Shown: one piece after another, positions 1 through 64,000 of the stretch
How the letters are laid out: the number at the start of each line of letters is the position of its first letter
Numbering within the stretch: position 1 is the first letter of the stretch
Origin: an uncultured archaeon
Lineage (GTDB): Archaea > Asgardarchaeota > Lokiarchaeia > Sigyniarchaeales > SOKP01
NCBI GenBank assembly: GCA_964435435.1
Contig: CAYSZJ010000004.1
Span: 66 to 64,065, forward strand
Direction of reading: 5' to 3'
DNA: 64,000 nt
The notes under the pieces: model-generated
Database searches by the model: none
What the model saw: only the letters and a program-made list of their open reading frames with translations
Told to the model about the DNA's origin: nothing
Translations under genes and position numbers: made by a program

Positions 1-374
1 CGTGTATTAATATATTAGATCCATTTTTGGCAAATGAATTGACTAAAAAATATGAAAATATATGGTTATTTGAAGCTATTAAAGGAAAGAAAACAATATA
101 ATGTCAAATGGATAAATTGGTAAAAACCTGTGTTTCTGAGTCGAAAAAATTTAGATTTTTTTATTCCCCTCTAATAAGTCTTTATTTAGCTCTCGATAAA
201 ATAAATTCTAACACATAGAACTTTATTTATATATTTATTTTTTAATAATACTAGAATATAATTAGAATAATAAGAAAGAGGAGAATTAAAATAAAGGGGG
301 AAAAAATAGATCAGAAAAAAGGTTTTAATTTACTGAAGGAAAAGGTTCCAGAATTTAGGAGTCCATTAAAAACA

Positions 375-1097
375 ATGATAATTATTATCATCGGACTGTT
401 TATTTTTACAGGCATTATGATCTTTTTCTGGTGGTTTGATGGATTGCTATGGTATGGGATTTTCGTCAGTCAATCAATTATTGCGTTTATCGCCTCGGTT
501 TTTATATATAGTTTTACAACAATGGCAGATAAATATAAAAAGAAATACGGAGATCTAGCATACCGATATTTCTTCTTCCATATTGTTATATTAACGCTTA
601 TAACTGGAAATGCCGGCATTTTTCATGTTCTTATAGTAGAGGGACCAGCTTTGCTTCCTCTATGGCTTGCTATAGTATTTGGGATCTTTTTTATTTTTAT
701 GCGCTTTTTATTCGAATGGCATCTTCGCAATTCTGGTTTCAATGAGATCGGACATGGTCTTGGAATATATATGCTATTTCCAGAAGAGGGAGAGCAAATT
801 AAGTCCGATATTTACTCATTTATTCGACATCCTATGTATGCTGGAGATCTCTGCCTTGCTTTAGGTTTTGCGTTTTTAAAAAACAATCTATTCGCTTTTA
901 TTATTGCCTTGATTGCTTTTATCCCCTTTGTCGTTGCAATAAGGTGTGAAGATAAGGAGTTAATAAAACGATTTGGAGAGAAACATAAACTTTATATTAA
1001 AGAGACTGGTGCTATTATCCCACATTTGAAGAATATAGGAAAATTTCTAAAATTTCTCTTTTCAAAAGAGAAAAAAACAAGTGAGAAATTAACTTGA
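375..1097 (+). CDS. Multi-pass membrane methyltransferase, ICMT/PEMT (isoprenylcysteine carboxyl / phospholipid methyltransferase) family
   Basis: 240-aa ORF with several hydrophobic helices. C-terminal 'IYSFIRHPMYAGDLCLALGF' resembles the RHPxY SAM-binding motif of this family. Confidence 0.6.
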   Translation: MIIIIIGLFIFTGIMIFFWWFDGLLWYGIFVSQSIIAFIASVFIYSFTTMADKYKKKYGDLAYRYFFFHIVILTLITGNAGIFHVLIVEGPALLPLWLAIVFGIFFIFMRFLFEWHLRNSGFNEIGHGLGIYMLFPEEGEQIKSDIYSFIRHPMYAGDLCLALGFAFLKNNLFAFIIALIAFIPFVVAIRCEDKELIKRFGEKHKLYIKETGAIIPHLKNIGKFLKFLFSKEKKTSEKLT

Positions 1098-1239
1098 ATA
1101 ATTATTATCAAACAATCTAATACTTTTTCCTAAAATAGTATCAAAAAAATGAAGGAGGGGATGATAAATAAATTAGATAGTTAAATAACTTTCTTTTACT
1201 TGAAATAGCATTCTTATTTAAAAAAAAATATAATATGTT

Positions 1240-1271
1240 ATTTTTTATGAGTAGTATTTTTTATGAGTAGT
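1240..1271. repeat. Perfect tandem duplication of a 16-nt unit (attttttatgagtagt x2)
   Basis: Read directly: 1240..1255 and 1256..1271 are identical. Lies in the convergent intergenic region between the ICMT-like and GNAT genes. Confidence 0.9.
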
Positions 1272-1504
1272 TTGCATGTAGTCCAACAGTCTGATTTCTG
1301 AAAATTTAGAATCTAGCGTTTAGAATCATTTTTGAACCTAAATATTTGTGTATCAAAAAAGAGATACAATCCCCGGGTTAAAGATGGTGTTTGAACCGAA
1401 ATATCTGAGGTTTTTCCAAGCAAGATTTGAACCGTTACCACTATGAAATAAAAAAAGTGGATTCCGATCTTACTTTTTATACTTGATTATCAAGTTATTA
1501 AAAG

Positions 1505-1990
1505 TTAAAACCTTTTTTCAAGAACAGTTATGATTGGTTGAAATCCTGCCTTAGCAAAAACATCAAGTAATTTTTTATCTGTTTTATACGCAAGATTTAT
1601 TCGAAGGGAGTCGCACCCCCATGACTCTAAAATTTGAGTAGCTTTATCCGCTAGAAGTTTACCCACACCTTTACCAATAAATTCTTTTTTAGTAGCCCAA
1701 TTATCAAGATATCCGATATATTGCCCAAGAGTATTTTTAACAGCCTCAATCATTCCCATACTTACCACTTGACCGGTAGATTTTAATTCTGCGATTAAGG
1801 TTATTCTTTTTAAATTGGGTTTAAATTGTCTTAACCCAGAAGACTCTCTCCATTGAGCTTCATTAAAGCCAATATCATAATATTCATTTAATTCTTTTAA
1901 GATCTCTAAAGTAGCTTGATAATCTGAAGTACGATAATTTCTAATTACTATATCTTCTTGCTTAATTTCTTCCTCTAACATAGTATACAC
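1505..1990 (-). CDS. GNAT-family N-acetyltransferase
   Basis: 161-aa ORF. 'FIGKGVGKLLADKA' fits the acetyl-CoA-binding motif A (Q/R-x-x-G-x-G/A). Size is typical of a single GNAT domain. Confidence 0.7.
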   Translation of the reverse strand: MYTMLEEEIKQEDIVIRNYRTSDYQATLEILKELNEYYDIGFNEAQWRESSGLRQFKPNLKRITLIAELKSTGQVVSMGMIEAVKNTLGQYIGYLDNWATKKEFIGKGVGKLLADKATQILESWGCDSLRINLAYKTDKKLLDVFAKAGFQPIITVLEKRF

Positions 1991-1993
1991 TAT

Positions 1994-3037
1994 TTAACTT
2001 GTAATTTTTTCTACTAATTTTAAATCAATTCTTTGTGTAAGAATTTTTTGATCAATTCCACCATCATCTAATTGACGAATAGAGAATAAATATTCGTCAA
2101 TATAAGGAACGATTGGTGTTACAAATAAAAGTTCCTCTTGGGGAAACCACATATCAACTTGTTGGGTCATTACTTCTTTCTCAAAAAATTCTTTAACATG
2201 AGTAATTGTAATAGAGATATTGTTCAATTCCTTATCTTTATTATTTTGGACAGTTATTTCTATTTCTTGACTATTTTCAATAAAATAAATATTTTTAATT
2301 GATAATGGAGTCGTGGTAGAAAGATCTACAGCAACCTGTTTTTTAGGATCAAATAAACCTACATTAGAAAATCTATTTTCCCCTTTAAGACTACTTAGAG
2401 GAGAAAACTCAAATCCTCTTATAGAGAAATAGGAAATAGCTTTTTGCGCTTTAAGAGAAGAAGCATCTGATTTTTTTTCTATAACTTTTGAGAAATAATC
2501 TTTAATAGTGTTATCAATTAATTCTCTCATAAAGACTTTTATTTTCATTCCCTCAGATATTCGCTCTTGAATTTTGGGTGTTTTAATAATCATTTCGGAT
2601 GCAATTTGACTTTCAATAACTTCAGATAATTGATCTTCAAATGTAATTCGTAAGTTATGAGTAAGTATTCGTATCAAATCATCTCCAAAAATATCTATCT
2701 CATTAGGTAAAGATACTATAAGTACTATAGTTTCAGGAGTTTCTTCTTTAAGTCCTGCCCTTCTCTTTTCTCTTTCTGATTTTGCTAAGAATTTTTTACC
2801 AAAAAAGGTGTAACCCTTATATTCTAAATCAATATGGTCTAACTCATCAGTTTCTAAAAACCAAACAGGATGATAATGGATCGGATGCATATATTTTTTA
2901 TTACTTCTGAGTCTATCATCAGGATACATTAACAGTGGAATTTGTCCCTTTTTTTCATCAAAATACAATACATATACAACGCATAAATCTTCATTAGGGT
3001 TTTTTTCCACTGCTGTGTTGTTAAATACGTCCGCCAC
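1994..3037 (-). CDS. Hypothetical protein; N-terminal ~140 aa possibly longin/uDENN-like
   Basis: 347-aa ORF with a GTG start, ending 3 nt upstream of the GNAT gene. N-terminal pattern 'LCVVYVLYFDEKKGQIPLLMYPDD ... YKGYTFFGKKF ... ETIVLIVSLPNEIDIFGDDLIRIL' alternates beta and alpha segments like longin/uDENN folds. No catalytic motif seen. Confidence 0.5.
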   Translation of the reverse strand: MADVFNNTAVEKNPNEDLCVVYVLYFDEKKGQIPLLMYPDDRLRSNKKYMHPIHYHPVWFLETDELDHIDLEYKGYTFFGKKFLAKSEREKRRAGLKEETPETIVLIVSLPNEIDIFGDDLIRILTHNLRITFEDQLSEVIESQIASEMIIKTPKIQERISEGMKIKVFMRELIDNTIKDYFSKVIEKKSDASSLKAQKAISYFSIRGFEFSPLSSLKGENRFSNVGLFDPKKQVAVDLSTTTPLSIKNIYFIENSQEIEITVQNNKDKELNNISITITHVKEFFEKEVMTQQVDMWFPQEELLFVTPIVPYIDEYLFSIRQLDDGGIDQKILTQRIDLKLVEKITS

Positions 3038-3180
3038 TTGAAACCATTCTAAGAAGTAATTTTAAACATACAAATTATACTTTTTTCAAAAGAATTAAAT
3101 AATTCTTATTCTAAAAATTTAACTATAAAAAAATGTAAATAAATAGTAAAATTCTGTTTGTTGAATTGTCTCACGTTTTT

Positions 3181-3384
3181 AGCTTAGGACATCAAGTTGC
3201 TGCAAATATGCATTTTGTAATGTCTACAAGATGCGATTAGCTAGAATTTCCTTTTTGGCTGGAACAATATCAAATTTTAGAAGAACCTATTAAAATTGAA
3301 AAGGGTTTTGTGAAGGCAATAGATAAACCTGGGTTAGGAGTAGAAATTAATAAAAAAATATTTGAACAACATGTAATAAATTAA
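3181..3384 (+). pseudogene. 3'-terminal remnant of an enolase-superfamily (mandelate racemase/muconate lactonizing enzyme-like) gene
   Basis: No start codon. 'SLGHQVAANMHFVMS..' ends at TAG 3238..3240. A second frame then reads 'LEQYQILEEPIKIEKGFVKAIDKPGLGVEINKKIFEQHVIN*' (stop 3382..3384). The ..PGLGVE.. C-terminal signature is typical of this family. Confidence 0.45.
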
Positions 3385-3484
3385 TTTTATTTCTTTCTAC
3401 TTTTATGGAATTGAGATAATAAAAATAGAAATTTAGAAATCCTGTTTAAAAAGAATCAATATATTTTTATATTAACTTCTTATA

Positions 3485-4423
3485 ATGAATAATAAGGAGA
3501 ATCCAAAATTAAAAAGGGTCAATATGATAATTGATGGGCATTGTCATGTGTGGGATGAAGAATCCATATCTGGTGAATTATATAAAGTTCTTAAATTAAT
3601 AGCAAAGCAATATAACTTTGAGCCAGATTTAATTCTTAATGGCACACATGAAAGATTGGTTGAAGAAATGGATGAAGCAGGTATAGATAAAACGGTAATC
3701 GTATCTTTAGATTATGAATATCTATATAGAGGAGATCTTAGTTACAAAGAATATAATGATAGAATTGCTGAAATGGTAAATGATTATCCTGACAGGTTAA
3801 TTGGGTTTGGGGGTATAGATCCACGGAGAGGAAAAGCCGCAATAAAAGAATTAGAACGATGTATTGAAGAATTAGGATTTAAGGGAGTAAAATTCTGGAC
3901 ATTGACTGGTTTTTATCCAGATGATTTAAAGTTTTATCCTTTCTATAAAAGGGTAGAAGAACTGGGAGCGTTAATATTCTGTCATACAGGTATGGGTCCT
4001 GCTACTACCTATATTAAATATTGCAGACCTGAATATGTAGACACTGTTGCTGTGGATTTTCCAAATATTAAATTTATTATGGCACATATAGGTGATCCGT
4101 GGACAAATGAGGCAATTGCTGTAGCTACAAAAAATCCAAATGTCTATCTTGATATCTCTGCATGGGAACCAACGTTAAAAATGGCCCCATTTTTGTTCTA
4201 TCAAACTCTTATACAAGCAAAGTTATCATGTGGTATAAATAAGATATTATTTGGAACAGATTGGCCATTGTTTACTCCCATTCTATCTCTAAAAAAATGG
4301 GTAAATGGAATTAAAAAAATGAAACTTCCACCGCCCCTTCAATTGATGGGTTTACCTGAATTTTCTGAAGATGAAAAGAATAAAATACTTGGAGAAAATG
4401 CTACAAAACTCCTAGGATTATAA
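3485..4423 (+). CDS. Amidohydrolase-2 family metal-dependent hydrolase (TIM-barrel fold)
   Basis: 312-aa ORF. N-terminal 'IIDGHCHVWDEE' is the H-x-H metal motif. 'MAHIGDPW' and 'LFGTDWP' supply the later His/Asp ligands typical of PF04909-type amidohydrolases. Confidence 0.7.
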   Translation: MNNKENPKLKRVNMIIDGHCHVWDEESISGELYKVLKLIAKQYNFEPDLILNGTHERLVEEMDEAGIDKTVIVSLDYEYLYRGDLSYKEYNDRIAEMVNDYPDRLIGFGGIDPRRGKAAIKELERCIEELGFKGVKFWTLTGFYPDDLKFYPFYKRVEELGALIFCHTGMGPATTYIKYCRPEYVDTVAVDFPNIKFIMAHIGDPWTNEAIAVATKNPNVYLDISAWEPTLKMAPFLFYQTLIQAKLSCGINKILFGTDWPLFTPILSLKKWVNGIKKMKLPPPLQLMGLPEFSEDEKNKILGENATKLLGL

Positions 4424-4505
4424 TTTTTAATTAGTTTAAAATATTAAAAATATTATTTTTTGTTTTTTATATTCGAATATAGAGCGTAAGAAAAAATATA
4501 ATTAA

Positions 4506-5873
4506 TTAACTGGATTTCCTTTCTAGTTCTTTTCTTCTCTTTAGCATAAAATTTCTGCATTGTTCAGATTCTTTTGAATAAAAGAAATAAGGTAACAACC
4601 AAAAGAAACTTCCAAATAAATAGATGAATAGCACTATAGAAATAGCAAAAGGTAATAAAGCTATATTCTTTTCTATCAAAGAAGACAATAGTAAATTACC
4701 AATAATCCCTCCAATATTTACCATTAAGCCATTCATAGCATTAGCAGTACTCCTTGCTTCAGGAGGGCATACATCAGCATATATCGCAAATTGATTACCC
4801 ATTGGGAATGCTACAAAAAAGAATCCTAGATAGCCCAAAATTAAGAATAATATCCAAGAAAAGATTACTTCTAAGGGAGTTGATGCAAAGAAAGGAATTA
4901 AATAGAATGCTAATAACAATAAAACTCCAAAAATTAGACCTAAAATTGAGATAATCACTCGACCATTCATTTTTTCTTTATTAAAATAAGAATCTCCTAA
5001 CTTCCCTCCTATAATTGATCCCGGAAGTGCACCACTACCTGATAGTATATAAAGAATGATAGCAATTAATTCAGCATCAGCACCATTAATTTTTGAGCTT
5101 AAATAAAAAATTGCCCAGATAGCAAGTGTAGCATTAGCTATCCCAGCAGAAAGCACTGAAATTAAAATACCTAATATTGATTTTGTCTTAAATAATTGTT
5201 TAAGGTTATTAAAAGTTATTTTATAATTATAATTGATTTCTCCTTTAAAATTCTCGAATTCTGGCTCAGTTCGACCTTTTTCCGGTTCTATACCTACAAA
5301 TACATAAAATAATAAAGCTAAAAACCCTAAAATAAATCCTAAACCATAAGAAAATCTCCATCCTAATGGTCCTGCGTAGCTTCCTAAAAAACCTCCGAAT
5401 ATAATTCCCATTCCAGTTCCTAATACCAAACCAAATTGCATTCCGCCAAATCTTTTGCCTCTTTCTTTTGAAGGGAAAAAATCTCCTATCATTGCAAATC
5501 CAAGTGGCATAAATGCCCCTGTGCCAATTGCACTTATAGTGATAAAGAATAAATAATAGAAGTAGTTTAATGATAATGAAGCTAATCCATATGAAATAAT
5601 CCATACGAGATTAATATAGGCAAATACTTTTTTCCTCGAAAATCTTTCAGCTATTTTATCTCCATAATAACCAAAAATTAATATACTAAAAATTCCAACA
5701 ATTAAATTGATAGCTGTTAATATACCTATTCCGAATTTTGTGGTGTTAGGAAGAGTTAGTAATAAATTATCTATATTCACAGGTAAAATTCCAATACAAA
5801 AAAAAATCATAAAATAAAGAAGAAACAATGAGAGGAAAGTCTTTCTTCTTTTTATTTGATAAATTTCATCCAT
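4506..5873 (-). CDS. MFS transporter
   Basis: 455-aa ORF with about 12 hydrophobic helices. Loop 'GDKIAERFSRKK' resembles the MFS motif-A region between TM2 and TM3. Confidence 0.75.
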   Translation of the reverse strand: MDEIYQIKRRKTFLSLFLLYFMIFFCIGILPVNIDNLLLTLPNTTKFGIGILTAINLIVGIFSILIFGYYGDKIAERFSRKKVFAYINLVWIISYGLASLSLNYFYYLFFITISAIGTGAFMPLGFAMIGDFFPSKERGKRFGGMQFGLVLGTGMGIIFGGFLGSYAGPLGWRFSYGLGFILGFLALLFYVFVGIEPEKGRTEPEFENFKGEINYNYKITFNNLKQLFKTKSILGILISVLSAGIANATLAIWAIFYLSSKINGADAELIAIILYILSGSGALPGSIIGGKLGDSYFNKEKMNGRVIISILGLIFGVLLLLAFYLIPFFASTPLEVIFSWILFLILGYLGFFFVAFPMGNQFAIYADVCPPEARSTANAMNGLMVNIGGIIGNLLLSSLIEKNIALLPFAISIVLFIYLFGSFFWLLPYFFYSKESEQCRNFMLKRRKELERKSS

Positions 5874-6017
5874 TTTTTCGAGTCAAAATCGTCTATTTAG
5901 TTTAAGTGAATTTGTTAGGATCTTTCGAATAATAGTATTTGAATTTCTTTTTATAATAAAGTTTATTTTCATTACAAAGAGATAATTCTAATATTAAAAA
6001 AAGGAAAATATTGATAA

Positions 6018-8243
6018 TTAATTTAATTCTACTTTTGTGAATTTTCCTATATCCTTAGAAAGTGTTGTTAAAACTTTCTCTTCTAATTCCTCTGGTATAT
6101 GCCTAAATGAAAAATCTTCTAATTCTGGTAAAAGATTTTGAATAGTTAATCTAGTAATATAATCTAAATGATCACATAAGGCAAATAATTGAAAATGATC
6201 TGAGTTATCTATTAACACAGCACCTCTACTTACAGTGAAATAATTTACTTGTTGTTGTAACATGTTTTTCGTGAAATTATTCCAGAGATCATGAAATCCT
6301 AGTAGATAATGAGTATCCATAGAAGAACCATCCTTTTCATTCTGTAAAACTAATTCCCACATGGAATCTTGTGTTCCTATGAATATTGTATAAACCACAC
6401 TTTTTTTTTTGGATCTAGTTTCCTCAGATTTTCTGAATGTTAATCTTTGAAACATTTTTCGTAGAATCGAACCAGAAGATTTTTCTATAATGCCAGAATT
6501 TAATTGTTCTAGATTTTCAGATATTTCTTTTTGTAAATTTGAAAGATTATAGTTCTGTGCTATTTTCAATGCTTCTTCAAAATAAAGCTTAGCTTGTTCG
6601 GGTAATTTACTTTCTGCTGCTAGTAATCCTTTAAGTATGACTAACCTACATAGATCTAAATAGCTTTGATTTTCAATGGCAATAGTTTTCGCCAGATCTA
6701 AATGGTTATACGAATGATTTAAATGTTCAAGGTCACCCGTTTCCTGAAAATATTTAAAATATGCTTCTGCAAGCCTGATTTCAATATCACTGGCATCTTC
6801 AACGGATTGATTCTTAAACATAATCTCTCTTTCTTCTTTCAAATGAGTGATCAATTCTGACCAATTATTCCTCAATTCTCCTTCTATTGCTTGTAAATCA
6901 TGTATAAAAATATGACCTACAGGTGATTCTAGGAACTCTGAATCCTCTGGAGTGTTATTTTTCACAAATTCTAACAATTCAAGAGAATCTGTTTTACCAG
7001 CAATTCTTTTGAGAGTAGAAAGAAGATCAATTTTATAATATGTAGGTAAATTCTCTTCTAAGAGTACCTTTTTGCATAACTCTCGTGACTCATCATAACG
7101 TTCAGAAATAAAAAGTGTTTCAGCAATAATACTCATTATAGAACTTCTGATAAAAAATTCTTCTTGAACAACCGGTAATTCTAATATGGCTTTTTGGCGT
7201 CTTAATGCCTGATCATATAGACCTTGTTTGGATTCTAGGACCGACATATTTGTAGAAATAACCGCATTAGTTCTTTCATCTCCTAATTCTTCACTGACTT
7301 TTAGTACAATCTCAAATATTTTTAATGCTTTTTCTAAATCCCCGCTAGATTGCGTGACAGCTGCATAAAAATTTCCAGTGACACTTATTACTTCTCGGTT
7401 TTCTAAAACTTGCCCAAAATTAAAAACTGGTTCTATTAAAGTTATTGCTTCGTTTATTTTTCCGAGAAAATATAACCTAAAACCATAATATCCTTGTAAA
7501 AGCATTAATCCCGTTTTCATTTCTATAGAAGTCTGATCGCCCCATTCTTTGTGATTTTTATCATATAATTCTTCTAAAAGATCATAAGCACTTAAGCGAA
7601 GAAATACTTCAGCTTTTGCCACAGCTTCTTCTAATTGAATAATCGGTGGAGCAAATTTAAACTCAATTCTCTTAGCTATTTTTATTAATTCTGATGAGGG
7701 CGTAAACCTTGCTTGTAACCGTAAATATATTAAATAACTCCAAGAATTAGGTTCATACTTAATTTTTATAAGCTCTTTACCTTTTCCAATAGTAAAACCC
7801 CACTTTACAGCAAGAAATGTAATTAATTGGCTATTTGGATGATTAAGCCATAACTCTGTTAAACATACGTACCACTCTTGTGGTGATTTATTAAAAGGTT
7901 CTGATAATGATGAAAGAATTATTTTCTCTTCATCATTTGCCAAAGATAGGTAGATTCGAAGTTCTAATGGAATATATTGATGAAGATTGTTCCATGTGTC
8001 GGGAGCTCCTTTAATAGTTAATTTTTCTTCATAATAATCTTTATGAGCGCGATATTCGCCTTTATCATCAATGACAACAACATTAATATGTGATGAACCT
8101 GAATCAGCCGGATGACCCACCCTAATTGTATACAACTTTCCAATCATTAAATTACCTGACTCAGATTTATGGATATATGTCTTAGGATTATTCGGATCAA
8201 AATTGATCTTTTCATCACATATTTTACAGTTAATCTCAGTCAT
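6018..8243 (-). CDS. Large TPR-like repeat protein, possible GTPase partner/regulator; C-terminal ~130 aa possibly roadblock/longin-like
   Basis: 741-aa ORF starting 43 nt downstream of the small GTPase gene on the same strand. The central region has helical repeat character (e.g. 'EKALKIFEIVLKVSEELGDER', 'EQAKLYFEEALKIAQNY'). The C-terminal alpha/beta segment 'VVYTIFIGTQDSMWELVL...FTVSRGAVLIDNSDHFQLFALCD' is an uncertain assignment. Confidence 0.55.
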   Translation of the reverse strand: MTEINCKICDEKINFDPNNPKTYIHKSESGNLMIGKLYTIRVGHPADSGSSHINVVVIDDKGEYRAHKDYYEEKLTIKGAPDTWNNLHQYIPLELRIYLSLANDEEKIILSSLSEPFNKSPQEWYVCLTELWLNHPNSQLITFLAVKWGFTIGKGKELIKIKYEPNSWSYLIYLRLQARFTPSSELIKIAKRIEFKFAPPIIQLEEAVAKAEVFLRLSAYDLLEELYDKNHKEWGDQTSIEMKTGLMLLQGYYGFRLYFLGKINEAITLIEPVFNFGQVLENREVISVTGNFYAAVTQSSGDLEKALKIFEIVLKVSEELGDERTNAVISTNMSVLESKQGLYDQALRRQKAILELPVVQEEFFIRSSIMSIIAETLFISERYDESRELCKKVLLEENLPTYYKIDLLSTLKRIAGKTDSLELLEFVKNNTPEDSEFLESPVGHIFIHDLQAIEGELRNNWSELITHLKEEREIMFKNQSVEDASDIEIRLAEAYFKYFQETGDLEHLNHSYNHLDLAKTIAIENQSYLDLCRLVILKGLLAAESKLPEQAKLYFEEALKIAQNYNLSNLQKEISENLEQLNSGIIEKSSGSILRKMFQRLTFRKSEETRSKKKSVVYTIFIGTQDSMWELVLQNEKDGSSMDTHYLLGFHDLWNNFTKNMLQQQVNYFTVSRGAVLIDNSDHFQLFALCDHLDYITRLTIQNLLPELEDFSFRHIPEELEEKVLTTLSKDIGKFTKVELN

Positions 8244-8286
8244 TATAATACCTCATCTTGCCTATTTGAAGATGAGAATTAATATT

Positions 8287-8907
8287 TCATTTTATAACAC
8301 TTTTTCTCTCATTAAAAAGATTTTTACCAATTTTGATAATCACATTTAATAATTTATCAATACCTCTTCCATCTAGTGAACAAGTTTCAACATATGTTTG
8401 AAAAAATTTATCTTTGCCTACTACAGCTTCGATTAATTCTTTTGATATATTTTTGTCTAAATCAATTTTATTTCCGACTAGAATTATAGCAGTATTATGA
8501 TTATTATTTTTATTATTAAGACCTATAAGTTGTATCCAATTATTAAGATTTTCAAATGATTCATATCTATCTACAGAAAAAACAAAGATATAAATATCTA
8601 TTAATGTGATTACTTGATCTTTTAAAATATCAAGAGGATGTACACCTGGCGTTCTTTGTCCAGCTAAATCATAGCACTGAAATATTAAACTTTTATAGGT
8701 CCAACTTTCGATTTCAATAAAGGGAGTACGAGCGATTTTTTTATTATTTATCACTTTTTTACCTGAAGAATTTTTTATTTGATTAGTGGTTTTTTGAAGA
8801 AGTGCTTGAACTAATGTTGTTTTTCCAACCGCTCCATCCCCCACAACTGTCATTCGCACTATTTGCTTTGATTTCTTTAACCGAGATAGGAATTTAGATA
8901 GTGTCAC
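8287..8907 (-). CDS. Ras/Rab-like small GTPase
   Basis: 206 aa. G1 'GDGAVGKTT', G3 'DLAGQ', G4 'GNKIDL' and a G5-like 'ETCSL'. Has an insertion in the switch I region. Confidence 0.8.
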   Translation of the reverse strand: MTLSKFLSRLKKSKQIVRMTVVGDGAVGKTTLVQALLQKTTNQIKNSSGKKVINNKKIARTPFIEIESWTYKSLIFQCYDLAGQRTPGVHPLDILKDQVITLIDIYIFVFSVDRYESFENLNNWIQLIGLNNKNNNHNTAIILVGNKIDLDKNISKELIEAVVGKDKFFQTYVETCSLDGRGIDKLLNVIIKIGKNLFNERKSVIK

Positions 8908-9200
8908 TAATTACATTACACCAGCTCTTAAAAAATATTTTTTTTTGAAATGTTCCCTAATTAAGGATGTAGTTATCTATCTATCTATCAAAAATCAAAG
9001 AATTTAAGAGAATTCTTTCGAACTGTTTTACGTGTCATTCATAGAAACAAAGAATTTTTCCTGAATTTCATTTGATAAAGATGAAATTATATTTCGACCA
9101 AAAAAAAGTGAAAAAAAATAAATAATAAAAGAAAGAGATATTCATAATCAAATAATTAAATTATATGAAATTTCAATCAAATAGAAAAAGTTGATTTTGA

Positions 9201-11288
9201 ATGAGTCAAAAAATCATAAAGAGTATATGTTTTGAATGTCATTCCCGATGCGGTGTTCTTCTTGAAGTTAAAAAGGGAAAACTTGTAAATATCAAAGGAG
9301 ACAAAGATCATCCCTTTAGTCATGGCTATACATGCCCAAAGGGTCAAGCTGCGAATGAGATCATATATCACACTGAAAGGATCACACATCCATTAAGAAG
9401 AGTAGGTGAAAAAGGAGAAGGAAGTTTTGAGAAAATATCTTGGAATGAAGCACTTGATATTATTTCAGAACGTTTGTTAAAAACCCGGGATCAGTACGGT
9501 GCTGAATCAGTTGTGTTTGGGGGAGGCACTACACGAGGCTTTCGTCCTTGGATCATACGATTTGCAGGTCTCTTTGGAACTCCTAATTATTATGTACCTA
9601 TCAACTATAGCGGGGGTCCACTTGAATTTGGAGTTGGTGCTGTTTGCAGAATAGGGGCATTTCCTCCTGATTTTGCCAATAGTAAATGTATAGTCTTATG
9701 GGCACATAATCCTGAACAGAGTTTACCTGGTCTTTTTATGTATCATATAAATCAAGCGCTTAAATCTGGCGCAAAGCTTATTGTAGTTGATCCTAGGGGT
9801 ATTCCACTTGCGAAAAAAGCAGATCACTGGCTCTCTGTTAGACCAGGAACAGATACGGCATTAGCATTATGCTTTATTCATATAATAATAGAAAATGGCC
9901 TTTATGATAAAGAATTTGTCGAAAATTGGACTGAGGGTTTTGAAAAATTAAAAGAACATGTTGCTTCTTTTACCCCTGAACGAGTTGCTGAGATCACATG
10001 GATTCCTGTAGATGAAATCAAGCAAGCTGCATTTACCTATGCTAAAACAAAACCAGCTAGTTTCATGATGGGTATAGGTGGTGCTTGTCAATCCATCAAC
10101 TCTTTTGATCTTAATCGTGCTTTAATGATCTTAATAGTAATAACAGGGAATTTAGATATAATTGGTGGAAATTTAGAACATCGAAATCCTTTGGGTTCCA
10201 GAGCTATTTATGGTAGTGATTTTGCTGATATATCTAAATTTTTATCTAGAAAGCAAATACAAAAAAAATTAGGTTCAAAACGTTATCCACTCTTAAGTAT
10301 AGCCTCAATGATACCACCAGAGCCGGTTTGGGAAGCTATCTTGGAACAGAAGCCATATCCAGTCAAAGCAATGGGTATTTTTGCAAATAATGCAATGTGC
10401 TCATTTGCAAACTCCACACAGATTAAAAAAGCCTTAAGTGCTCTGGATTTTCTATTTGTTGTTGACTATTTTCACACACCTACAACTGAAATGGCTGATA
10501 TTTTACTCCCCCCTGCTCATTGGACTGAGCGGGATGATGTGGAAGATTTATTGATGAAAAATTATGTCTTTTGTCAACCAAAAGCAGTAGAACCAGTACC
10601 AGAATGTCGGAGTGAGCCCCAAATACTAATTGATCTTGCTGAAAAGATGGGATTTAAGGACTACTGGAAATCAACTGAAGAACAATTAAAATATAGACTT
10701 GAACCGATAGGATTGACATTTGAAGAATTTAAAAAAATTGGAAAATTTTCCGGTCATGTTGAAGAGAAGAGATATGTAAAGCAAGGAAGATTCCCTTCTC
10801 AATCAGGGAAGATAGAACTCTTTGGAAAAGCACTTGAACTTTTTGGTATAGCCCCATTACCTGATTTTCAAGAACCGCCAGAAAGCCCTATAAGCACCCC
10901 TGAATTATTCAAGGAGTATCCTCTGGTGCTTACAACAGGAGGTCGAAATGTTGTTTATTACCATTCAGCTCATCGTAATATTCCTTCTTTACGCAAATAT
11001 GCTCCAGATCCAGAACTGCAGATTCATCCTGACACCGCGAAACAGCTTGAAGTAAAAGATGGAGAATGGGTTTATCTTGCGACACCACGAGGTAAAATTG
11101 AAATTAAGATAAAATGTTTTGAAGATATTCATCCAAGTGTTGTAAATGCTCCACATGGATATTGGTATGGTGTAAAAAACGGGTGGAAAAGATTAAATAT
11201 CAATATGATCACTGACAACCAGCAAACAGATCCAGTAGTAGCATCATGTCCCATTAGAGGATTATTATGTCGGGTTGAGAAAATGTAA
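9201..11288 (+). CDS. Molybdopterin (bis-MGD) oxidoreductase catalytic subunit, cytoplasmic
   Basis: 695 aa. N-terminal 'CFECHSRCGV...GYTCPKG' is a 4Fe-4S-type Cys cluster. Molybdopterin-binding regions include 'LIVVDPRG' and 'LVLTTGGR'. C-terminal beta-barrel region 'LQIHPDTAKQLEVKDGEWV'. No Tat signal. Confidence 0.85.
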   Translation: MSQKIIKSICFECHSRCGVLLEVKKGKLVNIKGDKDHPFSHGYTCPKGQAANEIIYHTERITHPLRRVGEKGEGSFEKISWNEALDIISERLLKTRDQYGAESVVFGGGTTRGFRPWIIRFAGLFGTPNYYVPINYSGGPLEFGVGAVCRIGAFPPDFANSKCIVLWAHNPEQSLPGLFMYHINQALKSGAKLIVVDPRGIPLAKKADHWLSVRPGTDTALALCFIHIIIENGLYDKEFVENWTEGFEKLKEHVASFTPERVAEITWIPVDEIKQAAFTYAKTKPASFMMGIGGACQSINSFDLNRALMILIVITGNLDIIGGNLEHRNPLGSRAIYGSDFADISKFLSRKQIQKKLGSKRYPLLSIASMIPPEPVWEAILEQKPYPVKAMGIFANNAMCSFANSTQIKKALSALDFLFVVDYFHTPTTEMADILLPPAHWTERDDVEDLLMKNYVFCQPKAVEPVPECRSEPQILIDLAEKMGFKDYWKSTEEQLKYRLEPIGLTFEEFKKIGKFSGHVEEKRYVKQGRFPSQSGKIELFGKALELFGIAPLPDFQEPPESPISTPELFKEYPLVLTTGGRNVVYYHSAHRNIPSLRKYAPDPELQIHPDTAKQLEVKDGEWVYLATPRGKIEIKIKCFEDIHPSVVNAPHGYWYGVKNGWKRLNINMITDNQQTDPVVASCPIRGLLCRVEKM

Positions 11289-11332
11289 AAGCATAAGTGT
11301 GTGTTTTTTTAATTTGAAATAATGAATAAGGT

Positions 11333-12613
11333 TCAGTTAAATATTGAATTAAAATCCAAGTATAGATTGAATTCTTTCTTTTCATTATCCAAATCTTGAG
11401 TACCATTTTTGATTGTATAATCAAGGGTATGATAATTTAGTTCTTTTTTAAATTTTCCATCCCATCTCCACCAATTAGGCAAACCTATGAAATGTATATT
11501 CCATATAAATCCCTTCTCTTCTATTGTTCTCTTGGTGATTTCTTTTGAAAGTAAAACCCAAAATAAAAAAAGATTATTGGAAATATTATTTTCCTTCCTT
11601 ATTGGACCTCGAAAGAATTTACCAAATGCTAACAACATTAAAATACCTAAACCATATTTTATTTGAATTTTCCACGTATTCATTAAATAATTGTCCTTTA
11701 CAATATTCCAATCGAATACCTCTGTTATTCCCTCTATTGGCTCATGTGTACTTTCTTTTATTTTTTCAAAAAAAAAATTCTTAGTTAAATATGGTTGAGT
11801 ATCAATGAATTGAAAAATCCTAAGAGCTCCTGCAATTCTCCATTTTATCCATTCTTGAGAAAATTCTATTGCTTTTTTTAAAATCAAATTCTTATCTGAC
11901 CAAAAACCTAAAAGCGTCTTCAATTTATAGTTAATTTCGTTATAATATGTTATATAATGATCGTAAATTACAGCATAGGAATAACCTAAGATATCAATAT
12001 AAGTAAAAATCTCTAACAAGTCTATGAATCTATTGCGAGATTTCTCATTAGAAAGCAATTTGATAAATTCATTATCGTTTATTAAAGAATAGATTCCATA
12101 AAAAGTAGATTCGCCCGTGTAAATAGTAGCAAACAATAAATGGTATTGAATAACTTTATTTATTAGGAGCATATCTAAATCTGAAATATTAAATGGTTCG
12201 AGTAGTTTTTTATTAGAAATTAATATGTAGCTTTGATTAGGATGATTTTCCTTATCATAAAACCTTCCAATGTCATGATACATTAAGATAAGAGGTAAAA
12301 TTAACTCATTATGTTTACATTGATCATTTACTTTTTTGTTAATAGTTTGTAGAGAACTCATTGATAATGTTTTATGAACAAATTTGTTATTCTTCAGAAG
12401 AAAATAAATTTTAAACGATCTAAATATGTGCCTTAAAGTCCTGAAAAACTCAAATTCATCCTCTTTTCTTCCTTTCTCAAAGATTCCCTGTAAGTTAGGA
12501 AAAAGTGATAAAAGCTCATTATAATGACTGCTATTCATTATTTCATTTGAATTATCAATCCAAGTTAGATCAATATTATCAATGATATTTTCAAGTGATT
12601 CAATTATTTGCAT
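11333..12613 (-). CDS. Hypothetical protein, possible HD-domain phosphohydrolase-like
   Basis: 426-aa ORF. 'LILMYHDIGRFYD' resembles the HD motif. No other assignable motif. Confidence 0.45.
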   Translation of the reverse strand: MQIIESLENIIDNIDLTWIDNSNEIMNSSHYNELLSLFPNLQGIFEKGRKEDEFEFFRTLRHIFRSFKIYFLLKNNKFVHKTLSMSSLQTINKKVNDQCKHNELILPLILMYHDIGRFYDKENHPNQSYILISNKKLLEPFNISDLDMLLINKVIQYHLLFATIYTGESTFYGIYSLINDNEFIKLLSNEKSRNRFIDLLEIFTYIDILGYSYAVIYDHYITYYNEINYKLKTLLGFWSDKNLILKKAIEFSQEWIKWRIAGALRIFQFIDTQPYLTKNFFFEKIKESTHEPIEGITEVFDWNIVKDNYLMNTWKIQIKYGLGILMLLAFGKFFRGPIRKENNISNNLFLFWVLLSKEITKRTIEEKGFIWNIHFIGLPNWWRWDGKFKKELNYHTLDYTIKNGTQDLDNEKKEFNLYLDFNSIFN

Positions 12614-12620
12614 TTACTTT

Positions 12621-13910
12621 CTACCTTACTCCGTTTTGGGGTTCAATCTTACCTTTTAAAAGTGGATCATTAGTTTTCATCATCCAGTTAAGTAATCTTT
12701 GTCTTAGTTCCAATAGAATCTTTTGATAGTCTGAATTATTAACTATGTTCTCTTGTTCATTTGGATCATTTTCTAGATTATAAAGTTCTTCATCACTTCT
12801 AGGTTTTTTGATCATTTCCTGTAAGTATTTTCCTGAGAGTCCTCTTTGAATATCAAGCGGAATCTGATATAAAGTATCCGAGCTCTCAAAATTTCGAATA
12901 TACTTATATTTTTCAGTTCTTATACTTCGCATAGGGTCATAAATTTCATGAAAGGTTTTCTCAGTAAAAATCTCATTTCTAAAATTTCCAAATTTATCTT
13001 GCAATACTGGTAAAAAAGATACACCTTCAATATTCCTCGGTTTTTTTGCTCCAATAAGATCTAGAATTGTAGGTAAAAGATCAATATTACTTATCATATA
13101 ATCAATTACTTTACCTCCACTAGCAATTTCTAGTTCTGGACAATTCATAATGAGAGCAATTTTAATTCCTGGATCATATAATGTGCATTTAGCTCTTGGA
13201 AATGGACTTCCATGATCGGTCGTATATATGAATAAAGTGTTTTTTCGTAATCCTAATTTTTCTAAAGAACTTATGATATTAGCTATTGCTAAATCTACGT
13301 TATTGATAATCCCATAAAAGAGCCCAAGATCTTCTCTAATCATTTCATTGTCAGGTAAAAATGGAGGAACTTCCACAAATTTAGGATCAACTGGATCACT
13401 CCATATTACAAATGGGCGATGAATCTCAATTGTACCAATATTTACAAAGAAAGGTTTATCTTCTTTTTGTCGTTCTTCAAAAAATCTCAAATATTCTTCT
13501 TCCATTCTTTTAGTAGAATATTTATAATCCTTAATTCTCTTACTTACATTCTCATATCCTAATGTGGAGACTTCCTTACTTTCATGTTGTAATCCAAGTA
13601 GATAAGTGTTATAACCATTTTCTCGTAAATACATTGGTAACGTCTTATTATTTTCGGGTAAAGTCCATCCACGGTTGACAAGTCCCATTAGCCCATTTTG
13701 ATGTGGATATAAAGAAGTCATTAAGCTTCCTCTGCTTGGACTACATTGAGGAGCAGTACAAAAATAATTTGTAAATCGCACTCCATTTTCAGCAAGTCTG
13801 TCTATATTTGGAGTATAAAGTGATTTTATAGTCTGAGGAGTCTCATAACACCCTAAAAATTGTCCTTGATCATGAGTCATAAATAATATAATATTAGGTT
13901 TTTCTTTCAT
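12621..13910 (-). CDS. Cys-type sulfatase (arylsulfatase / N-sulfoglucosamine sulfohydrolase-like)
   Basis: 429 aa. 'NIILFMTHDQG' is the metal-binding Asp region. 'CTAPQCSPSRGSLMTSLYP' contains the C-x-P-x-R formylglycine signature. 'TTDHG' also present. No signal peptide. Confidence 0.85.
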   Translation of the reverse strand: MKEKPNIILFMTHDQGQFLGCYETPQTIKSLYTPNIDRLAENGVRFTNYFCTAPQCSPSRGSLMTSLYPHQNGLMGLVNRGWTLPENNKTLPMYLRENGYNTYLLGLQHESKEVSTLGYENVSKRIKDYKYSTKRMEEEYLRFFEERQKEDKPFFVNIGTIEIHRPFVIWSDPVDPKFVEVPPFLPDNEMIREDLGLFYGIINNVDLAIANIISSLEKLGLRKNTLFIYTTDHGSPFPRAKCTLYDPGIKIALIMNCPELEIASGGKVIDYMISNIDLLPTILDLIGAKKPRNIEGVSFLPVLQDKFGNFRNEIFTEKTFHEIYDPMRSIRTEKYKYIRNFESSDTLYQIPLDIQRGLSGKYLQEMIKKPRSDEELYNLENDPNEQENIVNNSDYQKILLELRQRLLNWMMKTNDPLLKGKIEPQNGVR

Positions 13911-14037
13911 GCTAATTTCTTGAGATTTTTGTTAAATGATTATTAAATTAATTATATAAACTTAATTTAAACTATTAATAAATTAGAAATTCAATCCTAT
14001 ATTTCATTTTTTATTTTGAATTTCTTTAATTCTTATA

Positions 14038-15122
14038 ATGTGTTATGATCCAAGCCTTAAACCTTCCCAAAAAAAGATTGAAAATCCATTTATATTAGAT
14101 AAAGATGTATTTAACCTCATTTTAAATGAGGAGTTATCAGAAGACATTCGAATAATTTTAGAATACTTAGATTTAGAAAACCATCCCACATATAGGTTAT
14201 TTGAAACAATTAGAGAAGAAATTAGTAAATTTTATAAAATTAAGATAAAGAATAATAAATTAGGGAGGTTTCTTGGTTTTTCTGATCGCTATATTACTAA
14301 CAAATATTATGATATTAAAAATGGAAAGGTAGGGTGCATTAATTTTGAAAAGTTCCAAGATAATGTTAAAAACAACCTTAGAAAAACATTTGGAAATTCG
14401 ATTTCTACAAAATTGAAATCGATTTTAAATAATTACGACCATCTTTTAATAAGATTAACTCAGACCAGAAATTATAAAAAATCTATTAAGGCATCTAAGA
14501 AATATCATCCAAATTTAAAAGTGAATTATTTTGAAAATATTGATTCTATTGATAAAGCCTATTGGCTTGGTTGGTTATATGCTGATGGTGCTATCACTGA
14601 GGGACACCCTGTAAAAAATAATCATAAATCTAGTAGAAGAATTAAATTTCAATTAAAAGCTGATGATGAAATTATAATAAATCGTTTCATGAAAACAATA
14701 GGTCTTGAATCAAAATTTAAGCGTCTTGAAAAAAGTTATAATAAACAATATGATAAGTGGTATTATTCATACGCGATTTCATTTTCTAATCAAAAAATGA
14801 TTGATGATTTAATTAAAAATGGTGTATTCCATCGGAAATCTAAGGAGATTGAATTACCGTATCTTAATAATCATAATTTGTATTTAGCATTCCTTCTCGG
14901 TTATTATGATGGAGATGGAGAACAAGGTACTACTAGAATACAGTCAGGAAGTTATGTGTTTTTAAAGCAAATTAAACGAAAATAAAAAATAAAATTGACT
15001 ATGAATCAGGTGGATATCGTCTCTATTTAGGGCCAAATTTACTATGTAATATGTTAAATATTTATAAAGATAGTATACCAAGAAAGAGAGAAGCAGCAAA
15101 ACGTTTTTTTCATAAACATTAA
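14038..15122 (+). CDS. Free-standing double-motif LAGLIDADG homing-endonuclease-like protein; frame interrupted, a -1 shift near 14979..14985 is needed for the full second domain
   Basis: Motifs 'AYWLGWLYADGAI' and 'YLAFLLGYYDGDGEQG'. The ORF stops at 14983..14985 inside cgAAAAtAAAAAAtAAAA. The -1 frame continues 'IKNKIDYESGGYRLYLGPNLLCNMLNIYKDSIPRKREAAKRFFHKH*' (stop 15120..15122). Confidence 0.65.
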
Positions 15123-15210
15123 TATTCCAAAAATAAAGAAAAAAATAAATTCCAGCAGCTGATTTGAGAGGATTTAATTAAGAATTAACTTTTATAATTA
15201 AAATTTCAAA

Positions 15211-16149
15211 TTAGATTTTGACAAGGATTTTAATGAATTCTCTTTTCTCAGGATTAATTAATCTTTCAAAAATTTTTTGAATATCTTCTAAGGGTACGAT
15301 TTCAGAAATAAAATCACTAGCATCTACTTTATTTTGCGCGAATAAGTTAATAGCTTCTAAAATATCTTTTTGATCGTGACCTAATGCACCTTTTAAGCAA
15401 ATTTCTTTATTAATAATTTGAAAGGTAGGAATAGACATACCTTTTTGAATTCCCTCAAGTAACACCGTTCCACCTCTCTGAATTAAATCAATTGCCATCC
15501 TTAAAGTGTCTTCACTTCCTACACAATCAAAAACAAAGGAAGGTTGCCCATGTGTCTTTATAAATTTCTTTATTTTAGCTTTACTTGGAGGAAAAGCATC
15601 AATCGCACCAAATTCTTTTGCTTTTTCTCTTAAGAATTCATGCGGTTCTATTACAATTACATATTCAGGACTTTTTTCACTTAACAAGGTGACTAGAAAA
15701 GCTAATCCAATATTTCCTCCTCCAATGATCATGATCCTCTGGTTATTTTCTATCTTTGACGTTCTTATAGCTCTTATTATATTAGCGAATGATTCAATCA
15801 TGACAGCTCCTTTAGTAGAAATTGATGTAGGTGGATAAAATATATTACTCCTTCGCACTTTCACATATTCTGCAAATCCGCCATCTTCAAATATACCTAA
15901 ACCTTTTAATTGACCCATAATGTACTGCGAAACATTCATAGCAATTACTTTATCACCAACGTTAACATCCTTAATATTCTCCCCTATTTCTACTATCTCT
16001 CCAGAAATCTCATGTCCCATTATTAAGGGAACTTGATACATCTTATATTTGAAATTTGTTACGTCACTCCCACATATTCCACAGTAATGAACTTTTACCA
16101 GAACATCATTTGGGCCAGGTACTGGTTTAGGATAATCTTCCCTATACAC
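15211..16149 (-). CDS. Zinc-dependent medium-chain alcohol/polyol dehydrogenase (MDR family)
   Basis: 'VLVKVHYCGICGSDV' and 'GHEISGEIVEIG' are zinc-ligand motifs. 'IIGGGNIGLA' is the Rossmann motif. The conserved N-terminal strand 'IKASVFEDIQKIV' continues upstream to 16185 without an ATG. Confidence 0.85.
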   Translation of the reverse strand: MYREDYPKPVPGPNDVLVKVHYCGICGSDVTNFKYKMYQVPLIMGHEISGEIVEIGENIKDVNVGDKVIAMNVSQYIMGQLKGLGIFEDGGFAEYVKVRRSNIFYPPTSISTKGAVMIESFANIIRAIRTSKIENNQRIMIIGGGNIGLAFLVTLLSEKSPEYVIVIEPHEFLREKAKEFGAIDAFPPSKAKIKKFIKTHGQPSFVFDCVGSEDTLRMAIDLIQRGGTVLLEGIQKGMSIPTFQIINKEICLKGALGHDQKDILEAINLFAQNKVDASDFISEIVPLEDIQKIFERLINPEKREFIKILVKI

Positions 16150-16302
16150 TATTTTTTGAATATCTTCAAAAACCGAGGCTTTAATTAGATAATCATCTCC
16201 AAAAATTGTTTTGTTAAAAGAATTTTATAATAACTCAATTATGTTAGGAGAAATAAAATAGACATCTTTTAATTTCTTATGTGTATCCAAAAAATAGTAT
16301 TA

Positions 16303-17673
16303 TTAAATTGGTTCCTCAATTTTTTCGGGTAAAATCTTCCTTAAGTTGTTCATTAGATTCCTAAATGTCCATTTCCGATGGATAATGGAAGGATCACATC
16401 GTAGTAAGAAATCTTCAGTAAATTCTTTTGAAACATCTTTAAATTCTATTGTTGTGTACGTGTGACCATAAATCCAAGGTCCTCTTACTTTTGAACGATC
16501 AAATTTTAACCTCAGATCAAGTAAACGCATATTTTTTCTTTCAGTAATTAATGGAACTAAAACTACAAGAATAAATCCAATTTGTGCTGCAATATCATAC
16601 CATTGGTCTCTGCTAATTATCATTGTAACAAAAAGCCATGAAAAAAATACAACCCAAATTACAGAGAAAATAATTTGATAGAATGGAACTGCCCTCTTTT
16701 CTTTAACTTTTTCAAGAGTTTCTAATGGTATTTTTCCATAGTCATATAAACTACTATCAATTGACGCCAATCGGTTATATTGCATCTTTTTAAGCGCATT
16801 TCGATAATTAGAAGGACTTACAGGATTTAACACAAGCTTGAGAGCGATTTTTACATCATTGATTCTGGATATCTTTGTTTTATCTCGTATAAAAAGGTTC
16901 TTATTTGAAAGCGACATTGCAGATTCTTTCTTACGAGTCTTGAGACCCCAAAATGCTAGATAAATAAAAAGACATGCAATCCCGGCTACTGTATAATAAT
17001 TTGCCATTACGCTATCTGTCATTTCAGCAATGAATGTTAAATCATTTGGATCATACGGTGAAACAAATTCATTAATTATACAATTAATAAACTCAGGTGG
17101 ATTAATAAAGAGGAGTTGTATGATGTGAATTCCGTAAAGTAGAAGGTATAAATAATATATATAAAAAATACCATTTGCTGTGATAATCCCTGCTTGAAAC
17201 ATCATCATAACCAAATATATGTAAAACAACATAACTGTAGCAGATTTAGCTAATTTCGGTACGCTACGAAAACCTAAAATAAAATATATCATTATCGGAA
17301 GAGAAAAAGCTCGAACCGTAGCATCGATAGGAGTCGTCATTCCATCTTCAAAAAAGAATACTATAATTGAGTAAATCAAAACATAAAAATACATTATAAG
17401 CACATTATGGGATTTCTCTCGGATTGATGTAACATATTTAGTTCTTTGAGGGATCCATTCAGTAAAAACGAATTGATCACTTGAATCGAGTTTTGGTATC
17501 TCGAATTCACTATCAAGCCATGAATATTCATAAGGTTCTTTGAAGATCCTTTTTATTACACTCTTAGTCACGGGTTTTTTTGAAGGTTCAAGGATTTTAA
17601 ACCCTTCAGCTTCTTTTTTCGTGTATTCTTTATTCAAGCTTAAAACCAAAGCTTTTGGAAATGTTTTGATCAA
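16303..17673 (-). CDS. Multi-pass membrane protein, unknown function
   Basis: 456-aa ORF with two hydrophobic blocks separated by a soluble loop. No recognisable motif. Confidence 0.5.
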   Translation of the reverse strand: MIKTFPKALVLSLNKEYTKKEAEGFKILEPSKKPVTKSVIKRIFKEPYEYSWLDSEFEIPKLDSSDQFVFTEWIPQRTKYVTSIREKSHNVLIMYFYVLIYSIIVFFFEDGMTTPIDATVRAFSLPIMIYFILGFRSVPKLAKSATVMLFYIYLVMMMFQAGIITANGIFYIYYLYLLLYGIHIIQLLFINPPEFINCIINEFVSPYDPNDLTFIAEMTDSVMANYYTVAGIACLFIYLAFWGLKTRKKESAMSLSNKNLFIRDKTKISRINDVKIALKLVLNPVSPSNYRNALKKMQYNRLASIDSSLYDYGKIPLETLEKVKEKRAVPFYQIIFSVIWVVFFSWLFVTMIISRDQWYDIAAQIGFILVVLVPLITERKNMRLLDLRLKFDRSKVRGPWIYGHTYTTIEFKDVSKEFTEDFLLRCDPSIIHRKWTFRNLMNNLRKILPEKIEEPI

Positions 17674-17872
17674 TAATACTATTATAACGCCCTTGAGTAA
17701 TTTTTTAGAAAAGCCAATAGCAAATTTGAATGATTTATTGAATGCTCTTCGAAATTATATGGATTTTTATCTTGGTAATTTATGTGTTTTTACTCATTGG
17801 TCTTTTCTCTTAATTTTTCAATATGAAATAAATTTTCAAATAAATAAGAAAAAGGTAGAACAACTTTTTGAA

Positions 17873-18433
17873 TTAATTATCTTCTGTTTCTTTTGTTCCA
17901 AATCTTGAGAGTTTTCTGATAATATATCCCCCCTTCCGAGACAATAAAATCATTATAACAGGCACCACAAATCCAGAGAGTCCAATTATCATCAGTGTGC
18001 TCGTATAGTATAATAACTCTAACTGTGGAATGACTAATGTTCCTTCAAGAAGAGAACCTGTGATCAATCCAAAATAAAAATCTCCTTCAAAATAGCTCTT
18101 TGTACTAAAAAGGAATTTTCTTACATAATCTATAACTGTTAACCATAAAAAAGAGAAAAATGCCGCAAACAAAATCATTTTTTTGTTGCCACTTCCCGAA
18201 GTTAATCGATTATGGGTCGAATATGCAGTCACAACTCCACTGATAGTTGAAAAAATGCCTCCCATTCCCGCAAAAAACATGATTGCAGTAAACCAAGGTA
18301 TTTGAAGAAATCCCATTGGATCCGTAAAGAAGAAATCTGCACCTGGCCAATCATACATAAACCTATGAAAAATGATAACCATTATAATGGCAATACCCCT
18401 GAAAAAATCAAGTGAATATAATCTTCTCTTCAT
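17873..18433 (-). CDS. DUF1624 / HGSNAT-type acyltransferase-like membrane protein
   Basis: 186 aa. N-terminal 'RLYSLDFFRGIAIIMVIIFH' matches the R-x-x-SLD-x-x-RG...H signature of this family. Confidence 0.5.
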   Translation of the reverse strand: MKRRLYSLDFFRGIAIIMVIIFHRFMYDWPGADFFFTDPMGFLQIPWFTAIMFFAGMGGIFSTISGVVTAYSTHNRLTSGSGNKKMILFAAFFSFLWLTVIDYVRKFLFSTKSYFEGDFYFGLITGSLLEGTLVIPQLELLYYTSTLMIIGLSGFVVPVIMILLSRKGGYIIRKLSRFGTKETEDN

Positions 18434-18572
18434 TTCTGATCACTTTCAAAAATTTGATTCATTTTTCTAATTTTTAAATAAATATTTCTTAATGAGAGAT
18501 ATAGATTTATAAAGATATCAATTTTAAAAAATAAGAAAAAAAAGAATTTGTTTAGGGATTATAAAGAGTCTT

Positions 18573-19928
18573 TTATTTTTTTTTTGTTAAAAATGCTATC
18601 AAAAGATGTGCTCCTAATCCTATCGCCCATCCTCCTAATGCAATCGCGCTTGAAAGAAATTCTGGATAATATATCATATTAACGGTAATCAATAACGGTA
18701 TACCGCCTATATAAGCAGCAGTATGAAGAACGGCAGTCCACATTAGAAAACCAGTGATGTTTCTCAACACTACAACATAGATACCACCATGGACTAATAA
18801 CCCGATCAACCATCCCAATGCTATCATGACTAACAAAAGTAAATTAACACCATAAATCCCAAATTCGATACCTAAAAGAAGGATTCCAACGATATATATA
18901 AAAATGTGGGCTATAAATGACCAGTTCCAGAATATTAACCAATTAGCAAGTTTTTGATATTCATAATCCTCAAGATCTTTTCTATATCGACTTTTAACTT
19001 TTTCGAAGACAGGTGGTTTAATTTTATTCCATTTTACAGTAATTAGAGCATGAATAGCAACAAAGATTCCCCATAAAATGACCGGGATATGCCACCAGAA
19101 TATGTCATGCTCTGGTCCAGGTTCTTGTAAGAAAGCCCATTGTTCATAAAGCCCCCAGGCGGCATATCCAACATAACCTATTATATGTACTATTAATCCT
19201 TTCATCTCCGGTTTTAAAGTTTCATTGTAAGTGAAAAGATAATACCCCACTAAGTGAACAATAAAGAAAATCCCCCATCCAAGGGAGGTCCTAATTAGTT
19301 CTCCTAGGTGAACATCATATATCGTTCTGGTAGTATACATTATGATATTAACTACAACAAAGTATGTGATGTGTGTCAGTAAGATCACAAATCCTATGAT
19401 TCTTTTAGTTGTAAGATCTTTTAGTCTTTTTTCTGAGTAATCTGGATATTTTTGACCGAATTTTGTCATTTGTTTTTCGAAAGATATATCCCAAGCAAAG
19501 AATCCATATGCATGGAAACCAAAAGCTATACCCCACATTGATAATGGCCAATAAAACCAAATTAAGCCCTGAGTTGTCGTGAGATCAAGGATAATCATAA
19601 AAACATTAATAGAACAATAGAACCACGCATGAAAAATGAATAAAATTTTGAAGGGAGCTTGCCTCCTGATATCGGACAGAAATTTAACTTTGTCGTTAAA
19701 CATCAAATATACTAAAGCATGAAAACCTATACCAAAACCCCAACCAAACATCGGAAAAAATGGTGTGAAGTAAAGAACTTCGGCTTGTGGTAAAGTTACC
19801 GCCCAAATTAGTATAAGTAAGAGGGATACTGCTACATATGCGAACAGATGTAAGAAAAAAAGTATTCTATGTGATAGTAGTTTTACTAAACCTGATAATT
19901 CTTCGTTTTGACTCATATTTATCTCCAC
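18573..19928 (-). CDS. Membrane protein built from repeated 2TM-type units
   Basis: 451 aa. The pattern F-x-x-H-x-x-x-Y/F recurs at the start of helix pairs ('FLHLFAYVAV', 'FHALVYLMF', 'FIFHAWFYCS', 'FGFHAYGFFAW', 'LTHITYFVVV', 'IVHLVGYYLF', 'AIHALITV', 'IAHIFIYIVG', 'LVHGGIYVVV'). Confidence 0.55.
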   Translation of the reverse strand: MEINMSQNEELSGLVKLLSHRILFFLHLFAYVAVSLLLILIWAVTLPQAEVLYFTPFFPMFGWGFGIGFHALVYLMFNDKVKFLSDIRRQAPFKILFIFHAWFYCSINVFMIILDLTTTQGLIWFYWPLSMWGIAFGFHAYGFFAWDISFEKQMTKFGQKYPDYSEKRLKDLTTKRIIGFVILLTHITYFVVVNIIMYTTRTIYDVHLGELIRTSLGWGIFFIVHLVGYYLFTYNETLKPEMKGLIVHIIGYVGYAAWGLYEQWAFLQEPGPEHDIFWWHIPVILWGIFVAIHALITVKWNKIKPPVFEKVKSRYRKDLEDYEYQKLANWLIFWNWSFIAHIFIYIVGILLLGIEFGIYGVNLLLLVMIALGWLIGLLVHGGIYVVVLRNITGFLMWTAVLHTAAYIGGIPLLITVNMIYYPEFLSSAIALGGWAIGLGAHLLIAFLTKKK

Positions 19929-20153
19929 TTTAATTTTTAAATGTCAGTAAACGTTAAAATTTTTATTTAGATTTTATTAAAAATCTTTTTTATTTTATAT
20001 TACTTTCATTTATAAAAGATAAGAGAGTAGAATTTGCGCTTTTTCTATTTAATCTTTGATACTTATAAGAGATTGAATATTTTTTTTCTCCAATTTAGTA
20101 TATAAATTTAAAAAAAAGAATAATGAGATATTAGAAAAAACTAAAAAATGGAA

Positions 20154-20903
20154 TTATTTATCTAACAATGCACTCATACTCTTGACAATACTATCTATTT
20201 CGGTGTCAAAAGCTTTAACTTGATCGAAAAAAATGTTGTTTACCTGTAACAATTGATTGATGACAAATTCTGGAGATTGAATAATCTGTTTTGCCATATT
20301 AATTGCCCCATCTAAAACTTCACCTTGCTCCACTAATCTGTTTATAATATTTAATCGATATGCTTCTTCAGCAGTGAGAAAAGTTTCCTGTGTTCCAGTA
20401 TTCAAAGCAATTTCAATAGCCTTACCACGCCCTACAAGAGCCATATAGGGGAAAAATAGTGGACAGGCTCCAAATCTTATTTCAGGATGACCAAATAAAG
20501 CAGTTTTTGACGCAACACGTAGATGGCAAATAACCGCAAGGTCAAAAGCACCTGCTAAGGCAAATCCATTCACAGCAGCTATTAATACCTTTGGAAAATC
20601 AAAAATCTTTTGATGAAAAAGGTGATTGGAATCTATGAATTGCTGATAATCTCCATTACCTTGAATAACAGCTTGAACCTCGTCTCTATCAAACCCAGCA
20701 GAGAAAAATTCTTCTCCTCCATAAAAAATTACAGCTTTAACTCGTTTTTCTTCCTTAAGAGTTTCTAATGCATCTATAATCTCCGTTCTCATGGCTTTGC
20801 TTAAAGCATTTTTCTTTTCCGGTCGATTAAACTTAATTATCGAGACTTTACCTTTTTTCTCGATTTTGATAAATTGATATTTTTTATTTTCCATATCATT
20901 CAA
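20154..20903 (-). CDS. Enoyl-CoA hydratase/isomerase (crotonase) family
   Basis: 249 aa. 'FNRPEKKNALS', 'FSAGFD' and 'AAVNGFALAGAFDLAVICHLRVA' are canonical crotonase oxyanion-hole segments. Confidence 0.85.
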   Translation of the reverse strand: MNDMENKKYQFIKIEKKGKVSIIKFNRPEKKNALSKAMRTEIIDALETLKEEKRVKAVIFYGGEEFFSAGFDRDEVQAVIQGNGDYQQFIDSNHLFHQKIFDFPKVLIAAVNGFALAGAFDLAVICHLRVASKTALFGHPEIRFGACPLFFPYMALVGRGKAIEIALNTGTQETFLTAEEAYRLNIINRLVEQGEVLDGAINMAKQIIQSPEFVINQLLQVNNIFFDQVKAFDTEIDSIVKSMSALLDK

Positions 20904-21008
20904 CTTAATTATTTTTATTTTTAATTATTTTAAATTTAGATAAGAAGCTTTAAATTTATTATATTTTATCTAAAAATAAAAAAATTTTTCAAATTTTATA
21001 TCTTTATT

Positions 21009-21251
21009 ATGAGACCTCCTATATGTAGGATATGTGATAAGAAATTAGCAGATTTGAATGGTGGTGGTTTAATATGTTTTAAAAAAAGCCTTTCGGATAT
21101 TGAATGGGAAAAAAAGATGGAAGAAATTGGAGGAGTAGGACATCCCCCCTATGCAGAATGGTTCTGCAAAAAACATTATAATAAAGCATATGAGTTAAAA
21201 CACTTGCTAATTGTTGAAGCTATAAAAATTTTAAGGTTTGAAAGGACCTAA
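21009..21251 (+). CDS. Small Cys-containing (zinc-ribbon-like) hypothetical protein
   Basis: 80-aa ORF with 'CRICDKK ... WFCKKHY'. Its 3' end overlaps the convergent mvhD by 21 nt. Weak support. Confidence 0.35.
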   Translation: MRPPICRICDKKLADLNGGGLICFKKSLSDIEWEKKMEEIGGVGHPPYAEWFCKKHYNKAYELKHLLIVEAIKILRFERT

Positions 21252-21677
21252 TTCTTTAATTTGATTAGTAAATTCTGTGATTACTTCAGCAAATCTCTTC
21301 CCTTCAGATGCACTGACCCATTCTAAACGCACTCTTTTTGGATCTACTCCTAATTGCTTAATCAGAATATTATGTAATCTTTCGAACCGTTCCTGTGTAT
21401 ATTCATTTCCAGTAATATAATGACAATCTCCAATATGGCAACCACTTACAAGAACTCCATCAGCGCCATTTTTTAAAGCTTTTAGCACAAATGATGGATC
21501 TACTCTTCCAGAGCACATTACCCTTATGATTCGAATATTCGGAGGGTATTGAAATCGTGAGACTCCTGCTAAATCTGCTCCTGCATAACTACACCAGTTA
21601 CAGCAAAATACTAAAATTTTAGGTTCGAATTCTTCTTTTATTACTTTTTTTCTTGATCGCGACATCTTCTTATTCAC
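21231..21677 (-). CDS. mvhD: MvhD-type [2Fe-2S] electron-transfer subunit (methyl-viologen-reducing hydrogenase delta subunit family), Cys form
   Basis: 148 aa. 'FCCNWCSYAGADLAGVSRFQYP', 'VMCSGRVDP', 'SGCHIGDCHY'. Overlaps the hdrA stop by 8 nt. Confidence 0.9.
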   Translation of the reverse strand: MNKKMSRSRKKVIKEEFEPKILVFCCNWCSYAGADLAGVSRFQYPPNIRIIRVMCSGRVDPSFVLKALKNGADGVLVSGCHIGDCHYITGNEYTQERFERLHNILIKQLGVDPKRVRLEWVSASEGKRFAEVITEFTNQIKELGPFKP

Positions 21678-24600
21678 CTTTAGAATTAATTTTTGCTTTT
21701 TCTAATAAATAGGAATCAATCATTGTATTGATCTGGTCAAAATCATAATGTTTTACTATTATTGCACCCACAGGACAAGTTGCAGCACAAGTTCCACAAC
21801 CCTTGCAAACAGCTGCAATTATATTCGATTTTTTAACTGTGATGCTTAGATCTTCAAATTCTTTCGTTATTTCTGTAAGCTCTATTGCTTTATAAGGGCA
21901 AACTTCCTCACATTTACCACATCCTATACACTTTTCTTCTAAAACTTCAGCTACTAATCCAGATGTGGTAATTTTATCAGCACTTAAAAATCTACTCGCT
22001 CTGCCTGCTGCACCATTTGCTTGTGATATTGAATCTTGGATATTTTTGGGCCATTGAGCACATCCACATAAGAAAATTCCATCTGTAGCAAAATCTAAGG
22101 GTCTTAATTTAACATGAGCTTCTAAGAAGAAACCATTTTTATCCAACGGGACTTTAAGCATCATTGCTAATTCTTTAAGATTATCTGCCGGAATCATAGG
22201 TGTTGAAAGTATTACCAAATCTGTTTCAAATTCAATATTATCTTTTAAATTTGTATCAAATACTTTTATCTCAAATTTTTCTGGGCTTCCTTTTTTCTTT
22301 TTTACTGTTGGTAGATTATCTAGGTCATATCTTAGAAAAATTGCATCTTTTCTACGTTCTCGATAATACGCCTCAAATTCTTTCTTAGCCATTTGCAAAT
22401 CCCTATAAATCACAACTATTTCTAACTCAGGTTTCATTTCTTTTAAGATTCTAATATTTTTAATTGAATTCGCGCAACATATATTAGAGCAGTAAGTAAT
22501 TCCTTCAGTTTGTCTAGCATTTACGCATAAAATCATTGTTATTCGATTTATATTTTCTAACCATGATTTATCCTTGCTTTTTAATTTCTGTTCTAACTCC
22601 AATTGGGTGATTACATTATCATTTTTATCGTTATAGCCAAAAAGGCCATTAGGTTTATACTCTTGACCGCCAGTAGCAACTATAATAGTTCCAATTTTTA
22701 ACTCATGGATTTCGTTATTTGAATCATTTAACATCACGTCATAATTTCCAACATACCCTTTAACATTCTTAATTTCAGCATTAAAAAAGGTTTGGATGTT
22801 ATTGTTTTTCTGTATCTTTTCTTTTGTTTCATTTAATAAATCTAACGCATTTTTATGAACTGGATACAATACATTCAGAAATCTTAGGTTTCCCCCTAAT
22901 TCACTTTCTTTTTCAACAATAATAGTTTTAAATCCTTGATTAGCAGTATTTAATGCAGCAGTCATTCCCGAAATACCTCCACCAATAATTAATGCTGTGT
23001 GTGTAATCTCTATTTTATCTTCCCTCTGTGGTTTTAATAATCTTGATTTAGCAACATGCATTCGAATTAAATCTATGGCTTTTTCTGTAGCTGCTTCTTT
23101 TTCTTTCATATGAACCCATGAACATTGATCTCGAATATTTACAAGTTCAAAGAGATATTTGTTTAAACCCGCTTCTTGACAAGTTTCTTGAAATAGTGAT
23201 TCATGGGTTCTAGGAGTACAGGACGCAACAATAAATCTATTTAAATTATATTCATCAATTAATTCCTTAATCCTTACTTGAGAATCAGGTGAACAAGAGT
23301 ATAGATTATCTTCACACACCACTACATTTGGGAGGTTTTTTACATATTCTACAACTTTAGGGACATCTACATAATTTCCTATATTAATTCCACAATGACA
23401 AACCATTACACCTATTCTTGGTTCATCTGTAATTTTAGCCTCTTTTTCTGGTATATCAAATATTTTCTCTTTCATTTGAGTGAATTTAACAGAATTTAAT
23501 AAATCGGCAATTTGCGCAGCCACCCCACTGGCATCTGCAACTGTCTCAGGGATGTCCATTGGTCCTTGACAGAATCCACACAAGTAAACTCCGTCTCTTG
23601 TGGACTTTAATTTATTAAAATATGATTTTTCTTGGAAGAAATTGTATTTATCCAATTTAATACCTAAAGCTTCTCCTAATTCATTAACTCCTTTTGACGG
23701 AACTAAAGGTGAAGCTAGAACCACTAAATTTGCACGGAAATCCTTAAATTCACCTGTCTTTAAATCTTCATAGTGTATGATTAAATCATTTGTTTCTGGA
23801 TCTTCTTCAATAGTACTAATCTTAGATTGAAAGTATTTAACGCCATATTCTTCTTGTGCTCTTCGCGTGAATTCGTAAAAGTTTTTACCATACGCGCGAA
23901 TATCATGCCGAAATATATAACATTTAGAATTTTCAGAATGCTCTTGAGTAATAATTGCTTGTTTTGCAGTGTATGTGCAACAAACACTAGAACAAAAAGG
24001 TACGTTTTCATGAAGATCTCTAGAACCCGCACATTGAACGAAAGCGATTACTTCAGGTTCTTCATCATCACTTAATCTCTTAACATGCCCACCAAATGGT
24101 CCAGATGCGCATAATATTCTTTCATATTCAAGAGCACTTACAACATTTTCGTATCGATAACCCCATCTAGAAGATAATTTTTCTACAGGCATCTCAAAAC
24201 CTGTAGCAACTACCACAGCTCCAACTTTAATCTCAAATTCTTGAGACTTCTGCTCAAAATCTATAGCATCAGCAGAACAAGATTTTTTACATACTTGACA
24301 TACACCCTTCGTTAAATATAAACACATTTCTGGATCAATTAAATAAATAGGTGGTACTGCTTGAGGAAAAGGAATATATATGGATTTTCTTGCACCAATA
24401 TTCATTTCAAAAGGATTTGGAGCCATTATTTTTGGGCACTTGTTTGAACATTCTCCACATCCCATACACTTTGTCTCATCAATATATCTAGGTTTTTTTA
24501 GGATTTTAGCAGTAAAACTTCCAGGTTCTCCATCAATTTTAAGAACTTCATGATAAGTCATTAATTCAATATTAGGATTACGATAGACTTCAACCATTTT

Positions 24601-24780
24601 AGGAGCAAGGATGCATAATGAACAATCTAAAGTTGGAAAAGTTTTATCTAATTGAGCCATTCTTCCTCCAATTGAGGGTGACTTCTCTACTAAGTAGGCT
24701 TTAAATCCTAATTCTGTTAGATCAAGAGAAATCTGAATTCCTGCTATTCCTCCTCCAATTACTAAAACTGAACCTTCCAT
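21670..24780 (-). CDS. hdrA: Long double-module HdrA-like flavoprotein (heterodisulfide reductase subunit A family), Cys form
   Basis: 1036 aa. Module 1: 'VIGGGIAGIQ', 'FPTLDCSLCILAPK' and an inserted 2x[4Fe-4S] ferredoxin 'CMGCGECSNKCP / CQVCKKSC'. Module 2: the canonical HdrA N-domain 'VMVCHCGINIG ... ASCTPRTHE ... VNIRDQCSW', a second FAD motif 'IIGGGISGM', and a C-terminal ferredoxin 'CIGCGKCEEVCP / CKGCGTCAATCP'. Confidence 0.9.
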   Translation of the reverse strand: MEGSVLVIGGGIAGIQISLDLTELGFKAYLVEKSPSIGGRMAQLDKTFPTLDCSLCILAPKMVEVYRNPNIELMTYHEVLKIDGEPGSFTAKILKKPRYIDETKCMGCGECSNKCPKIMAPNPFEMNIGARKSIYIPFPQAVPPIYLIDPEMCLYLTKGVCQVCKKSCSADAIDFEQKSQEFEIKVGAVVVATGFEMPVEKLSSRWGYRYENVVSALEYERILCASGPFGGHVKRLSDDEEPEVIAFVQCAGSRDLHENVPFCSSVCCTYTAKQAIITQEHSENSKCYIFRHDIRAYGKNFYEFTRRAQEEYGVKYFQSKISTIEEDPETNDLIIHYEDLKTGEFKDFRANLVVLASPLVPSKGVNELGEALGIKLDKYNFFQEKSYFNKLKSTRDGVYLCGFCQGPMDIPETVADASGVAAQIADLLNSVKFTQMKEKIFDIPEKEAKITDEPRIGVMVCHCGINIGNYVDVPKVVEYVKNLPNVVVCEDNLYSCSPDSQVRIKELIDEYNLNRFIVASCTPRTHESLFQETCQEAGLNKYLFELVNIRDQCSWVHMKEKEAATEKAIDLIRMHVAKSRLLKPQREDKIEITHTALIIGGGISGMTAALNTANQGFKTIIVEKESELGGNLRFLNVLYPVHKNALDLLNETKEKIQKNNNIQTFFNAEIKNVKGYVGNYDVMLNDSNNEIHELKIGTIIVATGGQEYKPNGLFGYNDKNDNVITQLELEQKLKSKDKSWLENINRITMILCVNARQTEGITYCSNICCANSIKNIRILKEMKPELEIVVIYRDLQMAKKEFEAYYRERRKDAIFLRYDLDNLPTVKKKKGSPEKFEIKVFDTNLKDNIEFETDLVILSTPMIPADNLKELAMMLKVPLDKNGFFLEAHVKLRPLDFATDGIFLCGCAQWPKNIQDSISQANGAAGRASRFLSADKITTSGLVAEVLEEKCIGCGKCEEVCPYKAIELTEITKEFEDLSITVKKSNIIAAVCKGCGTCAATCPVGAIIVKHYDFDQINTMIDSYLLEKAKINSKGE

Positions 24781-26060
24781 TATTTTACTTCCTCCACTTT
24801 TTCACTTGATTCCACAATAATAATTAAATCCACTAAAAATTCAGAAAAATCTACTATTTCTATTGAAGAGATATCTTCATAATCTTCTTGTAAACATGAT
24901 AAGTGCATTTTACACTTTGGACATGAGGTCACCATTATTTCTCCAGCTTCTTTTGCTTCCAATAGTTTCTTGTAGCGTAAAGCTTTTGAGCGATCATTAC
25001 AATTCATCCAAGAACTCACACCACAGCATAAAGAATCTGTTTTATTATGTGCCATTTCTTTGAATTCATAACCCAAATCTTTTAAATAAGAGAAAATTTC
25101 ACGTACATTTTCTATAATATTACTTTCTTTTGGTAAAAATCTGCTTAGACGACAAGGGTCATGATATGTGAATTGAATAGATTCCATTTTATCACTTGGA
25201 TTTTTAAATTCTATCTTATTTTCTTTCCAATTTTCGTAAATATATTCTATTAAATGTTTAACTTCAAATTTTTTGTTAAAATCCTCAAATAGATTTTGAT
25301 AATCCACTTTAAATGTTCGATAGCATTCAGCACATGCAGTTATTATTGTTGAAATCCCTGCTTTTTCAAATTTATCCAAATTCTTTTTTGCTAAATTGAT
25401 GAAAGCATTAAGCTTCCCCTGACCCCAATATAGGTCATGACCACAACAAATTTCATCTTTAAGGACTACAATTGGTTCTTTTTCAACCTGACAAATGATT
25501 TTTAAGGTGCTTTCTGCTATCGAGTCTGAATTTTTAAATTCAAAATTAAAAAAGGGTAAACATCCAACATAATACATGATATTTCCTTGTTCTGAAATCT
25601 TACATCCTTTGGGGACCCAATCAAGAGATCTATTTGGCTCTATATCACACTCACTCATTATTTCTGAAACTATAGTATATATACCTTTATGAGCAATATA
25701 TTCATCTGGATTTTGATTATAAGATGTCCGCATTTTATATTTTGCCATTCTTACAATATCTGCAAAGTTTATTCCCTCAGGACAATTTTGAAGACATGCA
25801 TTACATGTTAAACAATCCCATAAAACCCCGCTTGTAATAATTTTATCTTCAAATCCCTCTAATATCATTTGAATAATTCTACTAGGTTCAAAAGTTTGAA
25901 CTTTGCTAAGTTGACAAACACCACTACAACGAACACATTGATAACATCGATATAATAATTTTCTTATATCTGGTTCATAAATTTTTTCAATGTAATGTTT
26001 GTTTTCATCACTAGGTTCTTTTGATTCATCGACTTTCTTAATCTCAGTAATAATATTCAC
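24780..26060 (-). CDS. HdrD-like protein: HdrC-type 2x[4Fe-4S] ferredoxin fused to HdrB-type double CCG domain
   Basis: 426 aa. 'CYQCVRCSGVC' and 'CLTCNACLQNCP' are ferredoxin motifs. 'YYVGCLPFF...CCGHDLYW' and 'YHDPCRLSR...CCGVSSW' are CCG domains. Its stop overlaps the hdrA ATG by 1 nt (TAATG). Confidence 0.85.
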   Translation of the reverse strand: MNIITEIKKVDESKEPSDENKHYIEKIYEPDIRKLLYRCYQCVRCSGVCQLSKVQTFEPSRIIQMILEGFEDKIITSGVLWDCLTCNACLQNCPEGINFADIVRMAKYKMRTSYNQNPDEYIAHKGIYTIVSEIMSECDIEPNRSLDWVPKGCKISEQGNIMYYVGCLPFFNFEFKNSDSIAESTLKIICQVEKEPIVVLKDEICCGHDLYWGQGKLNAFINLAKKNLDKFEKAGISTIITACAECYRTFKVDYQNLFEDFNKKFEVKHLIEYIYENWKENKIEFKNPSDKMESIQFTYHDPCRLSRFLPKESNIIENVREIFSYLKDLGYEFKEMAHNKTDSLCCGVSSWMNCNDRSKALRYKKLLEAKEAGEIMVTSCPKCKMHLSCLQEDYEDISSIEIVDFSEFLVDLIIIVESSEKVEEVK

Positions 26061-26307
26061 TTTAGTTGATTAACAGTAGTTTTAACAATTTGAACTTTTA
26101 ATGAATAGATAAAAAATAGAAAGAATTTATTTTTTCTGATTAGGTTTTATAACTCTATTGTCAAACGAGTATTGGATTTTATTATCAGCTGATATGTTCC
26201 AATTCTTCTATTTTGTATTTAATTCTATACTTCCTTTAATTAAGCACTTAAATTTAAAATTATTTACATAGTGAAAAAGCTATGATAAGAATTTAATCAA
26301 ATTAATG

Positions 26308-26808
26308 TTAATAAACAGAAAAAGTCTCTAATGCCTTTATAGTAATTATTTTAATTACAATCAATAAAATCGATAATAATCCCCAATAAAAACCAGGTAA
26401 TATTTGTGTACTTGTATGAGATTCCCAAATATAATAATATTCTTCTCCTGTCCAGATGTATACTAGCTTAGGTATAATAAGGCAAACTAACAAACCTAAA
26501 GTCATCAATACTAAACTAAAATAATATAGGTTTGAACTATCAAAATTTCTATATAAAATAAATTGAGTAAATACACCCTGTAAAAAGAAAATAGATAAAA
26601 CTATATTAACAGATATCCCAAGAATACTATTGTAAGGATAATTAAATATACCATAATTCCAGACTATTTTGAAAGGATCGGAATTTTCAAATTCCTGAAG
26701 ATACCATATTACTTGAAAAATTCCAAATAAAATAGTTAGAATAGCGCTAAGAAGAATGAACGAATTGAAAATTAATTTAATTATTATAGATTTTTTTGAA
26801 TGTTCCAT
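26308..26808 (-). CDS. Small multi-pass membrane protein, unknown function
   Basis: 166-aa ORF with about 5 hydrophobic helices, 129 nt downstream of the orphan hdrA. Confidence 0.45.
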   Translation of the reverse strand: MEHSKKSIIIKLIFNSFILLSAILTILFGIFQVIWYLQEFENSDPFKIVWNYGIFNYPYNSILGISVNIVLSIFFLQGVFTQFILYRNFDSSNLYYFSLVLMTLGLLVCLIIPKLVYIWTGEEYYYIWESHTSTQILPGFYWGLLSILLIVIKIITIKALETFSVY

Positions 26809-26937
26809 TGTTTTTGATATTTAAGTCAAATAATAATATGATTATAAATTCAAAAGTATAATTTAAATGTAATTAAAACTCTATTATCAAATGTGAAAGT
26901 GTAAGGTTAGGTGCGTCAAATTCTTTTTAATATAATC

Positions 26938-29900
26938 TTATATTGCTAGCGTCTTAATCATAGCATTAATTTGTTCAAAATCATAGTGTTTTATAGAAAT
27001 TGCCCCAACTGGACAATTTACAGCACATGTTCCACATCCTTTACACAGTCCTGAATTTACAGAAGATTTCTTTATCGGTAGACTCACTTCTTCAAATTCT
27101 TTCATAACTTGTATAAGTTCTATTGCATTATAAGAACATGCTTCTTCACATGTTCCACAACCAATGCATAAATCTGAATCTACTTCTGCTATTAATCCAG
27201 AAGTGATAATTTCCTTTGCACTTAAAAATCTACTTGCTCTCCCTGCAGCACCATTTGCTTGTGATATTGAATCTTGTATATTTTTAGGCCATTGAGCACA
27301 TCCACATAAAAAAATCCCATCAGTGGCAAAATCTAATGGTCTTAATTTAACATGAGCCTCGAGAAAAAAACCATTTTTGTCTAGAGGAACCTTGAGCATC
27401 TTTGCTAGCTCATCTAAATTGTCAGCTGGAATCATAGGTGTCGATAATACTATTAAATCTGTTTCAAATTTGATATTATCTTGTAAATTGGTATCAAAAA
27501 CTTTAATTTCGAACTTACTTGTTCCACTATTGCTCTCTTTAATTGTAGGGGGCGCATCTAAATCGTACCTCAAAAAAATAGCATCTTTTCTTCGTTCACG
27601 ATAATAACTTTCGAATTCTTTCTTTGCCATCTGAAGATCTCTATAGAGAACTATTAATTTGAGGTCGTGCTTTAATTCTTTTAGGATGTTAATATTCTTT
27701 ATAGCACTTTCACAACATATATTTGAACAATATGTTATCCCTTTCTCTTGTCTAGCGTTCACACATAATAGGGTAGTAATATGATTAAGTTTATCTAACC
27801 ATGATTTATCTTCATCCTTTAATTTCTGTTCTAGTTGTAATTGTGTAATTACGTTGTGGTTCGTATATCTATATTCAAAAAATTCATTAGGTTTTAATTC
27901 TTGTCCTCCAGTGGCAACAATAATAGTACCAATTTTTAACTCATGAATCTTATTATCTGAATCAATAAGTGAAACATTATAATTACCAATATAGCCTTTA
28001 ACATCTTTTAAGTTAGAATTTAAAAAGATATGAATGTTCTTATTCTGGTCAACTTTTTCTATGGTTTCGTTTAGTAAGATTGAAGCATCCTCTTGAGTAG
28101 GATAAAGCATATTTAAGAATCTTAAATTTCCACCTAAGTATTTTTCTTTTTCTATAAGATAAACATTAAATCCTTGATTAGCTATATTTAATGCAGCAGT
28201 CATCCCAGATATACCCCCTCCAATGACCAATGCAGTTTGAGTGATTTTCAATTTCATTTCTTCTTGTGGTTTTAATAATCTTGATTTAGCAACACCCATT
28301 CTTATTAAATCAATTGCTTTTTCCGTAGCAAGCTCCTTTTCTGTCATATGTACCCATGAACATTGATCACGGATATTCACCATTTCAAATAAATACTTAT
28401 TTAAACCAGCTTCTTGACATGTCTCCTGAAATAAAGATTCATGTGTTCTTGGCGTACAAGAAGCTACAATAAATCTATTTAAATTATATTCCTTTATTAC
28501 TTCTTTAATTCGTTCTTGAGAATCAGAACTACAAGAATATAAGTTATCTTCACAAAAAACTACATTAGGCAACCCTTTTATGTGTTCTATAACTTGAGGA
28601 ATATCAATATATTTTCCGATATTAATACCACAATGACAGATAAGGACTCCAATTCTTGGTATGCCTGTTTCTTTAACTTCTTTTTCAGGTACCTCAATAT
28701 CTCTTTCATTTATTTCTGTAAACTTAAAAGAATTTAGTAAAGTTGCTATCTGTGAAGCCACTCCACTAGCATCAGCCACTGTTTCTGGTATATCCATTGG
28801 ACCTTGACAAAAACCAGCTAAAAAAATACCTTCTTTAGAGGATAAAGATTTAGTAAAATATGATTTCTCTTTAAAGAAATTATAATCATCCAATTCGATA
28901 TCTAAAACTTTAGCTAATTCTTTAGTTCCAGCTGAAGGGACTAGAGGTGTAGCTAATACCACTAGATTTGCGTTAAAGTCCTTAAATTCACCAGTTTTTA
29001 AATCTTCATAATGAATTACTAAATCATTCATTTCTGGATCTTCTATTATTCTACTAATTTTAGTCTGGAAATATTTTACTCCATATTCTTCTTGAGCTCT
29101 TTGGGTAAACTCATAAAAATTTTTGCCATAAGCTCTAACATCATGCCTAAATACAAAACACTTTGAGTTTTCAGAATGTTCTTTCGTAATGATGGCTTCT
29201 TTGGCAGTATACATGCAACACACACTAGAACAATAGGGAATTCCCTCACGTATATCCCTTGAGCCCGCACATTGAATAAATGCAATTATTTCTGGCTCAT
29301 TCTCATCGCTAGGTCGTAAAATATGTCCCCCAAAGGGTCCAGAAGCCGATAACATTCGTTCATATTCTAAAGCACTTACTACATTTTTATAATTATAGCC
29401 CCATCTTGAGGTTAACTCTTCTCCTAACACATCATATCCAGTTGCAACAACGATAGCACCAACGTTTAATTTGATTTCTTGAGGTTTTTGTTCATAATCT
29501 ATTGCTTCTGCCTTACATACTTTCTCACACACCCCACATACTCCCTTAGTGAGTTTTAAGCACAATTCAGGGTCAATTAAATATATAGGAGGAACTGCTT
29601 GAGGAAAAGGAATGTAAACAGACTTTCTTTTACCTAGATTCATATCAAAGATGTTAGGAAATTCAATCTTAGGACAACTAACAGCACAGTCACCACATCC
29701 TTTACATTTAGTCTCATCAATATAACGAGGTTTCTTTAGGACTGAAACCACAAAATTTCCTGGCTTTCCTGAAACTTTTTGAACTTCATGATAAGTCATT
29801 AATTCAATGTTAGGATTTCTAAATACTTCTACCATTTTAGGGGCAAGAATACATAAACTACAATCGTTTGTAGGAAAGGTTTTATCAAGTTGAGCCATTC

Positions 29901-30018
29901 TTCCTCCAATTGAAGGTGTTTTTTCTACTAAATAAACTTTAAACCCTAATTCAGTTAAATCTAAAGAACTTTGTATCCCTGCTATTCCACCACCAATAAC
30001 TAACACTGATCCTTCCAT
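26938..30018 (-). CDS. hdrA: Long double-module HdrA-like flavoprotein, Cys form (orphan copy with no adjacent mvhD or hdrD-like gene)
   Basis: 1026 aa, colinear with 21670..24780 and 37388..40438. Most positions are identical over long stretches, e.g. 'MEGSVLVIGGGIAGIQ', 'RFIVASCTPRTHESLFQETCQEAGLNKYLFEMVNIRDQCSWVHM'. Confidence 0.9.
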   Translation of the reverse strand: MEGSVLVIGGGIAGIQSSLDLTELGFKVYLVEKTPSIGGRMAQLDKTFPTNDCSLCILAPKMVEVFRNPNIELMTYHEVQKVSGKPGNFVVSVLKKPRYIDETKCKGCGDCAVSCPKIEFPNIFDMNLGKRKSVYIPFPQAVPPIYLIDPELCLKLTKGVCGVCEKVCKAEAIDYEQKPQEIKLNVGAIVVATGYDVLGEELTSRWGYNYKNVVSALEYERMLSASGPFGGHILRPSDENEPEIIAFIQCAGSRDIREGIPYCSSVCCMYTAKEAIITKEHSENSKCFVFRHDVRAYGKNFYEFTQRAQEEYGVKYFQTKISRIIEDPEMNDLVIHYEDLKTGEFKDFNANLVVLATPLVPSAGTKELAKVLDIELDDYNFFKEKSYFTKSLSSKEGIFLAGFCQGPMDIPETVADASGVASQIATLLNSFKFTEINERDIEVPEKEVKETGIPRIGVLICHCGINIGKYIDIPQVIEHIKGLPNVVFCEDNLYSCSSDSQERIKEVIKEYNLNRFIVASCTPRTHESLFQETCQEAGLNKYLFEMVNIRDQCSWVHMTEKELATEKAIDLIRMGVAKSRLLKPQEEMKLKITQTALVIGGGISGMTAALNIANQGFNVYLIEKEKYLGGNLRFLNMLYPTQEDASILLNETIEKVDQNKNIHIFLNSNLKDVKGYIGNYNVSLIDSDNKIHELKIGTIIVATGGQELKPNEFFEYRYTNHNVITQLQLEQKLKDEDKSWLDKLNHITTLLCVNARQEKGITYCSNICCESAIKNINILKELKHDLKLIVLYRDLQMAKKEFESYYRERRKDAIFLRYDLDAPPTIKESNSGTSKFEIKVFDTNLQDNIKFETDLIVLSTPMIPADNLDELAKMLKVPLDKNGFFLEAHVKLRPLDFATDGIFLCGCAQWPKNIQDSISQANGAAGRASRFLSAKEIITSGLIAEVDSDLCIGCGTCEEACSYNAIELIQVMKEFEEVSLPIKKSSVNSGLCKGCGTCAVNCPVGAISIKHYDFEQINAMIKTLAI

Positions 30019-30585
30019 TATTTAACACTTTTAAATTTTTTTGATAAGGATTTGCTTTCCACATCTTTTTTTCCGTTGAATAAAAATAAAAGAAATATAA
30101 TTATATAAATATTTTTATGAAAAATGATCGAGATCCAACATTTTCTGCTTTGGGGATGATCGAGTCCAAAAATCTATCACTTTGTTTTTTCATAATTAGT
30201 CATATTTTAAATCTTTTTTTGGTTTTTCTGGACATTTTGTTCGTTTATGTTAGTGATTTCTGGGTATGAGATCTAAATTAGTAACTTTTTTTGCGAGAGT
30301 GATGAATTTCAGTGAATTTGATTTTGTTTTTTGCCTTTTATCTGCATTATGTCTGTTGATAATAATTAGAAATGGAATAATGATCTATATCCAACATAAT
30401 GTTCATCAAAACTAGTGAAACTGATCAAAAATCATGTATTCCATGTAAATAATGGAAAAGGCATTTACATTTCAGTTAAAGAATTAGATGTGAAATATTG
30501 TTAAATTTTGTAAATAAGAAGAAAGAAAGGATTAATTCTCTAATTAATAATAAATTTAAAGATATTGATCTGTTAAAAGGAAATT

Positions 30586-30726
30586 TTAAGTTAGTCTTAA
30601 TAGACCTAATTCTTTAATTTGGTTTGTAAATTCTGATATAACTTCAGCAAATCTCTTCCCTTCAGAGGTACTTACCCATTCAAGTTTAAACCACTTTTCA
30701 AGATTATCCGGGTTTAACAAAATCAT
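30586..30726 (-). pseudogene. 3'-terminal remnant of an mvhD gene
   Basis: Translates as 'MILLNPDNLEKWFKLEWVSTSEGKRFAEVISEFTNQIKELGLLRLT*'. The intact MvhD C-terminus is 'RVRLEWVSASEGKRFAEVITEFTNQIKELGPFKP'. Nucleotide similarity to 21236..21330 is visible by eye. The whole Cys-containing N-terminal part is missing. Confidence 0.7.
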
Positions 30727-30793
30727 TGAAAAATAACCCCTAAAGGGAAAATTTGATATCTAATAATTATCTGATTTATTTCAAAGAAATTTT

Positions 30794-30823
30794 CATTGAA
30801 ATCAGACTCTGAATTTACCTTTC
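30794..30823. repeat. Direct repeat copy 1 (cattgaaatcagactctgaatttacctttc)
   Basis: 30/30 identical to 31745..31774. Extends to about 37 nt with one mismatch. Confidence 0.9.
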
Positions 30824-30951
30824 TGGAAAAACACAAACAGTATGAATTAGTCTAGAAATGTAAAAATAAAAAGTATATATTCCGGCACCACCCATTCTGT
30901 TTCGGTCGTTTTATTTTTAAGATATCCATTCTTAATTATATATTCAAGATT

Positions 30952-31572
30952 ATGAAGAGAATAGTCTTATTTTCAACACCCGATAATAACGACAATTTTC
31001 ATGAAATTTTGAATTTGATATTCCCTTCTGATATCAAAGACAAGCGTCCACTTTTCATGCCTTCACAAGACATACCAAATACCCCGCATAAATTTCTTGA
31101 TGATTGGAAGGGCTTTGCAAGGGGACACCACCTTAAAATTGACTTTATTGATAATTCTAAGATAGATGCAACGAGTGAAATAGAAAAACTCATGAAATCC
31201 AACATTTTAGTCATATCTGGGGGTGATCCTTTTCAATTATTAATCAATCTACGTAAATCGGGATTGGATAATGTAATTACACAATTCACAAAAAAGAAAG
31301 AATTCATCCTCGCAGGTTATAGTGCAGGAGCTTATATATTAACTCCAATATTAGACACCGCCAAAATTCTTAATGAGAATTATCCTGGTGGTAAGAAATG
31401 TAAGACTCAAGATAAACTTAAAGACTTCACGGGATTAGGTATTGTGGATTTTGAAATTATTGCACATTACTCTGAGACGCAACATAGAGAAATTTTCAAG
31501 AATTACATTGAAAATAATATAAGAAGTGTAAAAAATATTGCGGATGATGAGTTTTTAGTTATTGATTTTTGA
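30952..31572 (+). CDS. Peptidase S51 (peptidase E / type-1 glutamine-amidotransferase-like) family protein
   Basis: 206 aa. 'ILVISGGDPFQLLINL' and 'ILAGYSAGAYILTP' (nucleophile Ser context) are typical of peptidase E-like proteins. Confidence 0.7.
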   Translation: MKRIVLFSTPDNNDNFHEILNLIFPSDIKDKRPLFMPSQDIPNTPHKFLDDWKGFARGHHLKIDFIDNSKIDATSEIEKLMKSNILVISGGDPFQLLINLRKSGLDNVITQFTKKKEFILAGYSAGAYILTPILDTAKILNENYPGGKKCKTQDKLKDFTGLGIVDFEIIAHYSETQHREIFKNYIENNIRSVKNIADDEFLVIDF

Positions 31573-31744
31573 AGTATGAAAGAAGTATTAATTCAAGACA
31601 GTTTAAATTATTCTACTTTTTCCTAATGCGTCTAATTATCATTATGGTTGCAATGGACTTTTCTTATAAAAGTTTGCTCAATTCTTTGTAGCTTATTGTT
31701 AAGTCAAATGGTCTTTTCTTTTACGGAGTTTTTCCCTAAATTTC

Positions 31745-31774
31745 CATTGAAATCAGACTCTGAATTTACCTTTC
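31745..31774. repeat. Direct repeat copy 2 (cattgaaatcagactctgaatttacctttc)
   Basis: Identical to 30794..30823. Abuts the truncation point of the ABC ATPase remnant. Confidence 0.9.
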
Positions 31775-31775
31775 C

Positions 31776-31937
31776 ATCCTAATTTTCATTAAAGATCATG
31801 GTAAAATTATTGAAGAAGGAACTCATAATAATTTGTTATCACAAGGTGGTGAATATGCCACTCTCTACAACACTTATTTTAAACATCAAGAAATAAAAAT
31901 TTTTGAAGATCGTTTGGGTAAAGAACGAGTCGCATAG
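31776..31937 (+). pseudogene. 3'-terminal remnant of an ABC exporter ATP-binding protein gene
   Basis: Reads 'ILIFIKDHGKIIEEGTHNNLLSQGGEYATLYNTYFKHQ...*' (stop 31935..31937). This matches the usual ABC ATPase C-terminal pattern (..V.D.GKI.E.GTH.EL....G.Y..L...Q). There is no start codon and no Walker A, Walker B or signature motif upstream. Confidence 0.55.
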
Positions 31938-32105
31938 GATCGTATGAATTAAAAAATTAAAGATTTTTCCTCACTGGATGAATTAATAAGTGCCCCAACT
32001 TGGTAGGATTATTTTGATTATAGATGTAAACAGAATAAACAATTTTTAAAAGTTAAAGAATCATTCATTTGATGTATCCTTAAATCATTTAATAACATAA
32101 AATTT

Positions 32106-32858
32106 GTGATAAATTTAATGTCAGTAAAGGTTCTAAAAGATTATTATATCAAGAGAAAACCAAGATTGATGAAAGATTTCTCTAAAGACCTTGAACTTGC
32201 ACGGGATATACTTAAAAGAAAGTTTGAGGACGCTAAGGTCGACGAATTGTTTGCCCAAATGAAATCAGAATATGAAAAGATAATTCCTGAAATACCTTAT
32301 ATCGGTAGAAATAAAAATTATTTTAATACTATCCTAGTTGGTTGTATGTCCAGTCTCTCAATATTCCGAATCCTCGAAAAGGAAGGATTTACGCTTCGAG
32401 ATATCGGGGAATTTTATTATGAGCTCTGTGATATTAATAATACAATCTTTAAAAATGGTTTGGAAAAAAGTGGTAAAGATCCTGCTCACTATCCATTCGA
32501 ATTAGCCTACGTTGAGTTTAGGAAAAAACTCTGTGAAACATTAAATCAAAAAAACTATCCAGATGATTGGGTTGGGGACTTTGTTGAAGGTGATGGGAAA
32601 ACTTTTGAGTGGGGCTTTAATTTTTATGAGTGCGGAATTCATAAAGTCTTTAAGAGATTAGATGCTGAGAAGTATGTACCTTTTTTTTGTTTAGCTGACT
32701 TCTCTGCAGCAAACATTTTAGGATATGGATTCTCCCGCACCCAGACTCTAGGATTCGGAGCTCCAATGTGCGATCATAGGTATGTGAAAAACTATAATAC
32801 TCCCAAAGGATGGCCCCCAGATGACCTACCAGAATATAACAAAAGAGCAATACCATAA
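32106..32858 (+). CDS. L-2-amino-thiazoline-4-carboxylic acid hydrolase (ATC hydrolase)-like family protein
   Basis: 250 aa. C-terminal 'FFCLADFSAANILGYGFSRTQTLGFGAPMCDHRY' resembles the conserved Cys-containing C-terminus of this family. Assignment from memory. Confidence 0.5.
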   Translation: MINLMSVKVLKDYYIKRKPRLMKDFSKDLELARDILKRKFEDAKVDELFAQMKSEYEKIIPEIPYIGRNKNYFNTILVGCMSSLSIFRILEKEGFTLRDIGEFYYELCDINNTIFKNGLEKSGKDPAHYPFELAYVEFRKKLCETLNQKNYPDDWVGDFVEGDGKTFEWGFNFYECGIHKVFKRLDAEKYVPFFCLADFSAANILGYGFSRTQTLGFGAPMCDHRYVKNYNTPKGWPPDDLPEYNKRAIP

Positions 32859-33118
32859 AAAGACATACGGCTCGAACCGAATATACTTTAATAAAACAAG
32901 TATATAAAGATTAATCACGAAATTGTATATATTGATACTTTTAATTGTTTAATGGATAAAAAGAAATGACAGAGATAAATCAAATAATGAATAATATTAA
33001 GGAATCTTTTGAAAATATGCATAAAAATCCAAGGCAGTTAAAAAAAAGATCTATATAATTATTTTACTTTTATAGTTTCTTATCTCTTTTCTTCTTCTAG
33101 ATTTTTAAAAAAAAAATT

Positions 33119-33550
33119 TTAAGTTGCTTGTAATGGTCCTAATTTTTTAATTTTATTAGTAAATTCAGTTATTACTTCAGCAAATCGTTTTCCTTCAGAT
33201 GCACTTACCCATTCAAGTCTAAATCTTTTATCAAGATTAAACATTTTCAGAACTTCTTGAAAACGTTCAAATCTATCTCTCGCAAATTCATTTCCCTTTA
33301 AGTAGTGACAGTCACCAATATGACATCCTGTTACAATGACTCCATCAATGCCATCTTTAAATGCCTCTAAAATAAAAGCGGGGTCTACTCTACCAGAGCA
33401 CATCACCCTCACTATCCTAATAGTAGAGGGATATTGAAATCGTGAGACCCCAGCTAAATCTGCACCAGCATAACTACACCAATTACAACAAAAACACAAT
33501 ATATTTGGGTGAAAATCCTTTTTGCTTACTTTATTTTTTGACTTAGACAT
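33119..33550 (-). CDS. mvhD: MvhD-type [2Fe-2S] subunit, Cys form
   Basis: 143 aa. 'FCCNWCSYAGADLAGVSRFQYP', 'VMCSGRVDP', 'TGCHIGDCHY'. Starts 18 nt downstream of hdrA. Confidence 0.9.
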   Translation of the reverse strand: MSKSKNKVSKKDFHPNILCFCCNWCSYAGADLAGVSRFQYPSTIRIVRVMCSGRVDPAFILEAFKDGIDGVIVTGCHIGDCHYLKGNEFARDRFERFQEVLKMFNLDKRFRLEWVSASEGKRFAEVITEFTNKIKKLGPLQAT

Positions 33551-33568
33551 ATGTCAATACCTAATAAT

Positions 33569-36500
33569 TTAACTTTGGACTAATAGGGCAGAAATCATAG
33601 CGTTGATTTGCTCAAAACCAAAATGTTTAATAACTATTGTTGAATTAGGGCATTGCGCACCGCATGTGCCACAACCTTTACAAAGCGCAGGATTTACATG
33701 AGATTTTTTAATAGTAAATGTGATATCTTCAAACACTCGTTCTTCCTCTATTAATTCGATAGCATTAAATTGGCAGACTTCGATACAGCTTCCACAGCCA
33801 ATGCAATTTTCTTCTATTACAACAGCCACAAGCCCAGATGTTACAAGTTTTTCAGCGCTTAAAATTTTAACTGCTTGAGCAGCAGCTCCATTGGATTGTG
33901 CAATTGATTCTCGAAGATCTTTTGGTGAATGTGCACACCCACATAAATATATACCATCTGTTGCAAAATCAATTGGTCTCAATTTAACATGAGCTTCCAA
34001 AAAGAATTTGTCTTCATTAAGTGGAACTTTTAACATTTTTGCTAATTCTTCATTTTCTTTTATGGGTGCTACGAGACCGGTACTTAATACGATTAAATCA
34101 GGATTTATTTCAAGTTTTCCTAAATCTGGATTGTTTACTATTATTTTTAACTCTTTATTTTTAATTTTTAATTCTGGAGGTTTAGCTTCATCAAATCTAA
34201 CGAAGATAACCTTTTTATCTCGTGCTAAGTTATAATATTTTTCTTTAAAACCATACGTTCTAATATCACGATATAGAATCACTATTTCTATATTTGGATT
34301 TATTTCTTTTGCTTTTAACGCATTTTTAATAGCTTCTGAACAGCAGATTCTGCTACAATATGGGTGGTCTTCATTTCTGGATCCAATGCATTGAATCATA
34401 ACTATTGATTTCAATCCTTTTACTTTATCTGTAGTAAAAAGATCTTTTTCAAATTCAGTTTGGGTTATAATTCTTTGATCTTTCCCAAAATTATATTCCT
34501 TTGGTTGATATTCTTTTGCTCCTGTTGCTACAATTATTATTCCATGATCAAGATCAACACTTTTGTTATTATTTCCGTAGCTTACATTTGTGGAAAAATT
34601 TCCAATATATCCTGAAATTGAATTGATTTGAGCATTTTTAAATACTTGGATAAGTTGATTATCTTCAACACTTTTAATTAAATTTTTAAGATATTCCTGA
34701 ATATCATCATTTTCAAGGGTTCGATAAATATTTTTAGCAAATCCACCTAGAGAATCTTCCTTTTCAATTAAGAATACTTCAAAACCTTGAGAAGCTAGAT
34801 TTAATGCTGCTGACATTCCAGATACTCCCCCACCTATTATTAGACCTTTATTTATTACATTGATTTCTTGTTCCTGTAAGGGGATTAATTGTCTAGCCTT
34901 TGCTACTGACATTCTCAATAGATCTTTTGCTTTTGTTGTTGCATTTTCAGCTTCGTGCATATGAACCCATGAGCATTGATCTCGAATATTAACCATTTCA
35001 AAAAGGTATTTATTTAGACCAACTTCTCTTATGGTCGCTTGAAATAAAGGTTCATGAGTTCTTGGAGTGCAAGAGGCAACTATAACTCTATTAAGTTGAT
35101 TTTGTCTTATTTTTTCTTTAATATTAGTTTGAGTGTCAGCAGAACAAGTATATAGATTATGTTCCGCATAAACTACATCGGGTAAAGTCTTAACATATTC
35201 CACAACTTCAGGAACATTAACTACACCCCCGATATTTATCCCACAAAGACATATAAATACACCTATTCGTGGTGGTTGATCGCTTACATCTAATTCTTCA
35301 GGAAGTTCTTTTTTCGAGATTAATTTATTTCTTGCTTCTGACAGGAGAACATTCACGCGTCCTGCAGCTGCACTTGCTTCGATAACAGTTTCTGGAATAT
35401 CTTTAGGTGCTGCAAATGCTCCACAAACATAAATTCCAGGGTTTGAAGTCTCTACGGGAGTGAAAGTATCAGTTTTGCAAAAACCATATTCATTTAACTC
35501 GATATTTAATTTCTGTGCTAATTCTTTTGCTCTTTGATTAGGTTGCATTCCTACCGAAAGAACAATAAGGTTAAAAATTTCTTCAACAATTCTTCCATTT
35601 TCTGTCTCATAATAAACTTTCAAATCTTTAGAATCCGGGATCTCTTTAATAGAAGATATTCTACGTCTAATATATCTTACTCCATACTCTTTTCTTGCTC
35701 GTTCAATATATTTGTCAAAATTTTTACCGTATGCTCGGATATCCATCGTAAAAATGGTTGGTTCTACAATATCCATGTGTTCTTTAGCAATAACCGCTTC
35801 TTTTGTAGTATACATACAACAAACAGAAGAACAATAATCAATACCATGCTTTCTATCTCTTGAACCAATACATTGTAAAAATGCTATTTTTTTAGGAATA
35901 ATTCCATCAGAAGGGCGAAGTATTAAACCTGCGTGTGGGCCACTAGCGCTTAATATCCGTTCAAATTCAGTACTAGTGATTACATTTAAATATTTACCAT
36001 AACCAAGTTGAGTTAAAGGAGTTGGATCATACTCATCAAATCCAGTTGCCAGTATTACCGCTCCTACATTAAGCTGAACATTTTCATCTTGAAGTTCATA
36101 ATTTATTGCTTCGGCTTTACATATTCCTTCACAAACTCCACAACCTACACATTTGTCTTTATTAATTGAAAAAACTAAAGGAACAGCCTGAGGAAATTTC
36201 ACTGAGATTGCTGTTTTGTTTGAGAGCCCTTTATTAAAAGTGTCGATTGCTTCTATAGGGCATTTTTGAGCACATAATCCACAGCCTGTACATTTATTTT
36301 GATCCAAATAAAGTGTCTTTTGAGTTAAATCAACTATAAAATTTCCAGGTTCTCCTTCAATTTTTTCTATATTTGAGTTTATTAAAATATCGATATTTTC
36401 ATGACGACCAGTTTGTACTAATTTCGGAGCAAGAATGCATATAGCACAATCATTAGTTGGAAAAGTTTTGTCTAATTGAGACATTACTCCTCCTATACTT

Positions 36501-36610
36501 GTTGTGGATTCAGCTAGATAAACCTTATATCCTGAATCTGCTAAATCTATGGATGATTGAATACCAGCAATTCCGCCACCAATGACTAAAACAGCACCGA
36601 CTTTTTCCAT
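33569..36610 (-). CDS. hdrA: Long double-module HdrA-like flavoprotein, Cys form (most divergent long copy)
   Basis: 1013 aa with the same architecture as the other long copies: 'VIGGGIAGIQ', 'FPTNDCAICILAPK', 'CTGCGLCAQKCP', 'VFICLCGINIG', 'ASCTPRTHE', 'VNIRDQCSW', 'CIGCGSCIEVC', 'CKGCGTCGAQCP'. Confidence 0.9.
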   Translation of the reverse strand: MEKVGAVLVIGGGIAGIQSSIDLADSGYKVYLAESTTSIGGVMSQLDKTFPTNDCAICILAPKLVQTGRHENIDILINSNIEKIEGEPGNFIVDLTQKTLYLDQNKCTGCGLCAQKCPIEAIDTFNKGLSNKTAISVKFPQAVPLVFSINKDKCVGCGVCEGICKAEAINYELQDENVQLNVGAVILATGFDEYDPTPLTQLGYGKYLNVITSTEFERILSASGPHAGLILRPSDGIIPKKIAFLQCIGSRDRKHGIDYCSSVCCMYTTKEAVIAKEHMDIVEPTIFTMDIRAYGKNFDKYIERARKEYGVRYIRRRISSIKEIPDSKDLKVYYETENGRIVEEIFNLIVLSVGMQPNQRAKELAQKLNIELNEYGFCKTDTFTPVETSNPGIYVCGAFAAPKDIPETVIEASAAAGRVNVLLSEARNKLISKKELPEELDVSDQPPRIGVFICLCGINIGGVVNVPEVVEYVKTLPDVVYAEHNLYTCSADTQTNIKEKIRQNQLNRVIVASCTPRTHEPLFQATIREVGLNKYLFEMVNIRDQCSWVHMHEAENATTKAKDLLRMSVAKARQLIPLQEQEINVINKGLIIGGGVSGMSAALNLASQGFEVFLIEKEDSLGGFAKNIYRTLENDDIQEYLKNLIKSVEDNQLIQVFKNAQINSISGYIGNFSTNVSYGNNNKSVDLDHGIIIVATGAKEYQPKEYNFGKDQRIITQTEFEKDLFTTDKVKGLKSIVMIQCIGSRNEDHPYCSRICCSEAIKNALKAKEINPNIEIVILYRDIRTYGFKEKYYNLARDKKVIFVRFDEAKPPELKIKNKELKIIVNNPDLGKLEINPDLIVLSTGLVAPIKENEELAKMLKVPLNEDKFFLEAHVKLRPIDFATDGIYLCGCAHSPKDLRESIAQSNGAAAQAVKILSAEKLVTSGLVAVVIEENCIGCGSCIEVCQFNAIELIEEERVFEDITFTIKKSHVNPALCKGCGTCGAQCPNSTIVIKHFGFEQINAMISALLVQS

Positions 36611-37431
36611 TATTTCGCCTCCTTAATTGATATGAATGTGGGGATTTCTTCATATATTTTATCAAGATCAACTAATCCTCTTTGCCTTAAAGTGACAATA
36701 TGATTTAGTACTTTATATGGCTCTACTTGAATTTCTTTAGATATTTCTGGTACTGATTTACCCTTATCTTTAATTTTTAGTAATATTTTATGACGGATAA
36801 ATTCTTTATGTAAAGCATCATCAAGAATTTCTTCAAATTCTTCTTTTTGTATTTTCTCATTATAGACATTACCTTCTGTAGTAATTTGTCTTTCTCTGCT
36901 GACTAAGGTCCTAAGTCTAGAATCAGATAATACAGATTTAATCACATCAAAATCTTCAGATAATTGTTTTCTCAATTTCTTATTTTTTATTGGAGAGGGA
37001 CCTAGATTGATTATATGTTCATTAAATTCATTTACAATCTTGGCAAACCTATTACCCTCGGAAGCCGAGACCCAGTCTAGGCGAAAACGCTCAGAATACC
37101 CAACATAGTCTAGTAATTTACTAAGCATGTTCATTTTCATCTCTGCTTCATAATTGCCGGTCATATAATGACAATCTCCTGGGTGACAACCTAAAACGAG
37201 CACCCCATCAATATTTTTTAAAAAAGCTTCAGCTACAAAAAGAGGATCAACTCTCCCACTGCACATTACTCTTATAATTCTAATATTAGGAGAATATTGA
37301 ATTCTACTTACACCAGCAAGATCAGCTCCAGCATAAGAACACCAATTACATAAAAATCCTAAAATTTTTGGTTTAAATGCCAACTGTTTATTCTCCTCCA
37401 TAGGCAATAATTTCTGATAGAATTTGTTCAT
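36610..37431 (-). CDS. MvhD domain fused to a C-terminal winged-helix (wHTH) domain
   Basis: 273 aa. N-terminal 'FLCNWCSYAGADLAG', 'VMCSGRVDP' and 'LGCHPGDCHY' mark the MvhD domain. C-terminal 'IRHKILLKIKDKGKSVPEISKEIQVEPYKVLNHIVTLRQRGLVDL' is wHTH-like. The start may be the internal ATG at 37401. Its stop overlaps the next hdrA ATG (TAATG). Confidence 0.8.
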   Translation of the reverse strand: MNKFYQKLLPMEENKQLAFKPKILGFLCNWCSYAGADLAGVSRIQYSPNIRIIRVMCSGRVDPLFVAEAFLKNIDGVLVLGCHPGDCHYMTGNYEAEMKMNMLSKLLDYVGYSERFRLDWVSASEGNRFAKIVNEFNEHIINLGPSPIKNKKLRKQLSEDFDVIKSVLSDSRLRTLVSRERQITTEGNVYNEKIQKEEFEEILDDALHKEFIRHKILLKIKDKGKSVPEISKEIQVEPYKVLNHIVTLRQRGLVDLDKIYEEIPTFISIKEAK

Positions 37432-40400
37432 TTGTAAAATGATAAACTGTTATTGCATTTTCTGGACAGCTTGCACCACATACACCACATCCTTTACAAA
37501 GTAACTTGTTTATAACCACTTTATCCTCTTCATTCTTTGATATAGCGTTATAGGGACAAAGTTTTATACAAACTTTACATCCTACGCATAACTCGTTGTT
37601 CACTTCCGCTACTAAACCTGAGCCAATAATATCTTTTGAACTTAAAAATCTGCTTGCCCTTCCAGCAGCTCCATTTGCTTGAGTGATTGATTCTTGAATA
37701 TGTTTTGGCCAATGAGCACATCCACATAAGAAGACTCCGTCCGTAGCAAAATCTACTGGTCTCAGTTTAGCATGTGCTTCTAAGAAAAAACCATGCCTAT
37801 CTAAAGGTACTTTAAGCATTTTTGCCAATTCTTCTGAATTATCCGTAGGAATCATAGGAGGCGATAAAATAATTAAATCTGTTTCAAATGTGATAATATC
37901 CTGCAAATTCGTGTCAAATATTTTTATCCCGTATTTTTCAGGTTTATTGCTTATTTTCGTGATTTCTGGTGGTTTATTTAAATCATATCTTAGAAGTATA
38001 GCATCTCCTCTTCGATCAAAAAGATATTCTTCAAATTCTTTTTTGGCCATTTGAAAATCTCTATAAAGAACAATCATTTCGAGATCAGGCTTTAATTGTT
38101 TTAAGATATTCAAATTTTTAATAGCAGTTGCACAACATATATTCGAACAGTATGTAATTCCTTCTTTTTCTCTCGCATTTATGCATAAAATTGTTGTAAC
38201 ACGCTTAGTACTATCAAACCAAGAGTGGTCTCTTTGATTCAATCGTTTTTCTAGTTCCAATTCTGTAATAACATTGTTATTTTTATCACCATATTGATCG
38301 AATCTTATAGGTTTTAATTCTTGACCTCCAGTAGCAACGATAATAACACCAACTTTCAGTTCACTAACTTCATTTTTGGAGTCAATAATAGAGACATCAA
38401 AATTGCCAATATATCCTTTTACATCTTTTACTCTAGACTCTAAGCAAACTTGAATTTTTTCATTTTTCTTAACATTTTCTTTTATCTCTTTTAAAAATTT
38501 TGAAGCATCTTCTTGAGTTGGATATAAAAGGTATAAATCATTCAAAATTCCTCCAAGAATCTTCTCTTTTTCTACAAGATAGACTGTATATCCTTGGTTA
38601 GCAATATTCAAGGCTGCAGTCATTCCAGATATACCGCCACCAATTATTAATGCCTTTGGTATAACTGATAATTTTTGTTCTTGTTGTGATCTCAATAATC
38701 TAGATTTCGCAACAGTCATTTCAATTAAATCTATAGCCTTCTCGGTAGCAAGCTCCTTTTCTGTCATATGAACCCAAGAACACTGATCACGAATATTTGC
38801 CATTTCAAAAAGGTACTTGTTTAATCCTGCTTCTTGGCAAGTTTCTTGAAATAAGGATTCATGCGTTCTTGGTGTGCAAGATGCCACAATAAATCTATTT
38901 AAATTATATTCATCAATTACTTCCTTAATTCTTGCTTGAGAATCACTAGAACAGGAATATAAATTATCTTCACAAAAAACGACATTAGGCAATGATTTTA
39001 TATGTTCTACAACTTGAGGTATATCAATATATTTTCCGATATTAATTCCACAATGACAGATAAGTACGCCAATTCTAGGTTCTTCTGTTATATCGACTTC
39101 TTTTTCTGGTATATCAAATACTTTTTCTTTTACTTGGGTATATTTTGCGGAACTGAGTAAAGCTGCCACTTGTGAAGCGACTCCACTGGCATCAGCTACA
39201 GTTTCTGGTATGTCCATTGGACCTTGACAAAATCCAGCCAAGAAGACACCCTTTTTCGAAGATATTGATTTAGTAAAATGATTTTTTTCCTTAAAGAAAT
39301 TATAATCATCTAAGTTAATATCTAAAATATTTGCTAATTCTTTGGTTCCGCTAGAAGAAACTAGAGGTGTAGCTAATACAACTAAATTTGCTCGAAAATT
39401 ATTAAGTAATCCAGATTGTAAATCTTCATAATGAATAATCAAATCTTTTGTCTCAGGATCCTCTATGATTTTACTAATTTTAGTATGGAAATATTTTACT
39501 CCATATTCTTCTTGAGCTCTTTGAGTAAATTCATAGAAGTTTTTCCCATATGCCCTAATATCGTGTCTAAAAACAAAACATTTGGAATTTTCTGAGTGTT
39601 CTTTTGTGATAATTGCTTCTTTAGCAGCATACATGCAGCATACGCTTGAACAGTAAGGAACTCTTTGTTGCAGATCTCTTGAACCCGCACATTGAATAAA
39701 GGCAATATTATCTGGTTCTTGTTTATCACTTGGGCGTAGAACGTGTCCGCCAAATGGTCCAGATGCACATAAAATTCTCTCATATTCTAAACCATTTACC
39801 ACGTTCTCATAATTATAACCCCATCTAGAGGTTAATTCCTCTCCAAACATATCAAATCCAGTTGCTACTACAATTGCTCCGACATTTAATTCGATTTCTT
39901 GATGTTTTTGTTCGAAATCTATTGCTTCCGCGCTACAAACTTTTTGACATACTCCGCATACATCTTTAGTCAATTTTAGACACATATTAGGATCAATTAA
40001 ATAGATAGGAGGTACTGCTTGAGGAAATGGGATATACACAGATTTCCTTTTACCTAGATTCATATCAAAAATATTTGGGGCTTCGATCTTTGGACATTTA
40101 GTAGCACAATCACCACATCCTTTGCAAAGATCTTCATTTATATAACGAGGTTTTTTAAGGACGGTTACTTTAAAATCTCCTGGTTTTCCTTCAACTTTTT
40201 GGACTTCATGATAAGTCATTAGTTCAATATTGGGATTACGAAATACTTCAACCATTTTTGGCGCTAAAATGCATAAACTACAATCTAAAGTAGGAAAGGT
40301 TTTATCTAGTTGAGCCATTCTACCCCCAATTGAAGGTGTTTTTTCTACTAAGTAAACTTTAAAACCCAATTCAGTTAAATCTAAAGAAGTCTGTATCCCT

Positions 40401-40438
40401 GCTATTCCCCCTCCAATGACACACACAGATCCCTCCAT
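37388..40438 (-). CDS. hdrA: Long double-module HdrA-like flavoprotein, Cys form
   Basis: 1016 aa, colinear with 21670..24780 and 26938..30018. Its ATG overlaps the stop of the upstream hdrD-like gene by 1 nt. Confidence 0.9.
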   Translation of the reverse strand: MEGSVCVIGGGIAGIQTSLDLTELGFKVYLVEKTPSIGGRMAQLDKTFPTLDCSLCILAPKMVEVFRNPNIELMTYHEVQKVEGKPGDFKVTVLKKPRYINEDLCKGCGDCATKCPKIEAPNIFDMNLGKRKSVYIPFPQAVPPIYLIDPNMCLKLTKDVCGVCQKVCSAEAIDFEQKHQEIELNVGAIVVATGFDMFGEELTSRWGYNYENVVNGLEYERILCASGPFGGHVLRPSDKQEPDNIAFIQCAGSRDLQQRVPYCSSVCCMYAAKEAIITKEHSENSKCFVFRHDIRAYGKNFYEFTQRAQEEYGVKYFHTKISKIIEDPETKDLIIHYEDLQSGLLNNFRANLVVLATPLVSSSGTKELANILDINLDDYNFFKEKNHFTKSISSKKGVFLAGFCQGPMDIPETVADASGVASQVAALLSSAKYTQVKEKVFDIPEKEVDITEEPRIGVLICHCGINIGKYIDIPQVVEHIKSLPNVVFCEDNLYSCSSDSQARIKEVIDEYNLNRFIVASCTPRTHESLFQETCQEAGLNKYLFEMANIRDQCSWVHMTEKELATEKAIDLIEMTVAKSRLLRSQQEQKLSVIPKALIIGGGISGMTAALNIANQGYTVYLVEKEKILGGILNDLYLLYPTQEDASKFLKEIKENVKKNEKIQVCLESRVKDVKGYIGNFDVSIIDSKNEVSELKVGVIIVATGGQELKPIRFDQYGDKNNNVITELELEKRLNQRDHSWFDSTKRVTTILCINAREKEGITYCSNICCATAIKNLNILKQLKPDLEMIVLYRDFQMAKKEFEEYLFDRRGDAILLRYDLNKPPEITKISNKPEKYGIKIFDTNLQDIITFETDLIILSPPMIPTDNSEELAKMLKVPLDRHGFFLEAHAKLRPVDFATDGVFLCGCAHWPKHIQESITQANGAAGRASRFLSSKDIIGSGLVAEVNNELCVGCKVCIKLCPYNAISKNEEDKVVINKLLCKGCGVCGASCPENAITVYHFTNEQILSEIIAYGGE

Positions 40439-41718
40439 TATTCTTTAACCTCTACTTTTTTATCAGGATCTATTACATTTATCATATCAACCAAAAATTC
40501 TGAGAAATCCATTATTTCTATTGAAGTGAAATCATCATAATCTTTTTTTAGGCAAGTTAAGTGTATACGGCATTTTGGACATGACGTTATCATTTTTGTT
40601 CCAACAGTTTTAGCTTCTGAAAGACGTTTATATCGTAAAGCTTTGGATCTCTCATTACAATTCATCCAAGAATTAACTCCACAACAATAGGAATTTTCTT
40701 TATTATGCTCCATTTCCTTAAATTCGTAACCTAATCTTTCTAAATGATGAAATATGTCTCGAACTTTTTCAATTATATTATTTTCTTTCGGTAAATATCT
40801 ACTTAATCTACAAGGATCGTGATAAGTAAAAGGAATAATTTCGCTAGATTCATTTGGATTCTTAAATTCAATCTTACCTTGCTTCCAATTATCAAAAATG
40901 TATTCAATTATATGTTTAACTTCAAATTTATCATTAAAATCTTCAAATAAATTTGGATAGTCAATTTTAAATGTTCTATAACATTCAGCACAAGCAGTTA
41001 TTATTGTAGAAATCCCTGCTTTTTCAAAATTATTTAAATTTTTCTTTGCTAATTCAATAAACACTTCGAATTTTCCTTGACCCCAATATAAATCATGACC
41101 ACAGCATGTCTCCTCTTTAAGAACTACTATTGGTTCGTTCTCAATTTGGCAAATTATTTTCAGGCTGCTTTCTGCTATAGAATCTGAATTTTCAAATTCA
41201 AAATTAAAAAAGGGTAAACATCCAACATAAAATAAAATATTTCCTTTCTCTGAAATTTTACAATCTTTAGGAACCCAATCTAAAGGTCTTTCAATTTCAA
41301 TATTATTTTGACTCATTATTTCTGACATCATAGGATAAATGCCTTTATGAGCAATAGAACGATCAACATTTTGAATGTCTTTCATCCTCATTTTATATCT
41401 AGCAATTCGTACAATATCAGCAAAATTTATATCTTTGGGACACATCTGAAGGCAACTATTGCACATTAAACAGTCCCATAATAACCCACTCTTAATTACA
41501 TCATCTTCAAAACCTTCTAATATCATCTGAATAATTCTGCTAGGTGTAAATTTTTGAACTTTACTAATTTGACATACACCTGAGCAACGAGCACATTGAT
41601 AACATTTTTTCAATAAGTTTCTTAGATCTGGCTCGTATATTTTTCTTAAAAAATAATCAGTATCATTAGTATTTTGTTTTATTTTCTTATTTCTTTCTGT
41701 TTCTGTTATGCAACTCAC
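40438..41718 (-). CDS. HdrD-like protein (HdrC-type ferredoxin + double CCG domain), paralogue of 24780..26060
   Basis: 426 aa. 'CYQCARCSGVC', 'CLMCNSCLQMCP', 'FYVGCLPFF...CCGHDLYW', 'YHDPCRLSR...CCGVNSW'. Confidence 0.85.
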   Translation of the reverse strand: MSCITETERNKKIKQNTNDTDYFLRKIYEPDLRNLLKKCYQCARCSGVCQISKVQKFTPSRIIQMILEGFEDDVIKSGLLWDCLMCNSCLQMCPKDINFADIVRIARYKMRMKDIQNVDRSIAHKGIYPMMSEIMSQNNIEIERPLDWVPKDCKISEKGNILFYVGCLPFFNFEFENSDSIAESSLKIICQIENEPIVVLKEETCCGHDLYWGQGKFEVFIELAKKNLNNFEKAGISTIITACAECYRTFKIDYPNLFEDFNDKFEVKHIIEYIFDNWKQGKIEFKNPNESSEIIPFTYHDPCRLSRYLPKENNIIEKVRDIFHHLERLGYEFKEMEHNKENSYCCGVNSWMNCNERSKALRYKRLSEAKTVGTKMITSCPKCRIHLTCLKKDYDDFTSIEIMDFSEFLVDMINVIDPDKKVEVKE

Positions 41719-41722
41719 ACCC

Positions 41723-42835
41723 TTATTTTAAACTATCCATAAATTTTTCTTTTCGTCTTATTTTTAACTGAGAAAATTTAGAAATTAACTCTTTCATATT
41801 GTTTTTAGTTATAGTATCATGTTCTAAGCATTTAATTGCTTTAGCGTCTAATACTTTATGAAGTAATTGTTTACCTTTTTCAGTGCGAGGAATTACAGTT
41901 GTATATCTATCTGGTGAGCTAAGACCCCCAAATGAAATATCTGAATAAACATTAGTAAAATCACTACAAGAATGACAAGCGGGACGGATGTAATTACCTA
42001 ATTTTTCAAAGGAAATATGGATTATTTTTTCTTTCGAGCTTTTGTCTTCTAACTTTAAAATTAGATCCTCTTTAATATTTATCTTTTTAATATTTTCAAA
42101 TTTTATCTTAAAATCTTTTTCAAATATCTCTATTTGAGATTTATCAAATAGAAAATTATGGTAGCAAAATAACCCTAAACAAATTTCAATATATTCTGAA
42201 GGGGTAACACCCAAATTTTGCATACATCTAATTGTATAAATTTGACAAGGCGTTCCTACTATTGCTAATTTTTTAAATTTAAAATGGTTAAATTTTGGAA
42301 TTGAGCGCGTATAAGTGCAAAATCTTTGAATCTCGTCTAGTTGTGAAGTTATTTCCAGCTTTGTCCCGGAAGCTTTAAATAATTCATCCTTATTATCTGC
42401 GAACATAGATTCCCTAGAAAATGGAGCATCAAATTTTGATACTATTGCTCCATCAATTATTTTATTTTCTAATAAGTAATTTATTATTGTATTTACTATA
42501 CCTCCATCAGTTCCAATTTTTAAAAATTCAGGATCATTAGTTTGGCAAGAATAAATATCTTCAAAATTACCAAGGGGCATGGAGGCAAAATTTGTAAATT
42601 GATAAGTTTTATTAAGATCTTCATCCAAAACATGAGTTTGAGGGCAAATATAATAACATATACCACATTCAAGGCATTCCTCCTTATTTATATATTCCGG
42701 AGGTGAAAAGGGCTCTTTAAAGCCGATTACATTTTCAAATGTTGCTGAACAGAAAGAAGTGCATCCCCCACATTCTTGACAAATACCTTTTTCATGGACT
42801 TCCTTAATTAAATCTTGAAATGTTTTTGAACTCAT
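41723..42835 (-). CDS. FrhB/FdhB-family flavo-iron-sulfur protein with N-terminal 2x[4Fe-4S] ferredoxin
   Basis: 'CQECGGCTSFC' and 'CLECGICYYICP' are ferredoxin motifs. 'DGGIVNTIINYLLENKIIDGAIV' is the FrhB N-domain and 'IVGTPCQIYTIR' the FrhB C-domain. The start is set at the internal ATG 42835, which avoids a 53-nt overlap; the track ORF begins at 42904. Confidence 0.8.
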   Translation of the reverse strand: MSSKTFQDLIKEVHEKGICQECGGCTSFCSATFENVIGFKEPFSPPEYINKEECLECGICYYICPQTHVLDEDLNKTYQFTNFASMPLGNFEDIYSCQTNDPEFLKIGTDGGIVNTIINYLLENKIIDGAIVSKFDAPFSRESMFADNKDELFKASGTKLEITSQLDEIQRFCTYTRSIPKFNHFKFKKLAIVGTPCQIYTIRCMQNLGVTPSEYIEICLGLFCYHNFLFDKSQIEIFEKDFKIKFENIKKINIKEDLILKLEDKSSKEKIIHISFEKLGNYIRPACHSCSDFTNVYSDISFGGLSSPDRYTTVIPRTEKGKQLLHKVLDAKAIKCLEHDTITKNNMKELISKFSQLKIRRKEKFMDSLK

Positions 42836-42851
42836 GATAATAATTTTATTT

Positions 42852-44348
42852 TTATTCTTTTTCCAGTTTAATTGGTTTGCAATTTTTTCTTTTAGTACCA
42901 GCAATCCTTTCTAATAAGGGTTGTCCTGGTTTAACATCTTTTAAACTTTTTGATTCTATTATCCCTGCTTTAATTGCCTCTTTATAGATTTTTTCACCTT
43001 TTTTATTTCGCGTAATTACTGTAGACCATCCACTAGGTGAGCCAATTGAACCAATGCTGATATCAGCATAATCACATGTTAGATCTTCGCAAAAATGACA
43101 GTTATGGCGTGCATATGATTTAACGTCGTTTAAGGGTACTCTTAAATCCTCCCCCGAATCTAAGTATATAATGAATTTACCCCCACTTATATCCATTTTT
43201 GTTACTTTATTAAAATCTTTATCAAATTGTTCTTTAATTAAGTTAAGTATGCCCTCATAGGGAAATGATTCCATGCAAAAAAGCCCAATTCTATATTTAA
43301 TATTCTTGAAAAATGGTAAACCACTTGGAAATAAATATCCTTTCTCTAAAGCATTCATCATACAAGGAACACCTACAACCGCGATATTTTCATACTTTTT
43401 TGATTGATCTATTATGCTTAATGTTGAGGCGTTAGCGTATTTTGTGCCACCAGTCTTATATAAATCTTTAATATCTTCTACTATAATTGGCTCTGGTTTC
43501 CATAATTCCTTTGAATGTTTTACTGCTACAATTGCATTAACTAATTTATTTTTAAGTAAGTATTCAAGTAAAGAAGTGACAATCCCTCCATCTTGTCGTA
43601 CTTTTTTAATCTCATCCTTAGTTGTTGTAGCAGAATAACTATTAATATAACCATTAATTTTTTCTGAAAATTTTAAAGATTTATCAAGTTTATTTATACT
43701 TTTACCTGCTTGTTCAATTGAAAATGATCTCGGGCAAACAGAATAACATAACCCGCATTTCATACAAGCATCATTATCGATCTCTAATGTATCTGCTGTG
43801 ACTGTAATAGCATTTACAGGGCAAATTGATGAGCACCACCCACACTGACAACATACTTCAGAATCAAATACAATAGAAACGGGTTCAAAAAAATGTTCAA
43901 TGAAACCACCAAGTATATCTTTAACTTGATATCTATAGAAACGTTCTTCTTCCTCGACTTCTTTTTCTTCTCCCTTTACTTTCTTGATAACAGTTTTAGT
44001 TTTTATTTCAACACGTTCTTCAACATATCCTTGTTCTTTAAGGTAAATAACATCACGAATTACGTTTTCTGGAGGAAATTCTTTTATAATTTTGGCAATT
44101 TCCTCTAAAAATAACGGTTTCTTACCTTTTAATCCTTCTAACACTAATTTACGCTCTGTTTCAGCATCGACCATAGCATCTAGAATTTCATAAAATTTCT
44201 CCTCAGAATATTTACCAATTTTCGAAATATCTTCTTTTGCTTCGAAAAACGCTCTAATTTGAAAGTTTTCGACTGCTTTATAGGTAGCATCCATTAAATT
44301 CTTTGGAGATATCCCATCAAAATTAATATCTTTTACAATTTGAACCAT
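42852..44348 (-). CDS. FrhB/FdhB-family protein with ~150-aa N-terminal extension containing a wHTH-like segment
   Basis: 498 aa. 'CCQCGWCSSICP' and 'CMKCGLCYSVCP' are ferredoxin motifs. Also 'DGGIVTSLLEYLLKNKLVNAIV' and 'VVGVPCMMNALEKG'. N-terminal 'LVLEGLKGKKPLFLEEIAKIIKEFPPENVIRDVIYLKEQGYVEE' is wHTH-like. Confidence 0.8.
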   Translation of the reverse strand: MVQIVKDINFDGISPKNLMDATYKAVENFQIRAFFEAKEDISKIGKYSEEKFYEILDAMVDAETERKLVLEGLKGKKPLFLEEIAKIIKEFPPENVIRDVIYLKEQGYVEERVEIKTKTVIKKVKGEEKEVEEEERFYRYQVKDILGGFIEHFFEPVSIVFDSEVCCQCGWCSSICPVNAITVTADTLEIDNDACMKCGLCYSVCPRSFSIEQAGKSINKLDKSLKFSEKINGYINSYSATTTKDEIKKVRQDGGIVTSLLEYLLKNKLVNAIVAVKHSKELWKPEPIIVEDIKDLYKTGGTKYANASTLSIIDQSKKYENIAVVGVPCMMNALEKGYLFPSGLPFFKNIKYRIGLFCMESFPYEGILNLIKEQFDKDFNKVTKMDISGGKFIIYLDSGEDLRVPLNDVKSYARHNCHFCEDLTCDYADISIGSIGSPSGWSTVITRNKKGEKIYKEAIKAGIIESKSLKDVKPGQPLLERIAGTKRKNCKPIKLEKE

Positions 44349-44399
44349 ATTTCCATCCTTTTGGATTACATCTTTCTATAAAAAATTATATTTTTGATT

Positions 44400-44455
44400 G
44401 AATACTAATTTAAAACCCCTTCCTTCGCAAGGTGAGTCCTCTTATAACTAATATT
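44400..44455 (-). promoter_or_regulatory. Candidate SECIS-type RNA hairpin in the 3' region after Sec-type vhuD
   Basis: This is the only GC-rich island in the only sizeable (119-nt) gap of the nine-gene block. The minus-strand RNA AAUAUUAGUUAUAAGAGGACUCACCUUGCGAAGGAAGGGGUUUUAAAUUAGUAUUC folds by hand into a long imperfect hairpin. The apical stem is CCUU/AAGG with loop GCG, followed by an A/AA internal loop, then CUC/GGG, then an A-U/G.U lower stem. Confidence 0.35.
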
Positions 44456-44467
44456 TTTTTATAAGAA

Positions 44468-44929
44468 TCATTCTACAGGGGTAGTTATAACTTGTTTTGT
44501 TTCAACTTTCGTCTCTTTGTTTATTAGGTTAAGTGGATTTAGCCCAGCTTTTCTTACCTTTTCTAAAGCATCTTCCACACTTCTTACAAATTTCTCACTT
44601 TCTGCGCCACTGAGCCAATACATATTGATTCTTTGATTTCCGAATCCTCTAGATTCTAAGATTCTATTTGCTAATTCAACGTGTCTTTCAGCTGTGAAAT
44701 TACCATTTTTAAATTGACATTCATTAGGTCGTCAACCAACAATCATAACACCATCAGCTCCCGCGCGAATACTATATAAGATGTGCTTAATATCAATTCT
44801 ACCAGTACATCTTACTTTGATAATTTTTATAGCAGGTGTATATTTCAATCGAGAAACTCCGGCTAAATCAGCTGCACTATATCCTCACTTTAAGCAAGCA
44901 AAAACAATTATACTATATGTATTTTCCAT
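44468..44929 (-). CDS. vhuD: VhuD-type MvhD homologue with two in-frame UGA (selenocysteine) codons
   Basis: Hand translation of the minus strand gives 153 aa: 'MENTYSIIVFACLKUGYSAADLAGVSRLKY...VRCTGRIDIK...GADGVMIVGURPNECQF...'. UGA at 44885..44887 aligns with the 2nd Cys of CNWC. UGA at 44732..44734 aligns with the Cys of GCHxGDC. A GGAGGUGG Shine-Dalgarno-like sequence lies about 12 nt upstream of the ATG. This gene is not in the ORF track because of the UGAs. Confidence 0.85.
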
Positions 44930-44935
44930 GTCTGT

Positions 44936-46921
44936 TTAACCACCTCCTAAAAGACCATCAATTTCAGCAAATAATTGATGATCTCGATAGTATCTTATAT
45001 CAATAGCTTGTGTAGGACAGCATGTAGCACATATACCACATCCATCACAATTTATCTCATCAACAAACGCTCCGATATCTACCTCAATCCTTATGGCATT
45101 TTTTGGGCACTCCTGTTCACATCGTCTACACGAAATGCAAAATTCACTATCAACCTCGGCAGTTATCAGTTCAATATCAATTTCTCCAGGCGCTGTTAGT
45201 TCAGCTACTTTACTAGCTGCAGCTCTAGCTTGAGAAACGGAATAAGAAATATTTTTTGGTCCCTGCGCAAATCCAGCTATAAAAATGCCTTTTGACTTTG
45301 TTTCTTGTGGCATTAGCCCAAAGTGTGATTCTGTAAGAAACCCGTATGTGTTAGTATCAAGATTTAAAACTTGAGCAATTTGCTGTGTACCTTTTGAAGG
45401 AAGTGCTGCTGTGGATAGAACGACTAAATCAGCATCAATTTTTACAATCTTATCTGTGAGAGATGAATATACGCGAACTTTCACATTTTTTGTTTCAGGA
45501 TCTTCAGAGATCTCACCAACTTTTCCACGAATCATTCTAATGCCTGCATCTTTAGCTCGTTCATAGTACTCTTCAAATCCTTTTTCAGGAGTTCTTATGT
45601 CAATATAACATATTGTAATATTTGCATCTGGAAATTCCTCTAAGAGTAATCTTCCATTTTTTAGAGCAAGCATACAACAAACACCACTACAATAAGTTCG
45701 TTCAGTTTCTCGGCTTCCTACACATTGTATAAATACAATTTCTTTAGGTTTCTTATTATCTGAAATTCGGTGCACATAGCCTTCAAGTGGCCCATTTGGG
45801 GCTAATATTCGTTCTAACTGAGGTTGAGTTATAACATTTTCAAACTCTCCATATCCATATTCACCAAAAGGTTCATAAATATCCCATCCAGTTGCTATAA
45901 TAATCGTTCCAACATCAATATTAACTTCTTTTGATTCTTGACTAAAATCAATAGCATCTAATTCACAGGAATCTACACAGGAGAAACATTCAACACAAAC
46001 ATTTCTATCTATATCATATAAAAATGGTACTGCTTGACCAAATGGTATATCAATTGCTTTTCGTGCCCCTAAATGTTCATCGAAATAATTTGTCGTATAA
46101 ACTGGACAGACTTCAGCACATGCTCCACATCCATTACATTCGTCTGTAGTAAATCGTGGTTTCCTTTCAATTATTACGTTGTAATTACCAACATACCCTT
46201 CTATATTCTTTACTTCGCTATAACTTAATAATTCAATATTTTCGTTTCTATTGACCTCTAACATTTTTGGACCGCAAATTCATATGGCACAGTCATCTGT
46301 AGGAAATGTTCTGTCCAATTGAGACATTCTCCCTCCTATCGTAGTTTTTTGATCAACTAAATATACCTTGATGCCTTGATTCGCAAGATCTAGAGCTGCA
46401 TTCATCCCGCCAATCCCACCTCCTACTACCAATGTAGCTTTTGTAACAGGAACAGTCTTAATAGGAACTGGCTCTAATCGTTTAGCTCTTTCAATACCGC
46501 TTTTCACTAGGATTTTTGCTTTTTCTGTAGCCTCTTCTTTACTATCTGTGCACCAAGAGCAATGTTCTCTCACATTTTGGCTACAAGAGTCATTCTATAT
46601 TAATACTCTTATATTTACCATTTGAAAATAATATGGATTTAAATCCGTTTTAGCAATTGTACCCCTATAAATAACCTCATGAGTACGAGGAGTTCAAGCA
46701 GAAGCTACAATTCTGTTTAAATTCTTCTCTTTTATATCTTCAATTATTTCGTTTTGAGCATTATCAGTTCAAAGAAATGGGTTCTTCTTTGATATTAATA
46801 TCTCATCTCCAAATTCATTTTTCACGAAATCAGTTAGTTCATCACAATCTACTTTAGTTCTTATATTTACACCTCATTGACAAGCATAGTATCCAATCCG
46901 ATGATTTTCAGTATTACTCAT
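44936..46921 (-). CDS. hdrA: Canonical-length HdrA with four in-frame UGA (selenocysteine) codons and one in-frame UAG inside a 39-nt insertion
   Basis: One frame runs from ATG 46921 to TAA 44936..44938 (46921, 46573 and 46264 are congruent mod 3). The UGAs are at 46874..46876 (CHCG->CQUG), 46769..46771 (YSCS->FLUT), 46694..46696 (ASCTPRTHE->ASAUTPRTHE) and 46280..46282 (DCSLCILAPK->DCAIUICGPK). The downstream 442 aa hold the FAD, inserted-ferredoxin and C-terminal ferredoxin domains. A GAGGUGGA sequence lies about 14 nt upstream of the ATG. Confidence 0.8.
46568..46606 (-). other. 39-nt paralogue-specific in-frame insertion (contains UAG 46595..46597) within Sec-type hdrA; flanked by identical AGA codons, 5' part folds into a 9-bp hairpin
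   Basis: The alignment reads ...MVNIR[VLI*NDSCSQNVR]EHCSW..., against ...VNIRDQCSW... in all four long paralogues. Hairpin arms 46605..46613 and 46582..46590 pair as UAUAAGAGU/ACUCUUGUA. Confidence 0.75.
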
Positions 46922-46949
46922 CTATTTTTACACATCCACCTCATTTTTT

Positions 46950-46965
46950 TATACAAGATTGTATA
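46950..46965. promoter_or_regulatory. Inverted repeat TATACAA-GA-TTGTATA 29-44 nt upstream of the Sec-type hdrA start codon (possible operator/promoter element)
   Basis: 7-nt arms read directly from the sequence. Position fits a promoter-proximal site. No transcription start data. Confidence 0.3.
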
Positions 46966-47309
46966 TATTTTTGATATATCTCTGAATTTAATAATTCTTT
47001 TTTTAGATTTTATTCTTTTTTAACATTTTTAATTCTTTCTATTTATCAACATAACCGGTTTATAGATTAATGATAGTGGGGATATATCATTTTTACTCTC
47101 ATTGGAAGTTTTAGGAAACATTATGATAGAAAATAAAAGATACTGATTAAAAAAGTGATCGATTTCCTACATTATTACTCAGTTTATTAATCTCAATTAT
47201 CATATAGAGAGAGAAGGAAAATAAAATAATTCTTCTAAAAAGAAATAATAAGTATTAGGGTTAAAAATAATAATTTTTTATAAAAAATATAGTAATAAGA
47301 TTATACAAT

Positions 47310-47480
47310 TCAAAAATCTGAGCTCCTTTTTGGAAAATTAATTGAGTGAAGATATTTTCTGTAGTAATCCGATTTACTGAGAAGATATTTCCGAGCGATT
47401 GGTCTGAACATCATGGTAAAGAGTCGTGAAACGGTTACTTTTTTTCTAACTTTACTAGAATAGTCATCAAGTGTATGAAA
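47310..47480 (-). pseudogene. 3'-terminal remnant paralogous to the epimerase/dehydratase gene at 48283..49287
   Basis: Reads '..HTLDDYSSKVRKKVTVSRLFTMMFRPIARKYLLSKSDYYRKYLHS..*'. The intact protein reads 'HTIDDYFNAVRKKVAISRYFTMMFKSIVQKYLLNKSHYYKEYLNS'. No upstream coding continuation. Confidence 0.6.
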
Positions 47481-47564
47481 TAAAGAACCTGCTAATTTTT
47501 ATTCAATCTCATCAAAAGAACTAAGAATAAAAAAAAAATGAAAATTTATTGTTTTTTGCTGTAA

Positions 47565-47897
47565 TTAACCTTCAGGAAGTTCAATTCCAAAAGCGTCTAA
47601 ACCCTCTTGAGCAGTAACCCAAACTTCAACGGATGATTCAACACCCTCGATTTCTGCGTAATAAGCCATTTCCTTATTTACACTTTTCAATGCTTCTTCA
47701 AGTTTTCCCTCTTTTACAAGTGTAACACTTAAAAGTCTTAGACCATCTTCATATACTCTTCCAGCCGATTGTACAAGAGTTTCTTGTATCGATTCATCAT
47801 CAGGAAACAAATTCTTTTGCATAGCTTCAATTGCTTTTTTTACGAATATGGTCGCGAGGTGACTTGGGAACTTCATAAATATAACTATATGTGGCAT
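47565..47897 (-). CDS. Hypothetical soluble protein
   Basis: 110-aa ORF with balanced, non-low-complexity composition. No recognisable motif. Confidence 0.4.
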   Translation of the reverse strand: MPHIVIFMKFPSHLATIFVKKAIEAMQKNLFPDDESIQETLVQSAGRVYEDGLRLLSVTLVKEGKLEEALKSVNKEMAYYAEIEGVESSVEVWVTAQEGLDAFGIELPEG

Positions 47898-48282
47898 AAT
47901 TTTACCCTCTTATAATATATTTAATTTTATCCAATCAAATTGGATTCTATTTTGCATTATTTCTAATCTTTAAAAATTTTTACATTTTTATTAAAATAAT
48001 TAGAGGTGAAAAGGAGTATGTTCATGAGCAGATCTTGTACACAATATCAAAAAAATAAAAAAATATGTTAGTTAAGATTTCGATACTTTTTTTTGAGAAA
48101 AATCGATGCTAATCCAATAAGCATTAACAAAAAGTACATTTGATAACCATGAATCGTGGATAGAGAAAAGTTAAAAAGAAAGAAAAGAACATGCCCTTAA
48201 TGCGGTTCTTCAATAATTTTAGCTAATAATTATTATAGAGGGACATGTGTAAAATGTAGTTTAAAGATATTTAAAAGAAATT

Positions 48283-49287
48283 TTAATTTTTAATCTTAGA
48301 TTCAGGATGGTGGCTATTTAGATATTCTTTGTAATAGTGAGATTTATTTAGTAGATATTTTTGCACGATTGATTTAAACATCATTGTAAAATATCGTGAA
48401 ATTGCTACTTTTTTTCTCACAGCATTGAAATAATCATCAATCGTATGTCTTTGATATTGTAAATGAGTTTGACTTTTATCTGTTGTCATAAACCCACAAT
48501 GAAATCCCTTTTTACTAAATGCTTCTTCAGGTAAAATGTTAGAACCAATACCAAAAATATCCATCATTTCATTAAGATATTCTCGATAAGAAATTCGACA
48601 TCTCTCTCCACCTGCAATATGTAAGATTTCTCCCCAGATTTCATCCGTTTCGATTGCGTTAGCTAAAGCATACCCCACATCTTTAGTATTACTAATTTCA
48701 ATACAAGTATCTAAGGGCATTTCAAACATAAGTGGATCCATTTGAAGCTTATTAATAGATACTATGTATGTTAAACGAAAAATAGCATACTTTAATCCTG
48801 AGTTTCTAATTATTTCCTCACACTCTATTTTTTGTTTTGCATACTCATCATCTGGATTGGGGTTAGGAGGATCTGTTGGTCTTATTAAAGGGTTTTCTAG
48901 CCTATCTCCATATATTGCTACTGACGAAGTAAAGATGATTTTCGGTTCTTGCGGTTGATTCTGCATTGCTTCAATTATATTTGAAGTCCCTCCAACATTA
49001 ATTGATTCAGCAAATTTTGGTTTCTTATCAGCAAGCGGAGGTATAATTGCTGCTGTATGGATAATTACATCTCGTCCTGATACTGCTTTTTCTACTTCCT
49101 TATAGTTCCGTATATCTCCCCAGTACAGTTCTACTTGATTTTTATACTTTTTAGCAATTCTACGATTTCTCTTAGTTTTTATATCTAAAACTCTGATATC
49201 ATGATTTCTTTTAAGTAATTCTTGTAATGTGCTCAACCCAACATTTCCAAAAGGACCTGTTAATAATACTTTCACTAATAATAACAC
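48283..49287 (-). CDS. NAD(P)-dependent epimerase/dehydratase (extended SDR) family
   Basis: 334 aa. N-terminal 'VLLTGPFGNVGLSTLQELLKR' is the Rossmann motif. 'SSVAIYG' and 'YAKQK' fit the S...YxxxK catalytic motif. Confidence 0.8.
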   Translation of the reverse strand: MLLLVKVLLTGPFGNVGLSTLQELLKRNHDIRVLDIKTKRNRRIAKKYKNQVELYWGDIRNYKEVEKAVSGRDVIIHTAAIIPPLADKKPKFAESINVGGTSNIIEAMQNQPQEPKIIFTSSVAIYGDRLENPLIRPTDPPNPNPDDEYAKQKIECEEIIRNSGLKYAIFRLTYIVSINKLQMDPLMFEMPLDTCIEISNTKDVGYALANAIETDEIWGEILHIAGGERCRISYREYLNEMMDIFGIGSNILPEEAFSKKGFHCGFMTTDKSQTHLQYQRHTIDDYFNAVRKKVAISRYFTMMFKSIVQKYLLNKSHYYKEYLNSHHPESKIKN

Positions 49288-49429
49288 CTAATCTTAAAAT
49301 GATTAAGGATAAATACGTCTCAAAGATATGTAAGATTCTTATATATAATATATAAGGTTCTTATATATAAATTTTTTTATTAACTGCAAAAAAAGTCATA
49401 ATAATAGATAAATGTGAAAGAATTACTTA

Positions 49430-50026
49430 CTATTTTCGGCTTACTCTTAAATCTTCGATTTTTAGATTAATCTCATTCACTACATTATTCAATTTATCAA
49501 TTATCCTTGATATTATGATTCTTCGTTTAGATAAAATTTTTAATTTTTCTTTGTCAGATTTATTCATTAAAACTTCTTCTAGAATATCAGGACCAAATAA
49601 TTCTTCAAGTTCATTAGGAATAGTTGAATCGGTTATCCCTATTGTAGAAATTATCATTGAGAGTAGGGATTTTCGCATATTTTGTTGCCTTTCAATAATT
49701 GTCTTCAATGTTTCTCTTCCCTTGGGTGTGATACTGTACACTTTTCGTTCTCTTTTACCATCCATTTCAGTTGTATATTCAATTAATCCTTTCTCTGTTA
49801 ATGAAGATAAGTGAGGGTATAATGCTGAGGCTGTTGGAGTCCAAACTCCGTAAGTACCTTTTTGAATTTCTTCTGTTAACTTATATCCATGAGAAGGTTC
49901 TTTTTCTAACGCTAATAATATTAATGTACTAATATGGCCTTTTTTCATAGATTGTTCAATTGCGTCGGCAATTTCATCTATTCTTTCTGCGGTTTTAGTA
50001 TTTCCCGCCTTATCTTTACTATTCAT
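49430..50026 (-). CDS. PadR-family transcriptional regulator with C-terminal helical extension
   Basis: 'ILLALEKEPSHGYKLTEEIQKGTYGVWTPTASALYPHLSSLTEKGLIEY...RKVYSITPKGRE' is the classic PadR wHTH. Confidence 0.85.
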   Translation of the reverse strand: MNSKDKAGNTKTAERIDEIADAIEQSMKKGHISTLILLALEKEPSHGYKLTEEIQKGTYGVWTPTASALYPHLSSLTEKGLIEYTTEMDGKRERKVYSITPKGRETLKTIIERQQNMRKSLLSMIISTIGITDSTIPNELEELFGPDILEEVLMNKSDKEKLKILSKRRIIISRIIDKLNNVVNEINLKIEDLRVSRK

Positions 50027-50145
50027 TTTAAAAAATATCTTTTTTACTTAAGAACGTAGACCTGTTTAATATAGATATATCTAATAGTGTAATAATTATT
50101 AATTTTTAGAATTTGGTGTATCCAGAAAAGTAAATACCACGTCTT

Positions 50146-51111
50146 CTAAATTTCCAGTTTTGATTGATTTTTCTTACTCGTTGATGGATTATTCTTTTTT
50201 CTGACTCCCTTTTTCTTTGATTTTTTTGACCCTCCCCAACCTATTCCTGATAAATCGATGTCAGAGCCCCCAAACGCAATCCCGATTATAATAATAATCA
50301 ATACTACAACTACGATGACTATGGCTATTATTAAAGATAATAACAATATCCCTTCTATTTTAAAAAAGATTGATAACCACGGGTCTTTTTCACTTTTCTG
50401 CACAGCTTTAGATCCATAAAACATAGTTGTCAGTGCTACAATTAATATATATGCTAAAGATACTGGAATTGTTAATAAAAAATTATGAATTTCAAATATA
50501 ATAATAAATACAATTTCCAAGATTACGGTTCCTATTAAAAAAAGAATTATATGAGCCCATAGATATCCCTTAGCAAAATAATTTTCCTTCAAAATTGCTC
50601 CTATAAAGCAGACTATCAATATAGCTCCAAATGATAAACTGACAAACATATGAACTTGGGGTAAAAAGTCTGTTATCATTATTATTGGGAGACTAAGAAT
50701 TCCTGCTATGAAACAAAACGAAAAGAAAAATATTAACCCTAATTGAATATTGTCAGCTCGAGATGTAAAATATAGGATCATAAACAATAGACATTCGAGA
50801 ATTACCATAGAAATGTAAAAAGCTATAAATAGTCCTTCAAATTCAATTTCTATAAAAATCATACTAAATATTAGTTCGCTAATCAACCAAATCATTGAGC
50901 CTATTGCCATTGTTGGTAAAATCTTTTTTAAAAAGACTTCCCGTTGAGAAGAAGTAAGAACATATTTAATTTCTTTTTTAGATTTTAGGAGGGCTTCTTT
51001 TTCTGAATCCAGTTTTTGGGTAACATCTGTTATTATAGATTGACCACAATTAATACAATACTTAGAATCTTTTGCTAAAGGTTTTCCACAATTAACGCAG
51101 AATTTAGACAT
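50146..51111 (-). CDS. Zinc-ribbon domain fused to a multi-pass membrane domain, Lys-rich C-terminal tail
   Basis: 321 aa. N-terminal 'FCVNCGKPLAKDSKYCINCGQ', then 6-7 hydrophobic helices. A BI-1/YccA-like fold is possible but not verified. Confidence 0.5.
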   Translation of the reverse strand: MSKFCVNCGKPLAKDSKYCINCGQSIITDVTQKLDSEKEALLKSKKEIKYVLTSSQREVFLKKILPTMAIGSMIWLISELIFSMIFIEIEFEGLFIAFYISMVILECLLFMILYFTSRADNIQLGLIFFFSFCFIAGILSLPIIMITDFLPQVHMFVSLSFGAILIVCFIGAILKENYFAKGYLWAHIILFLIGTVILEIVFIIIFEIHNFLLTIPVSLAYILIVALTTMFYGSKAVQKSEKDPWLSIFFKIEGILLLSLIIAIVIVVVVLIIIIIGIAFGGSDIDLSGIGWGGSKKSKKKGVRKKNNPSTSKKNQSKLEI

Positions 51112-51169
51112 ATAGAATTCATTAAAAAAAAATAATAGATTATATTAAATAATTCAACTGGCTTGATAT

Positions 51170-51922
51170 TTAATTATTTGCTGATTCTTTCGGGATCAAT
51201 TCTGGTTTTTGTAATACTATTAAAAAAAGCGGTATTATCCAGATGAGTATAGAGAAGAGTAATAACCATTCTAATAATGGAGTACTTTCTATTAGATTCA
51301 CAATACAAGTAATAAATGGCCCAAATATTCCATATATTCCCAGAATTTTTGGAATTTTAGTATTATATAATACTATCAACCAACCCATAAAGAAAGCACC
51401 CAAAGTAAATCCCCCAAAAGCTAGATATGACATAAGGCCATGTGATCCTTGTCCCATAATAGATAAGAATTCATAATCACGATCCGCACTGAAGATCCCC
51501 ACACCAATATAGCCAAGATTGCCAATAAGGCTAAATAAAAATGCAGAACTACTTAATCGAAATCTTAATCGAGAGTAATGGTGCTCACTTGATTTATTTC
51601 TCTTCGGTAAGGGAGCAATTAAGTTTTCCATATAAAATGTAAAGGGAAGAGTCATGGAGCCAGCAACTATACATGCAATATCATATAAAAATGGAGCTGG
51701 TGTGTGATAACTTCCACCTAGATCCGAAATCCAGTTGTCCCATATAGTATACCCGTCTGGATCAAGTAGTGCCGCTATAATAACCCCGATTATAAGCAAT
51801 GATAGATACCCTATTATAACAATTAGACCACAATATTTCACAAAAGTATGATTAGTCACTATACTGTAAAACTTTGCTCGAACATTATTTATTGATTGGC
51901 GAATTGACATAATGAATTTCAT
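51170..51922 (-). CDS. Multi-pass membrane protein (DUF998-like?)
   Basis: 250-aa ORF with about 6 helices. 'NWISDLGGSYHTPAPFLYDIACIVAG' resembles the DUF998 motif. Weak. Confidence 0.45.
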   Translation of the reverse strand: MKFIMSIRQSINNVRAKFYSIVTNHTFVKYCGLIVIIGYLSLLIIGVIIAALLDPDGYTIWDNWISDLGGSYHTPAPFLYDIACIVAGSMTLPFTFYMENLIAPLPKRNKSSEHHYSRLRFRLSSSAFLFSLIGNLGYIGVGIFSADRDYEFLSIMGQGSHGLMSYLAFGGFTLGAFFMGWLIVLYNTKIPKILGIYGIFGPFITCIVNLIESTPLLEWLLLFSILIWIIPLFLIVLQKPELIPKESANN

Positions 51923-52212
51923 AATTCATTTATTTTAAATATATCAGTTAAATCCACTTCTGACAATTTTTAAAAAAGATAACCATACAGGAATTTAATA
52001 TCAAGAATATTATTTTTAATTAAAACTAGAGAATTTAAAATAAATTTTCTGATCATTTTTATTTTTTTATTGTGGGAATCACTAATTTTTACCAGGTTTG
52101 GTAGTTCAAAACAATAGTTATGTTAGATTTGGAAAGTTTTTTATAGTTAAGTGATCTATTTTGTTAATAATTTATCGAAGAAAATAATAGATTGAAAAAA
52201 TAAGAAATTTTA

Positions 52213-53808
52213 ATGTTAAAAACAAAAATTCATCCTCGAGAAATTTATCAGAGATGTGAAGAGCTTGGATTTAAGAATTCAATGCAAATGTTAACAGAGA
52301 TCATAGAAGCAGAGAAAGAGAAGAGTAAACGGAAAGAAGCAATTAAATATTTAGCCTTGGTTAGCAATAATTCAACATCGTTAAAAGATGACTGCTTTAA
52401 GACTCTTGAGACTCTATTGGTCACGGAAGATAGTATTGAAATTAAATGTGAAGCAGCTAATGCTCTAGGTAGATTAGAATATGAAAAAGGATTAAAACCC
52501 TTGAAATGGATATTGGAACAAAAACCAGTCAATAGTCAAATCAAGCTATCTGTTTTAAAAGCTATACAGAAGATTAAGTTTGATGAGCCAGAAATTAAAC
52601 TTTTTATTAATGAATTAGATTGCGAATTTAACTCGATCAAAGATTTTGTCACTATACAACTATTAAGTTTAAATCCAGATACTCTAATAAACCTGTTATT
52701 AAATACATTAAAAAGTAAAAAAATTTCAAATAATCATAAAATTGAACTAATTAAATTAATTGGAAATGAACTATCAAGTATTAATGTTTCTTTTGAAGAT
52801 GTTAGCTATTTAAAAATAAAATATCCTGAAATTTTGAATAATTTAGTTCAATATAAAAGCATATTATTAGAAGTAATCACCCAAATTTTGAAAGAAGAAG
52901 ATTCCGATTTAATGGATTCTGCTATAATAATTTTAAAAATTTTAGGAAAAGAAATCGAGAAAGATATAACTAAATTATTACTATTTGATGATTTCATTGT
53001 AAAGAAAAATGCTGTTATATTATGTGGAAAGTTAAAGTATGAGACGGCTGTTGATTTATTAATCACTAATTTGGATAATATATATAATGAAGTAAGCATA
53101 GCAGCTATTGAATCTCTGGGAGAGATTGGAGATTTAACAGCAGTTCCAGAGCTTTTAGATGTTTTAGATATTGAAGATATAAGTTACCAGTATCTAGATT
53201 TAGATATGAAACTCTATATATTAGATGCGATAAAAAAGATTTATATTAATAATAGAGATGCGTCTTATGATTATTTATATTCTCATTTAAGAAAAGATAA
53301 CAATACAATAAGAGAAAGTGTTGCTTTTATTTTAGGTGAAATCGGAAATGAAGAATTTGTTAAACCTTTAGTTGATTTACTACAAATACGGAATCTAGAT
53401 GTAAAAAAGAACTCAATAATTGCTTTAGGTAAAATTGGAACCTTAGAAGCTTCAGATCATTTGCTCAAAATATTGGATGATGATGAGACTTACTGGCTTA
53501 TAAAAAAAGTAGCTGTAGATGCAATTTATAATATATTTCAAAACAATTGGTATAAGGTGAAAGACGATCATGGAAAAACAAAAAGATTGATCAATAAAAA
53601 CATGGCATTTTTAAATGATCATTTGGGATCCAAGGAGGAAGAACACTTTAAAGTAAAATTAAGCCTGATTAAACTATTAGAAACTTATGGTGAAAAGCCA
53701 GCTTTAAATGTATTAATGAAAAGGGTAAATGATTTCCACAGAACAATAAGAATACATGCCTCTAATGCGATAAAAAAAATAGAAGAAAGGTTAGAATTAG
53801 AATATTAA
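52213..53808 (+). CDS. HEAT (PBS-lyase type) repeat protein
   Basis: 531 aa. Recurrent pattern '..A(A/I)..LG.IG...A(V/S)..L(L)..L.D' (e.g. 'AAIESLGEIGDLTAVPELLDVL', 'SIIALGKIGTLEASDHLLKIL'). Confidence 0.75.
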   Translation: MLKTKIHPREIYQRCEELGFKNSMQMLTEIIEAEKEKSKRKEAIKYLALVSNNSTSLKDDCFKTLETLLVTEDSIEIKCEAANALGRLEYEKGLKPLKWILEQKPVNSQIKLSVLKAIQKIKFDEPEIKLFINELDCEFNSIKDFVTIQLLSLNPDTLINLLLNTLKSKKISNNHKIELIKLIGNELSSINVSFEDVSYLKIKYPEILNNLVQYKSILLEVITQILKEEDSDLMDSAIIILKILGKEIEKDITKLLLFDDFIVKKNAVILCGKLKYETAVDLLITNLDNIYNEVSIAAIESLGEIGDLTAVPELLDVLDIEDISYQYLDLDMKLYILDAIKKIYINNRDASYDYLYSHLRKDNNTIRESVAFILGEIGNEEFVKPLVDLLQIRNLDVKKNSIIALGKIGTLEASDHLLKILDDDETYWLIKKVAVDAIYNIFQNNWYKVKDDHGKTKRLINKNMAFLNDHLGSKEEEHFKVKLSLIKLLETYGEKPALNVLMKRVNDFHRTIRIHASNAIKKIEERLELEY

Positions 53809-53883
53809 ATTTTTAAAAATTAAATTAATAAATTTCTTCAGTTTTTCCATCAACAATTATATTATTAGTAGAATATAAATGGA

Positions 53884-54249
53884 TTAGAACCATTGTGTAG
53901 CATCTACTTCTAGAACTAAATCGTTTAATGTGGCAGCACCAACTATTTTCACACCTGGAATTAAATCCACTTTTTCCCAACCTAACATTCTTTTTGATGC
54001 TTCACAAACTAAAATTTCTATACCTTCTTCTAGAGTTTTATCAATCATCTCTTTTACTGTTGGAAAATCTCCTAATTTTATTCTTTCTGATTCTCCTGGT
54101 TTTAATATTCTTAAACCTTGACCTAAATAGTAAACTGTTGCTTTAATATTCATGGCCTTGGCAGTTTGAGCCAAAACTAAAGGAGAATATTGACGTTCTG
54201 GTTCATCACTGGTTTGAATATATAATATATTTTTTTGGTTATCATTCAT
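53884..54249 (-). CDS. DsrE/DsrF/TusD-like sulfur-relay family protein
   Basis: 121 aa with a Rossmann-like small fold. 'ILVCEASKRMLG' is the conserved Cys context of the DsrE family. Confidence 0.6.
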   Translation of the reverse strand: MNDNQKNILYIQTSDEPERQYSPLVLAQTAKAMNIKATVYYLGQGLRILKPGESERIKLGDFPTVKEMIDKTLEEGIEILVCEASKRMLGWEKVDLIPGVKIVGAATLNDLVLEVDATQWF

Positions 54250-54301
54250 TAATCATCAACTCCTATTTTTTATGAATTGGAAAATAGATTTTTACAATAT
54301 T

Positions 54302-54571
54302 TTAAATATTAATTTCGAAAATACTTAGGCGTTTATCTTTTACATCTTTTGATTTTGAGATAAATTTGTTTTCTTGAAGATTTCTTAATGCATATGCAAC
54401 TGTGCGTTTAGGAAGAAGAGATTTCTTTAAAATCTCTTTTTGAGTTAAAGGCCCTCTTTGTTTTAATAAATATAAAATAAATTTGTTTGATGGTGATAAC
54501 GAAAATAATTTACTCTTTTCTTCATAAGTCGAAACAAAATATTTATCAGCTATGATCAAATAATCACCCAT
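54302..54571 (-). CDS. Small wHTH (MarR/ArsR-like) DNA-binding protein
   Basis: 89 aa. 'ILYLLKQRGPLTQKEILKKSLLPKRTVAYALRNLQENKFI'. Confidence 0.6.
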   Translation of the reverse strand: MGDYLIIADKYFVSTYEEKSKLFSLSPSNKFILYLLKQRGPLTQKEILKKSLLPKRTVAYALRNLQENKFISKSKDVKDKRLSIFEINI

Positions 54572-54766
54572 TTTAAAATAATTAAAAGAATAATATAATT
54601 CTTTATTTTATAAAAAATTATTAATTCTTTTATATTTTATTTTATTTGGGTAAATTTAAACAACGTATTAGCTCTTAGTGTAATTTTAAAACTATTTCTA
54701 AAAAAAAGTTTAAATTTTAAACTATCGAAAAATTATTGATCTTATCGGATTTAAAAAACAGCTTGG

Positions 54767-55330
54767 TTAAAAATTACCACACCCTTCACATTTTCCTTCT
54801 AAAAAAGCTTCACAATCTTTGCATACATTACCACAATTGCATTCTTGGCTTTTGTTACTAAAAAGATTGAGAGGGTTATATTTTGGAAAATTAAAATGTG
54901 AAACAAATAGAATATCTGAATGCAATATCCCTTCTTTGTTTGTTGGACCACAAAAATTTATATATCTATGGAGGACATCTACATTTTGCCCTATTATTCC
55001 CATTATGACGTTATATTGACCTGTAATTTGTGCCAATAAAAAGACTCTAGGGCATTTGGAATAAGCATTCATTATGTTTTTTGTATCTTCATAGCTCTTC
55101 ATTTCTAAAAGAATTATCATAGCCTTATAGTTAAGATTTTCAATATTAATATTACCCTGAATTTTTAAAATATCTAAATTCTGTAATTTATCAATTCGTT
55201 TTTTAATTCCAGTATGACTCATAATCTCTTTATCTGATTTAAATACATTTTTACTGATTGTAGTTAAACTCTGACGACCATCCTTATATAATTCTCTTAT
55301 AATTTGTTTGTCAATATTATCTAATTGCAT
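54767..55330 (-). CDS. Lrp/AsnC-type regulator with Cys-rich C-terminal tail
   Basis: 187 aa. 'LDNIDKQIIRELYKDGRQSLTTISKNV' is the HTH_AsnC motif, followed by a RAM-like domain. The tail is 'CNCGNVCKDCEAFLEGKCEGCGNF'. Confidence 0.65.
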   Translation of the reverse strand: MQLDNIDKQIIRELYKDGRQSLTTISKNVFKSDKEIMSHTGIKKRIDKLQNLDILKIQGNINIENLNYKAMIILLEMKSYEDTKNIMNAYSKCPRVFLLAQITGQYNVIMGIIGQNVDVLHRYINFCGPTNKEGILHSDILFVSHFNFPKYNPLNLFSNKSQECNCGNVCKDCEAFLEGKCEGCGNF

Positions 55331-55623
55331 ATTAATATCTATAAAATTTTAAATATAAAAAAGAAATTATTAGGAACTATTAATCTAAAAAATACATTAT
55401 TAAACTCATAAGAGATATTCTTAATAATAAAAAAATGCCAAAAATACATCTATCTTTTTAAATACAGTAATCTTATCAATGGTGGAAAAGGATAAAATAA
55501 TTGAATTTGGATTAAACAACCCTTAATAAATCCAAGGTTCTTTTAAACTTTGGAACTTTTCATAAAAATTTGAATTATTTTTTCCTTCTCTTCACTTCTT
55601 AATATTAGAGCTTGTTTATTTAA

Positions 55624-56574
55624 TTATTTAACCCTATAATGTTCAGATTCAGGGTGAACTTGATTTATAAATTTAAAGTTAAATATTTCCTTTATTTTTA
55701 AAATTCTTTTAATATAATTAAGTGAAAAAAGGATTTTTACGAATTCTATTGTTGAATTAACATATCCCTCTGAAAGAGAAATGCAATATTTTGGAGAAAT
55801 TTTAAGAACTGATTCCACATAACTTTTGCTTATAATTTTAATATTTTTTGAAATTATCTTTGCTGCTTGAATCGGTGAATTTCTTAGGAGTAATGATGCT
55901 TTTTTATGGTGGATTAAAAATTTTAAAATTACTTCAGGATGATATTCAATTAAATTCTTACGAATAAAAATACCATAACTAGGATTATATGGCCATAAAA
56001 AATAAGGTGGAATAATTATTTGAGAATCGAAAATAGTTGATGTAAAAACAGCTAAGGAAGGGGTCCCTACACCAGCTTCAAGAGTATTTTTTTCAATATC
56101 AATTGATATAAATTCTGCTTGTTTATAATTTTTTACTTTGATTTTATTTAACAAATCATATTTTTCTAAATAATGATTAAGAATAACGTCATGGATAGAA
56201 CCTTTACTTGGAACACCAATTGCTTTTCCTTTGTATTGGGCGAGAGTTTCATACATATTTCCATTCAAATGAGAAATATTTTTGTATCTTTTTTTCCCAA
56301 TCATAACAGTTCCTTCAATATGTCCACCAGCTACACATTTAATAGGGACTCCATTGTCAATACCGATAATTGCTGGAGGTAATCCCATATATCCAATATC
56401 TAACTCCTCGTTCTTAAAAGCTTGGACCATTTCTGGTCCTGTACCAAATAAAATCCAATTAATTTCTTTCTTTAGATCGTTTTTTATATCTTTATTCCTC
56501 ATCAAAATAAAATTAGTATGGTAAGCAGTTGAGAGATGACCAATAGTTAACATTTTCTTTCTTATCAATATCAC
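55624..56574 (-). CDS. NMT1/THI5-like (NitT/TauT-type substrate-binding fold) protein, no signal peptide
   Basis: 316 aa. 'LTIGHLSTAYHTNFIL', 'LDIGYMGLPPAI' and 'IGVPSKGSIHDVIL' are typical of periplasmic-binding-protein type 2 / NMT1 folds. Confidence 0.5.
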   Translation of the reverse strand: MILIRKKMLTIGHLSTAYHTNFILMRNKDIKNDLKKEINWILFGTGPEMVQAFKNEELDIGYMGLPPAIIGIDNGVPIKCVAGGHIEGTVMIGKKRYKNISHLNGNMYETLAQYKGKAIGVPSKGSIHDVILNHYLEKYDLLNKIKVKNYKQAEFISIDIEKNTLEAGVGTPSLAVFTSTIFDSQIIIPPYFLWPYNPSYGIFIRKNLIEYHPEVILKFLIHHKKASLLLRNSPIQAAKIISKNIKIISKSYVESVLKISPKYCISLSEGYVNSTIEFVKILFSLNYIKRILKIKEIFNFKFINQVHPESEHYRVK

Positions 56575-56674
56575 TTAAGTTTTTTATTTATCTGCAAAAA
56601 TTACACTAATATTTTTATTTTATAATTAGAATAATTTATTGCTTAGATTTATTCAATAATAATAAAATTTTTGT

Positions 56675-56962
56675 ATGATAAAGATTAAAATCAAATTTTT
56701 GTCTTTATTGGCAGAATTTGTAGGAACTAATGAAACAACTCTTTCGGTTGATGAAAATTCTTTTATTAAAGATGTATTTAATAAATTAATAATAGATTTT
56801 GGTAAAAAATTTGAAAATATCATTTTAACTCCTCAGAAGACTTTGAGTAAGTACATAATTCTAGGGTTGAATGGAAAAGATATTCGTTCCTTAAATTTTT
56901 TAAACATATTACTCCAAGATGGGGATGAAATTAGTTTTCTTCCTGCAATTGCTGGAGGATAA
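56675..56962 (+). CDS. MoaD/ThiS-family ubiquitin-like sulfur carrier (SAMP-like), C-terminal Gly-Gly
   Basis: 95 aa, beta-grasp size, ending '...DEISFLPAIAGG*'. Confidence 0.75.
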   Translation: MIKIKIKFLSLLAEFVGTNETTLSVDENSFIKDVFNKLIIDFGKKFENIILTPQKTLSKYIILGLNGKDIRSLNFLNILLQDGDEISFLPAIAGG

Positions 56963-57087
56963 AATAATTTATGTCTTTTTTAATAAATGTGAAAAAATTG
57001 CACCTATTTTTTTATTTATTATTATAATTTAATTTCTAAAGAATTATAAATAAATCAAGAAAATATAAGAATTCTCATGTATTATCA

Positions 57088-57378
57088 GGGGATCAAGCAG
57101 ATCCTCATAAAATACAAGGCATTGGAGCAGGATTTATTCCTGAAATATTAAATACTAAAATTTATGATGAAATAATTCAAGTAACACATAAGGATGTTGT
57201 AAAAACTTCAAGAAAATTAGCAAAATTAGAGGGTATATTTGGTGGGATATCTGTAGGAGCAGTAGCTTGGGCAGGCATTTATAAAGTTTCAAAAGATTTC
57301 AATGAGGAAGATAATATTGTTATAATTTTACCAGATACAGGTGAAAGATATTTATCGACAGATTTATTTGAAATTTAA
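57088..57378 (+). pseudogene. 3'-terminal third of a cysteine synthase (CysK/CysM, PLP fold-type II) gene
   Basis: Reads 'GDQADPHKIQGIGAGFIPEILNTKIYDEIIQVTHKDVVKTSRKLAKLEGIFGGISVGAVAWAG...IILPDTGERYLSTDLFEI*', the canonical CysK C-terminus. The frame opens only at 57040, there is no start codon, and the PLP-Lys N-terminal two thirds are absent. Confidence 0.7.
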
Positions 57379-57438
57379 TCATTAAAGAGCTGATAAATTT
57401 AGAAAAATTTTATAATTTTAAATTAAAGGGGACTAAAA

Positions 57439-57834
57439 GTGATATATTCTGAAAAGGTATTAGAGCATTTTAGAAATCCAAGGAATATGGGTGAAATGAA
57501 AGATGCTGATTCAATTGGACAAGTTGGTAATCCTGTATGTGGAGATCTTATGTTTATTTATATAAAAGTAAAAAACAAAAATGGTAAAGAGATAATAAAA
57601 GATATATCTTTTCAAACTTTTGGATGTGCTGCTGCGATCGCGACATCTTCAATGATTACAGAATTAGCTATAGGAAAAACTTTAAATGAAGCTATGAAAA
57701 TAACTAGACAAGATGTAGTTGATTCCTTAGATGGATTACCTCCAATAAAAATGCATTGCTCTAATCTTGCTGCGGAAGGTTTACATGAAGCAATTAGAAA
57801 CTATAAATCAAAAATGAAGAACAAAATAAATTAA
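57439..57834 (+). CDS. iscU: IscU/NifU-type Fe-S cluster scaffold
   Basis: 131 aa with a GTG start after AAGGGG. 'NPRNMGEM', 'GNPVCGDLM', 'FGCAAAIATSS', 'KMHCSNLA'. Confidence 0.9.
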   Translation: MIYSEKVLEHFRNPRNMGEMKDADSIGQVGNPVCGDLMFIYIKVKNKNGKEIIKDISFQTFGCAAAIATSSMITELAIGKTLNEAMKITRQDVVDSLDGLPPIKMHCSNLAAEGLHEAIRNYKSKMKNKIN

Positions 57835-58219
57835 AACAATTTAAATCAACTAAAAATTAATAAGACACTTGAAAATTCTTGATTGAGTAAATTAAAAATA
57901 AATATAGCATATATCAAATTATAGTTTAACTATTTTCTTTTAATTATCATAAGTTAGAACATTTTACTTGAAATTTAATTAATTGTTTTAATTATTGGGA
58001 AGATTAAATTATAACTATTATAAATTAAATCTAAAGATATAGAATTTTAATACACCAACTTTGTTATTATGAGAATTGTTAATATTTTAGAATTTTTTTG
58101 ATACTAATTTATATTATTTCTAATGTTTTCTGATGGAAAACTTATTGAATATTATAATAAAGAATTTTTTGAGAAAATTTATGATTATTATAGAAGATTT
58201 TGAGAGGTAAAATAAAGAA

Positions 58220-59059
58220 TTGATTACAAGTATCATCATTGCATTTAGAGAAACTTTAGAAATAGCTTTAATTGTAGGAATTATATTTAGTTATTTAAAA
58301 AAAACTAAGAGAGAGAATTATATTACAATTGTATTGTCATCTATCGTTGTTGCTATACTAATAAGTATTATAGGTGCAATATTATTCTTTTATCTTGCTG
58401 GAGGCTTTACTGGAGTAGCAGAGCAAATTTTTGAGGGTATAGCCATGCTAATAGGTGCAGTCTTATTAACAACTATGATTTACTGGATGATGAACCAACA
58501 AAACATTGCAGAATCGTTAGAACACAAATTAGAAATAGAACTTACTGAAAAACATAAATTGGGAATATTTCTATTAGTGTTTTTCTCGATATTGAGAGAA
58601 GGAATTGAACTAGTTTTATTCCTTGGTGCAGCGAGTTTTATCTCTCAAGGAAATAACTTAGTAGGTGCAATTATAGGAATAATTTTAGCATTAATTTTAG
58701 GTTATTTAATATTCATAGGTTCGAAGAAAATAAGTATTAAGAAATTTTTTACTGTCACCAATGTTTTATTAATTTTTTTTGCGGCAGGTTTGGTTGCCTA
58801 TGGTGTTCATGAATTACAAGAAGCAGGAATTATACCTATAATTATAGAACATATTTGGGATATAAACCCTCCCCTAAATGCTGATGGTTCCTATCCATTA
58901 CTTCATGAAAATGGGCATATAGGAAGCATTTTAAAAGGGCTTTTTGGCTATAATGGAAATCCCTCCTTAATTGAGATTCTTAGTTATGCTTTTTACCTCG
59001 GATTTTCTATAATAATGTGGTATTATATTAATAAAAAAAATATAACTGAAATAAGTTAA
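58220..59059 (+). CDS. FTR1/EfeU-family iron permease
   Basis: 279 aa with a TTG start and 7 helices. Two REXXE motifs: 'FRETLEIAL' and 'LREGIELVL'. Confidence 0.8.
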   Translation: MITSIIIAFRETLEIALIVGIIFSYLKKTKRENYITIVLSSIVVAILISIIGAILFFYLAGGFTGVAEQIFEGIAMLIGAVLLTTMIYWMMNQQNIAESLEHKLEIELTEKHKLGIFLLVFFSILREGIELVLFLGAASFISQGNNLVGAIIGIILALILGYLIFIGSKKISIKKFFTVTNVLLIFFAAGLVAYGVHELQEAGIIPIIIEHIWDINPPLNADGSYPLLHENGHIGSILKGLFGYNGNPSLIEILSYAFYLGFSIIMWYYINKKNITEIS

Positions 59060-59235
59060 TCTATTTATAGCTTTTTAAATATGATTAATAGATGCAAATA
59101 ATCTTCTTAGGTACAAATGGATGGTATTCTAGTTTTAACAATACTACTTGTACTTTAATAGATTCTAAAAATTTTTACATTTTATTTGATACAAGAGACG
59201 GATTATTCAAATTAGATAATTTTATCGAAAAAAAA

Positions 59236-59508
59236 TTAAATTTTCTTTAATTTTAATAACCAATTAAGATTCCCTTCGTCGTCAAATTCTTCAATATTAA
59301 GAAGCTCAGCTATTTCCTGTCGCTTACAATTCTCAGGAATATTTTTTACAGCGGGACGGAAATCTAGTAAAACTTCTAAAATTTCTCCTTTATAAAGTTT
59401 CTCAAGGGCTAATTTTGTATATACAAAGGTCATAGGGCACACTTTTCCTCTAATATCAATTTTATTAACATTTTTTCCTTCAGGAAATTTAAAATTATTT
59501 ATTGACAT
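59236..59508 (-). CDS. tusA: TusA/SirA-family sulfurtransferase
   Basis: 90 aa. 'IDIRGKVCPMTFVYTKLALEKLYKGEILEVLLD' is the conserved Cys-Pro motif context. Overlaps the upstream E1-like gene by 10 nt. Confidence 0.8.
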   Translation of the reverse strand: MSINNFKFPEGKNVNKIDIRGKVCPMTFVYTKLALEKLYKGEILEVLLDFRPAVKNIPENCKRQEIAELLNIEEFDDEGNLNWLLKLKKI

Positions 59509-60314
59509 GCATTATCACTTCCATAATTCACAACTTCAACTATATCTCTAGTATTATCACCACATACAATACAATCTGGATTTCTAAATATATCCACAAA
59601 ATTAAAGCTATTTCTAAGAAGATCAATATATAAAATTTTGTTTGTGATTAATTCTCCAATATTTAGAATATATTTAAGAGCTTCATTGGCTTCCAAAGAT
59701 CCTAAAATCCCCGGAATAAATCCGATTATTCCTGCCTCAGAACAGGACATCCCAATATTTTCTCCCGCTAAATCTCCAAATATACATCTATAACAGGCAG
59801 TTATTTCTTCTGGAATTATAGTAATTATTTGCCCATGAAATCGCAAAACACCAGCAATAGTAAATGGTATACCTAAACTGATACAAGTGTCATTTATTAA
59901 CATCTTGGTTGGGAAGTTATCAGAACCATCTATCACAAAATCGGAATCTTTTAGTATATCTTTAGCATTTCTCGCAATAAGCTTCTCATTGATTAATTCA
60001 ATATTACAATCTGGATTTAAGAGTTTAAGCTTCTGAAAAGCACTATAAGTTTTCTGTCTATGAAGATCATTTGTAAAATGGAGTATTTGTCTATGTAAGT
60101 TTGAAACCTCAACCCTATCAAAATCAATTATTTTCAAATTGCCAATACCCGCTGCAACTAAGTAATATGCTGCTGGAGATCCAAGAGCTCCTAAGCCAAT
60201 CAATGTTATTTTCGAATTGAGCAATTTTTCTTGACCAATCCCTCCAATTTCCTTTAATACAATTTGTCTTGAATATCTTTCAATTTGGTCTTCAGATAAA
60301 GTCATTTTTATCAT
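59499..60314 (-). CDS. ThiF/MoeB/UbaA-type E1-like adenylyltransferase
   Basis: 'RYSRQIVLKEIGGIGQEKLLNSKITLIGLGALGSPAAYYLVAAGIGNLKIIDFDRVEVSNLHRQ', plus the 'CYRCIF'/'CIVCG' zinc site. The start is set at the internal ATG 60314; the track ORF extends to 60404 with a hydrophobic, probably untranslated lead. Confidence 0.85.
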   Translation of the reverse strand: MIKMTLSEDQIERYSRQIVLKEIGGIGQEKLLNSKITLIGLGALGSPAAYYLVAAGIGNLKIIDFDRVEVSNLHRQILHFTNDLHRQKTYSAFQKLKLLNPDCNIELINEKLIARNAKDILKDSDFVIDGSDNFPTKMLINDTCISLGIPFTIAGVLRFHGQIITIIPEEITACYRCIFGDLAGENIGMSCSEAGIIGFIPGILGSLEANEALKYILNIGELITNKILYIDLLRNSFNFVDIFRNPDCIVCGDNTRDIVEVVNYGSDNACQ

Positions 60315-60699
60315 TTGATGAATAAGATCAGAGATAAATATAATTTTAAAATATTTAAAGAAAGATGCAAAAATTGCAATAATATAATTTAAAAAACTAT
60401 ACAAAAAGAACTTTTTATGATTCTTTCCTCTGAGATTTAGATAATTATTTGAGATCTTTTTATAATATATTAATCAAATTTTATAATTTAATTATTGAAA
60501 ATTATACTAGAAGAAGCATTTAAATTGAAAAATTAAAGTTGTTTTTAATTTTGATTTTTTCTATTATTTTTTGACTTAATTTTCAAAAAATCCTTACTTT
60601 TTTATCCTAATTAATAATGTTTTTTTTACAAAAGCCATTTTATTTTAATGATTTCACAATCTATTAATTAAAAAAAAAAAGAGAGTACTATACATTATT

Positions 60700-62190
60700 A
60701 TGGCAGAAAATAATACAGACCACACCGAAACTCCATATGAATACTCGTTTGAATATATTCAAAAGAAACTTGAAGGAAAGAAAGATTCTTTTGGTATGTT
60801 GATGAAGGAAATCGTGCGTACTGGAATCTGTACTGAATGTGGTACATGCGCCGCTGTATGTCCCGTGTTAGAATGGGATGATCTAACAGCACAGCCAAAA
60901 TTAATAGGAAAATGCACAGGTTGTGGTATCTGTTATAATCAATGTCCTCGCACTATAACAGATCCTTATCAGTTAATGGGAGATTTTAAAACGGGTTATG
61001 TGGCTAATACAAATATTCCAGAAGTAATTGGAGGTCAAGATGGGGGAACGGTGACAAGTATTCTTTGTTATTTATTTGATGAGCATTTGATCGATGCAGC
61101 AGTTGTAACGATGAAAGATCCTAATAAACCATGGCATCCTATTGCTCAAATCATTACAAATAAGGATGACGCTATTAAATCTTCTGGTTCTATTTATAGC
61201 CATTCACAGACAGTTGAGGCTCTAATGGATGCTGTACGCCAAGATTTTAGATCAATCGCATTTGTTGGTACACCATGTAATATAGATGCTGTATCAAAAA
61301 TGTTTGACAGCCCAACTGGTATGCTGAAATATTTTATGAGATGCCATGTTTTAAAGATTGGGCTATTCTGTATGGATAGTTTTGCTCCAGAAGCTCTTTA
61401 TCCATTTTTTGAAAAGGGTGGCATAGATTTATCAAAAGTGCAGAAAATGGACATTAATAAGGGTAAGTTCCACCTATATTATGATCCGCAAGGAGACCCA
61501 ATAAAATCATATACAATCAGGCAGTTAGATAAGTTTAAATCTTCAAGTTGTAATTTTTGCACCGATTTGGCCGCTGAAAATGCAGATATTTCTGTTGGTT
61601 CAGTAGGTAGTGGAGCAAATAAAAACACCGTATTTGCTAGAACTGGTATTGGTACTGAAATTATGGAAGATGCTGCTGAGAAAGGCTATATTAAAATAGA
61701 ACCCTTTAATGCTATTAATCTAAACGCTGTGTTATTTTTAGCAAAACTTAAGAAAGTCTCACAGTATACTATACAGAAGCGTAAAGTATTTATAGTAAGA
61801 GATACTGGTGAGGTGGAAGCGCCACGGATAGAAACTAAACCAGAGGTAGAACAAATTGCTGTTAAACCAGCACTTGGTGCTAGAAAATTTATCAGCGCCA
61901 AGAAGGAATTGGATGAGGAAGACAAGCTTTTAAACTTATCTTTAACGAATACAATTGGATATGTTTTAGAAGACATGAAAATAAGAGTTGTTACAATAGA
62001 AGAACTTTTCGAGAAAAGACCATGGATAACAACAATTAAGGAGTTATTTCCATTTGAAACTATTGAAATAGGTTATCCTTTAGACATTAAAGAAGGAGAA
62101 CCTATTATGGCCAATATCTTAGTTGAAGCATCAACAGACGCATTTGGTAAGGTATTTTCTAGAACGTTTAAATTAGCACCAAAAGAATGA
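60700..62190 (+). CDS. FrhB/FdhB-family protein with ~130-aa C-terminal extension
   Basis: 496 aa. 'CTECGTCAAVCP' and 'CTGCGICYNQCP' are ferredoxin motifs. Also 'DGGTVTSILCYLFDEHLIDAAVV' and 'FVGTPCNIDAVSKM'. The C-terminal part has no recognised motif. Confidence 0.8.
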   Translation: MAENNTDHTETPYEYSFEYIQKKLEGKKDSFGMLMKEIVRTGICTECGTCAAVCPVLEWDDLTAQPKLIGKCTGCGICYNQCPRTITDPYQLMGDFKTGYVANTNIPEVIGGQDGGTVTSILCYLFDEHLIDAAVVTMKDPNKPWHPIAQIITNKDDAIKSSGSIYSHSQTVEALMDAVRQDFRSIAFVGTPCNIDAVSKMFDSPTGMLKYFMRCHVLKIGLFCMDSFAPEALYPFFEKGGIDLSKVQKMDINKGKFHLYYDPQGDPIKSYTIRQLDKFKSSSCNFCTDLAAENADISVGSVGSGANKNTVFARTGIGTEIMEDAAEKGYIKIEPFNAINLNAVLFLAKLKKVSQYTIQKRKVFIVRDTGEVEAPRIETKPEVEQIAVKPALGARKFISAKKELDEEDKLLNLSLTNTIGYVLEDMKIRVVTIEELFEKRPWITTIKELFPFETIEIGYPLDIKEGEPIMANILVEASTDAFGKVFSRTFKLAPKE

Positions 62191-62267
62191 AAAATTAAAT
62201 AAAATTTTATTAAAAAAGCTTAATGAATTAAATTATAATAAAAACTTAAAAAAAAGGAAAATCAAAA

Positions 62268-63210
62268 ATGAAAATTAGTTTAGTTGGACTAAGTGGATGT
62301 GGTAAGACAAGCGTTTATTCAGTTGCTTTTGCCGCAAAATCTCCGGAAGACACTAAAGGATTAGCACCAACAATACTATATGAAACAAGAAGACATCCAT
62401 TCTTGGGATTGCAAGTTGGGATTTTTGATTTTGGGGGTCAAGAGCAGTTTAGAAAAGAATACATGGAAAAACCTGAGATTTTCAGAGGCACAGATATTCT
62501 CATTCCCATAGTTGACTTACATGATCCGCAAAATTTTGAACAAGCAAAACAATATTTCATAGATTTATTAGATCTTTACCGAAAGAACAATGAAAAACCT
62601 ATGGTCTTCTTGTTCCTTCATAAATATGATACAGAATGAATGGATAGTTAATTATCTATTCCTGGAAGATTACCAGAAGGAACTTTTAGATACCAATGTT
62701 AAGAACGCAAAAGAAATCTTTTTGGATTTATTTAAAGACTATGATTTCGACTTTATGCTTACAAGTATTTATGATCAGGATAAATTAGCCAAAGTGTTCA
62801 GGGATATTCTAATATCCTCCTATGCTGATTTAAAGGCTCATGTTGAAAAAGCAGAAAAACAACTTGATGAAATCAAAGCAAAAGTTATTATTGCTGATAT
62901 TTCTGGTAATGTAATCGTTCATAATGTTCAAGGAGTTAGTAGCGGATTAACATTACGAGGAGATTTAAGAGATTTCATTAATGCGTGTAATACTGTCCGA
63001 GAAAACATCTTTATGGCAGATTCTGCCAAATTCGGCGGGAGTGACGGTGATGGGAAGGAAATTGAGCTTCATATTTTCAAGTATATTATATCTGTGCTTG
63101 TAATGAAGTCTGGAGGAGACCTTGATAGAGAGTCTCAAGACAAGTTAAATATGTTATTAAATGACATGAAACTTTTTGCTGATTTAATAATATCAGCTCA
63201 TACTGAATAA
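62268..63210 (+). pseudogene. Rag/Gtr-family GTPase with C-terminal roadblock domain; frame broken by a GAAT tandem duplication at 62634..62641
   Basis: Frame 1: 'KISLVGLSGCGKTSVYS', 'FDFGGQEQF', 'FLFLHKYD' (HKxD G4 as in RagA/Gtr1), then TGA at 62637..62639. The +1 frame continues 'EWIVNYLFLEDYQ...FMLTSIYDQDKLAKVFRDIL' (compare TSIWDE..YKAWS of Rag/Gtr). A roadblock-like 'AKVIIADISGNVIVHN' follows. Confidence 0.7.
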
Positions 63211-63302
63211 ATATTTTTATTCATATCTTTTTTTCATTTTAAGATTTTAGAAATTTACTAGAATACAATTATTTTATTTATAAATTATTTTTCAGCTTGA
63301 TT

Positions 63303-63575
63303 TTATGAATTATTAACACCTGAAGAGTCATTCAAATCTCTTATATACTTATCAAATTTTGATGTTTTATAGGCAGTAATAATTGTCTTTGTATCTTCAT
63401 TAATTGTATAGAAAATTCTTAGAAGATAATTTTCAAATTTCTTTTGAGCAATATTATTTCTGTATTTATCTCTAGTTACCTCATCAGGTGAATTTTTAGT
63501 AGTAATAATTTTAGTTTTATCAATTTTGCGAAGCTTTAATTGTTGTAAAGCGTGTTTAGTGAATTCTATGACCAT
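63303..63575 (-). CDS. DUF4258-like putative toxin
   Basis: 90 aa with a GTG start. 'FTKHALQQLKLRKIDKTKI' resembles DUF4258. Overlaps the upstream DUF2283-like gene by 10 nt. Confidence 0.45.
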   Translation of the reverse strand: MVIEFTKHALQQLKLRKIDKTKIITTKNSPDEVTRDKYRNNIAQKKFENYLLRIFYTINEDTKTIITAYKTSKFDKYIRDLNDSSGVNNS

Positions 63576-63793
63576 TGAGCAATCACGGGTATTATTTCAT
63601 CAGCATTCATTTGAATAATTTCATTAAGATTAATTTTACGCTGTGAATAGTTTAGAATCTCGATACCAATAATATTATCGTGATCTCCATAATCAATTAC
63701 AATTCCTTCGTTAATCTCTTCAGAGTCTTTTACTTTCTCATGAGAGAATTGCAAATATAACACGTCGGCAACTTTATCGAAGGAAATTTGCAT
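63566..63793 (-). CDS. DUF2283-like putative antitoxin
   Basis: 75 aa. 'FDKVADVLYLQFS...VIDYGDHDNIIGIEILNYSQ' fits the DUF2283 pattern (YD.E.D.LYI.. ... GIEIL.AS). Confidence 0.55.
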   Translation of the reverse strand: MQISFDKVADVLYLQFSHEKVKDSEEINEGIVIDYGDHDNIIGIEILNYSQRKINLNEIIQMNADEIIPVIAQWS

Positions 63794-64000
63794 AATAAAT
63801 TAATAAAAAACATACTTAATAAGTATTTTATTTGATTGGATAAGAAATATTTACTTATTGGGATGATAATATGATTTTCTTAATCCCTTTCTTTATCCCA
63901 GATTTTAAAAAAGAATAAGAAAAAGGATAGTGGATATATTAAATTAAATTATTTACTCTTTCTACAAATTCTATAATTTTATTCTCTTGCCTAAGTTCAG

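Follow-up and report, generated by a model that had tools for sequence, protein, structure and literature searches.

Fused double HdrA proteins form a large known family, which includes BamE from benzoyl-CoA reductase of class II (BCRII), the HdrA of the MetFV-HdrABC-MvhD methylene-tetrahydrofolate reductase of acetogens (Moorella type), and the "type II" HdrA (HdrA3/4) of ANME. In the Geobacter metallireducens Bam[(BC)2DEFGHI]2 complex (bioRxiv 10.64898/2026.04.10.717634), BamD, BamE, and BamF are an HdrD-like subunit, a fused double HdrA, and an MvhD, in this order, accompanied by BamBC (tungsten AOR) and BamGHI (NADH/ferredoxin confurcating). The MetFV enzyme, whose HdrA in Moorella was noted to be of the fused double type (Chadwick et al.), has a MetF/MetV substrate module and separate HdrB and HdrC subunits. 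In the HdrA-MvhD-FdhB-Molybdop clusters of ANME and methanogens (PMC12054007; PMC9012536), the type II HdrA is a double-TrxR protein whose halves have lost Cys197 and the N-terminal domain in a complementary fashion, and it is found with MvhD and an FrhB/FdhB-family F420 module. For these clusters, to which a type I HdrA and an HdrD can be added, an F420H2-dependent bifurcation with two coupled events has been proposed (PMC12054007), and clusters of HdrA, FrhB, and HdrD have been described from ANME as well (PMC9012536). The methanogen MvhADG-HdrABC and FdhAB-MvhD-HdrABC complexes (5ODC, 7BKB, 8RVU) combine HdrA with an MvhD adaptor, onto which the FrhB-family subunit FdhB docks in the Fdh-Hdr structure (7BKB). 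In Methanosarcina acetivorans HdrA2B2C2, finally, HdrA and MvhD are fused and thought to react with F420 directly without FrhB; F420H2 is proposed to donate at mid-potential, with ferredoxin and a disulfide as the acceptors.

The window analyzed here is a 64-kb stretch of DNA from a Promethearchaeota (Asgard) genome. Its minus strand carries a nine-gene block at 33119-46921, in the order hdrA(Sec), vhuD(Sec), frhB1, frhB2, hdrD-like, long hdrA, long mvhD, second long hdrA, and short mvhD. This order and the domain assignments, as given in a first-pass annotation, all hold in Pfam, NCBIfam, and PDB searches; each of the nine genes encodes an intact redox protein of its assigned family, and the block, in which the genes are tightly packed, is a genuine operon that is shared by many Asgard (Loki-type) archaeal genomes. 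The three 1-nt TAATG overlaps, at 40438, 36610, and, in a second cluster, 24780, are exact. The other gaps had been given as 4-18 nt, which is correct for most of them; vhuD and frhB1, however, are separated by 119 nt, with a SECIS-like element inside, and the long mvhD begins inside the long hdrA upstream of it, with an overlap of 14 nt (from start M11) or 44 nt (from the ATG at 37431). In agreement with the annotation, the 58 ORFs of 90 aa or more in the window yielded neither a large nor a small hydrogenase subunit, nor HdrB or HdrC as a stand-alone protein, and NuoF/GltD-type NAD(P)H and AOR-type modules are likewise absent from the 64 kb. The description of the module as unusual has to be toned down: the double HdrA family is large and known, hdrD-hdrA-mvhD is the bamDEF order, and Asgard MAGs commonly carry the block. 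The relationship to BamDEF and MetFV-Hdr had not been recognized. The component types are known; the Hdr/FrhB combination without a hydrogenase is undescribed in the archaea closest to eukaryotes.

The HdrD-like protein (40438-41718) is an HdrC-HdrB fusion with two cubane motifs and two CCG domains (Pfam), and its PDB matches are HdrC and HdrB chains. Pfam and a motif check support the earlier view of this fusion as the sole CCG carrier of the block. BamD is a CCG subunit of the same HdrB-HdrC type, but its distal cluster is degraded in Geobacter, whereas both CCG motifs are complete here (CX37CCX36CXXC and CX41CCX33CXXC).

The 1016-aa long HdrA (37388-40438) has the BamE/type II architecture. 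The double-module anatomy that had been read from it, including an HdrA-like N-terminal module, is borne out by an alignment to 5ODC HdrA in three segments: residues 6-342, with the FPTxDCxxC motif and the inserted ferredoxin domain, correspond to 147-478 (389 bits, i-Evalue 3e-115), residues 452-606 to the N-terminal Cys domain (2-156), and residues 840-1010 to the C-terminal ferredoxin domain (473-646). Where the first module has FPTxDCxxC, the second has YPTQEDAS. The protein carries Cys53/Cys56, Lys273, Lys774, and seven FeS motifs, the N-terminal flavin module having, besides the inserted ferredoxin, both the Cys-x-x-Cys and the Lys/Glu hallmarks; the Lys/Glu bifurcation hallmarks are kept in both flavin modules of the long HdrAs, as are the Lys409/Glu356 equivalents in ANME type II HdrA. 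Compared by its published description, BamE shares the N-terminal bifurcating-type module (Cys-x-x-Cys, Lys), the inserted and C-terminal ferredoxin domains, and seven [4Fe-4S] motifs, but it has Gln768 where the second flavin module of the long HdrA has Lys774. ANME HdrA3/4 differ in showing the reverse domain order, their N-terminal half having the N-domain and lacking Cys197. More than 100 collinear representatives of about 1000 aa match the 1016-aa protein at 34-55% identity. One homolog (P0306), 39% identical to it and collinear over residues 4-1011, is encoded in a hdrC-hdrB-metF-hdrA-mvhD-metV-metF cluster beside CCG and ferredoxin-type subunits; its gene shares 1 nt with the mvhD that comes next. 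The 1013-aa long HdrA (33569-36610) represents a second paralog type with two FAD modules; it shares 48-49% identity with the three other long HdrAs, but 50-54% with deltaproteobacterial ones. The long HdrAs are fused pseudo-dimers, in contrast to the HdrA of the methanogen complexes, with which they share domains and motifs.

The long MvhD is BamF-like (FlpD, E=4e-52, Pfam) and spans 36610-37401 (263 aa from M11, the choice of most gene callers) or extends to 37431 (273 aa from an ATG). It had been annotated as an MvhD with a winged-HTH domain, and its extended C-terminal tail of about 120 aa is indeed HTH-like, with weak matches to HTH_5, HTH_40, and HTH_20; homologs bear PF14493/PF12840, and the protein aligns over its full length with deltaproteobacterial MvhDs of 251-253 aa. 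BamF also exceeds the usual adaptor length by more than 100 aa and has an HTH-type tail, but carries Sec19 where the long MvhD has Cys. The short MvhD (143 aa, 33119-33550) is a further FlpD match (E=2e-54, Pfam). The MvhD-type domains of the block match the NCBIfam HdrA2 model, although, unlike in HdrA2B2C2, MvhD is a separate protein here and stands beside FrhBs.

The two FrhB-type proteins are putative F420-type cofactor binders, judging from their best PDB matches, which are F420-dependent enzymes (FrhB, Fsr, FdhB, 8RJA/8RIU). FrhB1 (42852-44348) consists of an N-terminal domain of about 155 aa, a 2x[4Fe-4S] ferredoxin, and FrhB_N/FrhB_C (Pfam); it passes the FrhB subfamily model PRK09325 of NCBIfam (272 bits, cut-off 269), and its top PDB match is FrhB 3ZFS_C (E=8e-58). 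FrhB2 (41723-42835) is 370 aa long if started at the ATG, though its ORF reaches upstream to a TTG at 42904; it has a ferredoxin domain and FrhB_N/FrhB_C (Pfam), and its top PDB matches are 8RJA_E (E=3e-42) and 8RIU_B, full length. Some members of the FrhB family have partners other than F420.

We consider that the block encodes a soluble, hydrogenase-independent, F420-linked HdrA-type assembly for flavin-based electron bifurcation or confurcation, with a probability of roughly 55%. The first-pass annotation had suggested an F420- or deazaflavin-linked complex of this kind, which is still the best available explanation, built on homology and gene order. In this assembly, the two FrhB-type subunits would replace MvhAG or FdhAB of methanogens and exchange hydride with F420 (about -340 mV), their FeS clusters relaying single electrons to the [2Fe-2S] MvhD/VhuD adaptors. 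The uphill electron could then pass through the Cys56-completed FeS cluster and the inserted ferredoxin domain to ferredoxin, and the downhill electron through the TrxR-domain cluster to the HdrD-like subunit, whose two intact CCG (non-cubane cluster) sites may reduce a putative disulfide. Synthesis of CoM or CoB is not known from Asgard archaea lacking MCR. The reaction might also run in reverse, from reduced ferredoxin and thiols to F420H2, on which the F420-dependent reactions of the H4MPT Wood-Ljungdahl pathway would draw. A second HdrA module of the assembly would be provided by the Sec-HdrA/VhuD pair, so that bifurcation could take place in two coupled steps, a scheme proposed for the ANME type II clusters (PMC12054007) and shown for BCRII (bioRxiv 10.64898/2026.04.10.717634). 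The F420-linked reading is strengthened by the resemblance of the FrhB proteins to solved F420-dependent enzymes, by the FdhB-MvhD docking (7BKB), and by the ANME type II model; complete F420 biosynthesis has been reported for Lokiarchaeota (PMC8498797). The domains and cofactor motifs, the gene packing, the synteny described below, and the architecture and gene order shared with BamDEF also speak for the proposed assembly. Counted against it are the single HdrD-like subunit beside three HdrA-type proteins in the block, the other partners of some FrhB family members, the lack of known CoM or CoB synthesis, the MvhADG-HdrABC of other Asgard genomes (see below), and a stop codon that interrupts hdrA in this genome. 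Where the Geobacter complex has BamBC and BamGHI, the block has FrhB-family proteins and the Sec-HdrA/VhuD pair. The block differs from the ANME clusters in having no Molybdop/FdhA-like gene, no HdrBC, two FrhB paralogs, a type I HdrA and an MvhD that are multi-Sec selenoproteins, and an Asgard host without methane metabolism. Unlike the methanogen complexes it has no catalytic subunit of a hydrogenase or formate dehydrogenase and no separate HdrB or HdrC, and unlike the MetFV enzyme it contains no MTHFR genes, but FrhBs and a fused HdrD-type subunit.

Gene order across Asgard genomes bears on the alternatives. In Methanococcus, hdrA-vhuD lies upstream of vhuGAU, with hdrBC separate. The hdrA(Sec)-vhuD adjacency of the block is this Methanococcales arrangement, and Sec-containing MvhA/VhuU is common in Asgard genomes (PMC11227280). 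Since other Asgard genomes, such as MK-D1, are reported to encode MvhADG-HdrABC (PMC7015854), the Sec-HdrA/VhuD pair could serve a hydrogenase encoded elsewhere. The system would then be H2-dependent, the pair docking on a Vhu/Mvh [NiFe(Se)] hydrogenase with distant HdrBC, and the FrhBs would serve only to couple it to the F420 pool, or would join the distant subunits in an F420-reducing hydrogenase of Frh type. We regard this as unlikely, although it is the strongest alternative: in about 33 loci hdrA-vhuD is neighbored by frhB and hdrD-long hdrA-mvhD and never flanked or followed by hydrogenase subunits, and a hydrogenase is absent from the flanks of locus L038 as from the window.

Somewhat more doubtful is the idea of independent enzymes that share only location and regulation, for example HdrA-VhuD-FrhB1 on the one hand and FrhB2-HdrD-long HdrA-MvhD, with the duplicated long HdrA-MvhD pair, on the other. 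The additional long hdrA and long mvhD pair is indeed confined to the window and the loci nearest to it (L001-L010), several loci lack frhB2 (e.g., L003, L005, L022, and L026), and the second cluster of the window (21231-30018, minus strand, Pfam), which consists of long hdrA (1026 aa), a 166-aa ORF, hdrD-like (426 aa), long hdrA (1036 aa), and mvhD (148 aa) and is conserved in L011, L013, L015, L017, and further loci, has neither frhB nor hdrA(Sec). However, a seven-gene core, hdrA(Sec)-vhuD(Sec)-frhB-frhB-hdrD-long hdrA-mvhD, is collinear in more than 25 (about 26) Asgard MAG loci, and in 7 further loci hdrA-vhuD-frhB lies divergently beside hdrD-long hdrA-mvhD; the two modules are therefore neighbors in either layout, and published clustered subunits of Hdr type form single supercomplexes (BCRII, Fdh-Hdr-Fmd). 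An enoyl-CoA hydratase gene (20154-20903) lies just downstream of the second cluster and close to it in several loci. This gene, the bamDEF-like order, and the HTH-tailed long MvhD would fit a BCRII-like two-stage machine, whose low-potential branch drives a difficult reduction at an AOR-type or acyl-CoA-linked module encoded elsewhere rather than reducing free ferredoxin, and whose HdrD-like subunit passes electrons to ETF rather than a disulfide, but this is improbable, given that neither window nor loci contain BamB/BamC (AOR) or BamGHI (NuoEFG-like) genes, both CCG motifs are intact, unlike in Geobacter BamD, and the benzoyl-CoA reductases reported from Asgard archaea belong to class I (PMC8163825).

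The first two genes of the block were correctly annotated as selenoprotein genes, but their multiple Sec codons, a stop-containing insertion, and the SECIS-like element had been missed. The hdrA gene (44936-46921; translation and orthologs) encodes a type I four-domain HdrA, which matches TrxR1 of the long HdrAs at 40-42% identity, with four in-frame TGA codons (46874-46876, 46769-46771, 46694-46696, and 46280-46282; codons 16, 51, 76, and 214), every one at a Cys position. Orthologs have TGA at identical Cys positions, codon 51 alternating between TGA and TGC. The insertion (46568-46606) is 39 nt long, contains an in-frame TAG (46595-46597), and pairs with the preceding exon sequence in a predicted 9-bp hairpin. 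Of about 25 orthologs, only those of the window, L054 (TAA at the TAG codon), and L074 (an open TTT) have it, and no repeat copies were found elsewhere. Both halves of hdrA are under purifying selection nevertheless, with dN/dS of 0.077 upstream and 0.042 downstream of the insertion. The vhuD/mvhD gene (44468-44929; translation and synteny) has two in-frame TGA codons (44885-44887 and 44732-44734) and a terminal TGA at 44468-44470, so that it ends at 44468 and not, as annotated, at 44470. The SECIS-like element (44407-44486, minus strand), eukaryote-like and common to hdrA and vhuD, has an AUGA core overlapping the vhuD stop codon and an A-rich apical loop. It has no match in Rfam, but across 23 sequences 92% of cells are paired, compared with 41-59% when the partner columns are slid, two-sided changes occur at 9 pairs, and the observed values were reached by none of 500 shuffles. 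Its features agree with the description in PMC11227280.

All nine minus-strand genes of the block (33119–46921) are recovered as the first-pass annotation had claimed by the Pfam, NCBIfam, and PDB searches, and its finding of a hydrogenase-free Hdr/Mvh/Frh-like module is sound and well interpreted. In the 64-kb window, the 58 ORFs with 90 aa or more include no hydrogenase and no stand-alone HdrB (two CCG motifs) or HdrC (two cubane motifs), only fused HdrD-type proteins, and the [NiFe]-hydrogenase subunits MvhA and MvhG are absent from both the block and the window. The three TAATG overlaps are exact. The close spacing described for the other junctions is confirmed except between vhuD and frhB1, which lie 119 nt apart, and the long mvhD gene shares 14 or 44 nt with the gene before it. 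The HdrD-like protein (40438–41718, minus strand) is an HdrC–HdrB fusion; it contains two cubane motifs, and its two CCG motifs, CX37CCX36CXXC and CX41CCX33CXXC, are both complete. It is followed on the same strand by a long hdrA encoding 1016 aa (37388–40438), an MvhD/FlpD gene whose product has a tail of about 120 aa (36610–37431), a second long hdrA encoding 1013 aa (33569–36610), and a short MvhD/FlpD gene (33119–33550). The two proteins of about 1015 aa contain two FAD modules apiece.

The same architecture is found in the long HdrA proteins of 1026 and 1036 aa in the second cluster (21231–30018, minus strand). In every long HdrA, the GxGxxG motif and the C-x3-CC cluster motif both occur twice, which defines two thioredoxin-reductase-like FAD modules (TrxR1 and TrxR2), and there are seven FeS motifs in all. 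In the alignment with the Methanothermococcus HdrA of the methanogen Mvh–Hdr structure (PDB 5ODC), residues 6–342 match residues 147–478, comprising the FAD domain, the FPTxDCxxC motif, and the inserted ferredoxin domain; residues 452–606 match residues 2–156, the N-terminal FeS domain (N-domain, about 452–580); and residues 840–1010 match residues 473–646, the C-terminal ferredoxin domain. The losses in the two modules are complementary. TrxR1 has the Cys197-type motif, FPT(L/N)DCxxC at residues 48–56, and lacks the N-terminal FeS domain, whereas TrxR2 has the N-domain and lacks the Cys197-type motif. The TrxR2 sequence at that position is YPTQEDAS in the proteins of 1016 and 1026 aa; in those of 1013 and 1036 aa, a second motif of the FPTxDCxxC type was not found. 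TrxR2 retains its own C-x3-CC motif. This layout, with the Cys motif in module 1 only, identifies the long HdrA as a fused asymmetric HdrA "dimer". Judging from the motifs, module 1 has in Cys56 a residue able to complete the cluster held by the internal N-type domain. The residues Lys409 and Glu356 of HdrA, used for recognizing bifurcating flavin sites (PMC12054007), have equivalents in TrxR1, namely LE(Y/F)ER and CCxYxxK (E220/K273), and are kept in TrxR2 too, as ELELEK/TEFEK and CCxxxIK (K774/K762).

Two paralog types can be distinguished among the window's four long HdrA proteins. Those of 1016, 1026, and 1036 aa share 70–76% mutual identity, while the 1013-aa protein is only 48–49% identical to these three paralogs and 50–54% identical to deltaproteobacterial proteins. 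That it is nearer to the latter than to its own paralogs hints, at the level of sequence identity, at an inter-domain gene transfer.

The fused double-HdrA architecture is already known. An exhaustive search of representative sequences returned collinear relatives of about 1000 aa with 34–55% identity, which make up more than 100 clusters at the 50% identity level. HdrA forms of about 1500 aa are also found among the relatives, and the one looked at (1480 aa) has an inserted NAD(P)-binding domain. One collinear representative with 39% identity sits in an hdrC-hdrB-metF-hdrA-mvhD-metV-metF cluster, which is of the MetFV-HdrABC-MvhD type, whose HdrA is a "fused double HdrA" according to Chadwick et al. 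The Geobacter protein BamE has likewise been described as a fused HdrA dimer, with the bifurcating FAD (Lys280, Cys59–Cys62) in the N-terminal module, a non-bifurcating FAD (Gln768) in the second, and both C-terminal and inserted ferredoxin domains (bioRxiv 10.64898/2026.04.10.717634). Its partner BamF, an MvhD, exceeds the usual length by more than 100 aa and has a winged HTH, and BamD is an HdrBC-like fusion in which the distal non-cubane cluster is degraded (same source). The hdrD, long hdrA (Cys53/56, Lys273), and 263-aa mvhD genes of the window follow the bamD-bamE-bamF order, BamE being compared here through its description; no BamE-like chain is found among the PDB sequences. The window proteins differ in that both CCG motifs of the HdrD-like protein are intact, unlike in BamD, and in that a Lys of the second module stands at the Gln position of BamE. 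Deltaproteobacterial MvhDs of 251–253 aa align with the long MvhD over its entire length. We assign its tail to an HTH on the basis of weak matches (E = 7e-4, below the Pfam cut-off) and of the description of BamF; the AlphaFold2 model, built from a 22-sequence alignment, is poor (mean pLDDT 56).

FrhB1 and FrhB2 are both covered over their full length by FrhB_N and FrhB_C (Pfam E-values from 1e-15 to 3e-41) and contain ferredoxin domains. The closest solved relative of FrhB1 is FrhB (3ZFS_C, E = 8e-58), and those of FrhB2 are 8RJA_E and 8RIU_B; the PDB matches also include Fsr. FrhB1 scores above the cut-off of the NCBIfam FrhB subfamily and FrhB2 below it. F420 biosynthesis genes have been reported in Lokiarchaeota (PMC8498797). 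A third FrhB-family gene (60700–62190, plus strand) is located outside the two clusters of the window; its product has 496 aa and includes a ferredoxin domain. Orthologs of this gene (69–73% identity) are near the Hdr clusters in two other loci (L040 and L055).

The block is not categorically new. It is a version of the fused-HdrA/MvhD/CCG bifurcation systems that is linked to FrhB and comes from Asgard archaea, and in it FrhB is a fourth kind of partner module of the fused HdrA, after MetFV, BamBC/GHI, and FdhB-Molybdop. For methane-metabolizing archaea, where the term "type II HdrA" was defined, F420H2 has been proposed as the mid-potential donor of hdrABC-mvhD-fdhB-Molybdop clusters, these clusters are at times enlarged by a type I hdrA plus an hdrD, and two coupled bifurcations were proposed (PMC12054007). 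By analogy with this ANME type II model, with the Fdh–Hdr structure, in which the FrhB-family FdhB contacts MvhD, and with class II benzoyl-CoA reductase (BCRII), we favor, with a probability of roughly 55%, an F420-linked bifurcating or confurcating assembly of the FrhB, MvhD, HdrA, and HdrD-like proteins. The FrhB proteins would likely be the mid-potential port (F420/F420H2), from which electrons would travel via the MvhD and VhuD adaptors to the bifurcating FAD and the C-terminal ferredoxin domains. Of the two branches, the low-potential one would end at ferredoxin, reached by way of the Cys56-completed cluster and then the inserted ferredoxin domain, and the high-potential one at the HdrD-like subunit and a putative disulfide. 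The direction of the reaction may also be reversed.

We have also considered that a hydrogenase partner is encoded at a distance from the block. Many Asgard hdr and mvhD genes are usually entered as "MvhADG-HdrABC", that is, as hydrogen-linked, and the Asgard literature searched uses the terms "HdrABC" or "MvhADG-HdrABC" only; one of these papers detected Hdr transcripts but not Mvh transcripts. The block differs from the methanogen MvhADG-HdrABC in having neither MvhA and MvhG nor separate HdrB and HdrC, and no hydrogenase is found in the examined flanks of L038 (a homologous locus with a core cluster). We regard such a distant partner as unlikely.

A second alternative is that the co-located genes encode independent complexes, and here the gene order in other genomes is relevant. 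Proteins on more than 60 contigs of Promethearchaeota (Asgard) MAGs share 70–91% identity with the long HdrA, and those of a few Deltaproteobacteria about 45%; in two word-indexed protein searches directed at BamE and BamF, the best 120 matches are all from Asgard archaea. When the window proteins were compared by tblastn with 67 fetched loci, the core hdrA(Sec)-vhuD(Sec)-frhB-(frhB)-hdrD-long hdrA-mvhD was collinear in about 26 Asgard loci. In 7 more, hdrA-vhuD-frhB is divergent and adjoins hdrD-long hdrA-mvhD. The extra pair of long hdrA and long mvhD is confined to the window and its nearest relatives, and the second cluster is likewise conserved. A third kind of double HdrA (928 aa, 13951–16737 of L038) follows the core-cluster mvhD in L038, and tblastn gives the same paired HdrA-like matches after mvhD in three other loci (L023, L028, L034). 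As the two parts stay adjacent in both the collinear and the divergent layout, independent complexes appear quite improbable. Least probable of all is a BCRII-like drive of an unlinked reductase: the bamDEF-like gene order would suit it, but the window has neither the BamB/BamC catalytic module nor the BamGHI (HydABC/NuoEFG-like) NADH/ferredoxin input module of the class II enzyme, there being no NuoE/F/G-like ORF among its 58 ORFs of at least 90 aa and no AOR-family (BamB-type) ORF in the 64-kb window or the L038 flanks.

The F420-linked assembly could be extended to a two-flavin hierarchical machine, in which a multi-Sec type I HdrA/VhuD would work in series with the BamE-like HdrA/MvhD/HdrD via the two FrhB proteins, reversibly coupling F420, ferredoxin, and a thiol–disulfide other than CoM/CoB without hydrogenase, as the main redox hub; we consider this extension decidedly doubtful.

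Asgard metabolic reconstructions feed into the hypotheses that explain the origin of eukaryotes by syntrophy or hydrogen. The present analysis places a large conserved share of the Asgard hdr and mvhD genes in hydrogenase-free assemblies that combine fused HdrAs of the BamDEF/MetFV-Hdr type with HdrD-type proteins and FrhB-type F420 modules. If the F420-linked mechanism is correct, electron flow among ferredoxin, F420, and a thiol carrier would be a central energy-coupling step that does not involve H2, and if the two-flavin machine were correct, metabolic models of eukaryogenesis would have to revise many of their "MvhADG-HdrABC" assignments. In the literature covered by the searches, this Asgard cluster is undescribed. 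With its nine defined subunits, the block is a target that could be expressed, assayed, and studied by cryo-EM from cultured Lokiarchaeia.

The VhuD gene and the four-domain HdrA gene of the block both have in-frame TGA codons, located at conserved Cys positions, two in vhuD and four in hdrA. The earlier assignment of hdrA as a selenocysteine gene is upheld by these codons, with the correction that there are four UGA codons plus an in-frame UAG. UGA codons 16, 51, and 76 (46874–46876, 46769–46771, and 46694–46696, minus strand) fall on Cys positions of the N-terminal FeS-cluster domain, suggesting an FeS site surrounded by several selenocysteines, and the fourth, codon 214, is the Cys197 equivalent. 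Codon 51 is either TGA or TGC among 24 orthologs, a Sec/Cys alternation. General recoding of TGA is ruled out, as this codon ends 6 of the 44 ordinary ORFs in the window, whose G+C content is about 30%. Directly after vhuD lies an 80-nt eukaryote-like SECIS-like element (44407–44486, minus strand) with two helices, an A-rich apical loop, and an AUGA...GA core whose AUGA overlaps the vhuD stop codon. Its pairing holds in 92% of cells across 23 orthologous sequences; sliding the partner columns lowers this to 41–59%. Covariation supports the element, nine pairs having changed on both sides. Rfam gave no SECIS or other family match, either at the gathering threshold over the whole window or at the E-value threshold over 44250–44600, so that the element is established by the alignment and the pair counts. 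The element fits the eukaryote-like SECIS reported to be shared by hdrA and frhD of Asgard archaea (PMC11227280).

The UAG codon lies in a 39-nt insertion of hdrA (46568–46606, minus strand) between MVNIR and EHCSW. The same insertion is present in two orthologs, with TAA at this codon in one (L054) and an open TTT in the other (L074), and is missing from about 22 others. In the comparison of the window with L054, dN/dS is 0.077 for the part upstream of the insertion and 0.042 for the downstream part (dS 0.6–0.85), which indicates strong purifying selection and that both halves are functional. All three carriers retain a 9-bp hairpin in which the insertion pairs with the exon sequence before it. 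A bulge-helix-bulge intron is ruled out, because there is a single 3-nt bulge and the implied excision leaves the frame unrestored. Pyrrolysine is ruled out by the TAA of L054, a decaying pseudogene by the dN/dS of 0.04–0.08 on either side, and a mobile mini-element by the lack of any further copy of the insert sequence, either in the window or in 81 loci. The Sec-HdrA of the window lineage would have to be made across or despite an in-frame stop, the candidates being a split gene, stop read-through, and translational bypass. A split gene would restart at an in-frame GTG, which has no Shine–Dalgarno motif, and a ribosome hop could use matching AGA or AAT codons 39 nt apart. The Sec-hdrA of another locus (L006) has a different 30-nt in-frame insertion without a stop (KKNLFQIFNT, at about 3640–3670), in the N-terminal domain just past the first UGA.

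Several other genes of the window are worth mentioning. A 166-aa ORF (26308–26808, minus strand) in the second cluster, inserted between its long hdrA and hdrD genes, has no Pfam or NCBIfam match and is found in one other locus only (L004, 56% identity). Just downstream of this cluster is an enoyl-CoA hydratase gene (20154–20903, minus strand) with orthologs (79–82%) in seven loci; the ortholog starts about 330–340 nt past the cluster mvhD in L042 and L020 and is 1–3.6 kb away in L048, L026, and L050. A cytoplasmic-type molybdopterin oxidoreductase of 695 aa (9201–11288, plus strand), 10 kb from the second Hdr cluster and with no partner subunit adjacent, gives matches resembling formate dehydrogenase alpha and thiosulfate reductase, all below the NCBIfam cut-offs. 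Small GTPase genes of the Ras family (8287–8907) and of the Gtr1/RagA-like type (62268–63210), which are Asgard "eukaryotic signature" proteins, fit the assignment to an Asgard genome. The RagA-like frame has a TGA stop after 123 aa and seems to resume in another frame (62590–63210).

Follow-up and report, generated by a model that had tools for sequence, protein, structure and literature searches.

A known type of selenocysteine-recoded hdrA-vhuD gene pair in a Lokiarchaeial contig, with a putative bulge-helix-bulge mini-intron in hdrA

How is a locus read in which two conserved redox genes are interrupted by six UGA codons and a UAG? In the 64,000-nucleotide stretch of DNA analysed here (the window), translation of the minus strand gives an hdrA frame running from 46921 to 44936 and a vhuD frame running from 44929 to 44468. 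The hdrA frame contains four in-frame UGA codons and a TAG at 46595..46597 before its TAA terminator (44936..44938), and the vhuD frame contains two in-frame UGA codons before its TGA terminator (44468..44470). The original prediction had read these frames as a selenocysteine (Sec)-recoded pair that the ORF track splits into 44936..46264 and 46280..46573, and its coordinates for both frames, the six UGA codons, the UAG and the stops all hold, as does its account of the fragmentation. We are very confident that hdrA and vhuD form a two-gene Lokiarchaeial message in which a single SECIS element directs Sec to all six UGA codons inside the frames. Pairs of this kind are already known and this one is a rediscovery, another genome's copy of an arrangement that is described exactly in the 2016 study by Mariotti et al. 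(PMC4989117), which the prediction had cited correctly. The UAG is a separate matter, and probably lies in what looks, from the sequence, like a small intron of the tRNA type.

One gene would encode a flavoprotein of the heterodisulfide reductase type, the other an MvhD-like iron-sulfur protein that partners it. Putative exon 1 of hdrA (46615..46921, minus strand) opens with the ATG at 46921 and covers the larger part of the N-terminal Fe-S domain together with Sec codons 1-3, as judged from its translation and alignment to PDB entries 5odc_A and 9sfi_A, and putative exon 2 (44936..46575, minus strand) encodes the rest of that domain, the thioredoxin-reductase-like FAD domain and the inserted and C-terminal ferredoxin domains. 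In phmmer comparisons the HdrA protein matched 9sfi_A over residues 7-659 (E=7e-193) and 5odc_A over nearly its full length (E=1.5e-184), so that the domain set of the solved HdrA proteins is aligned end to end. The vhuD gene (44468..44929, minus strand) encodes a 153-residue [2Fe-2S] subunit of the MvhD/FlpD family (PDB 9sfi_K, E=2e-36). By sequence inspection, a putative Shine-Dalgarno-like element, GAGGTGGA (46935..46942, minus strand), stands 5' of the hdrA start, and a second, AGGAGGUGG (44940..44948, minus strand), lies within the 3' end of hdrA, 5' of the vhuD start. The genes share a common frame, and the 6 nt between them is the gap seen most often in the orthologues as well. Translation of the hdrA leader gives a string, '...EVDV*K', that recurs in many orthologues. 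Pfam scans of the surrounding DNA also found, downstream of vhuD, two FrhB-like genes and, at 24780..26060 and 40438..41718, CCG plus ferredoxin proteins that are candidates for the HdrB/HdrC type.

Each of the six UGA codons, all on the minus strand, falls on a cysteine column. The prediction had drawn this correspondence with the window's own paralogues, four of HdrA and three of MvhD, in which Cys indeed stands at every UGA column, and it extends to the reference structures, including PDB 5odc_A. UGA 1 (46874..46876; Sec16 in ACQ-U-G) matches the second Cys of an invariant CxC in HdrA's N-terminal domain, UGA 2 (46769..46771; Sec51 in FL-U-T) an invariant (Y/F)xC, and UGA 3 (46694..46696; Sec76 in ASA-U-TPRTHE) an invariant AAC. 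UGA 4 (46280..46282; Sec201 of the spliced protein, in DCAI-U-ICGPK) is the canonical HdrA Sec site, equivalent to Sec197 of M. maripaludis and Cys205 of M. marburgensis (PMC13518236; PMC13580544). In VhuD, UGA 5 (44885..44887; Sec15 in CLK-U-GY) corresponds to Cys16 of M. marburgensis MvhD (PMC13580544), and UGA 6 (44732..44734; Sec66 in G-U-RPNEC) to Cys67 of the same protein. In the M. maripaludis structure (PDB 9sfi), Sec, given as X, stands at the canonical position of HdrA and, in chain K, at each of the two VhuD positions; the prediction had noted one HdrA and two VhuD Sec residues for Methanococcales.

We then turned to 80 orthologous loci from Promethearchaeota, with the hdrA sites scored in 71 and the vhuD sites in 77. 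TGA is present at UGA 1, 3 and 4 in 71/71 loci and at UGA 5 and 6 in 77/77, and UGA 2 alternates between TGA (54 loci) and the Cys codons TGC or TGT (17 loci). This pattern is far above chance expectation. Codon differences over the 198 codons upstream of UGA 4 were 5132 synonymous to 2374 non-synonymous, indicating purifying selection across the UGA codons. Database gene calls made under code 4 run through the UGAs to full-length proteins of 646-660 residues, with W exactly at these sites. In the window itself UGA also serves as a true stop, as had been noted for 1095..1097 and 31570..31572, and ends 6 of 45 long ORFs. Together with the SECIS element described below, the orthologue conservation, the Sec/Cys codon swap and the purifying selection support both the predicted Sec-recoded pair and the view that recoding of UGA depends on context.

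A single candidate SECIS, of the type termed lokiSECIS, overlaps the vhuD stop at 44437..44471 (minus strand). It consists of AUGA, a 9-bp stem (UUCUUAUAA/UUAUAAGAG), an 11-nt A-rich loop (AAAAAUAUUAG) and a closing GA, as in the published description (PMC4989117), and the UGA of its AUGA is the vhuD terminator. The motif occurs once in the 64-kb window, against 0.04 occurrences expected, and is found at the vhuD stop in all orthologous loci in which vhuD was located (about 70). Among 53 distinct orthologous elements, both partners vary in 7 of the 9 stem pairs, a result reached in 0/500 shuffles, and this covariation signal collapses in slid controls. The minimum free energy fold reproduces the hairpin; however, the folding energy of the region is no better than that of shuffled sequences, so the case for the SECIS rests on motif, position and covariation. 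Rfam returned no SECIS family, either at gathering thresholds over the whole window or in a permissive search around the element.

These observations are consistent with a mechanism in which one eukaryote-like hairpin directly 3' of vhuD would recruit a Sec-specific elongation factor carrying Sec-tRNA(Sec) and act, across both cistrons of a presumed polycistronic transcript, on UGA codons at distances of 263 to about 2400 nt upstream. The vhuD terminator is itself part of the SECIS core, which would put it too close for recoding and leave it to end translation. We infer a Sec-decoding machinery for this organism. The literature credits Lokiarchaeota with the Sec trait (PMC4989117) and reports it for 55.5% of the Asgard genomes sequenced (PMC11227280). 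The 64-kb window holds no tRNA, hence no tRNA-Sec (ARAGORN), and Pfam scans of 30 of its ORFs found no EFSec, PSTK, SepSecS or SPS.

The UAG lies within a 39-nt insert (46576..46614, minus strand) that is missing from most orthologues and whose removal gives QMVNVREHCSW, as in those orthologues. The exon 1 boundary, placed by a bulge-helix-bulge (BHB) scan and the orthologue alignment, falls in an Asn codon, with exon 1 ending in ...AUGGUAA. Around the insert, two 3-nt bulges of the form AA|A stand on opposite strands of a 4-bp central helix (UGGU/GCCA), flanked by an outer helix of 8 positions with one mismatch (UUUUCAAA/UGUGAGAG) and a 9-bp inner helix (UAUAAGAGU/ACUCUUGUA) with a 14-nt loop. 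This is the arrangement that defines a BHB motif. Archaeal tRNA introns are cleaved after the second bulge nucleotide. The predicted spliced junction would read AUGGUAA then AUGUGAGAG, and ...UUUCAAAUGGUAA then AUGUGAGAGAAC..., and the hdrA transcript would probably lose the insert, and the UAG with it, before translation. When the region is scanned for BHBs, the top-ranking one restores the hdrA ORF, and the minimum free energy fold (z=-2.83) contains its 5' bulge along with the inner and central helices. Related genomes have similar putative mini-introns at three further positions in hdrA, making at least four sites within about 330 nt.

The reading that competes best with splicing accepts that the lineage has a real Sec pair and holds that the copy in the window is dead, its insert being disruptive and never removed. 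A UAG in frame, in an insert that most orthologues do without, is what such a copy would contain. Furthermore, the best 120 listed relatives of the post-insert fragment are all 100-118 residues long, as expected of insert-free alleles, and none has the 97 residues of the window ORF. BHB-like motifs also arise readily by chance in AT-rich DNA; a window-wide scan gave 63 matches against about 37 expected and was uninformative, with an ORF-merging filter that proved too noisy. However, only 42 of 200000 shuffles matched the canonical BHB that here coincides exactly with the ORF-restoring boundaries. The homologous insert of a related locus (L003) is identical at 26/26 stem positions and changed at 8/14 loop positions. 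The hdrA codon differences that separate the two genomes with the insert are 170 synonymous and 42 non-synonymous, a ratio like that of insert-free comparisons. Because purifying selection thus persists between genomes that both carry the insert, hdrA appears to have stayed functional after insertion. The insert is also present in a near-identical public scaffold, with 1 mismatch in 4329 nt, although this may derive from the same data. We therefore consider a dead copy unlikely. The scaffold is ENA ERZ23499107, scaffold_107, from sample SAMN13740709. A metagenome scan for further intron-bearing hdrA genes used a gapped pattern that was too loose, and 0 of its 120 matches were hdrA.

A functional alternative without splicing is that HdrA is split, the UAG ending a free 108-residue N-terminal domain with three Sec and translation restarting at the GUG at 46573. 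The GTG-initiated ORF 46280..46573 is indeed called directly after the insert, and the paralogues in the window vary in HdrA domain order. However, this GUG has no Shine-Dalgarno-like sequence 5' of it, whereas hdrA and vhuD each have one; the break would cut the conserved NVREHCSW motif, and the related inserts at loci L007 and L016 shift the frame and create no restart. A split protein would also leave the BHB structure without explanation, and we rate it as less likely still than a dead copy.

The other readings of the stop codons are weaker. That the UGAs are ordinary stops in decaying pseudogenes would suit the fragmented gene calls and the Cys-type HdrA and MvhD genes nearby, but is highly improbable when about 71-77 species-level genomes share the same TGA positions, free of frameshifts, with a conserved SECIS and with purifying selection on the sequence around the UGAs. 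Genome-wide reassignment of UGA, to Trp or Gly for instance, or readthrough by a near-cognate tRNA, could draw on the code 4 database calls that put W at these UGAs; we give it hardly any weight, since UGA still terminates window ORFs, the in-frame UGAs align with Cys only, one site swaps with TGY, and PDB 9sfi models Sec at three of the same columns. Pyrrolysine at the UAG, suggested by the combined use of Sec and Pyl that PMC9723677 reports for some Asgard lineages, is similarly implausible for a codon at a non-conserved position, in an insert that most orthologues lack and whose L003 homologue has a UAA at a different position, in a 64-kb window with no pyl genes.

Returning to the Sec-recoded, probably spliced message, we asked where its Sec residues would sit in the enzyme. 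The original prediction placed the three N-terminal Sec on the ligands of a [4Fe-4S] cluster. Its positional part stands, as these residues match three of the four Cys that are invariant in five solved HdrA structures; with ligands judged by Cys conservation, the three Sec would take the places of presumptive ligands to HA3/A3, the shuttle [4Fe-4S] cluster, and selenolate ligation itself would be a further step. The 2016 study stated that the N-terminal Sec positions are not cluster ligands (PMC4989117), in a text that predates 5odc, the earliest of the HdrA entries the PDB now contains. In our literature searches no text identified which Cys residues ligate the N-terminal cluster of HdrA. The Lokiarchaeial HdrA subfamily also carries extra Cys residues (VDC, EHCSWC) that could replace Sec as ligands. 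In VhuD, U66 corresponds to the neighbouring Cys67. If the three-Sec ligation is true, Sec would occupy equivalent, homologous places in each of the two MvhD-fold modules docking at the bifurcating flavin. The structures solved since 2016 thus place the extra Sec on presumptive shuttle-cluster ligands and on the Cys residues described as lying between the clusters and the bifurcating flavin, which offers a testable hypothesis for why Sec accumulates in the HdrA-VhuD enzyme. Taken as one proposal, that BHB mini-introns, presumably cut by the tRNA-splicing endonuclease, were gained at no fewer than four sites of Sec-hdrA genes in closely related Lokiarchaeia and that the shuttle cluster is held by one Cys and three Sec seems to us evenly balanced between right and wrong.

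A further suggestion, that Sec and Cys copies form a selenium-responsive isoenzyme pair like Vhu/Vhc, does not fit the neighbouring genes. The Cys-type HdrA proteins next door are double-HdrA proteins of about 1000 residues, with 35-42% identity and another domain order, and the MvhD paralogues of the window show 35-38% identity. Among the window paralogues there is no close Cys-type counterpart of the same architecture.

As the Sec HdrA-VhuD pair is the textbook case behind the proposed Asgard origin of the eukaryotic SECIS, and Asgard selenoproteins have since been extended to 1439 (PMC11227280), one more copy adds nothing new. The insert may, as may the structural placement of the extra Sec. 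If the BHB inserts are spliced, they are recently gained introns in a Lokiarchaeial protein-coding gene and, as far as our literature searches show, would be the first BHB introns in Asgard protein-coding genes. They would then bear on ideas about how introns arose among the archaea related to eukaryotes and, in practice, on gene calling in these genomes.

The closest known systems are the Lokiarchaeum pairs of the 2016 study, in which HdrA has as many as four Sec, VhuD has two, and one SECIS is shared (PMC4989117). Our locus agrees with them in the tandem hdrA->vhuD order with a minimal gap, in UGAs on Cys columns that always include the canonical HdrA Sec, in a VhuD of ~150 residues with two Sec, and in having one AUGA/9-bp/11-nt/GA SECIS, placed after vhuD, that would serve as many as six UGAs spread across about 2 kb. 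In those pairs HdrA ends in UAA or UAG (UAA here) and the AUGA may double as a stop codon; nothing essential differs, and what we add is the BHB insert and the mapping of the Sec residues on later HdrA structures. The M. maripaludis enzyme (9sfi) shares the domain architecture, the neighbouring hdrA and vhuD genes and Sec at the canonical HdrA site and both VhuD sites, but it has only the one HdrA Sec, with Cys at the three N-terminal positions, and a SECIS of the euryarchaeal type. Selenoprotein P and other multi-Sec eukaryotic selenoproteins similarly combine several UGAs with a distant 3' kink-turn-type SECIS; these, however, are eukaryotic and monocistronic, and selenoprotein P has two SECIS elements (PMC4989117), whereas here we infer one for two cistrons. 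For the insert, the nearest parallel is the BHB intron of the cbf5 pre-mRNA in Crenarchaeota (PMC2738675), likewise a short insert in a coding gene, bounded by a motif in which a 4-bp helix separates two 3-nt bulges and a further helix stands on either side; its exact excision restores a conserved protein and its presence is patchy among relatives. It differs in gene and phylum, and the putative hdrA introns occupy at least four sites in one gene among close relatives.

Translation of the minus strand yielded a complete HdrA in the frame 46921->44936, with in-frame TGA codons at 46874..46876, 46769..46771, 46694..46696 and 46280..46282 (UGA1 to UGA4, in gene order), an in-frame TAG at 46595..46597 and a terminal TAA. 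After a gap of 6 nt and in the same frame (UAA ACA GAC separates the two genes in the window), vhuD encodes a 153-aa MvhD/VhuD protein (44929->44468, minus strand) with in-frame TGAs at 44885..44887 and 44732..44734 (UGA5 and UGA6) and a terminal TGA. The observation behind the original prediction was confirmed: a mechanical ORF list splits this region, alignment places each of the six UGAs on a column that is cysteine in the window's paralogues (four HdrA, three MvhD) and in PDB 5odc_A, and TGA is a real stop elsewhere in the window, ending 6 of 45 long ORFs, including both that had been named. The hdrA leader (GAGGTGGATGTGTAAAAATAG ahead of the ATG; 46922..46950, minus strand) is almost invariant across many orthologues, where it appears in upstream translations as '...EVDV*K', and its conservation exceeds what a ribosome-binding site alone needs.

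Among solved structures, the M. maripaludis Hdr-Vhu-Fwd complex (9sfi) is the nearest relative: it matches HdrA over its full length (E=7e-193) and VhuD with E=2e-36, and its deposited sequences have X, for selenocysteine (Sec), at three columns where the window has UGA, namely the canonical site of HdrA and the two of VhuD. Used as a protein query, the 442-aa fragment 3' of UGA4 found >3000 relatives; most of the nearest are truncated to the same length, exactly 442 aa, and a small number, called under code 4, are 646-660 aa long with W at all four hdrA positions. Scanning one genome per species gave 80 orthologous loci, 78-95% identical and nearly all labelled Promethearchaeota (Lokiarchaeia), 71 of them with a readable hdrA N-terminus. 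UGA1, UGA3 and UGA4 are each TGA in 71/71, and UGA2 is TGA in 54 and TGC or TGT in 17, a classical Sec/Cys exchange. In vhuD, TGA stands at UGA5 and UGA6 in 77/77 orthologues. Over the 198 codons 5' of UGA4 the orthologues differ by 5132 synonymous and 2374 non-synonymous codon changes, indicating translation of this frame across the UGAs. Within the window, searches for a tRNA or any Sec-decoding factor found none. One orthologous locus (L017, JBHLNW010000102.1) has a fifth in-frame TGA, absent from the window hdrA, in the C-terminal ferredoxin motif (NCDG-U-GICATCC); this appears to be the C-terminal Sec position reported for HdrA.2 (Mariotti 2016, PMC4989117). The end of hdrA was also noted in L022, L057 and L060; in L022 the TGA there is in frame with vhuD, and its recoding would create an HdrA-Sec-VhuD fusion.

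The lokiSECIS, the Lokiarchaeial hairpin signal for Sec recoding, has been described as AUGA, a 9-bp stem, an 11-nt loop starting with A's, and GA, located downstream of vhuD only and serving hdrA too (Mariotti et al. 2016, PMC4989117). An exact fit lies at 44471..44437 on the minus strand (AUGA UUCUUAUAA AAAAAUAUUAG UUAUAAGAG GA), the UGA of its AUGA being the vhuD stop codon, and it is the only match to the motif on both strands of the 64 kb (0.04 expected from shuffles). Every orthologous locus with a locatable vhuD has a lokiSECIS at or just 3' of the vhuD stop. Across 53 distinct versions the stem is paired in 94.5% of cells and 7 of the 9 pairs have changed on both sides; sliding the partner by 1-3 columns lowers pairing to 41-62%, and 0/500 shuffles match any of five measures. 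Folding energy by itself is unremarkable, and Rfam holds no matching family. Conserved TGAs, Sec/Cys exchange, synonymous excess and the lokiSECIS thus support the core of the Sec-recoded hdrA-vhuD reading.

The in-frame UAG lies in a 39-nt insert (46576..46614, minus strand) at a point where QMVNVREHCSW is continuous in most orthologues. Insert and flanks together fold as a canonical archaeal bulge-helix-bulge (BHB) motif, with an outer helix of UUUUCAAA/UGUGAGAG (one mismatch), a 4-bp central helix (UGGU/GCCA), two AA|A bulges, and a 9-bp inner helix (UAUAAGAGU/ACUCUUGUA) closed by a 14-nt loop. Cuts after the second bulge nucleotide on both sides would remove exactly 46576..46614, leaving AUG GUA AAU GUG AGA GAA and restoring the conserved MVNVREHCSW. 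This boundary pair scores best of all pairs in the 140-nt region, shuffles of the insert were as good at allowed boundaries in 42/200000 cases, and both the inner helix and the central one, along with the 5' bulge, reappear in an unconstrained fold (z=-2.83). Because chance alone often produces BHB-like motifs in the AT-rich DNA of the window (G+C about 30%), the intron case combines ORF restoration with conservation of structure and continued selection.

Five more BHB-type inserts of 30-39 nt occur at four sites in the first ~330 nt of Sec-hdrA in closely related genomes: L003 (CAZBNW010000091.1), L007 (NJBH01000004.1, two), L016 (JBHLNF010000006.1) and L002 (JAUVXW010000006.1). One shares the site of the window insert and two are frameshifting. 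At the shared site, the L003 stem is 26/26 identical and 8/14 loop positions have changed, with a UAA stop at another loop position than the window's UAG. The two hdrA genes differ by 170 synonymous and 42 non-synonymous codons, a ratio like that of insert-free pairs, so hdrA stayed functional with the insert present. The L007 and L016 inserts (35 and 34 nt), 17 nt downstream of the window's site, shift the frame unless removed, and their central helices (UUGC/GCAA vs UUGU/ACAA) show a compensatory change. L007 and L002 each have an additional 30-nt insert near UGA1, one L007 insert lying immediately 5' of the first Sec codon. A public metagenome scaffold (ENA ERZ23499107, ZHAO22-1_SAMN13740709_METAG-scaffold_107, 61.8 kb) also has the 39-nt insert; its alignment to the window spans 4329 nt with 1 mismatch (~47488, upstream of hdrA), which suggests the sample that the window came from, and it is possibly the same data. 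The 39-nt insert is probably an mRNA intron cut by the tRNA-splicing endonuclease.

Only four cysteines (CxC, (Y/F)xC, AAC) are invariant in the HdrA N-terminal domain across 5odc, 9sfi, 8rvu, 8rvv and 7bkb; a fifth listed in the original prediction (EHC) is Asp or Asn in 4/5 of these. Since structure papers place a [4Fe-4S] cluster (HA3/A3) within this domain, the four are presumed to ligate it, and three of them are Sec in the window's UGA-recoded HdrA. No statement of the ligands of this cluster was found in the literature text searched, and Mariotti 2016 (PMC4989117), with HdrA then counted as having only four clusters, said that the extra Sec positions were not cluster ligands. The predicted Sec-ligated cluster stands as far as three Sec falling on invariant cysteines, but ligation itself is what we infer, and the Lokiarchaeial subfamily has extra conserved cysteines (VDC, EHCSWC) that could be substitute ligands. 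Selenolate ligation by three Sec is plausible. In M. maripaludis, Sec197 apparently forms a Cys-Sec bridge (cryo-EM, PMC13518236). The second VhuD Sec occupies the Cys67 column, and the window has Arg and Glu in place of the adjoining His68 and Asp71.

A dense Hdr-type gene cluster (21231..44348, minus strand) and a second stretch (60700..62190, plus strand) give the window four HdrA, three MvhD (one carrying a long extension at its C-terminus), two HdrD-like genes with CCG and ferredoxin domains, and three FrhB-like genes. Two of the three FrhB/FdhB-like genes lie directly downstream of the lokiSECIS. A 695-aa molybdopterin oxidoreductase with formate-dehydrogenase-like domains (9201..11288, plus strand) is one unbroken ORF and so has no in-frame UGA. 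We rejected the neighbours as Cys versions of the Sec HdrA-VhuD: they are 35-42% identical to the Sec proteins, and their HdrAs, of about 1000 aa, carry a pair of thioredoxin-reductase modules with the domain order permuted, marking different enzymes. On the same grounds, the proposed analogy to the Vhu/Vhc isoenzymes is not supported.

In a 2024 survey of Asgard genomes (PMC11227280), HdrA and FrhD/VhuD outnumbered all other selenoprotein sequences, and the Sec-recoded HdrA-VhuD pair is already known; since the pair and its shared lokiSECIS are published, the finding is a correct rediscovery. Only the Sec-to-ligand mapping and the putative hdrA mini-introns go beyond the literature. Protein-coding BHB introns were found in the literature for crenarchaeal cbf5 only (PMC2738675), with no report in the literature searched for Asgard protein-coding genes, and non-canonical tRNA introns are abundant in Asgard archaea. 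The six UGAs lie 263, 416, 1811, 2225, 2300 and 2405 nt 5' of the lokiSECIS AUGA, in agreement with the published statement that as many as six UGAs, spread over about 2 kb, share a single lokiSECIS.
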